Shown: in pieces, positions 1-64,000 of the stretch
How the letters are laid out: every line of letters begins with the position of its first letter
Position numbering within the stretch: the first letter of the stretch is position 1
Origin: Ylistrum balloti
Taxonomy: Eukaryota
Assembly: GCF_031769215.1 (NCBI RefSeq)
Contig: NW_026781975.1
Coordinates: 496,001-560,000, forward strand
Direction of reading: 5' to 3'
DNA length: 64,000 nucleotides
Made by a program: the position numbers and the translations under genes
Notes under the pieces: generated by a model
Database searches by the model: none
What the model saw: the letters and a program-made list of their open reading frames with translations, nothing else
What the model was told of the DNA's origin: nothing

Positions 1-258
1 CTTTTGGTGTGAGGTAAGCTTTATGAAAGTTAATTATTTAATCAATGTCAGGAAAATCTGTCACAAGGTAGAAACCATATCAGATACAGGGATTGATGAA
101 TGGATTAAATGGGATGGATAGATAACACTATCTGATTGTTTAAACTGAATTTTATGTATCATTTTTTGATCATCAAAATGATTTATGATAAGGTGTTTCC
201 AATGAAATGTTCAAACATTTGATGAATTATTTGTTTAAAATAGTTAATTCGATTTTAG

Positions 259-697
259 ATTACCTGTCTATCAGGGACCGATCGCATATTACATCCTACC
301 GCTGCTGGCTCTCTCTGCAATACCAGAATGGCAATGTCCTATTGGTAAGCTTGTAGATACTTTTGTTTGAATTGAAATGAAGATACATATATCTAAACAT
401 ATCGTAATATACAGGACAGACAGTTGGTGAAATAAGAACACTCAAATACGAAATTAGTGTATCGAATTTGTGAATAATTAAATATCTGCTTAGTCCTAAA
501 TTACCTAAATCAATCAACTGTAGCGTAAAATCCCCCCGCTGCACCTGACTTTGGTGTGGAACGTGACAATTGCCAAGATCAGCAGCACCCTCACTCTCTC
601 CAATATATGGTAAAATCCGGCTCTTACAAACACACTCGTGAACCAAAATTCTCACGATCTTTTAATTGGGCAAGCGGATCCTTTTATGAACCCTTGT

Positions 698-754
<57 letters not shown>

Positions 755-3700
755 CTTAAAAATGCTTTGTGTATATTTGAAAAGAATGAAATCAACACAT
801 GTTGACCTTCTAATGGGATACCTTGAGCAAAAACTGTGCGATAAATTGGGATCTAGTTACAGCGCATAATTTGTCGAATATGTACGCAAGTGCTGGAAAC
901 AATATCTCGACGACTGCTTCATGATATGGACAAAGTCAAGAGAGGAACTATCAGTATTCTATGACACTCTAAACAGTTTGAATATGTCTATTTAATTCAC
1001 AATGGACACAATGGAATAAAGTGATACGGAACTCGCGTTTCTAGATGTACTAGTAAGGAAAACGGGAAAACGTATCATAACCGATATCTTTTGCAAATCC
1101 ACAGGCACACACGGTATCTGGATTTTCACTCATGTCATCCGACACATACTAAAAGAAATATACCATTCTGCCTCGCTAGACGAATATCTGCAATTGTAAG
1201 TGATGAGAGACGCATACAGAGACTCAGTGAATTACAATAGTTTTTGGCTAAACAGCACTACCCGGACAAGTTAATAACCAACAGCGTAAATCGAGCAAAG
1301 ACTATCCCAAAAGAAGATTTAAGGAAAACAAAAGTAACATCGGAAAACAGCAACAACATACCATTTGTTATAACACACAATCGTTGCCACAACAAAATAA
1401 TCCATGCAGCAAAGGACGCTATCCATACAACATAAAAGTGAAAAAATGCGGAATTTGGTACAAGCATCAGAAATTCTACAAAGTAAACGGCAACCAACCA
1501 GTCTCAAAAGAATTCTAACTAGGGCCAAATTCGATTATTCTGAAACACTATAACCAAATGTGGAGACTCTAGATGTGGAACATGCGAGTACATACATGTC
1601 GGCGATCATCTGACTCTAAAGAATGGAACAACAAAAAAAAACAAACTATACTCTGAACTGCAAAAAAGTAAGAATTTAATATATGTGATAGTCTGTCCAA
1701 CCTGCCAGGTGCACATAGTGAGAGAGTTCAGGTCCACAAGCAGCAAATACGCACACGTGGGACACGTAAAATATCACTTAGTGAACACCTGGATATATGT
1801 GGGAAAGGAACTTTTTAATTTTTTCCTTTTACAAAGTGGTTGATTTGGATGCGACAAAAAGACTGTGTAAAGAGGAAAAGTTTGTCAAAATATTTAAACC
1901 AGCTCTCAATATTAATTAATGTTTTGAAAAATCTTTCACACATATTTGATTAATAATAAACGCACATAAATGTAATGTCGATATACTGCGAACGATAACG
2001 TTATCTCCCCTTCTCTTATGTATTATGTATGACGTCACAATGTCGTTAGCAAGACGTTATAATAAATGTATCGCCTGAAAATGGCCGTTAGGTCTGAAAA
2101 CGTTAGCGGAATACATTTCCCGTGTTGAGTTCATTCTTTTCAAATATATATATATATATATATACCTCATTACTTGCATAAGGATACACGTAAATATTTA
2201 GAAAACCATAAGTTATTATTTAATGATGACCGTTGGTGATACAGATGGGAAAACAGTAAATACCCCTAACAGTGGTGTAGCATGGAGTGACCGTGAGTTA
2301 TGTAAGAGGCTAACCTCTTACGGGATAACAACCCCAAAAATTATCATACAAACCAACAGCAACCACGTATCAAAATTAAGATGATTAATACATCGTAAGA
2401 TAATGGGTAAAACCGACACTCTATCGAATAAACCAGGACAACATGTACATAAGTCAAACATATATAACAACAATGTTGAAAATGAGACTATTACAAATAA
2501 AAAAAAGGCGTTTCCTTTATGTAAAGATTAACACATAATTACGGAGACACTCTAATTTGATACCTAAAGGGGACACTCTACATTGATACGTGAAGGGGAC
2601 ACTCTACCTTTATACATAGGGGTGGGCACTTTTCCTTCTTGATACCTAAGGAGTTCACTCCGCCTTTAGACTTAAGAGGGATACTTACCTTAATACTTAA
2701 GGGGTTCACTCCGCATAAAGACTTAAGAAGGGCACTTACCTTAATACTTAAGGGGTTCACTCCGCATAAAGACTTAAGAAGGACACTTACCTTAATACTT
2801 AAGGGAGATACACTACTTTAATATTTAAGGAGGACAATGTATCTTACTACTTAAGGGGGACACTCTACCTTCATACTTAAGGGGGACACTCTGCCTTCAT
2901 ACTTAAGGGGGGCAATGTATCTTTCTACTGAAGGGAGACACTCTGCCTTCATACTTAATGGGGACACTCTGCCTTCATACTTAAGGGGGGCAATGTATCT
3001 TACTACTGAAGGGGGACACTCTTCCTTCATACTTAAGGGGGCAATGTATCTTACTACTGAAGGGGGACACTCTGCCGTCATACTTAAGGGGGACACTCTG
3101 CCTTCATACTTAAGGGGGCAATGTATCTTACTACTGAAGGGGACACTGCCTTCATACTTAAGGGGGGCAATATATCTTACTACTGAAGGGGGATACTCTA
3201 TCTTAACACTTAAGGGAAGCTTTTCCTTAATATTGAAGGGGTTCACTCTGCCTTCAGACTTAGGAGGGGGGCGAACACTTACCTTAATACGTAAGGGGCA
3301 CTTTTCCTTGGTATTGAAGGGTTCATTCCGCCTTCAGACTTAGTGGGGACACTCTACCTTGATACGTAAGGGGTTCACTCTGTCTAAATACTTAAGGAGA
3401 CATTCTACCTTACTACTTTATTTATCTTAAATATCATGGAAATAGTACTTCACAACACGACACCATTTTGATATATGTACATTGTATCTATCTTTACAGA
3501 AGAGTCAACTCTGATTAACAACACGGATCATTCGAATTTTTCAAGTCTTTTCGAACAGATACACGTATTTCCAAAACTGAAAGTAGTAGGTATTTTTCAT
3601 ATATATTTGTTGATTCATATCTAAGCCAATTTTTATCTGAATTAATTGTAATATCATAAAAAAAAATGTTTTTATTTACTATTGGGAAGAGATATTCGCT

Positions 3701-6700
3701 CTGAAGCTCGATAATTAATTGCTGCAACGCAAAACTACGAGTTATGGTAATTTTCTCTTATTGTTAAGTGTGTCTGTAGTCTCAGATCCTGGAATGTTAT
3801 CATCCTATAGACTTGAGATTGATAATTTATATCTGATACCTCACAGTTAGAAGGGAGTCTAATGCTTGCTGGGGCGGTCCACATGTTTGTTGGAATGACA
3901 GGAGTTGTCGGTATTCTATTACGATATATCGGTCCACTTACCATCGTCCCCACATTGATACTGGTCACCATCCCTCAGGCATCCTTACTGGTGAAATTCT
4001 GCGAACCATCCTGGACAGTTGCGGCCGTGTGAGTGTACTTGGAAGTATATGCATTTATCGAGTTATTGTAAATCTATTTATAAATGATTCCACTATGAAC
4101 AGCTACATGGCAAGCTAGTTAGACTTGTAAATAAACAACAAAGGCTCAATATGAATTGAAATTGGCCGTTTTTATTAACGACGTATATATATACATAAAT
4201 GTACATATGTAAACTCTCATGAATGTACATCATATACCACCTAGGGAAAGTTATCTCTGTGGCGTTTTTTGATCCCCATCTTAGACTTGTTAAATAATTT
4301 TTCATAACATTGTTAACAGGAACATTTGGTATATGATGTACATTCATGAGAGTTTACATATGTACGTTTATGTATATATATACGTCGTTAATAAAAACGG
4401 CCAATTTCAATTCATATTGAGCCTTTGTTGTTTATTTACAAGTCTAACTAGCTTGCCATGCCTTTTCTTTGATTATGATTATTTGCATCTTGGCTTAGTG
4501 ATGTAATTTGTTCCTCCAATATGACATATGTTGCAATAGTGGGACATAGTTTTGTAAAACGCCTTGACCGCGCGCTCGAGGGTTCATTGTCAAACCTAGG
4601 ATTTGATAACAATCCAAAGGATATTGATGTGCAGTGTATTGGCAAAAGTGGAGGCAAACGCACAATATCTTATCAGTTACGACTCATACGGCCGGATTTG
4701 GTTTTGCTACAAATCGGAGGTAACGATTTAGACTGTGTGCGTTTTAACGATGTCAAGGTCTCCGTAGTTAACGACTTAATGTCGATTGTCGAGTGGCTTT
4801 TCAGCGGTCTATCTGTTACAAAAGTTGGTATTATGCAACTTTTCTATCGACGGCGTACTAGACATATACCAGTTCATGTATATAATGACATGGTCGCAAT
4901 GTCAATAAACTTTGACAGCAAATCATTTAAATGAAAGATGCTACTGACCTTGTTCCTCCATAATGTCCGAAAGGTCTCTGACCAGTGGTGGTCAGTGCCC
5001 TTTACTTATATGGCATGCTAAAAATAGCATCAAATTACTGCATCCCTAGACCTATCACCTCCTTCCAAACGGTTAGCATCCGTTCATACATAACATAACC
5101 ACAACCATGATATAATTCCATCTATAAACTTAGTCAACATAACAAAGAAATAAAATAAATGTGGAACATTCATAAATGACATTAAACCCATGATTTAATA
5201 AGTATATATAACATCTGGAATTCGTCAGTTTTATTTTATAGAATTTTTCCGTAGTGCTGATCTTAATTCATCGTTGTTGATACACAAATGTAATATAGTA
5301 GAATGCCGCCATGCACTGTCATGTTTTGTGTAACTAGACGGATAACATAAAAACCAAGATTCAAAATGTTAGAACACCATGAAGTATTGAAACATAACAT
5401 TTCAATTTTCGAAATTATTGGCATGAAGATATACAACTTGAATTCCAACTTTTGATTTTCTACCATATTAACTCTATTTACAGAACAGTGCTGTCCACTT
5501 TAGTGTTTTCAATGTACCTAGGCGAAAAGACTATGCCTATACCAATTTGGAGAAAGAATGGTGGCTTTATATTATTGCGTTATCCTATACACAAGGTTCT
5601 TTCCGTACGTTTACACAAGTATTCGTTAATCACTTTTCATATATCTGAAATATATTAAATTTTCCATTTAATTGAGTAACCTGATTGGACAAAATTAGTG
5701 ACAATTAATGAAATAGAAAGGAGACTGCTGAAATGTTACAGACAATATTGCTAATCATAAATGTTAATCAAATGACGTGATAGTATCAACATCATCACAA
5801 ATGTTAATGCTATCAAAAATATAAATTTACAGTTTCCTGTGCTTATAATCACTTTAACTGTGGATGTATAAACGCCATAAGAAATTTAAGATCTGAGTCA
5901 GTTATGTTTTCTTTGTGTATAATAGATTATTTAATCAAGAAACTACATGTGTTAAGAACTGGAATCATGTGACTTTTTTCTTTATGAAAGAGTTGACTAA
6001 TATACACAAATGTTTACTTGTCAGAATTATTTTTGTTAACTAGGTACTACTTGGTATCGTCGCTGGTTTGTTTATATCCACAATTTTAACACTAACGAAT
6101 GTCTTCAGTAATGATGTAAATAGTCTAGATTTCCGTGCAAGGATTGATTCTGCCGGTAGTGATATAGTGACTTCTCCGTGGTTCTACCTCCCTTATCCAG
6201 GTAAAGTATCAACATGCCTTTCGGTCTAATCAGTGGCGGTATATCGAATTCATATAATTAATATATCTGATAGTAATTAACTTGCATATTATGGCATTTC
6301 ATTTAAAGATGATATTGCGGCGAAGCATTTGTTGCATCACCTCTAACTTCTTATAACAATGGCAAAGTATATATATCCATTGTCTTTCAATACCCACATC
6401 GCTAATTTTATATATTTGTCTAGATAAAAAGATATTTACTCCATGCCTCTATGGTAACCAACTATTTTTTTATATATATATCAGGACAGTTTGGCTCCCC
6501 TACAATCAGCGTTGGTATATTCATCACATATTTGATACCGACATTAATTTCAATTTTGGACTCGATTGCGGATTATTATGCATGCGCCAAAGTAGTCAAT
6601 GCGCCACCTCCACCTTTCCATGCTATTACCAGAGGTCTTGCCACAGAGGGTTTCTTCAGCTTTTTAGCGGGAAGTTTCGGTGTGGGCCATGCAACTACGA

Positions 6701-9700
6701 CATACGGTGGAAACATTGGGATCATTGGAGTGACGAAGGTATATATTTATAGTTTCAGTGCAATAAATGCTTTGAGTATATTTAGATGAATAATATTCTT
6801 TCCGAATTTCCACTCTCTAGTAATGCGATATCATCATCAGCCTTTTCACGTTCTACAATTTAGATTTATTCATATTATATATCGTAAAATCATGCATATT
6901 ATGGTATTTCCTGACTAAATAATTACAAAATCTAACTTTTCTGAAAGAGCAATTTTGACTGATTATCATTTCATTTATAAGTTTGTGGAAGAAGAGTACC
7001 ACGAAAACAAATTTAACTGTCTCAATACAAATGTAACAAATAGTATTCATTGCTTAAAAATGATTTCTTGGATCCTTGCTGATGTCTTTAATCCAAAAAT
7101 AAAAGTCAATGATTACAACCCAAAAAAATCACCAATTACGGGGATCAATAAAACTGATCATGATATATGACGACATGAACGTTGGTATGAAATAGTATAT
7201 ATAAACATCCATGTTCTAGTAATGGATTTTGATGAACATTATTAAAAGTAATATTCTTTAAGTAGAGGCTTACAGTGTTTTTTTCACTTTCAAAATAATA
7301 TGTCGATATGGAATTCGAAATAGACATTTTTTTTTTATTTTTGAAAGACATCAGTGTGGATGAACAAATGGGTATATTTTTCTATGACGTGGGGGCGTAA
7401 AACAGGTAATATTACGTGCGTACAAAGTAAAGATAGCGAAATGTGTTCACGTTAAGTGGACATATAATAATGTCCAGTGTGTATATTTTTCTATCCTGTT
7501 AACACGTCATAAAAGCTAAATATTTTTACATACGTACGTAATAGAAAAAATATAAATGGATATCCCGTCTGTGTCTCCGTACAAAACTACCATCAGATTG
7601 CATTCAGTTTCTTCTGCAAATGATGAGGTGACTATTCAAATGAAATTGTTTTTGCAAGTTTATTTTCAGTATTGCAGATGTACTGTCACTGTCATGCTTC
7701 ATACTGATCTAATACAATAACCTCCCCTCTATCCGTATATTACTCAGCCTTTTTTATAGCTTATTTTCCTAAAATAGTGTTTCAGGCGAACGATTTGTTT
7801 TTTGAAATTACGACATTGCTTATATATTTACTTTCAGTTAATAATGTACTTCTTAGTCACATATTTAAACTCATGGTTTAACGTCTACCACTGCTCAGTT
7901 TCTGTAGAAATTCTTATCTATATTACAAACGACCTAGTATAAACATTTTAAAACCTCTGGGCCCCGTTAATGCTGAATCTTGATAAAAACCTGGACCTCT
8001 AAGCTTTGTCATAACTATACATTACAGATTAGATATGTCGCCTTTATTGCTACCATGTGTTGTTAGTAGAGAAGATTCACACTTGAAATATACCCCCATA
8101 ATGCTGGTTGTCGAATCCCTGCATACAAAAAGCATGCGTCCACAACAGCCTAGTCTGACAAACATGAAAGTATAATCCATGTACTGCAAATCTATCAGGT
8201 GCATAAAATGATAATGATAAGCATATTATCTTCAACTCATTGAATGAAGTTTTCCTGTATGACTTGAAGAACCTGAATGTATGACTTAATATAAAGAAAG
8301 CGAAACAGTGTCCGACTGACCACGTTTGGAAAACGTAGAAAAACAACCAATAATTCGACAGGATGATATATATCTGCTGAAAAGGCGTGGTGATCAAACA
8401 ATCCCATTTCAAATCAGCGAGATAGGAGAGGTAAACATCAAATGATACACATATTTTATCGAATTGCCTTCAATTATAAGACAATGAATAGTAAGACTTT
8501 TTTCCAGGTTGGCAGCCTGCGAGTTTTTCAGATGTTTGGAGTGCAATTGGTGGTGGTGGCCATGATTGCGAAGTTGTCTGCTTGCTTTGTTGCTATTCCA
8601 TATCCAGTAATTGGTGGCACCACCTTCATAATGACGGGGTCGTTCTTTGGTATCATCTTCTCAAACCTCAGCTTTGTAAATCTTAATTCAACGCGGAACC
8701 TTGTCGTTATTGGAATGTCCCTTCTCTGCGGTCTAATGATCCCACTTTGGTCGAAGCAAAACATGGACAAGTTGGAAACAGGTATGATTAAGATAGAATG
8801 CACCTCCATTAGTTAATTTAAGTAATGCAAACACTTTAAAATGGTAAACGTTGATATCAGTTGAAACTAGAGTTGAGATACTCTTGCGAGCGAGGGTCCC
8901 GCCAGTGGAGACTAGCCTCTCTCCTGCCTAGCCTCCAGGAACCGATACACACTGGCTAGAAAAGTGGTTGTATTTATACTAGCCATTATAATAAACTTAT
9001 TAAGTACTATTACATATTAACTAACAGGTAACCAAGGATTGAGTAATATTTGAGTTATGGAGTTATGGTCTTACACACATAAATCGCAATAGATTCGGCT
9101 GTTTACTACAAGGTAAGGTTACACTGACCTTCCTACAAACTGCTTAGATAGGCTTTAGGTAATGACTTATATATTCAGGGAACGAATTAATACATGAACA
9201 TGTGTAGTAGATCAACAGCGACAGAATGCCTCTGGCCACTGGTCAATACAAAATTGTTCACAGTAGATGTCAGTGATAAATTAACAAAGGCAGATACATT
9301 ATGAAGAAATATCTTACTTATGTCTAGCACAATTATGGAATGATTAATCTTACATATTAATTTTTAATGGTTCATTTTATGGTCGACATAGTGATCTCAT
9401 AGAGAAAAATACCATTTCTTTGTGTGACATGAAGCTGGACGTATTTGACGCTCGTTACTTTGCCAGTTGATTCCGTTGTTGTTTACCTTGTTCTCATTTG
9501 AGCTCGTGACATAACTTACTTGGATTGACCGATGAAGCAGAAGACGCGTACTCTTCCAGAACACCTGGTCTTAATTTCCTTGTACTTTTTTCAGGAGTCG
9601 CCGCGTAAATCGTTCTTTTGTTCATATCTTGCCCATGTTAAAGTTTGGATGATGATTATATTGACATATTGATATTTTCGTGTTTTTTTCATATGTATAA

Positions 9701-12504
9701 ATGATGTTTCCTCGATATTATACGGGTGACGAAATAGTAAAAATGATCGACTTTCTAGTTGACAACATTTTCATCGAGTTTGGTTGTAAGATATTCAAAT
9801 GGACGATTGGCATACATATGGGATCCAACTGTGCTCCTCTGTTGGCTGACTTGTTTTTGATCTCACACGAGGCTGAATTTATTGAAGAGCTTATGAAAAC
9901 AGATTACAAAGACATTGTAAAGTCGTTTAATTTCACTTTTAGATATATTGATGACGTCTTGTCTGTACGTTACAAGAAATGTTTTGACCATGTCAATCGT
10001 ATATACCCACCTGAAGTGGAAATAAAAAACACGGCAGACTCTTCTACGTCAGCCGCTTATCTCGATCTTTTCCTACAACGAAATCAACATGGACATCTTT
10101 CCACCAAGCTGCATAGTAAACATGATGATTTCAATCCCTTTATTATTTGTCCATCTCTGGATAACAACATCCATGCTTATGGTGTTAACAATATTGCAGT
10201 TGATTTTTAAATAATGCAGGTTGCTGCAAATTATAGGGACGTTCTATGGTCGTCATAGTTATCTCATGATATTTCTTAGTGCTGTATAAAGCTGTACATA
10301 CTTAATTCTTGTTCTCATTTGAGAAAGCGACATTACTTACTTGAATTGACCAGGTTTACACGGCGCGTATCGTCGATGAAGCAGAAGACGCTTACTCTAC
10401 CGAAAGACATGGTCTCCCTATTCTCCTTGTGCTTTCTCAAGAATATTTCTTTTGTTCATATTTTGCCCTAGTTTTATGGAATTGGAGTGTAGGTTTATGT
10501 TTTGGGTTGTTTTTTTGTTTTCGTATGGGGTAACAAGTTGGTTTTTATGCATTTACGTATCTAATCGTAAACTTTGGTTTTTAACACTCGACGAACTCGA
10601 GTGTACAAATGACGTGTATTCTCTAGAAGATGAATAGAAACTGAAAATCAGAAGTGCATTGGATTTTTAATATTAATAAACGTTTCTCTAATTTTATCAC
10701 ATCCTATCAAATCGTTCATTTCAATCAATAATGACGTTTCGAGGTAGGATTATTGAGTTGTAAGACTTTAAATGTGTCTGTGTGGTTACCTGTCAAAATG
10801 CTTATTCATATCAATTACAAGTGTTCATACCTGAAAAGATATAATTCTTCTTTACCGTAGATAAAAGAATTAAACATGATCGAGGAGATTCGGACTTCAC
10901 AGCAGTTGACAGCACGGTTATTTGAAATGGGATTTATTCATCATTCTTTACAAAACTTTCAGTGAATGTAAGAGAAAATATCATGTGACAGTGTAGGACA
11001 TTTTTTATGTTTTGGGAAAATTAAACCTCTCATATTTCTTGACATTCTCTCATTATATATGCTTATGTTTAACCTACCTCAAATAGGAGAAACGTGGGAC
11101 GGATCACTAAGATCGACAGCAAGATTCGGCTATTCGATGTCAGATTATAATGCCATAGACAACGTCGATCATCTGATTAAACAGAGTGATAAGGTGGTTG
11201 CCATGTTTTGTTTAGCGTCAAAATAATTGTCATGGCAACCTATTGACGCTTCGTGCATATATCGATGATTTTATCATAAAGGTTTACCAATCAAAAATTA
11301 GTTTTATTAGCATCATTTTAGAATCATTAAACATACAGCGCCGAAATATGTACAAAAACTTTTAAGTAATAGACGCAACTCATAAAAAACGCATACTACA
11401 ATCTTGTTTTGTGAAGGAGAGGAGACTTTTTATTGTTTCCAAACTTATGCCGTGATAATATGCGATGGAAGCGTTTGATTAATGTGCAAGTAAAATAGTT
11501 GGGAGTACATATGTATAATGATCGACAAAGTAAAGAAACAAGCAAATGAACAAAGGCAAATCTATATAGATTGCGTTTGATGAACGTAAATGTATTATAT
11601 GTCATGGCATAAAGTATTTAGTATTATTTATTTAGAAAGTGATATTAAATATCGTTTTGCCTTGTACCCATTGATTACTGATAACTGATTACTGATGGTA
11701 ACTTGTGTCCTCTTGCCTAGACACTGGTCGTTATAGACTATTACAGAAATAGGTCCTTGGTGGACAATTATAAGCTGAAGAAGTTTAAATTTATAGTTTT
11801 ACGAAGTTCAAATGTCATTCATAGTGTCATAAATTTCAATGGGTAACAACAGTTTGCTTCTTTGTCATTGATGAATTCCTTAAGTTTAAAACAGTTTTAC
11901 CGAAGCTTTTAGTCATCTTACTAATTTGCACTAAATTGTTGCTATTTTTGTCAACTTTTGTTTTAATTAGGTATACAACAGTTAACTTATCTAGTGAAAA
12001 TTCTGATGACAAACGCCAGCTTTATGGGTGGATTGGCAGCATGCCTCCTCGATAACACCTTACCGGGTGAGAGTGTGATAAATATCAAATACATAGCCTA
12101 TTCAGTCCAAAGTTCATGCTTTAGAAAGCGTATCGTATATATCAAATAAATTGAAATATCAATCTGATTTTATCATCGCAATTGATTTCATTGTATATAT
12201 AATTATTATCCAACTGTCCCCAGAAACTATCAAGTTTATCGTTGCAACGACATCGGTGAAATTTTGCTGGGTTAACCGCTATACAAATTCCCAGTAATGC
12301 CTTATACTAATGACTTTTTATTTTTCAGGAACGCGCGAGGATCGAGGGATACTGGCTTGGAAGAATGATTTAAATGATGAAGAAACCGATACCCCAGACT
12401 ACCAGGAAAACACAGATGTATATAACATACCAGTTATCACGAGACTGCTCAAAAGGTACAGACTGACAAAGTATATTCCAATCTCTCCAACATTCAAACA
12501 TTAG
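259..12504 (+). CDS. SLC23-family (nucleobase-ascorbate transporter, NAT/NCS2) gene, 5'-truncated by the window edge; exons 259-344, 3500-3585, 3847-4028, 5484-5604, 6044-6200, 6485-6738, 8508-8781, 11971-12066, 12329-12504 (stop)
   Basis: All exons have AG/GT boundaries with consistent phases. Translation gives RLPVYQG..., LLRYIGPLTIVP, PWFYLPYPGQFG, LDSIADYYACA, the NAT signature region TYGGNIGIIGVTKVGS, and LLDNTLPGTREDRG, colinear with vertebrate SLC23A1/A2. The exact orthologue cannot be assigned. Confidence 0.93.
698..753. repeat. Compound (TA)n(TG)n microsatellite
   Basis: Directly visible in the sequence. Confidence 0.97.
780..1920 (+). mobile_element. Degenerate Penelope-like retroelement (Neptune-type: RT C-terminus, Cys knuckle, GIY-YIG) in an SLC23 intron
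   Basis: Frameshifted translation gives WKQYLDDCFMIW (YLDD at 903), HPTHTKRNIPFCLARRI, KCGDSRCGTCEYI (Cys knuckle), an NLIYVIVCPTC GIY-YIG-like segment, and a terminal KFVKIFKPALN. Confidence 0.85.
2064..2118 (+). ncRNA. Decayed type-I hammerhead ribozyme-like motif at the 3' end of the Penelope-like element
   Basis: Stem I is AAATGTAT-CGC / GCG-(GA bulge)-ATACATTT. The core reads CTGAAAA (consensus CUGANGA, so G8 is replaced by A). Stem II is GGCC-GTTA-GGTC, followed by GAAA, a palindromic stem III AACGTT, and the cleavage triplet TTA. Confidence 0.6.
2553..3415. repeat. Intronic minisatellite of ~26-bp G-run-headed monomers of two alternating types
   Basis: Monomers GGGGGACACTCTGCCTTCATACTTAA and GGGGG(G)CAATGTATCTTACTACTGAA are interspersed, with more degenerate copies at the flanks. 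Confidence 0.9.
4106..4460. repeat. Long inverted repeat (foldback): 134-bp arms 4106-4239 and 4327-4460 with an 87-bp spacer
   Basis: The arms are reverse complements with one mismatch found by manual comparison. Confidence 0.95.
4521..4934 (+). mobile_element. Truncated SGNH/GDSL hydrolase ORF, probably retroelement-derived (Ngaro/DIRS-type or CR1/L2 esterase)
   Basis: Block I VAIVGHSFVKRL, a block II-like GKSGG, and block III LQIGGNDLD are present. The block V DxxH motif is missing. The ORF is intronless and lies inside an SLC23 intron. Confidence 0.7.
8020..8420 (-). mobile_element. Possible heavily decayed non-LTR (CR1/L2-like) RT fragment
   Basis: The minus-strand translation has weak RT-like segments (LGCCGRML..., TTHGSNKGDISNL resembling GVxQGDxLS). 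There are many stops. Confidence 0.3.
9489..10468 (+). mobile_element. Penelope-like RT fragment (9701-10210) flanked by related direct repeats (9489-9634 and 10310-10468)
   Basis: The ORF contains FLVDNIFIEFG, IGIHMGSNCAPLLADLFL, FRYIDDVLS and AAYLDLFL. Both flanks share TGTTCTCATTTGAG...GATGAAGCAGAAGACGC..TACTCT..C.GAA..ACxTGGTC...TTGTTCATATxTTGCCC. Confidence 0.85.
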
Positions 12505-13844
12505 ATGGAAAATTCTCAGGGATTTATACCAAGATACAGTGATGGAAAATGCACCGATTTTTAGAAACATATCTTGGCTGCGGTCGCTGTTGATTACTGA
12601 ATACGTTTTAAGCAGTTAAGTTCAGAATTGTTGAATACGTAGATATTACCAATCAGTTATAATGTACTATTCATTACTCTGTATTAAGAGAAATGTGACT
12701 TCAACAGATATACATAGGACCTATATCAATTAGTTCTCATGCCTGTCCCAATATTGTATGTTTTAGAACAGTTTTCAGACTACTAGTAATTTCTCAAAGT
12801 CAAGTTCATTTTAAAAAGCAATTGTTAATCACTTTCTATAGCTGTCCCTGAATTTCATATATTTTTTAAATGCCTCTTTAAAGATAATTTGAACAGTAAT
12901 ATAGCGTTGCTGTAGCACATCTTTGTTCTGTACGGTTTTCTGAAAATTATTATTAAACGGATTTGCAATCTTAGTTTACATACAGAGCTTTTAACAAATT
13001 TCATTTAAACATTATTTACACCAAGGTGCTATATATTCAAATTAGAAAAATCATTAGAAACGATTGAACGCCATAGAGCGTCGATCATGATCAATATTAA
13101 TACAGTATCATTGTAATAAATAATCGCTTAATACTAAATACAATAAAACAAATGTTTTTCGTTGGGAATGTCTTTCTGTTGAATACGTAGATAACCTATA
13201 TTCACGAATTTATGCATCCACGAACTGATAAACAGATGCAAGTTGACATGGATGATTTGTTGAGCGAAGTTTATCCGCAAAATCAAGCACCAACGGAAAT
13301 TGCATATATTTGGAAAGCCACAAAAGTTAAGCATTTCTGAAGATAATTTAACAGTAATTAATATCAGGAACTATTTTATCCGTTGTAATTATGTAATTGT
13401 TGTAGTGTTACCAGACAATTCACTTAATTAAAAGTTCTGTTATTGTGGTCATATGTTTGTGATGTTTACATAATATACACTGCAACCACATAGACGACAG
13501 AAACTTTACAAAATTGTGATGGACGAATTACTCAACTCATCACTGAAAAATATCCTGATCAAAGATTACTTAACATGGACGTAGATATGAACCCATTTCA
13601 ACTTCGACACTTAGAATGCCCCAATAGATCTGGTGAATCCAATGCTAATTTGACAGAGAAATAATCAACAAACTTGTTATGCAACAATCATCTACAACTG
13701 ATAATGATATTTTTCGCATATCAAGCATTATTTTAATTGTATGATATGGCAATACGATGACGTTCGTTAATAAATGTTCTTATTGGTAAGGAAATTATAA
13801 AAATACACTTTGACCTTTGTCATGCGATATAGTTATAAATAAAG

Positions 13845-16800
13845 TCATACTATGAACATATTTGATTCATGGCCATATATCAAATGTTTTCTTTTTATGA
13901 ATATGCTGTTTAAATATGGTATTGCGTTTATCGACAAAACTATGGGAATAAACAAATTGCAACCGAATACAAAAATTTCCGTTATTTGAGAATCATAGAT
14001 AGAGTAGTAAATATATAACGCAGGTCTCAATATTACCATAATTAATGCATAAAACATAAAACAGTCACTTAGAAGTCCATTGGCACCGCAACAAACGTCA
14101 CAGTGAGTACCATCTTCTGTCAAACAGTTCTTGAATATAGCACATTGCTGCCCTGAAAATAGATAACATCATTTGATTAGCTTCTTAAAAATGATGACAA
14201 TCTAGAAACTAAAATGGGTGTTATCATAGATGACTCGTAAGTCAATATGGCCACTTAGTGACGTCACGTTATTACCTTGTGATCAAGAATATGTCAAGTT
14301 AATGCACTTCATGGAAAGCTATCTTGATTAATCTTGATTAAAAATGAGTTAATGGGAGACAGTAATGCAAAATTTTAATATGTCTATTTAGAAAATATAC
14401 ACAATTATCTAGTTATATATATAAGGTAGTTTTCGTAAAGCATAATAAATAAACTACTTGTTGTAAATTTATTGATATATTATATGTAAATTTACAACCA
14501 ATTCTGTACATCAAATAAACATACAAGTAGATACATAAACAAGATAACTACCTATATACATTGTTTAACACCTTGAGGCCATCTTTAGGCAATAGCATTA
14601 CTGTCGTCATAACAACATTAGTAGGAGGCCGTGACTATTAACAGGACGAGGTTGATAATGATGATATCGGTACGGCTTAATTAAGTTCCATTTAAACGTT
14701 CCACATCAATTCCCGTTTTAGTATATTTCAAGAAATATTATCTGGTAAATAAGTTAAAGAGCCAGACCCACTCCGTTATAGATATTTTTTCATATTTTAT
14801 TGACTGGAAATGTTGTTGTATACTAATAGATAATATATAAATAAAGACTTGTATAAAGTTTTGAACTTGAAATTGAAAAGGTACCGGAGATATCGGTGCC
14901 GGAATTAGTCTCATTTATCAACACCAGGATATGAATATCGATGAGGAAAAGCCACGTGATACGCTCAGACGCGTTCAGAACCAAAACCAAAATGGAGGAG
15001 GAGGGGAGTAGTACGTCGATGTGACATCGCTTGTAAAGAGATTTTACCGATAAATGCAATCAATTCTCTATATATGTATGGGAATCATCTGACGTATGTA
15101 TTGATAACATCTTTCAATGTTTAGATATGACACAAAAACGTGCAGATTACGAGAAAAACTAAGATTCATTGCAAAGAGGCCCTCAAATGGGGGCTACGAT
15201 ACGGTAACGAACATATAGATCATCGCGCAATGGATCTATCTGAATATATTCGATGATAAGAGTATTTATGAATATGATTTAGAGTGATACTACACGAGAG
15301 AGCCAAACAGAGAGAGATACTGAGTATGAACCAGCCATCTTCCTTCTTTTCGCCTCAGACTTCGTCAAAACATGTTTTGTTCCCCGCTTCCCTCGGACGC
15401 GTTCTGCCATGTTGGAAGACGGCATATTTATTTACAGTTCTTTGCACATGCGTCAGAAGTCAGGACTTCCCGCATAATCATGAATTAGCACTGAGTCGCT
15501 TCGAATTATTTTTTAAAACTATTTATTACGTTAGATAGGTAGCGATTTACTTCAAAATTGCGGTATTGCAGGGTTAGTCAGAACTTTTGCTATCCGAGAA
15601 AAGTAGAAAATCATGATTTTTTTTCATATAAAATAATATCGGTCGAGGAGTAGGTCTGGCTCTTTCACTAAAGTGTACATATTTTTTTTTTAATATTATG
15701 AAGTCGGATATCCTAACAGTAATTGTTATTAAGTCGTTATGCCAGAACAGTTAATTGTTATACTTTTGCGATACGTATAGAAGGTGATACTCTACATATA
15801 CAAACAAATTCACTTTAAAAACATATATCCTCAACTGGTTTCTGCATATACTAAGAAACAAAATAAAACATTCTGAGTCATGGCGAATTTTTCACTACTT
15901 TTGCTTTTTTGTTTTATTTTGGGAAAAAATTATTTAAACATCGGCCTGACATGATATTATTGTAATAGGATACCTTCAAGAAATCAGCGTGTGGATATCC
16001 GAGTAAAATAAGGATGATATTTCTTATTATCGTATGTATAACTGTGAACTGAGGCACTCTACGTACAACGGCAAAAAGCTCCCTTGATTTTTAATAGTGT
16101 TTATTGTCTGTAATATTTAATTCCATTAATGAAAATACAATTAAGTGAGTAGATATCACTGTGTTTATATATACATTTACTTGATCATTCCCTGTTTATT
16201 CTGTTGAAAGACTTCAACATTGAGTACTTTATTAACGTATTCATACATAGAGAGTTCAATTTTCTATAAGAGAAACCTGGACGGCGAATGCTTCATTAAT
16301 GTGTATGAATGATATCATTGATACATGTATACTGAGTGCTATAAAGCCTTAACTGATTTACAAGCTGGCAATATACTCACATTTTCCATCGGTTAGTGAT
16401 AATATACATAACGCTGGTACGTATATACCCAATGTTTCCATCAGAACAGGAATAGTCTGTTCCCGCGCCGCTTGTAAACAGGTCGGCAGAGTGACATGAT
16501 GGAGAGATTCAATGATAGTAGTGAATGATATATCACGGTTTGGTGGCCAATAAACCCAGCCCATGATACAGGTAACAATACAGAAGTATACAATACCTCC
16601 ACAATACAGCATTTTTCGTTTGTCTGTGAATGAATTGTTTAATGGTGTCTGTCCCATTAAAACAACAAAATGTACTACTGATAGAACGAGGGATAACATA
16701 CGAAAATCCCCACAATACTCGATATATTCAGCATTGTCTTGGCCTTCTTCATGTTGTTGAATGGAATTGCGTGGCACACAATTGTATATATGCCTTTCGT

Positions 16801-17041
16801 GAAAAGTATTTCTCCATCCGTCTGTACTATTGAATAGAGCAATAATCAAAACACTTTGCACAGATAGCCCTACTGCGGATATCAATAAAATTGTAAATAA
16901 ATTCTGACATCTTGACCGAAAAGCTATCATTCCAAATGTGATCTGTATCACAAACAAGACTACAATCGTGACAATAACGGCTGAAGCCTGTAACAAAAAC
17001 CCTACACCTGTAGGATCCATCATGGCGGCCGCCATATTCAT
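13845..17041 (-). CDS. Candidate two-exon seven-transmembrane (GPCR-like) protein of ~322 aa; exons 17041-16381 and 14152-13845
   Basis: A 242-codon non-repetitive open frame holds five hydrophobic segments and ends at a strong donor (AAAT|GTGAGT, phase 1). An acceptor TTTTCAG|GG at 14152 is phase-compatible and opens a 102-codon frame with two further hydrophobic segments. Canonical DRY and NPxxY motifs are absent. Confidence 0.45.
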
Positions 17042-18749
17042 GTCAGACTGTACATGAACGTAGATATTCGAAAGATCAACTACCAATAATTAGAAATCCA
17101 TTGTTTTGTGGACACGCATCAACAACCACTATCACTGTAGGCTACGGAAACACAGGTGTGTACACTATACATTGATGCTACGTATATATACATACAATGC
17201 TCTTGTTATATTACAGTTCATATACCCCATAAACCTAATCGTACATACTTTTATATCCTGGAGAAGTGAACTGTAACATATTGACATCCTTATCTGTTAG
17301 GGGAGCTACCTCTATCAACAGGCCTATACATATACAAACACACAAACCTGATCTGTCAACATTTCGCTTGTCGCTACATTAGAGATATCTCCTATATCAC
17401 GTGGTTTCGTACATAGGTCACTTACACCACGATATAAACCGGTAAGCACATGTTTAGCTCCATCGCCATATTATTTTTAAATATCGCTGTCTGCTTCGCG
17501 TGCCTTCATTCTACTGAATTATAACCTTGATATCGCTACGATTGCACAAGCTAGTGTTGTATTAACTTAATCCTGATGGATCATCCTATTCAAGCGTAAT
17601 GCACTGTAAATGTGAAGCTGTACTATGGTGGATTCAATGCCTTTAGCTACAGTTGTTCTATGTTTCAAATTTCTTTATTTCACTCCAGAGCATATGTGTG
17701 CTACTGATCGATATCATCTATAATACCGGGAGTTCTAATACTAGTACATGGAAAATACACTTGTAGCAACAGTGTAACTATCTAATTACGACCGTCTAGA
17801 CTATGTGCAGGTACAAACAGTTCTGTTATGTGTTTATACTTGAATACTTGAAGTACTGAAGCATGTGTTATTCATGCAGCGTATTATTTTACGTGGATTT
17901 GACATGGGAAGAAGTTTCGGTGTCAGCTCGGGTGATGTGTTACAAAGTTCACGGCTGACACCTGAACCTTGATAAACAGTACACGCGTACACTGTTTGTG
18001 TGACGGATGTATCGAGAACATATATTACAAACAACACTACTGTTAGCTCACTTAATGGTACCCCGAACTATTCTAAGGCATAGCCATACTAGGAAAAGGA
18101 AGAAAATAATAAACAATTTTATAAAAGTATGTAAATTAGCCAACAATACATCCTTAATTAGCGCGTACAGTGTCATCTATACATAGATATGACCGATCTG
18201 TCATCCCTAGATTTGCAGTAAACGCATGTCGTTAGTGCAAAGAACATTATGTGAATGTATAGATACATTGTATGTACTATGGGTGTTTATCATCTCCCAC
18301 ATTTCTATGTAAGCATGTAGTTGTTTGGTTCATCAGTCTTTGCTAGTTCTGCCTATCTGACATTTTCTGTAAGATTTATATTCTTGGTGGTTGTCGGTGT
18401 TGTGTGTCAATATATTTACCTGTATATGAGATGTCATCGGTGAAATATATCAAAAAATACCAATGTTTGGAAATTTATTTATGCATTCAATATTTTTTTT
18501 AACTTTCTACTCGTTTGATTGATTAATGTACAGTCGTGAGTGAAGTCATAAAAGTTTGAAATAGTTACATGCTGTCAGCAAACAGTAAATGCAGTCGATA
18601 TTACCAAATAACAAAATGTATTGTAACATCTGGACTGGTTGCTCTTTATCAAGAAATAGTGGTTAAATTAAAAAATCATATAAAGATCAATAACATCAAT
18701 AACTGAAACTTTGATGCAGATCACGTGACAATCGTCTAATATCTACGTT

Positions 18750-18900
18750 TACCGTTGAACCCACTGAATTTGAACTCGGTTATATTGAAAACCGGTCAGT
18801 TTGAAATGAAAATAATCCCCGTCAAAATGTCATAGTATTTTTCACCTTGTTTAACTTGAAATCGGTTGATTTGAAATCCTGCATTATTTGAAAGGTAAAT
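18750..18900. mobile_element. Possible MITE remnant with a Tc1/pogo-like terminus
   Basis: ACCGTTGAACCCACTGAATTTGAACTCGGTTATATTGAA resembles CAGTxGAACC-type TIRs with iterated TTGAA motifs. A partner TIR was not clearly found. Confidence 0.3.
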
Positions 18901-19301
18901 AAATTTGAAGGCCACCCTGGCGCCCGTGAATACTGTCGTCACACTTTGATGCGTCTGTCTCTCTGGTACAATGTTCAGGTAAAAATATAACACGAATGCC
19001 ATAAATTATGATTATTAATCAATAAGGTGTTTGTTATTTAAATAAATGTTCTGGTGAGTTTAACTTTGTGTGTAAAAGAGAGCGACAGGTGTTTTACAAA
19101 GGCTCTATCCAGCAAGACGTGTAAACAACTCACAATTGATGGAAAATATGAACTTAGTCAAGCTGTAGATAGACTACTAAGCTGTTTATAATGAAATTGT
19201 AAAAGAACGTATACATATGCCATGTTTCATTATTAACGTGTGATAGGCCTGGGTTCTAGAAAAAGCTAAAAATTATCATTTTGTTTTTTTCTTTAGAAAC
19301 C

Positions 19302-22300
19302 ATGGATAATAACAACGGAGCTACTAAACCGGAAGTGTTGATGCAGGAAAAGGGGGAAATCATCAAACCTGTGATACCTGAAGGAGCTGTGGAGGATCTT
19401 GTACGTAAAGTATATGGCCTAGATGTAAAGAGCTGTAAAGAATTGAATAGCTATGACGACAGGAACTACCACGTTACAGTACATGACAGTTCTAATAATA
19501 CTCACATACCGGAAGTGTGGAAAGATGGCTATATTTTGAAGATATTAAACAGCATGGATTCCAAACGTCCTGTCATCGTTGGTAAGTTTATGAAAACAAA
19601 AGATACACGAGGCAGAGTTTTGAACTTCAGTAATTAAAAGCATGGTGATATAATATTGACTTAAATGCACAGCTCTGCAAAAGAGACTGATTAGCAGAAA
19701 TATAATGTAAAGAAGAACCTTACTGATGACAATTATGTTAATGTTAAATTATGTAAAGAATTCTACATCGATTTCCCAAGGATCTATTAGACCTGCAGAT
19801 TTTACCAAGCATTCATGTTTGATTTACAGAAGCACAGAACAGTCTGTTGAGTCATCTCCGCAAACAAAACATGTCAGTGCCAGAAAACGTCCTCACCTTG
19901 TCGGGCGAGTCGATGTCTCTACAAAAGGTTTTTGTGGAGAAAGAAGTAAAAGGTATTATAGTGACATTTGTGATCGTCTACTAAAACTTACAAATGTAAT
20001 AAGATGGTCTCGTATAGCAGGAGGAAATTGATAATCTGTGATTTCAAACATGCAAAAGTACACCACCCGTTGTTGTTTACTTTGTACACATTTGGGAACG
20101 CTGAATGTATTACTTGTGTAACCATGATAAATACTACACGCAAGATACCTCTCGATTTGAAAGAACTTCTGTCTAGTAAGCCAGGGGCCCCGGGTTCGAA
20201 TCTTAGCAGCTCTGATTAAATACTAGCCGCAATATGCCGCGGGATAGAACTTCTATCTAGTAAGCTCGATCGATTGAACGTCAGACAAGTAAGCCAGGGG
20301 TCCTGAGTCCCGAATCTTAGCAGAGGCATTGCCATAGATAATGACGTGTGTTACGCTTGGATTAACCCGACTTTCAATCGCGCGTGTGGTCGATGAAGCA
20401 GACGATACGTACCATTCCGAAACACTGGTCTTATTCTCCTTTTAGGTTCCAGTGGTTTCCGTCTAGTTTCCCTCTTTTCATAGGTTTTTACCTTAAATTA
20501 AAATTCTGTGTACACGTGGGTAATTTCGATGTTGTTTCTATATCCTTAATTATCTATCGTTTGATAAGATATAACTTAATAAACTATAAATAATAATCTT
20601 TATAATACATGTATATGAATTTAACAAATAATCTGCTACTTATTCCGTAAATAATATTGCATAACATATCCTAGTCTGTGAATTACTTACCGATAAGCAA
20701 TGCTTCTTAAATCATATTTGCTAATGTCATTGTTACATGAACTGTTAGATGTAGCCAGTTTTTATTCCAGTCATTTCTTCCTGACGATATCTTACTGGTT
20801 GGCCATCAGCGTGTGCATCATCATCTCGAATATTTTTCAGAACCAGACAGTGCCTTGTATGGTACCTATATTGTGCGCATGCTCAAATACATCCCCGGAG
20901 ACATCCTGTTCAGCAAACCATGTACGCCTGGTTTGTTATACAATGTCGGCAGATTCATTGGTAAATTTTCGAACGCAACGAAGGTAAGTACCGGATCTGC
21001 AAAAAGTATTTCACATCTGTATTTAAATAAGAATGCTTCAGAATATTTTTGTCGCTTTTCATTATATCTACAAAACAGTAAGAGATTGCTGTTGTACAGG
21101 GTACGATGAATACAAGAGTGGTACACTCATTAAATGTCTCTGGGATAGTCACTTTCATATACACGGATATATTATACATATTGAATGTTGCTTAAATTAA
21201 GCTTGCGATGAAAGTTTAAATAAGTCGGAGACGTGAATCGGACTCAGGCGCGCACCTTATGCATGACATTATATAATGGCATCAGTTAAAAATATGACAA
21301 GATTGCATTTTGTTGTTAGATATTGACGTTCTATTCCAGGGTTTTCATCATCCGTTTTATGATACACATTCCCTTGTTTGGAGTCTGCTAGAGTTTTCAA
21401 AGCTGAAAGAATTTGTATTTGTGGTGAAAGACGAAAATGACAAACGTGTGGTTGATGAGGTCATATCTGCGTTTGAATCCAATGTTCTACCAGTGCTTGG
21501 TAAACTCCAAAAAGGTTTGTTGGTACTGATGTGTAGACAACTTCTAATTAATTACATAATGTTGGTCCTCAGCATCATTGACGAGCCCTAGAAGGACGAG
21601 ACATATCTATGATGCAGTTTAAATCATTGCTTGGTTCTACTATTTCTAACTCTAATTTGCATTGAAAGATGCTATACACTTGTGCGTCTTTAGTACAACC
21701 TGGTAAGGTCATTTTGTGTAGATCATCCTGAATGTGAAAAACATTGCGGATTGATGATAACATTTTGAAACATATGTTACAACAAATATTAAGTTTGACA
21801 TTTATGTAGTTTGTTGTATTTGGTTTTCAATAAAGGTACCCGGTTGCTAGACTAGCGGTGAACAATTGTTAGTGAAAGTTCAACATATTATTCAACCTTT
21901 CTAGATATGTTGAGACGGAAAGGATTGATTTCGAAACATGTAATTTTGTCTGAAAACGTTTGAATTGTCCACTTACAACTTGTTATTGTTATCTAATTAT
22001 GTTTTCTATTTTCGGTGGCTTTTGATTGAAAAATTAACGCAAGTCATTTTTTTCATTTCAGGTGTGATACATGGTGATCTTAACGAGCAGAACATTCTCG
22101 TCATAGAGGAGCCCGGGCAGGATGACGTCACAACGGAAGAGCGTGTTTATGACGTCAGTGGATTACTGGATTTTATGGATGTGACCGATTCATACTGTAT
22201 ATTTGATATTGCTATCAACATCGCGTACATGTCAATAATTTGTGATCCCTCAGAGCAGCTCGACGCTGGCGGCCACATATTAGCTGGTCTGGTACCCGTC

Positions 22301-22531
22301 TTTCCTTTAAATGACGTCGAGTTGGATGTGTTACAGATATCGGTGTGTGCTCGGTTGTGTCAGTCTCTGGTGATGGGAGCTTACTCTAATTATCAGGACC
22401 CGTCTAATCTGTACGTGCTCACTACCGCTGAGAAAGGTTGGCCGCTCATACACAAACTATGGAATACACCCAAACATGTGCTGAAGGATAGGTGGCAGCA
22501 TCTGATTAACCGATATCGGGACACTGTTTGA
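19302..22531 (+). CDS. HYKK: Hydroxylysine kinase-like (APH/choline-kinase fold), copy 1, 396 aa; exons 19302-19581, 19830-19952, 20841-20983, 21340-21514, 22062-22531
   Basis: Phases are consistent and the total of 1191 nt has no internal stop. Motifs include ELNSYDDRNYHV, YILKILNSMDS, GVIHGDLNEQNIL, GLLDFMD, RLCQSLVMGAY and GWPLIHKLW. Confidence 0.9.
20150..20520 (+). mobile_element. Tandem tRNA-derived (Thr-AGT-like) SINE heads followed by a tail related to the Penelope-like direct repeats
   Basis: CTAGTAAGCCAGGGGCCCCGGGTTCGAATC (B box GGTTCGAATC) occurs at about 20171-20200 and recurs at about 20286-20327. The segment at about 20343-20440 aligns by eye to 10329-10430. Confidence 0.6.
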
Positions 22532-25108
22532 TTATTTTACGGGCTTTTCGTTGCAAATCTGTCATTTTGTGCTAGGTTTATTAAATTTGAGTTTTGATTA
22601 TGATCATGTTCTCATGTAAGTGTTTTCTTGTTTTTATTTACACAGTAATATACCCAGATAACAGAAATATGGTTGGATTTTGTAGAACTAAACACAACGA
22701 AACAGATGGAGATAAACATCGAATTTTTTCCAAGCAAAAAAATACTGTCTTTAAAGCAAACATGATTTGAAATACAGTAGACTTAAATCCACAGTCTGTT
22801 CTCTGCCCAACTTTTATCTAGTAGACATTGAAATTATTTGATACGAGAACTATATAGCATATAGTATATATAGTATGCTGAAGTCGTCATACTAATAGTA
22901 TTAAGGAGGAGAATGAAACTATAATTGAATTTCTGGGATTTTTTTCTGATTCAGTGTCATCAGTAACAAAAATATAAACTAAATAAAAGCACCCGACGCC
23001 GATAGACACAATGTCTTTATGTCTTTAGATGGTTTTAACTTACACCGAATTCACTCCTAAAACCCCATAAAACCTAATTTGGTCATATTTTATACGCATC
23101 ATAGCATTCAAAATGCGAACCTCTTCAAATATACATGGCTGTTGCCTTACCTTTTATGGTTTATGTATGCGGTTATTGCCATGTACGACAGATAAGATTC
23201 AAATTCACAACACGTTCCTCCTTTTCTATCAACGACTTCGCTTTACTTGAAGACACATTATCTACGCGGCATATGACTTCTGAATACGGATGGTTAAAGC
23301 ATGAAAGGTTATGAATCACCAAAGCCACCATCAGGTATTTGCAGTTAATGATAATTCTATCTTCCTAGCCTGAATATATTGACTTTCTCGGAAGTCAAAG
23401 GCGTTTGAATAAGTTGGACAGTTCTGAAAGTCATCCGGTATATTTCATCTTCTCGTACTGACAAAAGCTCCATGGTGATATGTTCGTTTACTATATACCT
23501 GCTACCTTAAATGAAAGTTTTGATAACCGGGCAAACGACACAACAGCGTATACTTACATACATAGACACGGTGTGTGCACTTCGTACCTTCGTAGAGGAG
23601 ACTGGTGACTTGGTTTGTATTTTGTAAACTTAATCATTACAAGTATCAAAGTATAAAACATAATCTAGATTTTCTTGAACGGAAAGAAAGTCTAATTGAT
23701 AAGTGACTATGGTATGTAGAAACTACGTGTAATATTGAAACATTTCCTGAACTTGTCGTAAACAAAATTCCAGATGTGCTTCATAAACAGACACCGCGTT
23801 AACACATTCCAGTTCAACAGATGATGTACAGAGTGAAGGATTTTCGTTTTTATCTACAATGTACAGATATTGCAAAGATTAGTTTAGATAAAAATCTTTA
23901 TTTCATACCTTTCTACTTTCTGCATAGCAGCCGTTTAGCTGAACATTTTTACCGTACATGGGTAAGTAAGAATGCTACATCTTGTCAGGCGTGACACGGT
24001 ATGCACATTCTCCAGATTTTTCCGCATGCATATACTAATCTTTTGGGAATGAACGCCATAGAATGACACAAGACACTTCTAAATCAGCCTCTAATCCCGG
24101 TCATTACCTATAGAGACATCTTTCCACTAAGCTGTATGATGAGCATGATGATTTTAATTATTGTGAATGTTCTATTGCTGAATTTTAATATCTCTACATC
24201 CCTAACCTATGGTGTTTACATGTCGCAGTGGATTCGATATTAAATGACTTGATCCCATTACGATTTTTATGCAAGTTGAACTTCTTTGATTCTCGTTAGT
24301 ATACTATAAGTTTTTCTGTTGCCGTTTACCTTGTTATCATTTGCATGGCGGATGTCATCTACGAGTCAGATGATGTTTACCCGTCTGGAACATTCTCCTT
24401 GTACATTTTAAAATAGCTCCGAGTAAAATATTCCTTTTACTTATATTTTGCCTTAATTTCAATTAATTCAAGTTTGAATTAGGATTATGTTAAATCTCTG
24501 TATTTTATTTGCTTGTATCTTTATATCCTAAATCTTAAAGATAGGCCTGTTTTGTAAATAAGCAAAACTCAAAAATAAGCAAAGGGTTCTTTTCAGGAAA
24601 TCATCACTCGAAATTAAGACCAGTGTTACAAATAGGCTGGTAATACCTTGCAGTGGAAAGTATGAACTCAAATTTTTAAATAATATCATGTTAGTGCTTG
24701 TATGATACATTTTAATTTTAGTAAAAGGCACATTGAAAATAAAACGTACACGAAATCAATAAGGAATATCTATGCATTATGCCGAAGGAAAAGCGTTCAT
24801 TGATAACAACAATTCACATAATTAATGCGTTTCTAAGTTGAAGCTGATAATCTTGACTGACCTTGAGATATTATCATATTTGTCTATTTTGATGTTTGAT
24901 AACTGACAATAAAACATATCTTATTTTTTCAGTTACAGCTGATATGTACTTAAGTAGAATTGGAAAGTCATGCATATACAATTTCTGTCGAGTCGTATTT
25001 GTGAATTTCTGTTTAGTCTGTCTGAAGTTAGGCCCAACTTGTATGCCACATCATGACAGATAAGCGGTTATTTTAAATTCTATCCCAGGGCAAATTATTT
25101 CAGAAATA

Positions 25109-27042
25109 ATGAACCCTAGCAAGGAAGAGACCGACGGAAAAGAATTGTTGGTAAAAAAGGCAGTATCAATCAGACCAAAGATCCCCACGGGATTTGTGGA
25201 GGACATTGTACGTAACAAATATGGCCTAGATGTAGTGGACTATCAGGAACTGAATAGCTATGAAGACCGGAACTACCACGTGACTGTACATGACAGTTCT
25301 AATAATCCTTACGAACCGGAAGTGTGGAAACACGGCTATATTTTGAAGATACTGAACGCCGTTGATTCTCAATATCCTGCAATCATAGGTAAGTAGATAT
25401 AAAAATCCTTACATTTATAATTCAAAGTTCACATATACATTTGCACTTCATACATTGCGGAAATATGTTTAAAGAATGGTCACATTTGTCTCGATATCTA
25501 TAAAATGAGGTACCTTTTTAGAGTTATATTTGATGTATCAAAGTTATACAGTATGCTGATAGGAAGTGATCCTACGGATTTAGCCATGATAGCAGTGTTC
25601 TTACCCTAGAAGGTAAAAGTATCACTTGCTTCGGACCTGAGCCCTAGCACGGCGATACTGCTGTATTATGCAAATTATTTACTTATTTGGCATCAACGCA
25701 TTTAAATTCAAAAAGAACTATTTAATTGTCTTATTTTCAATCCTTTATATTGTCCGGCAACTTCCACAAACAACTTTGACAGAAAAAAAAGATATATATC
25801 TCATATTTGCTAAAAGCTGAGATGAGAAAAACATCGATCAGAATATTTCAGACTTGTATTCCATATCACAGACGATCGATGTTACGCTAATACATATAAT
25901 TGATAACATGTTTGTGCACTGCCTCTGAGAAGTATATGTGAAGTCATGACAAACCCCAGTCTGGTAAACACGTGATCGGTTAAAAGATATGGTAAAATCA
26001 AATCTTTAAGCAATATATCCAAAAAATTACAGAAAATACAGGCAAGAGTGCAACTATGGTATTGTGTTATAATTCAAGACCAACAAGCTTAAGCTGACCA
26101 TACGATCAACTTTAAACTGAAATGTTGTTGGAACTTCACTACCCACAATACACCTACCGCAGCACGCAATGAGAACTGTCGATCCGATTAATGGATTGAA
26201 AAATATTTTGATTGCCAAAACATCTTTAAAAGCTTTCATACTAAAAGTCTTAGATAATACAAATAAACTTACCAAGCATATACGTTAATGGTTTGAAACG
26301 CATGTGATCAAAACGTCGTTGAAAATTACAATTTTAACCTGTCAAGATAACAGCACGTTAAATATATGGTGTACCTGATTTCCAGTTTTACATTCGGGAA
26401 CTTTCGTCTCTTTCCTTGAACGAGAAATACATCGTCTCTTACAAGGAAGCAGTCACAAGGTCCCTATTTGGCGTGAAACCTGTCTCGTCTCCCAACTGCA
26501 ATAAAACTACAATGTTTGCATATACTAACGATAATGATAATTTTCATCAACCTGCATCTTTTGAAGCCTTGTGTTACGAAAATTAAAATGGGAACAGGTC
26601 CTTGAATATCGAATCATCTGTGTCTTGTAAATGCCATAAGTTAGAGATGCGGGAATATTGTTATCCAGAAATGGATAGAAAAGAAAACTGTTCCATCAGC
26701 TGGAAAGGTAATGGCCTCGGTTTTCTTGGATACTGATGGTATTCTGATGGTAGATTATCTGCAAAAGGTACAAACAATCAATGGCACATATCATGCATCA
26801 CTTCTTAAGCATTTAAGAGAAAACATTATACTCAAGTGCCGTGGAAAACTCAGTAAAGATGTGATGATTCACCAGGACAATGCCCCTGTTCACAAGTCTG
26901 TCGTTGCCATGGCTGTTAGTTGATTTATCTAAATTGTTATATATAACAGTCTTTTGTATGGTCATTTTGCATCAGCACACATTGACATCTGATATCATAT
27001 CTACCAGCCATTCCCTCCTTTCATCCTGTTCTTTAATAATTA

Positions 27043-27138
<96 letters not shown>

Positions 27139-30100
27139 TTGTTCTCCTTTGTCTTCATGTTGTATAGTTGTATGCGCATACGTTATTTACATATAGAAAT
27201 GCAATTAATTTCAATTTGTACTTGTTATTATACTTAATGTAAGTGCGCAAGGGGTCTTACTATGGTAGTAAATCAAAGAAAACTCGTATCCGTTCAGGGA
27301 ATCGTATCCCGGGCAGGTAGGTGATGGTGGTGGTGGTGCAATTGCGTCTAGACATTGATGCTTGTGGTTGTGTCGGTGTGTGTCTTGTTATTCTGCAGCA
27401 ATTGCGAAACAATCTTATAATATATTATATTAAATCATTCTTGTGTTCCCGCATTTAAGTGTAAACGTAGACAAACTGCGTTAAAAGATATTGTACATCG
27501 AAAAATGATACTAAATACAGTTGTAATGAAAAGGTTCCACATATTGTTTAGGATTAAGACTTATAGAACAAAAGGCAGATAGGCTGATTCCTATATAGTG
27601 ATATCATTATTACAGATGATTTTTGTTGCTAACCATATAATCTTTAATTGTGTACAAGTGTGATAAAGTCGATGGATCATGCATTTTGACTTGCGTTTAT
27701 GTAATGCCATTTCATTTGACTTTACAGAAGCACAGAACAGTCTTTTAAGACATATTCGGAAACAAGACATACCCGTGCCAGAAAACGTCCTCACCATTTC
27801 AGGCAAGGCGATGTCTCTAGAAAAGGTCTTTGCAGAAAAAGAACTCAAAGGTATATGTTATCCCTCCCTTATTTCCATTAATACTAGGGCACCTTGTCAT
27901 TTGATATACATGAATGTACCTTAGTTATTTAACCTATAAATAAAGCGATACATGCTACTGAATTTTTGCGTAAATCAATTTGGTAAAGTAATTAAGAATG
28001 GCAAATGAGTCGTTGCGTTTTAGCGCTCGACACTAAAATCTATCAACTAGTCACAACAAGCTACGGGCGGGCCTAATTCTTTTTGTTATCAGACCGACCT
28101 GCATATCTTATACTTCAGAACACCCCTTCATTGGGCCCTTCACATGTTTTATTAATTAATAGTCGATGGTATTCCAGTCCTTATGAATAGTCAAAACCTA
28201 CATAATTAATACAGTGATCATGCGAATTTTCCTATTCTTCTTTCAGAACAATACACTGCTTCGTATAGCACCTACATTGTACGCTTGCTTAGATACATCC
28301 CTGGTGACGTCTTGCTATCCAAACCATGTACATCTGGTTTGTTATACAATGTCGGCAGATTCATTGGTAAATTTTCGAACGCAACGAAGGTAAGAATCCC
28401 AATCGACTAGGGGGAAACTAGCGTTCATACAAGTGGAAATTAGGGAAGTACACAATAGCTGGGCGTTTGAACTCCCATTAAACGTTACGACCTCACTGTT
28501 GTATAAACCAACGTTTAAACGTATTTTGATTAAATGAAACAGCAGGTCAGTAGTTCACTATTTTTGATAAAAGTAATTCGATTTCATTGGATTTCTGTTA
28601 TCTTTTGCTCTGAAGTAATAACCACATTTATACTTTTTTTCATAACGTGTTATGAATAAAAATATTTCAAAATATTTTAAAACTGTCAGTTGTTCACATC
28701 AATCAGAGGCATTTCACTTCAGGTACGATATCATAAAAACAAATTGAACGAAGTAGGTCAATTTATCGTCGGAATAACTTTTTCCATGTTATAAAGAGCT
28801 TATACAAATTTTTGGTTGTCGTATATATATATATATAATGTTTTTTCACTCTAGATAGTTAACCTTTAAGATAAGCTCGAGTTTTCTGAAAGAATTAGAT
28901 ATATCAACTTTTTCTATGTATTCTTAATTTAATCATGTATTCAAACTACTCACTATCACATTACATGTGGTTTCCCTCGTAATAGCATTGAGATGGCATT
29001 ATACGTGTTTCACATTAACGAATAAGTATATATCGTTTTACCATAAACACGTATCCCTGTAATACCAAACATATGATAGAGACATGCCCCAGCAATATAT
29101 CAACCATGTTCTTGAAAACAGTAAGTATGACTGCTATTTCAATGTGATATTAGAACTTAGATGTTATACATTTGTAGGGTTTTCATCACCCTTTCTACAA
29201 CTCACATTCATTTTTGTGGAATCTTCTGGAGTTCTCAAAACTAAAAGAATTCGTATTTGTGGTGAAAGATGAAAATAGCAGACGTGTGGTTGATGAGGTC
29301 CTATCTTCTTTTGAATCCAATGTTCTTCCAATGATTGGTCAATTTCAGAAAGGTAAGTCCAACGAGAGTTAACACGATATTTAATTTCTGCTATTCTCTT
29401 CTTCGTTTCATTAGACTGGCTTTTATTTCGTTGGATATTTTGTCTCTGTTCCCTTTAGTTATGTTAGAATTGGCAATGTTAAAACCAAATTACTTGAATA
29501 TCAGCGATTGTTGTTATGTATGATAAATCATTTTTGTATCATGTTACTTTAAATGAAAGTTCTATATGCAATAATTTAAAAGAATGTAGTCTGATGTGTA
29601 TTTTCAAATTTGAGATCGAAATAAAACTAATTGAAAATCTTATGCTTTTTTACACGTGTCCGATCTACGTATGCAAAGAAACTATCTATCATTATATTAA
29701 TTAGCATTGGAAAATTATTTATAATCATTCATTTAAAATCTCATGAATCAATCACGTGATGTTTACAAAATATATTTTTGACAGGTATATTTCAACAAAA
29801 CTGTAGGAAAATATTAAAAATGTTGGTATTCAGATACCCCATTTCTGATACATTTTTCGAGTGTTTTTGGTTTCCATCCGTAGCAATTTAGAAGTTATGT
29901 TCGTGCATTGATGTTTCCCAAATGTTATAGATTTATCCACGGTACGTTATATCTTGACGGATTTATAAAAAAACACATATAAAGTACTAATCAAAAACAA
30001 TTAATGCCAAAATCTTCCTGTACACATTTTTTTTTTCTTTCTTAATTAGGTGTAATACATGGGGACTTTAACGAACAAAACATTCTCGTCGCAGAGGTTC

Positions 30101-30519
30101 CGGGGCAAGATGATGTCATACCAGCAGCACGTGTTTATGACGTCATAGGCCTACTGGATTTTATGCACGTGACCGACACCTATCGCATATTTGATATTGC
30201 AATTAATATCGCGTACATGTCAATCATTTGTGATCCCTCAGAGCAGCTCGACGCTGGCGGCCACATATTAGCTGGTCTGGTACCCGTCTTTCCTTTAAAT
30301 GACGTCGAGTTGGATGTGTTACAGACATCAGTGTGTGCTCGGTTGTGTCAGTCACTGGTGATTGGAGCCTTCAATTACTACCAGGACTCGTCCAACATAT
30401 ACGCACTCACCACAGCAAAGAAAGGCTGGCCACTTCTTCACAAACTATGGAATACACCCAAACGGGTGCTGAAGGATAGGTGGCAGTATCTGATTGACAA
30501 TTATAAGCAGACAGCTTGA
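25109..30519 (+). CDS. HYKK: Hydroxylysine kinase-like, copy 2, 396 aa; exons 25109-25388, 27728-27850, 28247-28389, 29178-29352, 30050-30519
   Basis: Exon lengths (280/123/143/175/470) and phases match copy 1. Motifs include ELNSYEDRNYHV, GVIHGDFNEQNIL and GLLDFMH. Confidence 0.9.
26685..26923 (+). mobile_element. Mariner transposase fragment in intron 1 of HYKK copy 2
   Basis: KTVPSAGKVMASVFLDTDGILMVDYLQK...HQDNAPVHKSVVAMA matches the mariner DD34D catalytic region. Confidence 0.88.
27043..27135. repeat. (CT)n microsatellite
   Basis: Directly visible in the sequence. Confidence 0.97.
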
Positions 30520-30586
30520 TCAGTTTCTTTCTTTATTTCAAGCAGGTCATGTATAATTTTGTAACTTAACGTAACGAGGTTGAACA

Positions 30587-30628
<42 letters not shown>
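30587..30628. repeat. (TATC)n microsatellite just downstream of the HYKK copy 2 stop codon
   Basis: Directly visible in the sequence. Confidence 0.95.
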
Positions 30629-30629
<1 letters not shown>

Positions 30630-31360
30630 ATATTGACAATATGTTTTGCTTTTGCAGTATTTGAATAAAATCTCTATGTATAAACGTTTTATCAATATAT
30701 CTGCAGATGTAAATAAACTTGATATTATATTACGGTTCCAACTTAATTGTCCTCCGCACGTCACAACGAGACCTTAATAACGATGTTATATTTAGACCTA
30801 TGTGAGATACTGAAAATACTTCTGAGGCCCGTGCCATAGCATGAAATCCAACATACAGATGACTTGAAGACATTTCAGAATATGATGGACTATCTCTCAG
30901 TTCGATTGACGAGATCAATGCAAGGAGTGTGAATGTCTTCAATATAATGGCAAAGTCACTGGATTCATTTACACATATTTAATAGATCGAAGTAAAAACG
31001 TTCTGAACTACTACACGCTCAACAGTAGATGTTTCTTAAAGACATAAACTACTGTTGGTTAAGTGAGATTATGGTTTCACTTTGCAGAAATAGGTTATTC
31101 CAGAAAAAAAACCATTTAAAGCAAATAAGAAAATAATGCCAATAAAAATTATTACAACACAACAGTATGTTTGTCCTCTCGACTATATCGGTTTCGTCAT
31201 ATATATTTACACCCAACAAAGACGTATACCGTCTTATCATGTCTACAAATGCACTGTACAACAAGTATCCCTCACTCAATAATAAATCAAAACAACACGT
31301 CTTAATCACATTGGGAGATACAGGCTACGGAAATACTCCAAACAGAAACGACATCAAATA

Positions 31361-31400
31361 ATAAGAGGCCCATGGGTCCTGTATCGCTCGCATGGCTTTA
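31361..31400 (+). mobile_element. Possible end of a non-autonomous Helentron-like (HINE) element
   Basis: AATAAGAGGCCCATGGGTCCTGTATCGCTC resembles the ACAAGAGGCCCATGGGCC...ATCGCTC termini I recall from bivalve HINEs. The other end was not delimited. Confidence 0.35.
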
Positions 31401-32407
31401 CTTCATTTTAAATACCCAAGCACACAACACACAGCAAATCCTTTTCCCGTTGGGCCCCATCCATCTGTCTCTCAGGAATTGACCAAATCATTCATGCTTC
31501 AGACCAAACAGCGTATGCTTATTTTTTGAATCTCCAAAATGAGCATAATAAATATTGATATTAAAAACAACATAATAAACGTAAACATTGACATTTATCA
31601 TCTAAGAGACAGAAATGTTCAGTCTACTGCTGTAGATATATCCCTAACATGTGCAGTACAAGGTCTTGCGTTGTCCTGCTGCAATTAATGTTACAATGGG
31701 TATCACGGATAAATGGAAGAACGCGATGACGTATAATTTCGGCACGCTAGTGAAAAGCGTGCAAGTAGCCTTCCAACATAACCTTGCAATGTAAAGACAC
31801 TCCAGACCATAATGATTCCACTGCTGAACTGACGACGCTGAATTACACTAACGTCATTGTATAGTTATCCCAGTCGAAAACGATCGTCAATGCTATCTGT
31901 TATATGTGAATAAAAATTCAGACCAGTCCCTGGTGGCAAATCGTAGATGTATCCTTCAAACATTTTATGCAAGATGACTTTCAACGACCAAATTTGAAAT
32001 TTTGGAATACGTTTTCCATCAAATCAGTGTGCAAAATGTTAAACTCATGGTTCAATTTATAGTTAAAAAATAATAAAATAAAAGGCCCAAAGTGGGGCGT
32101 GAGCACATTGCGTAGCTATAGTATTTTGCGAGGCCGCCATAATTGATTGTCGCGATTATCTGGTATGCAAAATTAATAAGCAACTATTTTAATGCAAACT
32201 GTCGACATCATCAAAAATCAGGACGAAGTGTTTAAAAACGTGATAGCAGCGAGCAAGGCGGGAAATTAACGATCTGTAAAGAGTGTGACATGTGTTGAAC
32301 ATGGAAAGATGTGTAGATTATATAAAACAATGATTTGAAACACTTTCATCTTTTATTGTTAAGAAATGACAGGAATAATTTTATTCTCTTTCACTTTGCA
32401 TGACTCA

Positions 32408-34754
32408 TTCCCCATACACCAACTCTGCCAACTTGAAAGGAAGGTGGTTATATAGGGAATCCTTTGAAGCTAAAGTTAGAATCTGTTTCAACTAAGAATG
32501 TCAGCTTATTTTGTAAATAGGATACTATCAATAATGAAATAGATAAAGTTTCTATTTGTTTTAATTAATTGTAACACATTTTCAGCATATAAAAGTATCA
32601 TAAAATAGTTATTTAATATTAATATTTGATATTATTATGCATTGTTTAATGTTTATCATGTAAGATTATGTTTAATTAATAAATAAAATCCATTAAGTTA
32701 CATTGATATACTGATGTCAGCAATTAAATTGAATTTATATCTATGCATGTCATAGTGAATCAATATGCACACTTTAGCACTAAAATAGACTATTATTTAA
32801 AATATACAGTAAACCCCTTAATAAAGCTGAATTAGCAGTGACTCGTTTATCTATGACAATACATTATCCACTTTATCTAGTTATTATGTCCTTTTGCAAC
32901 CTTTGGTAGTCAAGTACTTGATAAGTCTCTACTAGAAAACAAAAAGCACTCTATCCAAGATGGGGAAGCTAGGATGCTGAATCAGCATAGGTCATCAGGT
33001 CGATCGTCCCAGTCTGATAACGGTCCTTCAAGGTGGCCAGGCGTCTGTCAATGTTGGCGTATTTCTTCTTCCATGGTTGTATGGTGCCTACTGCATCTCT
33101 CTTAATCCGGCTGATGTCATTCATGTTCTGTATGTCTTTAAGCGACTGTATGATGGTGTAGATGTAAGGGTGGGCATGCAGTACCTTCTTCAGTCTGCCA
33201 AGCTTCAAGATGGTTGATAGTCCGTTGTCCATGTGTTGAGAAGTGGTTCCAGATTGTTTTATCTCCCTCTATCCATCACTCTGTGACGTAATCTGTGAAT
33301 GACAACACGAGATGTGGGATGTCAGCATCATCAGCTTCCTCAAATGTTTGTAACCAGACGTCCTCAATACGATTTAAGGGGATGAGTGGCAGAACAGCAG
33401 CTCGGCGTACAAGTAGTTTGACGCCATCGTTGTCATTGTACAGTGTCTGGAGTCCGGTTGACTGGGCATTTCGCCAAATGCACTGGTGTAAAAAACATCC
33501 TTTAATGGTGATACCTTGAAATACACCTAGGATGGCATTGTGTGTGGCTACCTCAAAATCGACGAAGGCTGTATTGAGTCGGAATAGAATCTGGAAGTGT
33601 GTCATTAGATCCTGTAGTAGCGTGAAGAGACGGTTGTAGATAACCTGGCTCTTTCCAGGAAGTAGTGCATATACAACTGGGGTCATAATGCCTTCAATTT
33701 GTACATGGATGCTGTAAATCTGGTGAAGTTGGACAGGTGTAGAATGTGCCATCACAGAAGAATGTGTCAGATGCTGCAAGTTCGGCCAGGTTCTCTGATG
33801 TAGCGAATGCGATCATCCTGTTGTTCTGTTCACTGTCATCAAAGAGGAGAAATGGCTCGCCTGTAGATGTTTCTGTCCATCTTCCATCCAAGGTGATGTC
33901 GGCCAAAGCCTTTGATAGTGGACCACGGCCTTGGAAGTGACATTCCAGTCGTTGTCTCGGAGTTGGTTGAGCTCCTCCTCAAAGATGGACGGAATGGGTT
34001 GGACAGAGCCTACGCATTTGTTGGTGATCTGGTTCATGATATGCTTGGCTACAACACTGGCTGGGTCTGAGGCGTGGTTGTGTGGATTTCTTCCAACGTA
34101 AGCTAGTATGTTGTCTACTGTCTAGAGGGATGCTGAACAGCCTGAGGTCGAACACCTCCAGAATGTCCTGTTGCCGTTCCTTCGAATCTGTCTAGATGAA
34201 TCCATTATGCGAAAGGTTCTGTCCGCCTCTTCTGTTGGTGATAAACTTAACGTTGATATGAGCGTTAGTCATCCTGTACTTGTTATCAAACCACACAGAT
34301 AATAATATCACTCAAATTAAACACACCTTACACAAAGCTGAAACAAGTACAAGATTAACTAGTATATATAACAAAAGTTATGATAATTTACACTAAACTG
34401 AAAAAGGACAAGAGTAACTAATATATGTGTGACAAAAGTTAAGTAATAAATCAAGCAATGAGAAATTGATACTTCAAAGTGCAGATTGAAATATGATAAT
34501 TTTCCAAAATGTACTGGGCTTTTATACATTTCCCACTGAACAGCTTGGGATCGGAACAGTTTTAACAAATATATTTGATTCCTTTATTTTAAAGTTATTA
34601 ACAGTTTTTAGACAGTTATCAGAACCTGATTACCTTATTTACCTGTACAAGGTACCTGTACAACAATTCTGCACCAGACTATCACTCGCTATCATTACAA
34701 CTGCCTATAACCTATGTAATCATGTTGTTATAGGCAGAGTTGGTGTTCAGGGAA
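32408..34754 (-). mobile_element. Decayed Mutator-like (FLYWCH + MULE transposase) DNA transposon; coding relic at about 34272-32969
   Basis: The minus strand gives FITNRRGGQNLSHNGFI..WRCSTSGC..HNH (FLYWCH), then FFCDGTFYTCP, PVVYALLPGKS, DFEVA and GCFLHQCIWR (MULE), with frameshifts. There is an imperfect 22-bp inverted repeat at 32408-32429 / 34733-34754. Confidence 0.85.
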
Positions 34755-35403
34755 GACCCCGTTTGGATGTTAACGGTAACATATTAGTATGCGGAGTCTG
34801 AATTAGGTGTTATGACTACGGATCTATTATTTATCAAAATCGACCTCATTGGGGTTTACGAAGCATATCTGTGAATCTTACCATTATATAGCTACTTATC
34901 CTATTAAATATGAAGTAAAAGATCGTTACTATTTGACATAAAACACTTTCCTACATTCCGTGTTCCGCGTCCCGATCGCTTGCAATATATTTCAGTTTGT
35001 GTCAGCTGGCGTGCGGACGATGTGACAGAGGGTTTTGATAGAAAAAAAATCACTCACAGAGATATTAATTACATGGTTTGTGCACAAGTTGTATGACCAG
35101 GAATACAAAGCCAGAGACACGTGTGTGTGTATGAGTTTGATATAGATCTAAGTCTGTGGTTAAACACAATCTCAGAGAAAAATCATACATCGATAATGGG
35201 ATGACTTATTTCTTATAATTTATTATATTCCCAACAAAATGACGCTGCTCTCTAAATGCGATACGCATTCACAGGTGTAACATCTGCGGTCGAGGAAAAT
35301 TATTTTTTTTCGCAACACAACCAATTTTACAAGCATCAACATGCCAATAGGGATGTCTGGTGACTCGTTTGAATAATTCCACCAGTCAGATAGCTAGGTT
35401 TGG

Positions 35404-36094
35404 TCAATCAAGCAATCCGTGTTGGCTTCATATTTATTTAGTCTGTATGATGGATCTACAGGTCATTCTTTGTACTCTAACTTTATCTGCGCTACGTATA
35501 TATATTAAGCCTTTAAAACATCCGTTGACTACTGATGAGTAACGAAAACAGAGAGTAAAAGTTTTTTTTATCAAGCGAACGAACTTTAAATTCTTCAAGT
35601 TATAATTGTGGAACTTAATACATCACATATATGACAAGAATCGTGGTGTGTAATGGAGAATGGCGGGTAGATGGTTAACAATCATTACACAAAACACTGC
35701 GTATATGTAGTGTACAAACATTATGTGTGCATGTACAGTTGTGGTAACGCAAAATGCACCATGAACTTCAGGCGTACACACGCACTAGAGAGTATCGTAC
35801 TAACTGTGCGGTTTTGGTTAAATTGGCTGGCTAATATTAAAGGAAAAACTCATTTAATTATGACTTAATAACGAACTGAGGAATATTACAATCGAATATA
35901 AGTCATTTTCAACAAAAACCACTTTTTATGAGTATATATGCGACAGGTCCAGATCCTGTTCGTCAGCGAGGAGATACCCGGGTACCGATGGAGTCACAGA
36001 GACAGAAAACATGTAAATCAATCAAGCAATCCGTGTTGGCTTCATATTTATTTAGTCTGTATCTGATGGATCTACAGGTGATTTTTTGTACTCT
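35404..36094. repeat. Dispersed ~75-bp direct duplication (35404-35478 and 36018-36094)
   Basis: TCAATCAAGCAATCCGTGTTGGCTTCATATTTATTTAGTCTGTAT..GATGGATCTACAGGT..TT.TTTGTACTCT occurs twice. Confidence 0.9.
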
Positions 36095-36907
36095 CAGACA
36101 TTTAGAAAATAAAAAAAACCTATACTGCATTTATCTGTAAATTATTTCTAAAATTATATTAACCTCGATAGAATCACAAATGTGGATAACCCATTTCGTC
36201 CAGTTTTCCTATCATGCGCATATCTTGTATACATTGTGCATTCCCAAAACTGTAATAAACAAACATTTGTACATGGACCATACATATGCTGTGTGACCTG
36301 TGACCTTTGGTGACCTGTTTAAGTGTGTGACCTATCAATCATTTAACTAGACCAGAACCAGGGCCATGAGGGAGTAGGTTCGCTTCTTGTGCTGAGCAGT
36401 ATATATATGCCTCTTGTTTTTAGCAAGCGCATGTTACACACAAGAGACGGGTCGGGAAAACTTTGACAAGTACATATACCAAGTAGTATACTGTAATATC
36501 ATTGTCATTTGGATACAAAGGGAGAAAAAAAAACAATTTCATAATACTTTATTAGACACCTATACATCCACACTCAATATCATTCATATCAGTCAACCCA
36601 AGTCCACTTTTCTGTACACAACTTTTTCCACCAATCACATATCAGTTCTCCGATATATTTCTCTATGGTAATGCACCAATACACATTTCACTTCATAAAC
36701 TTCAAAATACAACAGAAACACAAGAAAAATGTGATTTCCAAAGTAAGTATTAAAGAGTTAATTTTGATATCAAAATTGTTCATTTTCAACTTGTTGACAT
36801 TTAAGCACATCCTTTAGTTTTGTCCTATTGACTGAGATTTATATGGGCAGCACTCCAACATGAGTCCTTTCATTCACAGTTACATTTCAATAACATCTCA
36901 GGGCTTT

Positions 36908-39900
36908 CTATTTACTCTCCTTGTCTTTATCCTTTTTTCCGTCTTCTTTTTTACCAGAATCTTTTTGCATTATAGAACTCATAGCGTTTTGTATAGTTTC
37001 ACTATGGGGATCCACACCTGGTAAATTCTCTAGTACATTTTGTAAAAATTCTGGATCATTCATCACTTCGGAGTAATCTTCATCACTCTGGAAAACAAGA
37101 CATACACATTTAGTTAAAAAGAAATATCGCCACTGATGTAGTCTTTGTGATAGGTATCTAGGGGGAATAACTCTTACAAATTGAAGAAGTCTTTATCATT
37201 GAAGTAAATTATTCAATCATTGTCATCATCATATTTACATTATAGACACAATGTTTGTTGAAATCAAAGACAATTTCTTGTGCTTGAACATTAACAAATT
37301 TCAATTCACAAAAACAAAGCATACTGGCAGATTGTAAAAATATTTCTTATTTAACTGGTAAGTCTTCTTAAATAATCCATCTAAAGGGAATCTCATTTCA
37401 TTTCGTGAGATTCATCTGACACTTTAGACACAAATTATGTCTGATAACTTACAGATTTTTTCTCCTCTGGTTCTGCTGTCCCAGCTTTGGCCTCATCATC
37501 TACATCCATAGGTGCTGGAGTGTTCTGAGTGGTGTTGGCAGCTAGATAAGTCATAAATCAGAGATATTCAACCTTACTCCAAAAATACAGTAATAGATAT
37601 TTCAAACAAAAAAAATATAAAGCAAAGTTGTTTAAAAAACAGATTTGTTATGTTAATTGTTTTGTCATTTGGCCTATTAGATTATCAATTCTCTTCATAG
37701 TGCAGAGATGGTCCACAATTACCAGACAACTGTTTTAAATGTAGGTTTTAATGATATTTTTCAATAAGTTTAATTGCAAATTAAATTGCTACAAAGAAAA
37801 CTTTCTTCATGACAGTAGTTGTGTAGTACATGTGTCTCTGATCTTTAGCAAATGTATATTTTCTGCTTTGAAGCATGTTGTGTGTACAACCTGTATCTCT
37901 CCTTATTAGCAAATGTATATTTTCTGCTTTGAAGTAGGTTGTGTGTACAAGAATAAAAATTTTAAATCTAGCTGTTATCTCAACTGTTTTGAATTTATGG
38001 CCTTGACAAGAAATCATTAGAAGAATCAATGTCGCATTTGAAGAGGTGACAGAATACAGCCCCACTCTCTTGATTTTGAATGTCTAAACATATCTTTGCT
38101 CTTGATAATCATTTTTGCCATCAATTATAGATAAAGTATTGAAGTTTGCATAATACCAAAATATTTCAAAGCTTTGATTTCATAAATTATTGTTAAATTG
38201 TCCATTATCTTGCTTTAATTATCAATCTGACAATAAGCTAACAAGATTAATTTCAATTATCATATTTCACATATCAATAGAGCAAAAAGTAAAAGTCTTT
38301 TTTAAGTAAAGAGATATCATAACCATATTTAATGGATCAAGATCCTAAACTCAAAATCAATATCATAATGGTTGACAATTTTGCTCACATGCCCACAACC
38401 AATCATAGACACCTAGTATAATGTAACCCCATTGCTAGGAAGAAAAACCAACCAGAGTTTGCTAATGACATCTGCATAGCGTAAGCTATTTGCTCTTCCT
38501 CTGACATGGAGCCAAAATCTGGTACACTGGGTGTAGTGGCCTGTTGCTCCATGGCATCTGGTTGCATGGACATTGCTAGGGCTTGCTCCAGCATCGCCTC
38601 ATCCGAGTTCCCTGAAGTGACGGTAACAAAGAAATCCAATGTACTTTATCACATAATTGGGCTGTAATCCAGTGCATTTGCTTATTATACTTTGTGGAAA
38701 TGTCAATAGTATTTATACCCAAAGAGTGTTTGTCAGTCAGCCAGTCAGAAATTTAATGTGATAACATGAAATACACAATGAAGAAGGTCGTGAATTGAAC
38801 ATGGTGCAACAAAACAGCTACCTATGTTTAATTTTGTCCTCAAGATTTTTATTTTAAAACCTGCAAATTGTAACTTTTCTGAGTTATGTGATACATATAA
38901 TTTTAAAGTTGTCTTCATGTCATATTTGATTTTATTGGAAAGATAAACAATTCTGTGACTTGTTTCATAAAACTTCATATGAAATGTCAACTCACTTAAC
39001 ATCCTATACTTACTCATCTATTCTAAGTCTTTAAGCTTAAATTTTGAACGATAAATCCCTGTTTGGGAGCAATGATGGGAAATATTTAATAAAATCTCCC
39101 GAGGCCTGGTTGATAGCAATATAATCAACAGTGAGATGAAATGACAGGAAAATACCACAGGGAGTTTAAAATCAAATAGTTTCTCTACCATAACCAAACA
39201 TATTCTGATCAGTACCTCCTGTAGTTGTTTCCATGCTCTGCACTTGTCCTTCCTCTGGTGCTGGTACTGTTTTCTTGGCCTCGTCTTCCTGTCGTGCTCT
39301 TTGCTCTTCCATGGACACTCTTAGTGCCTAAATAAATAAAAGTTTCAATATGAAAAGTACCAACATGAATGTATAAAGCCTTCATATTCTGCAATGATAT
39401 AATTTTCAGATGAAATAAACAGTGCTCTTAAAAAACTATCAGCAATAACTATATCAGGAACAGTACATAAGGACCATAAACCAATTTTTTTGTGATTACT
39501 CGCTTTCTTGTTAATATGTCCACACTTTTCAAAACATACCAAACTGATCCTTTCAACCATCCCATGAATAGATCATAACTCAAAACCTCAATACTTGTGT
39601 AATAAATTACATATCAGATAAACCATGATTTATGGAAGAGTTTACGAAAATTACAAAATGTCATAATGCATATCTTATAGTAGAGGTATAAATGAAATAT
39701 TCCATTCAAATGGTATTTAACAAACCCAATGTTATGATTAAATACATCAGACTCTATATCAAATAATCTAGTATACATTGTATTGGTTAATTCCTATACT
39801 TACAAGTGCTAATTCTGGATCTTCATTAGGATCAACACCAAACTCAAATCCAACTGCTTGCATGGCTGCACCTGATCCGTCCTCACCCACAACTATAGGT

Positions 39901-42900
39901 GAGTTCATCAAAGCCTCAGATAACATGGGGCCAGGCGGAATGGTCACTAGGTGGGATCTGAGTAAAACAATAAACATGAATGTGAAACGACTGAAGGTAT
40001 GGTTATAGAGGTTATAACAGCAATGATCTATTAATGTATATATATTACACTTGTTTTTCTTTTATTCCATGAGGATAATCACATACATATTGAATAGTTA
40101 CTGAGTGATAAATTTCTGATAAGATTTTGCATGTTAAAATGTTATAATAGTAAAGAACACTTTTCAGAATCCTTAAAAGAACAGCAACAATCAGTCATGT
40201 TATTTTTAACTGTTTACTGGTAAAATAATCCTCTTAGTTTACATATTTGTATAAGGCTATTCCAGCACAAAATCTTCCTGACCCCCAGGACCTCCAGAAT
40301 GAATCACTTCAATTCAAGTCAGGGTTTCTGGTAATGTTCTTACCCATTTCTTCTTTGCAAATTAAAAATGAAATTATACGGGAGGTATTCCAAGACAAAA
40401 GCTGGAAGATATTTTACTGGTCCAGGAATAGCCCTTACTACTTCCATGATGCAATGAAGTGTTTAAAATTAAACTGACATTAAATTTTTAGCAAGTGTCA
40501 GATAACTTCAACTCTGAAATTTTCAAGATACCATATATGCATCATTTGTTTATTCAGAACGAAATTGTGAATCTGGATACCCATTAAGATAGGAAACTAG
40601 GAAACATTGTCTTCCATCAGTGTCAACAGTAAGATATTATTTTAAAATCACATATCTCACTGATTACACTTTATCTAATTGTAATATGTTCGCATGCATT
40701 CTTATGATTTTGTTTTCTTACATCATGGTGAGACTTGAAAACTTTACTAATATTGTATGGATAATACAAGAAGCTGCCCTAAATAAGATTATTTCTTGTC
40801 TCGCATGAGCAAGTAAATGTGTAAGCATGATGGTTAACTTGCCGAACATAATTTTATCACGAACTTGTGACCCAACACAGGTGTTTATTACCTCATTCTA
40901 AATTTTACAGAATGGTTGCTTGATGCAATGAAATGAATAATAAAATAATAATAACGATGATATTGTTACAATGGGTTGATTTTATAAGCTCTCCTCAGTT
41001 TTAGTCCTACTCTACTGAGATACATTTCAAGTTGGGGCAAATATGTTGAGAATCCAAGTTAAGGTTGGATATTAAAATGTTGGTACCTGGTGCCAAATCC
41101 CTTTGACAACTTAACTACATACCCAGTGCCATCCTTTCCATTCAGAGCATTTATCATGGCAGTCAGTTTTTCTGTGTTTAAACCCTTCAAAGAAATCATA
41201 AGAGACATCAGACAAAAGTTGCTTTTTACACATACTTAGATTCATTTAAAAAAATTATCATTTATATAATTGTGTAGTTGGTATACAGTATCATTCTGGT
41301 ATAGTTTATATATATATACTTCAATTGTACAACGTAAAATTTGATAACATCTGTGTGATCGGATATTTAGAGGCCATATTTATATCAATTTATGTGCAAA
41401 CTACAATATGATACATGATCTATTTTCAAATACATTTTTATATTTGGTCATAATTACCTCTTCACCAAAGTTGATGACGTCCATATTTACTTTTTCTTTT
41501 TTGAGTTTTTTGGCCATTTTCACTAACTGTGCATAAACAACAAATATCAAAAATACTTCAAAGTAGATATACCTTATTATAATGCAATCAATTTCTTGGC
41601 TCCCAGTGATTAATTTTGACAGAATTTTTGGGTGTGCACATTAAGCAAGTAGAAGCATTTTTTACCAGTTTCAGCCACAAAAAGTACCTGAGCACATTAC
41701 ACAGAGTTTTACTGTACATCAAGCAGAGTCGAAGAAAAAAAATATCAACATATTTCTATCATGGTTACAATCATAGGTTCAAGTGAAATATTGATCTAGA
41801 CTTAGAATTTAGCAAGCCATCTTCCATAAATGCAAAAATGTTCTACATGTAAATGTTGATTCAAAAATTCAAATATATACCAAGTCTGATTCAGTATTTT
41901 TTTTCTTGACTAGGGTCTGGGCTCAAATCATAAAAGAACGTTAGAATGATCTGATATTTTTAGACAACAAATGTAAGATCTGAGGTGTGCAAAATTTCTT
42001 CCATCAAGTATGTAGGTCAAAACAGACTGCAGTAATCTATTCATATTCAGCAAATATAGAATTATTTCAAAGCATAGTATTTGAGTCATTTGAAGAAATA
42101 TCAATGGAAAATTGAAGATTACATTATTCCATCTAGGATAAACTTTCCATCTAGGATAAACTTTAATTTGAGAACTTTCAATGCTGTGTGCATGTGATTA
42201 TCCAAGGAGTTAACAGTATAAAGAATACAATTTAAAATTGAAATAGAACTTAACGTTACTCTGAAGACAGAAAATCATTATGTAATTAATAACTGTACAT
42301 TTTTTGTAATTAATTACTGTAAACATTTTGTAATTAATAACTGTAAACATTATGTATGTTATTAATTACTGTACACAATATTATACTCACTTCTTTCTCA
42401 TCTTCCAAAATTGGACTGCCTACAAACAACACTATCCTCATCTTGTGGTTTCGTCCTTGTCTGTGCTTGAGTGACAGCTGTAAATCAAATTTCAATATCT
42501 CACCATGTTACCACTATAATCATGAAATACAGAAAGATAAAATACTGAGACACTTTTCAAATTTTAACATACAGGTACACAACTAAAACATGCATTCTAA
42601 CCACCAACCTTTGAACTATAGTCAAATATGGTGACAGTAATCTTGGTTAATTGGTAACCGATACATGTAGCTTTGGTACTGTACATCAGAGTAGCAAATC
42701 AATGCATTTCCATTAAAGTAAGATATCAAACATAAAACATAAAATGATTTGTGCTCTATTTTGACGCTTTTACTGATTTCTAATCACACTACATCTCACA
42801 ATTCAAGTTTACTATTTTGAATGAAAACACATTAAAGTAGGAAATTACATGAGCCACTTTGAGAGCTGTTCCAAACTTGATATCTCCTTTGGGCTGGACT

Positions 42901-45127
42901 TGATGGAGTTTGCTAAGAATTCGACCAACATCAGTTGTAAGTGTAGCCAAAACCTCAACACTGAAAGAAAATCAAACTAAATGTACACACCAAAATAGCA
43001 GCTCTTATAAAAGAAGCAGTAGAAGATACATTTATTAGTTGTGTTTTAAGAACTTCTATTCTATTGACATAAGGACCTTAAAGAAAACACTCCCAAATAT
43101 ATGTACTCACATACTGGAAAATCTTAAACCAGCAACACTCGAAAGAAATTAATCTTACATGTTGTCCAGTGAAACTGATGAAATTGTCCATCTTTGTTAC
43201 ATTTGTAATCTTTTTAACTCCCAACAAAGAGCCATTCAAGTATTAAATATTGATTTTTATTGAAAGTTCAATTGATGAAGTAATTACAAAATGTAGATTG
43301 AATCAGTTTCATACAAAATTGCTTAGTAATTCTTTAAAGTATCTCTATGTGGGCATCTTCTCAGAGATACTGAAATATTCTATGGTCAGCTTTAGATTTA
43401 CTTTCTGATCTATCGTGATGAGATATATCTTAGAAATGAAAAACTTGCCTGGTGATATGAACAGGCAGAGTGTGAAAATAAAATTGTTGTTTCAGTATCA
43501 GATTCTCAGAATTGTTGGCAGTATAAAGGGCTGATATGTCAAAGACAATCTCTGGGATATATTAGTAGGATGATATTTGGCTTAGTCTTAGTGACTATAT
43601 CCAAAGAGAGATAGTTCTCAGTGAACTCATCCTTCATACTCCATGGGTTACAATCACTTTCACTCTCTGTGCCCCTGGAACAAATCATGGCAAAACTGAA
43701 GGCACAAGCAAAGTAATTGGATTGGTTCCAGGAGAAATAAGCTGACCAGTCTCAGGCTGATATGTTCTGTTTAAAAATTACAAAAGAGAGACACCTAACT
43801 TCAAAGCTATTAAAATATATCATTATGCATCCTAAAGATTCATTTGATGCACATCAAAGAATCAAACATGTCTTTTTGTTTTGTCAACAAGGTGTTGCAG
43901 ATGGAACCTTCAATTTTGCTGTGACATGTTCAATGGATGCACAGAGCGAAAGTGATTGTAACCCCTGGAGTATGGAAAATGCAGTATAATGGATATCAAG
44001 AAATCTTATTTTTTAAATTTAGAAAATTGTTCCAAGCATGTCTATAGAACATGCACATTCAAAGTTATAATGATATTAGCTACTCATGATCTTGACTTTG
44101 TATTCATTTACTAGTTGGGCAACAAAATGTCTTTAGATTAAAAGAGAGATATATAAATATCTGACTTAAATGATAATAACTACAGTTTGTTTTTTTATAA
44201 CAATCGCATGTAGTGTCAGCAAATCTAGCAAACATATGCGGCTTCAAACTTATACCTTGACATGGTCAGGAGGCCAACATTGTTCTCTGGGTTTGCTCGT
44301 GTCTTAGAATGGCAGACAAGGTTTACTGCATCTTGCTGGGCTTGTAGTCTTGTGGGAACAAAATCTCCATTTCTCATATAGTCACTGTTGTCAACACTGA
44401 AAAAATTATCAGTTGTACAGTTTAACATGATAATCATGATCCTATGCTAATCAGAATCTTAAACACTCAATCACTTGTCCATAGGCTATAAATAAGATCT
44501 GTCAGTGATTAGACTGTACTGGTTAAGGGCTACATTGTATATTTATGCCAAGTGTTTCTATGTAAGGCTTATCCATTTTGGACTTGCAACACAGCTTGAA
44601 AAAAAACCATTATTTCCTCCCAAAAGCCCCGACAGAAATCGAACCTTCGGAGTTTCAAATTCCGACTTAGTTAGATACGGTTTAACATCTCAAAAAATGT
44701 ATGTGAGGCAATGTCTGGGGTAGAGCTATATTGACAGATCTTGTCGAGGCTGGTACCTGTGGGCCGAGTGGTCTAGTCTGACTTACTAATCCTGAATAAG
44801 GCCAAACCTTAATATTAAACAACGGGCGTCCATTTTTAACAATAACATCAATTGAATCTAAATTGACTTAAATGAAAATATCAGACAATGGTAAGAAGAA
44901 GAAATTTAACGTATTTTTAGGACCATTCGATTTCGCTTCGTCATTTAGACAAAAAACATAACTGTATGGGGATGCCGTATAAACACTTTGGCAAACTGCG
45001 TTAAAAAGAAGACATTCTTCAACAAACGTCAAAATCATCGTTTAAATACTCAGTTTCGTTAATGTTATTCTACACAACGTGACAATTTTAATCTTGCTTA
45101 CCAGACAATCGTACTTTCAAGCACCAT
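36908..45127 (-). CDS. PSMD4: 26S proteasome non-ATPase regulatory subunit 4 (Rpn10/S5a); exons 45127-45102, 44396-44256, 42960-42849, 42477-42391, 41526-41458, 41184-41123, 39957-39804, 39327-39216, 38611-38453, 37541-37453, 37087-36908
   Basis: The vWA domain reads [33 protein letters not shown]. Other motifs are [50 protein letters not shown] and [17 protein letters not shown]. All introns are GT-AG with consistent phase. Confidence 0.97.
44625..44692 (-). other. Degenerate tRNA-like/SINE-head fragment in PSMD4 intron 1
   Basis: The minus strand has an anticodon-arm-like CGGAA-TTTGAAA-CTCCG and a B-box-like GGTTCGATTTC. There is no complete cloverleaf. Confidence 0.25.
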
Positions 45128-45371
45128 CTTGGAACGGTATGGTCAAATGGCTGTACTCCCAGTTGATTGGTTGTAAAATTTTAATTTGGAAAATTTTTAG
45201 TTTAATATACTGATCAGTGTAAGCATTAGTTCTAAATTCATTTAAATATTCAACGACATATTTTATTGAAACCATTTTTTGAAAAATAATAAAAATTCAA
45301 AAAGTGCGTTCCTAGTCCTTTGATCAAACTAATCAGTAAAGACGAATAGAAAATATCCGGTTTTCTGTGCT
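45128..45371. promoter_or_regulatory. Putative bidirectional promoter between the PSMD4 and RCCD1 start codons (244 bp)
   Basis: The ATGs at 45127 (-) and 45372 (+) diverge. A CCAAT box lies on the minus strand (GATTGG at 45165-45170). Confidence 0.75.
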
Positions 45372-48300
45372 ATGGATGTTTGGAGTGCAGGTTTCAATGG
45401 TTTCGAACAAATTTTACGACAACAGCGACATGAAAGTGTAATATCAATCCCTACACGTATAAAATCTAGAAGTCGAATATCACAGATCGTTGGTTCGTGG
45501 TCACAACTCGCATTCATCTATGGTAATAACAAAACCAACTTTAGACTTGCGCAAGTCCCATTTTATTGCAAGAAGTCTGCTATAATCTTGGACATTAGGG
45601 AAAGATCTGGAAAATAAAATGGCCAAGAGTGGCTAGCTTGTTTTTTGACAATGCTGGATTGACCATTCTTAAATTTCATTAGTAGGTTCCTCTTGGTCGT
45701 GAGTTGTGCATTGTCTATTCTTTTTATTAGTTTCAAAAACTAAATTGTTGACACTGAAAGTTTGTAAACGCTATATTTTGAGTACTGGATTGATTTTTCT
45801 AAAATTTGCAATATATTCTATTCTTCCTCTTGCTCCCTAGATATGCTGGCTTTCAATTTTTAATAGATCAGATCAACAAAATGGCTGACAGATCGCCATC
45901 TTGGATTTGATAATCATTATTGCTTTTTCTGAAGAGGAATTATCCATGTTCATACAATTAAGAGCAAGAACAGGGGAAATGTAGAAACGAAGCGAAAAGA
46001 TAAAACTTACAAAGACCAAACGATAGTGTAAGCGAACAACAGTATTCGCCTGCAGTTTAAGTAATTATGAAAGTTTGTTATACCAATTTCTTTGTAGGTG
46101 GATCTTTTTCAGATTTCTGATTTATGTTTGGTCACCTGTGGTTGCCTTTAAATTTTGGGAGATATCAGATAGACAAAATGGTAAATAGGTTGCCAGCTTG
46201 GAGTTTGACAACAAAATATTGTTATTGCTATTTCTTGAGAATTAAGTTCGAGATGATCTTTTATTCTAATGAATTATCTTGACCAACTTTCAAGGTAATA
46301 AGTTTCAAATGTGTAGTTAAAAATTCTTATTTTGCATTGATATTAGACCCTTGGCCCAGGGTTCTTGTGCATGCCATCTAAATTGATTTCCATGTTTGCA
46401 GAAATTTACTTCATTGACGGAAAGCCTCTTTTTAAAGAATACAAGAGGTACATGTATCTAGCAATTCAGGCCCATAATTGGGCCACTGTGTAGTTATCTC
46501 ACCAGAGGTTAGACAAAACATAAAACTATTAAGGCCTTTATTGTTTCATAAATGTTGAATATTATTTCATGTACACTTTTCATGAAATGGCAACAACATC
46601 ATATAGTGATGTCAGTTGAACGTATGATTCTGTTTGTTATCTTATATGAACATTCAACAGAGTAAAGAAATTAGAAAAGGGGTTGGAAGGGAAAACTGGC
46701 AATGAAGTTTGATCTCTCCATATCTTTATTGAATCCATTATGCCATTGTATATATTATGTCCATCTTAATCACTATATCAATATCATTTTATTGCAGATC
46801 ATGGCAACATTTTCACTTCTCCATCATTGGAAAAGGATGAGACTGAGAAAGGTAGTAATGGAGAGGGTAAACAAAGTGAAAATTCAAAGCAGTTATGTAA
46901 GAGTTTAACATGTTTCAACGACCAAATTGTGGCTATGTTTGATAATGGCTGTATCAAAATATTGACATCTTGTGGCATGAGGGGTGTGAACTGTAGTGAT
47001 ACGGAGGTCATCACTAATAGTGACTTAAACAACAGATCTTTGGACTTTGTCAACCAACAACCACATGGTACCACAGGTACTAAGAGCATCCATGGCACAG
47101 ACAAGGAATTACTGTTTCTTGAAGGTAGGTGACAATTCATGTTTATGTATTACTTTGAGCCAATTGATATAAATTCAATGATACCTTGAACTGTAGAAAA
47201 CTGGTGGAGTACACTGCAATCAAGGTTTTCATACTTTCATTACTAGAGGGTTGGATAACAAGGGCTAGAAATATTGGAAAGAAAATACATGCAACAGCAC
47301 ATACATATTGTGTTAACATCTGATTTATTTCCTTATTATTCTTTCCTTCTGCCCACCTTTGTGGTTGGATAGTGTTCCTGCTAAATATATTGTTTATTTC
47401 AATGGTTTTAGCAACGACAACTTATGATTGTGTTGTTCAACAGTGCCAAATGCATGCTACAGTTGTTTGATACACATGTGGTCAACCACTTAACATATGA
47501 AAGGTGCAGAGGTAGTGTGATGCAAAAAATAAAAAACATTTAACATTCTTCTGTTTATGTTCTGAAACTTAATGTAACAGGCAATCGTAGTTGTGCATAT
47601 TTTCAGGACTCAGGGAAATACCTATAATGTAGCTGAGTCATAAACACTTTATTATACCAGGATACTCAAAAGCTTAATTGAAGAAAAGATTGTAGATATT
47701 CTAGACTCTGTATCAACTAGAGTCTAATTTAAAATCCTTACATGTATTTTTTTTTGGTGCTCCTTTTCCCCCACTTGGTTAGATATATATATATGTTATT
47801 TATCAGAATGATACAAAAGACCCTAATTTTATATTTGATCAAAATAAGACTTTATTGTAGTATGATCACACTGTTGATTTCTCTAAAAAGTAAAATATTA
47901 TACAGTAATTTGGTCCATGCATTGCGTTTCTAGACATAAAATAAATTTTGTGAATATTTGTTGGAATAGTTAATATGATACCAGCAATATATTGTGATAT
48001 TTTCAAACTGCTTTGTATGTAAATTTACATATCTTACAGAGACTGGAAAACTAAGCTGTTGCACCCTTACAAATCTTGATACCACGGACTGGATTATTTC
48101 CACTTCAACACCTGTTTTATGTGCCGAGCCTATAGTGGCTGTTAGCTGTGGAAAGGAACATGTGCTTTTATTAGGCCAGAACAGGCAGATTTACTCCTAT
48201 GGAGGAGGCAGGTATGAACAACAGAAGTAGGGAAGATAAAAAGTTAGCTATCCATTAGTCTGACGTATTTGTTCTTATTTTAATGTAATGAAATTATTTT

Positions 48301-50346
48301 GATGCTGGCTCAGAACATTTGACAAATAACAAAAAATAAAAAATGAGATGAAATGCAGGATTTCTTGAAGTGCAGAATCATAGGATTCAACACTAAATGT
48401 ACGAACATGTCTGATCAGTTGATTTAGGTATACGTTTGTTATAATTAAAATCATGTTGTTTGATAATCTTTCAGTCGTGGTCAATTAGGCCATGGAAATG
48501 TTGTGGACCAGAAAGAGCCACAGCTTGTGGAGGCACTCGCAGGTGTGGGCTTTTGCTCAGTGGCATCTGGCGGATGGCATTCTGTGGCATTGTCAGGTAA
48601 CTATCTTTACTGTGTAATGTACTTAATTATAGGCCACCTTAAAACTTATTTTTATATTTTGGAACATTTTCTTAAGGTTCATAACGTCAACAGAATAGAA
48701 ATTCTTATAACATTACCAGTAGAAGATTTGAGTGTGATATTTCGTTTTGTCCTTTTCAACACTGGTCATTTGTCTGATGAATGTGACCATGTAGTCACCA
48801 AAACGTCACACTCTAATCTTCTACTAGTTGTGATATAAAAACTTCTATTCTATAAGTGATTCTTATGTTTGTACTTCACTTTATTTGAAGACTTTATCCC
48901 AAAGTACAACGTAAAACAGTGGAAGATCATTATTATACTGCGGGGTAATTGTGTCATTGGAAACAAACTTAATTTTTAGTTTGTATTTTTGAAATGTTTG
49001 TTGAACATGTTTAAGGCTTAATTTACATTTGGACTAACAAAGTCACATTGGAAACAAACTTAATTTTTAGTTTGTATTTTTGAAATGTTTGTTGAACATG
49101 TTTAAAGCTTAATTTACATTTGGACTAACAAAGTCACATGTCTATTTATTCCAAGATGATTGGATACTGGGTAATGAAACTTATCCATTATTTATATAAA
49201 AATGGCAGGAAAATTTAATTTAATTGTGATAAATTCTTTACCAATGTTTTACCTGTTCCCTTTCCTATTAAGCATTCTTTGTTTCCCCTTCATCTGGATC
49301 AGGCACTAGATTAATACCAGGTTATATTGTACAGCTCCGGAAAGGTGGCAATTATCAAATATTTCAGAGTTTTAAATAAAATAATGTAATTTTAAATCAA
49401 TCTAGAATTTCGAAAATCATAATCATTGTCAAGCAATAATAAAAATTTAATTATCAAAACAATTTTCATTCATTATTATTTTACCTAAAAAATATGGCAC
49501 ATATATCAATGTGACTTTTATTTGAACAAATCAATTCACAGCTATGAACTAAGTCATTGTTATTACAACATCTAGTCTCCTCTCAATGCATGATTAATTG
49601 ATATTAAGTTTTAACAATCTCGATCAAGTTGTCATTTTTTCGATATTATCCAGTATTTGTACATCAAAGAGATAAAAATATGATCTGTTAAAATTAAGAT
49701 ATTGGTACTTGTAGCATAACAATGAATACTATGATAGTATAGATTGTTTTCATGATTTCCTTGTAGATATTGGAGATGTTTGGGTATGGGGTTGGAATGA
49801 GAGTGGACAACTTGGATTGCCATGTAGTAAAAATGACAGTGATAGGAAATCCCGGCATAGCAAATCTCCAGATCATTCCGAGGTAGATGTTCCACATAGC
49901 AAATCTCCAGATCATTCCGAGGTAGATGTTCCACATAGCAAATCTCCAGATCACTCCGAGGTAGATGTTCCACATAGCAAATCTCCAGATCACTCCGAGG
50001 TAGATGTTCCACATAGCAAATCTCCAGATCATTCCGAGGTAGATGTTCCACATAGCAAATCTCCAGATCACTCCGAGGTAGATGTTCCACATAGCAAATC
50101 TCCAGATCACTCCGAGGTAGATGTTCCACATAGCAAATCTCCAGATCACTCCGAGGTAGATGTTCCACATAGCAAATCTCCAGATCATTCCGAGGTAGAT
50201 GTTCCACATAGCAAATCTCCAGATCACTCCGAGGTAGATGTTCCACATAGCAAATCTCCAGATCACTCCGAGGTAGATGTTCCACAAAAGAAAACCCAAG
50301 CTGTCAACAAATTAGGAACAGACAACAAACTTATCAATAATCAAGC

Positions 50347-50404
<58 letters not shown>

Positions 50405-52468
50405 AGTATCACACCAGATTTCATTAGTTCACCTTCTTCCCAGCCAAAGTCACTAGCCAGTATGGAAAGTCATGTGTATATCCAGAATTGTGATGTGTCC
50501 CATGTTCAAGTCCAGAATGAACCTTGTGGCCTAGACCTCCAGGATATCACAGTCAGCGTAATCAGTTGTGGAACTCGACATACTGCACTTCTAACAGGTA
50601 AAAGAATCCACATACAACTTACAGTTTGTTAACGTCCGATTACGGTAGTATTCTAAAATTGTGTATTTTTTTCTTAATATTGATGATTTCTCTATTTTCA
50701 TATCTTTGTAAGCTTTAATCACTCTGTCATAATACTTCAGCAATAATGTTAAAATCAATTTACATCAAACATAGATCAACCCACGTTTTGTATCAGACCT
50801 ACTTTACATCAAACATAAATCAACCCAAGTTTTGTATCAGACCTACTTTACATCAAACATAAATCAACCCAGGTTTTTGTATCAGACCTACTTTACATCA
50901 AACATAGATCAACCCAAGTTTTGTATCAGACCTACTTTACATCAAACATAGATCAACCCAAGTTTTGTATCAGACCTACTTTACATCAAACATAGATCAA
51001 CCCAAGTTTTGTATCAGACCTACTTTACATCAAACATAGATCAACCCAGGTTTTTTCATCAGACCTACTTTACATCAAACATAGATCAACCCAAGTTTTG
51101 TATCAGACCTACTTTACATCAAACATAGATCAACCCAAGTTTTGTATCAGACCTACTTTACATCAAACATAGATCAACCCAAGTTTTGTATCAGACCTAC
51201 TTTACATCAAACATAGATCAACCCAAGTTTTGTATCAGACCTACTTTACATCAAACATAGATCAACCCAAGTTTTGTATCAGACCTACTTTACATCAAAC
51301 ATAGATCAGCCCAAGTTTTGTATCAGACCTACTTTACATCAAACATAGATCAACCCAAGTTTTGTATCAGACCTACTTTACATCAAACATAGATCAACCC
51401 AGGTTTTTTATCAGACCTACTTTACATCAAACATAGATCAACCCAAGTTTTTTTTATCAGACCTACGATAGTAATTAGGTAAGTAATACTGTGTAGCAAC
51501 TCCACATTCATTTTTGACTGGTGATGTGATTTGGCTTAAGTACATGTCACATGACTAGACACTATAAACTGATAGAGCTGTTAGCTGGCTTCAGCATATG
51601 TCACATGACTAGACACTATAAAATACTGGAGATGTGACCTGGCTTCAGAATGCGTCACATGACTAGACACTATAAAATACTGAAGATGTGACCTGGCTTC
51701 AGCATACATCACATGACTAGACACTACACACAAATAGAGATGTGAGAAGGCTTTAGCATATGTCACATGACTAGACACTGTAAAATAATAGAGATGTGAG
51801 CTGGCTTCAGCATACGTCACATGACTAGACACTTTAAACTAATAGAGATTTAAGCTGGCTTCAGCATACGTCACATGACTAGACACTTTAAACTAATAGA
51901 GATGTGAGCTGGCTTCAGCATACGTCACGTGACTAGAAACTACACACTTATGGAGATGTGACCTGGCTTCAGCATATGTCACATGACTAGACACTACACA
52001 CAAACAGAGATGTGAGAAGGCTTTAGCACATGTCTGATGACTAGACACTACAAACTACTAGAGATATATGAGTTGGCTTTAATACATGTCACATGATTAG
52101 ACACTACAATATAAAACATCACACATTGATCTCTTACAAACAATATACTCACTGAAAATTATTGCACCAATTTTTGTTTTCCTTATATTGAGAATCAGAT
52201 TAGTTTTTATGTATTTTCAACATTTATGTAATAAATTTCAGATGTAGGAGTTGTGTTAACCTGTGGATGGAACAAGTATGGACAGTTATGTCATGGTGAT
52301 ACAATGAACAGAGACTTTCTTCAATCTGTTGAACTCTTTGTGAAACAGAATTTAAAAGTTACAGGTATTCAGTGTGGCCAATGGAACACTATCATCACAA
52401 CACAAAGAAATCAAGGACATGATTCTTTGCCAATGAAGGAATACTTGTCACATGGACATTTGTCCTGA
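45372..52468 (+). CDS. RCCD1: RCC1 domain-containing protein 1-like; exons 45372-45522, 46798-47124, 48040-48211, 48475-48596, 49767-50597, 52242-52468
   Basis: The N-terminus WSAGFNGFEQ...GSWSQLAF resembles human RCCD1. RCC1 repeats include VSCGKEHVLLL, SRGQLGHG, VASGGWHSVAL, VWGWNESGQLG, ISCGTRHTALL and TCGWNKYGQLCHG. Phases are consistent. Confidence 0.88.
48955..49139. repeat. 91-bp tandem duplication in an RCCD1 intron
   Basis: There are two near-identical copies starting at 48955 and 49046. Confidence 0.92.
49856..50284 (+). repeat. Coding minisatellite, 11 x 39 bp (HSKSPDHSEVDVP), in RCCD1 exon 5
   Basis: 429 bp = 11 x 39, in frame between GWNESGQLG and ISCGTRHT. Units differ only at a synonymous CAT/CAC site. 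Confidence 0.93.
50348..50404 (+). repeat. (TCA)19 microsatellite encoding poly-Ser in RCCD1 exon 5
   Basis: Directly visible and in frame. Confidence 0.93.
50759..51466. repeat. 44-bp minisatellite, about 16 copies, in the last intron of RCCD1
   Basis: Unit TTTACATCAAACATAGATCAACCCAAGTTTTGTATCAGACCTAC. Confidence 0.96.
51521..52110. repeat. 54-bp minisatellite, 11 copies, in the last intron of RCCD1
   Basis: GACTAGACAC or a close variant recurs at 51553, 51607, 51661, 51715, 51769, 51823, 51877, 51931, 51985, 52039 and 52095. Confidence 0.94.
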
Positions 52469-53997
52469 CAAAAAAAAGAAAATGTAAAATAAAGCAATGA
52501 ATTCATTACAATAGATTTCTTGTTTTTCTCTCCTGTCTTATTGCTTAATGCAAATTTACAATGTAAATTGCTTACATTTGGTTGTGCTTCTTATATATTT
52601 GATGTCAAAATTGTTTATTTTTGACTGGCATCACTTATAGTTTTTCTTATAAATTAATTTCAAGGGACATAATTCTGTAATGCTTAAAGCATAGACTTAA
52701 AGCCAATAAACTATCGATGACATTTTTTGTGAATTAGTGAAGGAGATGTTCTGTCATTTAGCCCATTTCATTTTTCAACAAAGTAAAAAAAGCTTTAAAT
52801 CAGTTTTATTTATGGTGAATTACACATTATTCATTGGTTATACCCAGTAGTATGAAATATCCAAGTAAAGGTGGTCAAAATTATCCTGAGATGCAGTTAT
52901 TGATAGGAAATTTTGTATTATTTGTTTTTTTGTTTCAAGCTCTGTATGTCACAAAACATATATATTTATTCAAATTTCTATCCTATATCATCTTATCTTC
53001 AAAATGAATCCCCCCCCCATACTTTCATGTAAAGGGATATTTTTTAATGTATGGTTAACATAAACTGATTGAAATGGATTTATCCCAGTAATGTTAGTGT
53101 CATAGTGAAGGATTTTACTGCTATGTTGTAAGTCTCATCATTCCTGTAATCCAAAACATCTCTCTGGCTCAGATTTGTTTGCTGACCAGCGGCATGGCCA
53201 TAATAGTGGATGTAGAACCTGTTAGATAGATAAATAAATCTGGTTTAGAATTCATTAAAAGGATGACAGAATATGTACATGAAGACTTACATGGTAAAAC
53301 CATTAATATAAAAAAAATTCCATTTACATACATTATTGATTATGTTATCCGTTATATAACCTATTTGTAAACTGAAACTTAATGACATGATGATAGCGTG
53401 ATATATTTGTGAGAGCTGAGGTGTCACTACTTGTTCAGTAAAAAACAAACAGGAAGTTTACACCAGCAAATTAAAATTGTATTGCAGGAAATTACTGGTG
53501 CTCTTATATGTTTCTTTATTTAGAGACATTTTAGGTATCAGATACACACATAAAGATTTTAAACCGACCCTTTCCCCTTCCTCTACACACAGCACAGCCA
53601 ATTTTGAAAATGTTTTTGATATACTGGTACCTGCGTTCGTTTACTAAATTCATATTGAAAAATAACTTCAGGTATGCTTATGTTTTGACCGAACTTTGGT
53701 AATAACTGGGTATTATTTTTAGTCCATCTGCTGAATTTGCCTGGTATATCTAAATATTGGCATTCATTCAGAATACACATACCGGATATCATATTGGATC
53801 AATGATCTTTGTTATTTTATATTTATTTCAATCAATTTAGACTTTATAACTTTACTTGAATTTCCAAATTTTGACCCCTAGTTCATAATAGGGTTTCAAA
53901 TGAGTGTACAGAAGAAACACTGGTGATTAATACCTTTCTGTTCAATTTCCTGAACATGCAGGATCCATTGAAACTGCTCAAAACAACTAAAGTTCAA

Positions 53998-56900
53998 CCA
54001 GAAAATGCCAACATGTAACCAGAAAATGCCTACACATAATCAGAAAATGACAACCTGTAACCAGAAAATGCCTACACATAATCAGAAAATGACAACCTGT
54101 AACCAGAAAATGACAACATGTATCCAGAAAATGACAACATGTATCCAGAAATTGACAACATGTAATCAGGTGGTTAGTAGTTTTGATAAAGGTTAAGTTG
54201 AACATCTAGACGATCCAGAAATATAGTGTTGTTTATATGGATTCATGTAACCAGAAAATGACAACATGTAACCAGACATTGGCAACATGTAACCAGAAAA
54301 TGCCAAAATGTAATCAGAAAATGCTAACATGTAACCTGAAAATGCCAAGATGTAACCTGAAAATGACAACATGTATCCAGAAATTGACAACATGTAATCA
54401 GGTGGTTAGTAGTTTTGATAAAGGTTAAGTTGAACATCTAGACGATCCAGAAATATAGTGTTGTTTATATGGATTCATGTAACCAGAAAATGACAACATG
54501 TAACCAGACATTGGCAACATGTAACCAGAAAATGACAACATGTAACCAGAAAATGCCAAAATGTAATCAGAAAATGCTAACATGTAAACTGAAAATGCCA
54601 AGATGTAACCTGAAAATGACAACATGTATCCAGAAAATGACAACATGTAACCAGACATTGGCAACATGTAACCAGAAAATGACAACATGTAACCAGACAT
54701 TGGCAACATGTAACCAGAAAATGACAACATGTAACCAGACATTGGCAACATGTAACCAGAAAATGACAACATGTAACCAGACATTGGCAACATGTAACCA
54801 GAAAATGACAACATGTAACCAGACATTGGCAACATTGGCAACATGTAACCAGAAAATGACAACATGTAACCAGACATTGGCAACATGTAACCAGAAAATG
54901 ACAACATGTAACCAGACATTGGCAACATGTAACCAGAAAATGACAACATGTAACCAGACATTGGCAACATGTAACCAGAAAATGACAACATGTAACCAGA
55001 CATTGGCAACATGTAACCTGACATTGGCAACATGTAACCAGACATTGGCAACATGTAACCAGAAAATGACAACCTGTAACCAGAAATTGACAACATGTAA
55101 CCTGAAAATGACAACATGTATCCAGAAAATGACAACATGTATCCAGAAATTGACAACATGTAATCAGGTGGTTAGTAGTTTTGATAAAGGTTAAGTTGAA
55201 CATCAGACGCAACCTGTAACCAGAAATATAGTGTTGTTTATATGGATTCATGTAACCAGAAAATGACAACATGTAACCAGACATTGGCAACATGTAACCT
55301 GACATTGGCAACATGTAACCAGAAAATGACAACATGTAACCAGACATTGGCAACATGTAACCTGACATTGGCAACATGTAACCAGAAAATGCCAAGATGT
55401 AATCAGAAAATGCCAAGATGTAACCTGAAAATGACAACATGTAACCAGACATTGGCAACCTGTAACCAGAAAATGACAACATGTAACCAGACATTGGCAA
55501 CATGTAACCTGACATTGGCAACCTGTAACCAGAAAATGACAACATGTAACCAGACATTGGCAACATGTAACCTGACATTGGCAACATGTAACCAGAAAAT
55601 GCCAAGATGTAATCAGAAAATGCCAACTTGTATCCAGAAAATGACAACATGTAACCAGAAAATGACAACATGTAACCAGAAAATGCCAAGATGTAATCAG
55701 AAAATGCCAACTTGTATCCAGAAAATGACAACATGTATCGAGAAAATGACAACATGTAACCAGAAAATGACAACATGTAACCAGAAAATGACAACATGTA
55801 ACCAGACATTGGCAACCTGTAACCAGAAAATGCCAAGATGTAATCAGAAAATGACAACATGTAACCAGAAAATGACAACATGTAACCAGACATTGGCAAC
55901 CTGTAACCAGAAAATGCCAAGATGTAATCAGAAAATGACAACATGTAACCAGAAAATGACAACATGTAACCAGAAAATGACAACATGTAACCAGAAAATG
56001 CCAAGATGTGAAAATGACAACCTGTAACCAGAAAATGCCAACATGTAACCAGACATTGGCAACATGTAACCTGACATTGACAACATGTAACCAGAAAATG
56101 ACAACATGTAACCAGAAAATGACAACATGTATCCAGAAAATGACAACATGTAACCAGAAAATGACAACATGTATCCAGAAAATGACAACATGTAACCAGA
56201 AAATGACAACATGTATCCAGAAAATGACAACATGTATCCAGAAAATGACAACATGTAACCAGAAAATGACAACCTGTAACCAGAAAATGACAACATGTAT
56301 CCAGAAAATGCCAAAATGTAATGTATCCAGAAAATGCCAGAAAATGATGTAACCAGAAAATGACAACATGTAATCAGAAAATGCCAAATGTATGAAAATG
56401 ACAGCATGTATCCAGAAAATGACAACATGTATCCAGAAAATGCCAACTTGTATCCAGAAAATGACAGCATGTATCCAGAAAATGACAACATGTAACCAGA
56501 AAATGACAACATGTATCCAGAAAATGACAACATGTATCCAGAAAATGACAACCTGTAACCTGAAAATGACAACATGTAACCAGAAAATGCCAAAATGTAA
56601 CCTGAAAATGACAACATGTAACCAGAAAATGCCAAAATGTAACCTGAAAATGCCAAGATGTAACCTGAAAATGACAACATGTAACCTGAAAATGACAACA
56701 TGTATCCAGAAAATGACAACATGTAACCAGAAAATGACAACATGTAACCTGAAAATGACAACATGTATCCAGAAAATGACAACATGTAACCAGAAAATGA
56801 CAACATGTATCCAGAAAATGACAACATGTAACCAGAAAATGACAACATGTAATCAGAAAATGCTAACATGTAAACTGAAAATGCCAAGATGTAACCTGAA

Positions 56901-57562
56901 AATGACAACATGTAACCATAAAATGACAACATGTATCCAGAAATTGACAACATGTAACCTGAAAATGTCAACATGTAACCAGAAAATGACAACCTGTATC
57001 CAGAAAATGACAACCTGTAACCAGAAAATGACAACCTGTATCCAGAAAATGACAACATGTAACCAGAAAATGACAACATGTATCCAGAAAATGACAACCT
57101 GTAACCAGAAAATGACAACCTGTAACCAGAAAATGACAACATGTATCCAGAAAATGACAACATGTATCCAGAAAATGACAACATGTAACCAGAAAATGAC
57201 AACATGTAACCAGAAAATGCCAAAATGTAACCTGAAAATGCCAAGATGTAACCTGAAAATGACAACATGTAACCATAAAATGACAACATGTATCCAGAAA
57301 TTGACAACATGTAACCTGAAAATGTCAACATGTAACCTGAAAATGACAACATGTATCCAGAAATTGACAACATGTATCCAGAAATTGACAACATGTAACC
57401 TGAAAATGACAACATGTATCCAGAAATTGACAACATGTATCCAGAAATTGACAACATGTATCCAGAAATTGACAACATGTAATCAGGTGGTTAGTAGTTT
57501 TGATAAAGGTTAAGTTGAACATCTAGACGATCCAGAAATATAGTGTTGTTTATATGGATTCA
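53998..57562. repeat. 21-bp satellite (TGTAACCAGAAAATGACAACA and variants) punctuated by a conserved ~85-bp linker
   Basis: Linkers lie at 54161-54245, 54393-54477, 55159-55250 (variant) and 57478-57562. The intervening tracts hold 7, about 32 and about 106 monomers. Confidence 0.96.
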
Positions 57563-57749
57563 TATTAAGTTTACAAATCAAATATAAACGGAGAAGTACT
57601 TATCCTTATAATTTATAGACAATCTAAATGACTCTAATATTGGAGCATTTAAATACTATTCGCCAGTTATTGTTCTGTTTTGGAAATATTATGGGCAGGT
57701 TTTCCTTCGTTACCAAGCAAGTAAAGTTCTTTTGTATTAAAATGTAATA

Positions 57750-58190
57750 ATGTCTGCAGACGAGGATAAAATTATTGTATGCTCTATCGACAGCCACAAT
57801 CGTGCGGATTTAATGTCAAGATCGTGGAACTCTGGCCAGTGTTTTGTTTTCATTTTAGATTTCAAACTTCTGATTCATTTAAGAATGAATGATGGACCAG
57901 ATGGACGAGAAAATGAACCAACGCATCATGTTTTCCATTCTCTTGCTTAGATTTCGAAGAGATCCATCAACAGATCGGGTTTCACGACCTTTCATGAAAA
58001 GCTCTAGTGGCTTAACATTCCGAAAAAACTTAAATCACCAGCTATATGTGCCCAGGTGGACCATAGTTATAAGCAAATGTAGAACAAAGGGTAAGCTTAT
58101 AATCTGATGGAAAATGTTGCCACCAAAATCGACGAACGTCATTATCAACCAGAAATCCAATTGTTTTCACTACTTCATCGTACACTTGTA
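57750..58190 (-). mobile_element. Decayed Penelope-like RT fragment of the same type as 9701-10210
   Basis: The minus strand gives YDEVVKTIGFLVDN, then in a shifted frame FVDFGGNIFHQII, and later WPEFHDLDIK. Confidence 0.6.
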
Positions 58191-61100
58191 AGGATTTATC
58201 TTTTTGACCTTAGATGTACGTTTTGGCTTTCTTTGTAAAGGAGAATGGGGTATGATAGTGAACAGACATGAAAGGGTGTTCAATATTGGTCAAAATCTCA
58301 TGAGTTGAGTAAAATATACATACAATTAATTCCATTTCTTAAGTACACAGTACCACAATAAGAATATAACCTTTAATATTAAGAAGAAGTAATAAGAATG
58401 ACTAAGATTTGGTTGAATAACTAGACGAGACAACAACAAATTGTTTCGTTAAGAGATCCAGTATTAACGAAGGAGGTCCGTATCCTTATCATTGACTACC
58501 ATTAAATTATTCTTGGGATAAGCTTTGATTGGTCAGCTATGCGAGCCAGTAATAAAACGGTGTAAGCATATTGATACCTATGATATTAAGGAATCCAGTA
58601 TAATTGAGAAAGAATGTCTGTATTCTTATCAATAACCGGTAATGCGGCATATTGTAATACTAAAACATGATTAGTTTGTAGTTTTGTTATAGAATACTGG
58701 GCATTATGCCGGTAAACTAATGTTGATTTGAATAAACAAGGTTCATGATGAGGAAATAAAGTTTTGTGTTGAGGAAATATAATAGTATTTACCTGTCAAT
58801 ATGTCATTTATCTAGAATCAGAAGCAATATATAACATTTTATCTGTACTACTCTTGAAATTGTATAAGATATTCTATATAGTTTATGATATCCTATAACA
58901 GATCTTATGTGAAATAAACACTCCAATAGGACCTCTTTAAAAACTGACAGATTTAAATTTATTACCAACCGGTTGTATTTTAGTCTTGTATTGTGAATCT
59001 AGAACACGTTTGCAGAAAGATGGTTTCGCCGAGTTAATAAGACGATTGGACATAGCTTGTAATGGAACACCGATGATATGCATTTAACACGATAGGTTAC
59101 AGAAAACGCCCACTGTTCTCAATTCAGTGTATTTGTCCAACACACCTGTAGTTCCCTGTCCATCAAAGGGATAGTTAGGCTTGGCTAATGGCTTACTTTG
59201 CACAAAAATATTTTGGTGAAGAGTAAGAAGGATACTTCTGTATACCATGTATATAGGGATTACCAGTAACTTGTTATATCCCCCTACAGACATACATGAA
59301 CTGTATAAGGAATCTTAAAAATACATTAGTAATCTTCTATATGTCAAACATCTTATTTACAACATGTATATATATATATGCTATCTTTGATCAAATATAT
59401 ACAAACTTTCTTTTACAGTTTACAGTATGTAACTTTTATTTCGCAAATACTAAGTATATTGTAATCTAGAGGATGCTAATGAAAGCATATCATTTCAATG
59501 ACGGTAGGACTCCAATTTGAGTTGAAATAAAATGTTGGATTTTTTTTATTATTTTGTTGTCAATTTACTTGTGCAATCTTTACTAATAACACGGATGTAT
59601 GGGAATCCCATTTTATTTTGTTAAAACATGATTGGACAGAGCTCGTGTTATTTACTCCGGTTCGTTAATAGGGACACCGATGATTAACAAAAACACGTTT
59701 TTCTGCCATCTACACATTCATTGCTGAAAGGGTGGGGTGATTATAAGGTTTTTAAGATTCTTTATGATTTGCATAGCTATACATTTTAAATTTGATAGAA
59801 AAATCAATTATATTTTGTCATGGGTAATGACCCTGTAACTCAAATATTTAAAGATGTATGGATTTGATCGTGTGACTTGAATGTGAAATGTTATCTTCAT
59901 TCTGTATAGTTGATTTGTCATGACTCATTTAACTAACACTATGTTAGAACACAAGCTCGTACATGTGCATGCAATAACACGAATGTGTACCTGTGTTGTA
60001 GATGCTTTACGATTGCGTGCATGTACGATCTCACAATGATAAGATAAATAAAATTGAGATACTTTCCCCAATTTGGTTTTTGTGTGTACCAGGCATTGTA
60101 CATAATCACCCATGCACGTGCATTGCACGTAAGAACCCCAAAACGTAATTGTCGCATCCATTCCTATATTTTTACTTTAGAAGTTCGTTATGTACATTAC
60201 ACGAACTGAACTATTGAGGCTTATTTTCTTGAACTTCAACGGCCAAAAATGAAATGAATCCTGTCTTTCAAAGTATCTGTTGATAGACAAGTATTGTGTA
60301 ACCTGGCGGACTTTAAATGTAATAAGTTTATGACAACGGACTTTGATGAACTAAATTATTGATTGACATCTAACACCATGTACCTATCCTTGACTCTTCA
60401 GAAACTTGACATTTCTTGGACTTGATACAGATTTACGTATACTGTATATCATTGGTAAAACTAACGATTCTTATTTGCCCTCATGCAATAGTTTAAAAGT
60501 ATTTTCTTTTGCTAATGTGAGAAAGGATTCATACTTTCAAAATATTGACATCAAACAATCGTCATGTATAAATTTCCATCTTCTTGTATCTATAAATGGG
60601 AATTGATTTCAGCATAAAGTTAATGACAAAACTATACGAGAAAAATAGCCCCATTATTTAAGGATATACTAGTATTTCGCCAAGGCGATGACGCATGCTG
60701 TCAGATATTCACATGAAAAGGAAAGCATGATGGATTAGCTATGATAACATGGTATTGAGTAGATATTGAAATAGAGATCGGGACCTTCAGTATTTATGCT
60801 TATCATATTTATATTTCTCTCATATTTTGCTATGTAATGTCCTTTAAAATAAATTTACCGATTTATATATAGTATCATCAAATAATTATAGCTATTTAAT
60901 CTTCTAACGGTCCATATGTCAATAAGCCCTACACCGAGAATAGGTGATCTATTTGATTCTTGTTGATAAGGACACTGGGGTATACGTGACTCCTACATGA
61001 GTATTGTTGTATTATTTTCTATACCAATATGATGTTACATTGCGCTTTGTACAGTGATCTGCTTATGAGGTCATTGTCCGTAATACGTGCGTCGGGAGAG

Positions 61101-62736
61101 CATAATATCGGTGTTTAGATATGTTTAAATGTTGATTCACGCGTACAATAATTCCGTTAGTGTATCTTATTGTAAAGTGGATTACAGGTCACGTGATTTA
61201 GAGTATATTTGTAAGGTAAGTTAATGAGGGATAACGTTAATGTATAATATGGCATAATATTAGTGATAATCTATATACAGATATAGGCGTTTATCACTAA
61301 TTTTATCATATAAGACAAGACATGTCCTTATGGTCAAGTTGTCTGGTGAGAACTAGACACTGTCAAATACAAATATCTACTTATCACTAATGAGATCATT
61401 ACGGTGACTTAAGAACTTATCCATAATCTTCATCAAGTTGCATTCCCCGAAACCAGGTGTTCTTGGTTTATCTATTTGCTGTCGACATGTAACATTGAAC
61501 TCATGGTGTAAGGGAGTAGCCCTAGAACGTCTAACGAACTTGTGTCAACCCATTTGCTGTAATACAGATGTGAATTGCTTGTAGCAATACATTTATTTCT
61601 ATCCAACTAAGCACAGTAATAGTAAGCCGAAATATTGACAATGAGAACAAACAGTACGTCAAAAGACCAGAATTATTTTACTATCTTAGTCACACGTCTT
61701 GTTTCAGATTTAACCATCAAAGTGTATCGGTAGTTAATCAATACACAAACTATAGCTTTTGGATAAGGGTGTACACTACCAAACAATATTCCGATCAAGA
61801 TATAGTGACCAGTACTACTTTCTAGTTGTATCGATATATTGAGGTCAAGTTTATACGTAAACAATGTCCATGACAGGCAAATCTCTAAAGGTATACTGTT
61901 TAAACTCTATACTGGTTGGTATCACTTTAATATGTAATTTTCAAGTAAGTGTAGGTCCCGCCTGGTCACTTGATTGTTAAACAAGGTCCCCGTTATACCA
62001 GCTGTCGTAGTGGTGACACCTAGGTGTAAAGTGAGGGTGTGTGAAGTGTGGCTAAGAGATTAAGGCAAGGGGTTCGAGATGTGTAAATATGTAACGTATA
62101 CAGCAAAGTTCATTCAACAGTAGTCGAGGACAAAATACAATCGGACAATGTCATCGTGGAAAAGTTCTAAGTAAATGACTTACAATGGCGACTGTGTTTC
62201 CAATTACCGACGTGGATTTTGAGTGGCCCACTCTCTATCAGTGTGTTATCGTCAAAGGATTTCACATCTAACGTAATGGATTGAATTTCTAATCAAACGT
62301 GAAGATGTTTGATAACGTCCTTGTACATTGTTAATCTCCAGAAATTAATAACCCCTGAGGAACCGCTTAAGAATCCATACATAACCTTCCTAATATACTT
62401 TTTGTAAGATAGATAGCATTAGTTGCGATCACAGAAACGTGCTGAAGTGTTGCCTTCCTTTATCAATATTTTTTTCCTTAATCATTTAATTAAATAACCA
62501 ACCAAATACTGTCGTCAGAGCAAATTGTTACGTCGTGTTTGTTCACGCACAGCGCGTGACGTAATGATTAATGATGATGAGTGGAATAAAGGACAATTGA
62601 TATGTTATTGCTTATTTATCGAGACTAGGTAACAAACACAGTGTAGATACATTTAAGTTTAAGATGTAAATATTAAGTGGTAAGTGATAGTAACATCTGT
62701 TTTACATGTCTAATACGAAGGAGGAACGAAAACACC

Positions 62737-62817
62737 CTACCACCTCTGGGATTCGAACCAGCGACCCCCTCGGACTCTAGCTGGAGATTCTGCCTTTAGA
62801 TTAAAGGCAAAGCCAAA
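62737..62817 (-). other. tRNA-derived SINE head / tRNA pseudogene
   Basis: A perfect B box GGTTCGAATCC lies on the minus strand (62749-62759). The D-arm and A box are non-canonical, and there is no valid acceptor stem. Confidence 0.5.
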
Positions 62818-63106
62818 GGACAAACATTAGCAGAAGAGGAATTGTAAGGATATTTGCTTGAGCGAGAACACGACAAAATGTTCAATAATGTACCCGTCTT
62901 CAACTTTATCGACGACATAAAAGTGTAATGTCCTCAAAATGAGGCTGGGATACTAATGAAGAAGAAATAGAAAGTGAAGGATGCGAATATGAAATAATGT
63001 AAACATGTATTTCACCAGGTTAGTTCATATATACTGCATCGCAACCAGTTAGCGAGTAAGTGTGTAACATTTCGACAACTAGACATTACCTTTCATTAAA
63101 ACGATT

Positions 63107-63710
63107 CCTACAGGGTACGAGATGGTCATAAAATCGACACGTCCTTTCGGAAAAAAAAAACCAGAATCAGTCTAGGGTCCATTTAATATACTTTATGTAT
63201 ATATCTTTATTGGACTATCTAGACGTTTTTAATGCAAGGGAAGGATAGCCAAAGAAAATGAAAAGACAGGTAATCATTTCTTACATGAAAGATTTATCCA
63301 AGATCATCTAAAGGACATGGCATTGCAGCAGTCATTGAACCCCACAAGATCTTTCTGAAATATCTTAATCCAACCTAAAAATAACATTTGAAGAAAGGCT
63401 GATATTTAATAAAGATGCAACAATAGCTACTTATCCCGTATCGAAGACGCCGAAAACCCAAGATGGCAGGGAATTAACCAGGTCGGAACGTAAAATATCC
63501 TAGTTCCTGATCAATACTTCGGCCTCAACAAATGATGTTAAATAGAAAAGTTATATCATTGGCTGGTTCATTTCAAAAGCATTAGATAAAGAAACAATCT
63601 TTTCAAGTAGCTTGTCAAAGAAGCCTTGTAGATACATCGAGGTCGGTCGATTCTAAACAGGGACAAGGGGGCCCATTACCTTTCGCATCTCAATAACAAG
63701 ATTTTACTCA
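63107..63710 (+). mobile_element. Highly decayed Penelope-like element (GIY-YIG C-terminus recognisable)
   Basis: LVKEAL*IHRGRSILNRDKGAHYL matches the KEAIxIR...LNRDxG end of PLE endonucleases. A tail fragment GTTCATATTTTGCCCTAGTTT at about 63825 is shared with 10453-10473. Confidence 0.5.
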
Positions 63711-64000
63711 TAGCATAGCCGATTATATTGTTGTTATATTGTTGCAACCCTAAATAAGTATGGAATAACACCAACCAGACCTATTATAGCAACATATTTA
63801 TGCCATCTCGTACACCGTTCATATTGTTCATATTTTGCCCTAGTTTCACTGAATTTGAATTTGGAATATGTTTATGTTGATACGTTGGAAATATCATGCT
63901 ATTCTTTGGTAAATACATGTACCTGTGTTCAATACGAAAAGACATGATAAGTTTAAATGGTATTTTTTCCTTGCTGGTTTTCCGTACACTTTTTTTCTTA

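What the first reader, a model, noticed from the sequence alone, without database searches (positions are those of the whole stretch)
13845..17041. Cryptic two-exon seven-transmembrane protein lacking canonical GPCR motifs
Seen: the longest non-repetitive ORF in the window (242 codons, which I estimate is very unlikely by chance at this base composition) has five hydrophobic helices. One Cys precedes helix 3 (EYC-GDF) and another lies in the loop after helix 4 (LPTC), as in the GPCR TM3-ECL2 disulfide. It ends at AAAT|GTGAGT. About 2.2 kb downstream, TTTTCAG|GG joins in phase (T+GG = Trp) to a frame with two more helices (CFMFYALIMVILRPALYIYY; IFVFGCNLFIPIVLSINAIPY), giving ~322 aa. There is no DRY, NPxxY or class B/C signature, and the third intracellular loop is Cys-rich. 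Inference: an orphan or lineage-specific receptor, tail-to-tail with SLC23. This is the best candidate for an undescribed gene in the window.
Basis: partly seen in the sequence, partly recalled or inferred. Interest (0 to 1): 0.7.

Follow-up and report, generated by a model that had tools for sequence, protein, structure and literature searches.

The report
Scallop-only seven-helix membrane protein gene
This is a real scallop gene, already listed in RefSeq without a function, for a fast-evolving seven-helix membrane protein found so far only in scallops; it probably folds like a G-protein-coupled receptor, but nothing yet shows that it signals like one.

Summary
The window is from the scallop Ylistrum balloti, not human.

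The gene is not cryptic. RefSeq protein LOC132544376 (320 aa, "uncharacterized") uses the same junction.

An exhaustive HMMER search of 1.84 billion proteins found six relatives. All that carry a name come from scallops. They fall into three deep clades, and this genome has two members.

- **Conservation:** the phase-1 intron and the gene order APH–7TM–SLC23 are kept in Argopecten; the Mizuhopecten copies keep the intron and one also has SLC23 beside it.
- **Expression:** RNA-derived contigs show the Argopecten orthologue is transcribed and spliced at this junction, with an extra 5' non-coding exon.
- **Selection:** dN/dS is 0.26–0.49, and dN is about four times that of the neighbouring gene.
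- **Family assignment:** no Pfam or PDB sequence match.
- **Structure:** the AlphaFold models are of low to moderate confidence. Their best structural matches are all GPCR-fold proteins (Z up to 15.1), but Foldseek finds nothing significant.
- **Conserved residues:** the two Cys at the positions of the TM3–ECL2 disulfide, and a cytoplasmic Cys cluster.

Verdict: an undescribed, lineage-restricted, GPCR-like 7TM family. Receptor function is inferred, not shown.

The parts
16381..17035 (-). Coding exon 1 (aa 1-218 plus the first base of codon 219), starting at the RefSeq ATG at 17035.
   Evidence: It is 100% identical to P0001 residues 1-218. Orthologues begin MA..., and the second ATG has A at -3 and G at +4.
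14153..16380 (-). Phase-1 intron of 2228 nt, GT at 16380-16379 and AG at 14154-14153.
   Evidence: A single phase-1 intron at the homologous place occurs in Argopecten (865 nt), both Mizuhopecten copies (517 and 539 nt) and the Y. balloti paralogue.
13845..14152 (-). Coding exon 2 (last two bases of the Trp219 codon, aa 220-320, and stop TGA at 13845-13847).
   Evidence: It is 100% identical to P0001 residues 220-320.
14754..15665 (.). Dispersed repeat of about 912 bp inside the intron. It is not part of the gene product and accounts for much of the longer intron in this species.
   Evidence: at least 40 copies elsewhere in the genome at 86-91% identity, out of 252 first-look candidates.
16925..16981 (-). 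TM1 (aa 19-37)
   Evidence: Hydropathy; helices in the AF2 model.
16835..16891 (-). TM2 (aa 49-67). It follows the invariant ICL1 motif R42-C43-x-N45.
16640..16696 (-). TM3 (aa 114-132). It follows invariant Cys108 (codon 16712-16714) and Arg112.
16553..16609 (-). TM4 (aa 143-161)
16478..16480 (-). Codon of invariant Cys186 in the loop between TM4 and TM5. With Cys108 it sits where GPCRs place the TM3-ECL2 disulfide.
   Evidence: The disulfide itself is inferred, not shown.
16391..16447 (-). TM5 (aa 197-215) with invariant Glu200 and Pro207.
14088..14144 (-). Cys cluster of the loop between TM5 and TM6 (C222, C228, C236, C239, C240). F225, C228, C236 and C239 are invariant across all three clades.
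14007..14075 (-). TM6 (aa about 245-267) with invariant Arg261, followed by Pro in 7 of 8 sequences.
13899..13976 (-). TM7 (aa about 278-303) with invariant Asn294 and Asn300. The NAIPY motif occurs only in this subfamily.
3846..12501 (+). Neighbour: exons of the SLC23 / xanthine-uracil permease gene, tail-to-tail with the 7TM gene.
   Evidence: tblastn with the Argopecten neighbour; PF00860 next to the orthologues.
19326..22447 (+). Neighbour: APH-type kinase gene (PF01636), head-to-head with the 7TM gene. A second tandem copy lies at 25145-30435.

Best explanation
The stretch encodes a real protein-coding gene of the scallop Ylistrum balloti, RefSeq LOC132544376 (320 aa). It has two coding exons and probably one more non-coding 5' exon.

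The product belongs to a small, fast-evolving family known so far only from scallops. The family has three deep clades, and this genome carries two members.

The protein is an integral membrane protein with seven helices, a short N-terminus outside and a short basic C-terminus inside. Its predicted helix bundle is arranged like that of G-protein-coupled receptors.

Shown here:
- the gene model;
- conservation of the family, the intron and the gene order;
- purifying selection;
- transcription and splicing of the Argopecten orthologue;
- seven hydrophobic helices;
- the invariant residues.

Inferred:
- Cys108 and Cys186 form the outer TM3-ECL2 disulfide.
- The protein sits at the cell surface.
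- The variable outer loops (ECL1, ECL3) bind a ligand, and the better-conserved inner face passes the signal to a cytoplasmic partner. That face comprises ICL1 R-C-x-N and TM5-ICL3-TM6, with the cluster F-x2-C-x7-C-x2-C.
- The four invariant inner-face Cys may hold a metal ion or carry palmitate.

Whether the cytoplasmic partner is a G protein is unknown.
For: Gene model:
- Exon 1 and exon 2 are each 100% identical to P0001, which uses the same junction.

Family:
- Exhaustive HMMER finds 6 relatives in 1.84e9 representatives. All named ones come from Argopecten, Mizuhopecten, Pecten and Ylistrum.
- hhalign gives subfamily A vs B 99.8% and the third clade 99.5%. The tree shows three deep clades.
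- This genome holds only two members.

Constraint:
- A single phase-1 intron at the same place in all copies examined.
- Gene order APH-7TM-SLC23 is kept in Argopecten; SLC23 also lies next to a Mizuhopecten copy.
- dN/dS is 0.26-0.49.

Expression:
- Contigs from three sequencing runs match the A. irradians genome at 98-100% per block. The introns are removed with GT..AG in the sense of the gene.

Topology:
- Seven hydrophobic segments.
- K/R-rich ICL1, ICL2 and C-tail, against an acidic N-terminus and ECL3, in all 8 sequences. Most N-x-S/T sites fall in outer loops.

Fold:
- Both AF2 models have seven long helices.
- In an all-against-48,161-chain search, 49 of the top 50 for the P0001 model are GPCRs or designed GPCR-like folds, the exception being a viral rhodopsin at rank 32 (Z 10.0-12.8). 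For the paralogue model all 50 are (Z 11.6-15.1). Each match aligns 199-248 residues across all helices.

Invariant residues:
- C108 and C186, and C43, C228, C236 and C239.
- Between subfamilies the best-conserved parts are ICL1, TM5, TM6 and ICL3. The worst are ECL1 and ECL3.
Against: - No RNA data exist here for Y. balloti itself.
- The models have low to moderate confidence: mean pLDDT 54.5 and 58.8, from only 8 aligned sequences.
- Foldseek finds no significant match (best E 0.019 and 0.19).
- The Z values lie near the level the tool says helical bundles can reach without kinship.
- AlphaFold may default to a GPCR-like packing for any seven-helix protein.
- No Pfam GPCR family matches at E<=1, and there is no PDB sequence match.
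- There is no DRY or NPxxY motif, and the tail is only 16 aa.
- Only two copies per genome is unlike expanded chemoreceptor families.
- dN/dS up to 0.49 shows weak constraint.
- Four Cys on one face and two on the other are both even numbers. Cys counting therefore cannot fix the topology.
Confidence: 0.6

Rival explanations
1. The protein is a seven-helix membrane protein, but not a signalling receptor. It might be a transporter or channel subunit, a membrane scaffold, or an ER/Golgi resident like other non-GPCR 7TM families. In that case the conserved polar residues in the membrane (Glu200, Arg261, Asn294) would line a pathway or an interface.
For: - No GPCR sequence family or motif matches.
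- The tail and ICL2 are very short.
- There are invariant charged residues inside TM5 and TM6.
- Copy number is low and gene order is stable.
- Weak language-model leads point to non-GPCR 7TM families such as THH1/TOM1, GPR137 and PRRT3, all scoring below 0.9.
- TMEM87A appears among the weak Foldseek rows.
Against: - The language-model leads were not reproduced with the paralogue, and none of those Pfam families matches at E<=1.
- The top structural rows are GPCR-fold chains, not transporters.
- Variable outer loops with a conserved inner face fit a receptor better.
Confidence: 0.3
2. It is a highly diverged member of an existing GPCR class (A, B, C, F or taste-type), whose sequence signal has been erased by fast evolution.
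For: - Structural rows span classes A, B, C, F and T, with class C and T transmembrane domains near the top for the better model.
- Cys108 and Cys186 match the disulfide shared by these classes.
- The control shows that small profiles cannot link even class A to class C. A blank result is therefore weak evidence.
Against: - Pfam 7tm_1, 7tm_2 and 7tm_3 do not match any of 8 members at E<=1.
- hhalign gives under 1% against 30 scallop class A and 4 class C domains.
- HMMER over 1.84e9 proteins returned no GPCR.
- There is no DRY or NPxxY motif and no large N-terminal domain.
Confidence: 0.07
3. It is not a functional gene, but a chance ORF, a gene-prediction artefact, a pseudogene, or a transposon or viral ORF.
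For: - No RNA evidence for this species was available.
- The RefSeq entry is a computed model.
- The intron contains a dispersed repeat.
Against: - The chance expectation is 0.0001-0.0014.
- Frames are intact in seven gene copies from four scallop genera, plus a third clade.
- dN/dS is below 1.
- The intron and gene order are conserved.
- The Argopecten orthologue gives a spliced transcript.
- The gene has only two loci in the genome.
- No viral or transposon protein appeared among the HMMER hits.
- The repeat lies wholly inside the intron.
Confidence: 0.03

Closest known systems
GPCR-fold seven-transmembrane receptors (classes A, B, C, F, T), as a structural superfamily
   Same: - Seven helices, with the N-terminus predicted outside and the C-terminus inside.
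- Invariant Cys before TM3 and in the TM4-TM5 loop.
- The predicted bundle aligns over 199-248 residues with GPCR chains of several classes (Z 10-15).
- The TM5-loop-TM6 region is conserved.
   Different: - No sequence or profile match to any class.
- No DRY, NPxxY or CWxP motif.
- A 16-aa tail.
- An invariant Cys cluster (F-x2-C-x7-C-x2-C) in the third inner loop and R-C-x-N in the first.
- Coupling has not been tested.
Uncharacterized scallop proteins: LOC110445583 and LOC110445577 (Mizuhopecten yessoensis), XP_069139820.1 and XP_069139744.1 (Argopecten irradians), LOC117339935 (Pecten maximus), LOC132548467 (Ylistrum balloti)
   Same: These are true relatives: E 2.6e-66 to 7.3e-13, the same intron where examined, and the same invariant residues. 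For the subfamily A genes the neighbours are also shared: APH and SLC23 in Argopecten, SLC23 in Mizuhopecten.
   Different: Identity is only 41-45% within the subfamily and 22-25% between subfamilies. Subfamily B carries a 45-80-residue insert in the first outer loop. None has a described function.
Microbial (type 1) rhodopsins
   Same: Seven helices.
   Different: TM7 has no conserved lysine in the membrane. The only basic residue lies at the cytoplasmic end and is Arg in one clade. No rhodopsin appears in the top 50 for the better model.
THH1/TOM1/TOM3, GPR137, PRRT3 and UCP031277 7TM families
   Same: They are the nearest named clusters by protein-language-model features (scores 0.80-0.82), and have a similar size and helix count.
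   Different: The scores fall in the range that shuffled proteins reach. None of these Pfam families matches at E<=1, and the leads were not reproduced with the paralogue.

Membership tests
Class A rhodopsin-like GPCR (Pfam PF00001) | Sequence match to the 7tm_1 profile | tested here: not met
   No hit at E<=1 in any of 8 family members. hhalign against 30 class A domains from the same genome gives 0.3%. That test had little power, because the class A versus class C control was also blank.
Class A rhodopsin-like GPCR (Pfam PF00001) | D/E-R-Y at the inner end of TM3 and N-P-x-x-Y in TM7 | tested here: not met
   TM3 ends ...VVLMGQTPLNN. TM7 has S-I-N-A-I-P-Y in subfamily A only; subfamily B lacks the P-Y.
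GPCR superfamily (fold level) | Seven transmembrane helices, N-terminus out and C-terminus in | tested here: met
   Seven hydropathy peaks. Positive-inside charge pattern in all 8 sequences, with most glycosylation sequons in outer loops. These are predictions only.
GPCR superfamily (fold level) | Conserved Cys pair linking the top of TM3 to ECL2 | tested here: met
   Cys108 and Cys186 are invariant in 8 of 8 sequences across three clades. The bond itself is not testable here.
GPCR superfamily (fold level) | Helix packing and order of the GPCR bundle | tested here: inconclusive
   VIA-align: 49 of the top 50 (P0001 model) and all 50 (P0005 model) are GPCR-fold chains, with Z up to 12.8 and 15.1. 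However, mean pLDDT is 54.5 and 58.8, Foldseek E is at best 0.019, and the Z values are near the tool's stated ceiling for unrelated helical bundles.
GPCR superfamily (function) | Ligand-dependent coupling to heterotrimeric G proteins or arrestins | not testable with these tools
   It needs a cell-based assay.
Class C GPCR (Pfam PF00003) | 7tm_3 profile match and a large extracellular ligand-binding domain | tested here: not met
   No Pfam hit. hhalign against 4 scallop class C domains gives 0.1%. The N-terminus is only 18 aa.
Microbial rhodopsin | Retinal-binding Lys in the middle of TM7 | tested here: not met
   No Lys within TM7 in any member.
THH1/TOM1/GPR137/PRRT3 7TM families | Match to PF06454, PF27607 or PF25987 | tested here: not met
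   No hit at E<=1. Atlas scores are 0.80-0.82 only and were not reproduced with the paralogue.
Scallop-restricted 7TM family (defined here) | Full-length similarity, invariant R-C-x-N in ICL1, the Cys108/Cys186 pair, E in TM5, F-x2-C-x7-C-x2-C before TM6, R in TM6, and a phase-1 intron after TM5 | tested here: met

The most novel reading that the evidence does not exclude
The family is a previously unrecognised class of GPCR-fold surface receptors confined to scallops or their close bivalve kin. Its fast-changing outer loops would recognise a rapidly evolving ligand, such as a gamete, pathogen or conspecific cue. An invariant cytoplasmic cysteine cluster, binding metal or lipid, would replace the usual DRY/NPxxY switches as the signalling module.
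Probability: 0.2. Interest if true: 0.6.

Novelty: new variant of a known kind. Interest (0 to 1): 0.35.

Why it matters
Lineage-restricted membrane proteins are a large unexplained part of mollusc genomes. Surveys of bivalve sensory genes collect GPCRs by Pfam domains (for example PMC11682238 uses PF00001, PF00002 and PF00003), so they would miss a family like this one.

If the family signals, it would add a receptor class with an unusual cytoplasmic Cys-cluster module. It would also offer a tractable case: two genes per genome, clear orthologues, and a known transcript in Argopecten. If it does not signal, it is one more orphan 7TM family.

Tried and rejected
- **Pfam scans** of both exons and of all 8 members gave only scattered, inconsistent hits to hydrophobic families (DUF5090, DUF3290, BT1, MerC and others). 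I treated these as noise.
- **PDB sequence search** with the family profile found nothing at E<=10.
- **Word-index search** with the family alignment added no new relatives.
- **Foldseek against PDB** with both models found no match at E<=0.001.
- **ESM Atlas shape search** with my model gave TM<=0.5 and a mixture of 7TM and histidine-kinase membrane domains.
- **Atlas language-model leads** (THH1/TOM1, GPR137, PRRT3, UCP031277) were not reproduced with the paralogue and are rejected as evidence.
- **hhalign** against class A and class C domains taken from this genome was blank. The class A versus class C control was equally blank, so the test has no power at superfamily level.
- **5' non-coding exon of the Y. 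balloti gene:** I tried to locate it by similarity to the Argopecten transcript. The UTRs are too diverged, and only chance-level matches appeared.
- **Literature:** searches for the locus names, protein accessions and one run accession found nothing.
- **Earlier scan notes** held nothing on this family.
- **Species of the third clade** (run SRR26445937) could not be identified.
- **Alternative acceptor:** I looked for one that would restore the 6-7 residues present in the orthologues' ICL3. The frame upstream of the acceptor is open for only six codons and has no other AG, so the RefSeq junction stands.
Full report
**1. Observation**

The minus-strand ORF 16358..17086 has 242 codons. Every longer ORF in the window lies in the two repeat regions at 49.6-50.6 kb and 54.4-57.5 kb. 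With the window's composition (34.6% G+C, no N), 0.0001 to 0.0014 open runs of this length are expected by chance in six frames.

The sequence shows the following.
- In-frame ATGs at 17041 and 17035.
- The donor GGAAAAT|GTGAGT after 16381.
- The acceptor TTTTCAG|GG before 14152.
- A stop at 13845-13847.
- A phase-1 join, T+GG = Trp.

A hydropathy scan gives seven segments.

**2. Identity and a note on procedure**

The word-index search with exon 1 returned one protein, P0001: NCBI 'uncharacterized protein LOC132544376 [Ylistrum balloti]', 320 aa. All later whole-protein steps used this public record by its id.

Inside scripts, exon pieces were concatenated only to check that they reproduce database proteins. 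dN/dS was computed exon by exon.

The window is from a scallop and not from human DNA. The gene is therefore predicted already and is not cryptic. RefSeq starts at the second ATG. This fits the orthologues, which all begin MA..., and the better start context (A at -3, G at +4).

**3. Relatives**

Pfam gave nothing. Because the claim rests on the absence of relatives, I ran the exhaustive HMMER search. Among 1.84 billion representatives, only six other proteins reach E<=0.001. Every one that carries a name is from a scallop.

| Clade | Members | Identity to P0001 |
|---|---|---|
| Subfamily A | This gene; Argopecten irradians XP_069139820.1; Mizuhopecten yessoensis LOC110445583 and LOC110445577 | 41-45% |
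| Subfamily B | Y. balloti LOC132548467; Pecten maximus LOC117339935; A. irradians XP_069139744.1 | 22-25% |
| Third clade | Known only from assembled reads of run SRR26445937; species not known | 23% |

- Subfamily B carries a long insert in the first outer loop.
- The Y. balloti member of subfamily B lies on another contig, G000:C32 at about 23.3-27.9 kb.
- Profile comparison ties the three clades together at 99.5-99.8%, and the tree shows three deep branches.
- The Y. balloti genome holds only the two loci.
- A second word-index search with the family alignment added nothing.

**4. Evidence that it is a working gene**

*Intron.* All four subfamily A genes have a single phase-1 intron after TM5, of 2228, 865, 517 and 539 nt. 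The Y. balloti paralogue has a phase-1 intron splitting a Gly codon that aligns with the split Gly of the Argopecten and Mizuhopecten genes. The Y. balloti subfamily A gene has a loop 6-7 residues shorter at that point, and no alternative acceptor exists.

*Gene order.* In Argopecten the gene lies between an APH-type kinase gene (PF01636, head-to-head) and an SLC23/Xan_ur_permease gene (tail-to-tail), exactly as in the window. SLC23 also lies next to one Mizuhopecten copy.

*Selection.* Nei-Gojobori dN/dS is 0.26-0.47 between genera and 0.49 between the two recent Mizuhopecten copies. dN is about 0.43-0.50 between genera. The neighbouring APH gene has dN 0.099 over the same species pair. The 7TM gene therefore changes about four times faster at the protein level, yet remains under purifying selection. 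dS between genera is near or beyond saturation, so these ratios are rough.

*Transcription.* Three assembled contigs from runs SRR19746222, SRR19746223 and SRR19746227 carry the Argopecten ORF without the intron. They match the A. irradians genome at 98-100% in blocks separated by GT..AG introns in the sense of the gene.
- A 5' non-coding exon at L010 7139/7188-7344.
- An exon at 9869-10695, which holds the ATG.
- An exon at 11559-12775, which holds the stop and about 0.9 kb of 3' UTR.
- Two of the contigs continue into spliced exons of the APH gene in the opposite sense. This shows that they derive from RNA and that the two first exons overlap antisense.

For Y. balloti itself no RNA data were available to me.

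**5. Architecture**

The hydrophobic segments are aa 19-37, 49-67, 114-132, 143-161, 197-215, about 245-267 and about 278-303.

In all eight sequences the loops after TM1 and TM3 and the C-tail are rich in Lys/Arg, whereas the N-terminus and the loop after TM6 are acidic. Most N-x-S/T sites fall in the loops predicted to face outward. This supports an N-out, C-in topology.

Nineteen positions are invariant across the three clades.

| Location | Invariant residues |
|---|---|
| First inner loop | R42, C43, N45 |
| TM2 | G56 |
| Just before TM3 | C108, R112 |
| TM4 | Y150 |
| Second outer loop | L183, C186 |
| TM5 | E200, P207, L212 |
| Third inner loop | F225, C228, C236, C239 |
| TM6 | R261 |
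| TM7 | N294, N300 |

Between subfamilies the best-conserved regions are ICL1, TM5, TM6 and ICL3. The least conserved are ECL1 and ECL3.

**6. Fold**

AlphaFold2 with the 8-sequence alignment gives seven long helices but low confidence for P0001: mean pLDDT 54.5, pTM 0.48. The Pecten paralogue is somewhat better, with mean pLDDT 58.8, pTM 0.58 and TM3-TM7 at 70-90.

Foldseek against PDB finds nothing significant. The weak rows are all 7TM proteins, mostly microbial rhodopsins and GPCRs.

The Foldseek-independent search of 48,161 chains gives mostly GPCR-fold chains.
- For the P0001 model, 49 of the top 50 are GPCRs or designed GPCR-like folds, with Z 10.0-12.8. A viral rhodopsin sits at rank 32.
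- For the paralogue model, all 50 are GPCR-fold chains, with Z 11.6-15.1. They include class A, B, C, F and T receptors and two designed GPCR-like folds.
- The matches align 199-248 residues over all seven helices.

The tool warns that helical bundles can reach about 13-14 without kinship. I therefore read this as follows: a GPCR-like packing is the best available description, at moderate confidence, and it is not proof.

**7. Comparison with known families**

- No Pfam GPCR family (7tm_1, 7tm_2, 7tm_3 or any other) matches any member at E<=1.
- There is no PDB sequence match.
- hhalign of the family profile against 30 class A and 4 class C transmembrane domains taken from the same genome gives under 1%. 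The class A versus class C control is equally blank, so this excludes membership in those two classes but says nothing about the superfamily.
- DRY and NPxxY are absent. Subfamily A has N-A-I-P-Y in the inner half of TM7, but subfamily B does not.
- There is no membrane-embedded Lys in TM7, so the protein is not a retinal-binding rhodopsin.
- The language-model leads (THH1/TOM1, GPR137, PRRT3) are in the noise range and were not reproduced.

**8. Most likely mechanism**

I think a surface receptor-like protein is the most likely reading. The variable outer loops, held by a Cys108-Cys186 bridge, would bind a ligand. The conserved inner face, ICL1 plus TM5-ICL3-TM6, would engage a cytoplasmic partner. 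The four invariant inner-face cysteines (C43, C228, C236, C239) would suit a metal site or palmitoylation.

All of this is inference. The main rival is a non-signalling 7TM protein, such as a transporter, channel subunit or scaffold.

**9. Verdict**

The family itself has no name, no Pfam entry and no literature that I could find. I class it as a new variant of a known kind, of moderate to low interest.

Noticed in passing
window 14754-15665: The gene's intron holds a dispersed repeat of about 912 bp. At least 40 copies lie elsewhere in the genome at 86-91% identity, out of 252 first-look candidates. It is probably a non-autonomous mobile element, and it accounts for much of the longer intron here (2228 nt, against 517-865 nt in other scallops).
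   Followed up: partly
window 19326-22447 and 25145-30435 (+): There are two tandem copies of an APH-type kinase gene (PF01636, aminoglycoside-phosphotransferase fold). The first copy is 78-88% identical per exon, and the second 48-84%, to the Argopecten transcript's protein.
   Followed up: partly
L010 7139-7344 (Argopecten irradians genome): The non-coding first exons of the APH gene (minus strand) and of the 7TM gene (plus strand) overlap antisense. The shared stretch has a GT donor at each end, one per strand. An unstranded assembler therefore fused the two transcripts in contigs L007 and L008.
   Followed up: partly
L012 and L013 (Mizuhopecten yessoensis NEDP02000130.1, about 58-90 kb): The 7TM gene is duplicated head-to-head, with about 8.8 kb between the starts. 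The copies differ by dS 0.041 and dN 0.020, so the inverted duplication is recent.
   Followed up: partly
L011 (assembled reads of run SRR26445937): A third, very divergent clade of the family (P0012, 333 aa; 22-23% identical to either subfamily) comes from an unidentified sample. Y. balloti has no closer copy, so it is either from a bivalve outside the sequenced scallops or from a paralogue lost here.
   Followed up: partly
window 49632-50632 and 54425-57513: All ORFs longer than the 242-codon one lie on both strands of these two repeat regions, which other first-stage notes describe as a His/Ser/Asp repeat and a 21-bp satellite.
   Followed up: no
G000, whole genome: At least 148 matches to the class A GPCR profile PF00001 at E<=1e-20, most in single open frames. 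Only 5 matches to the class C profile at E<=1e-35.
   Followed up: no
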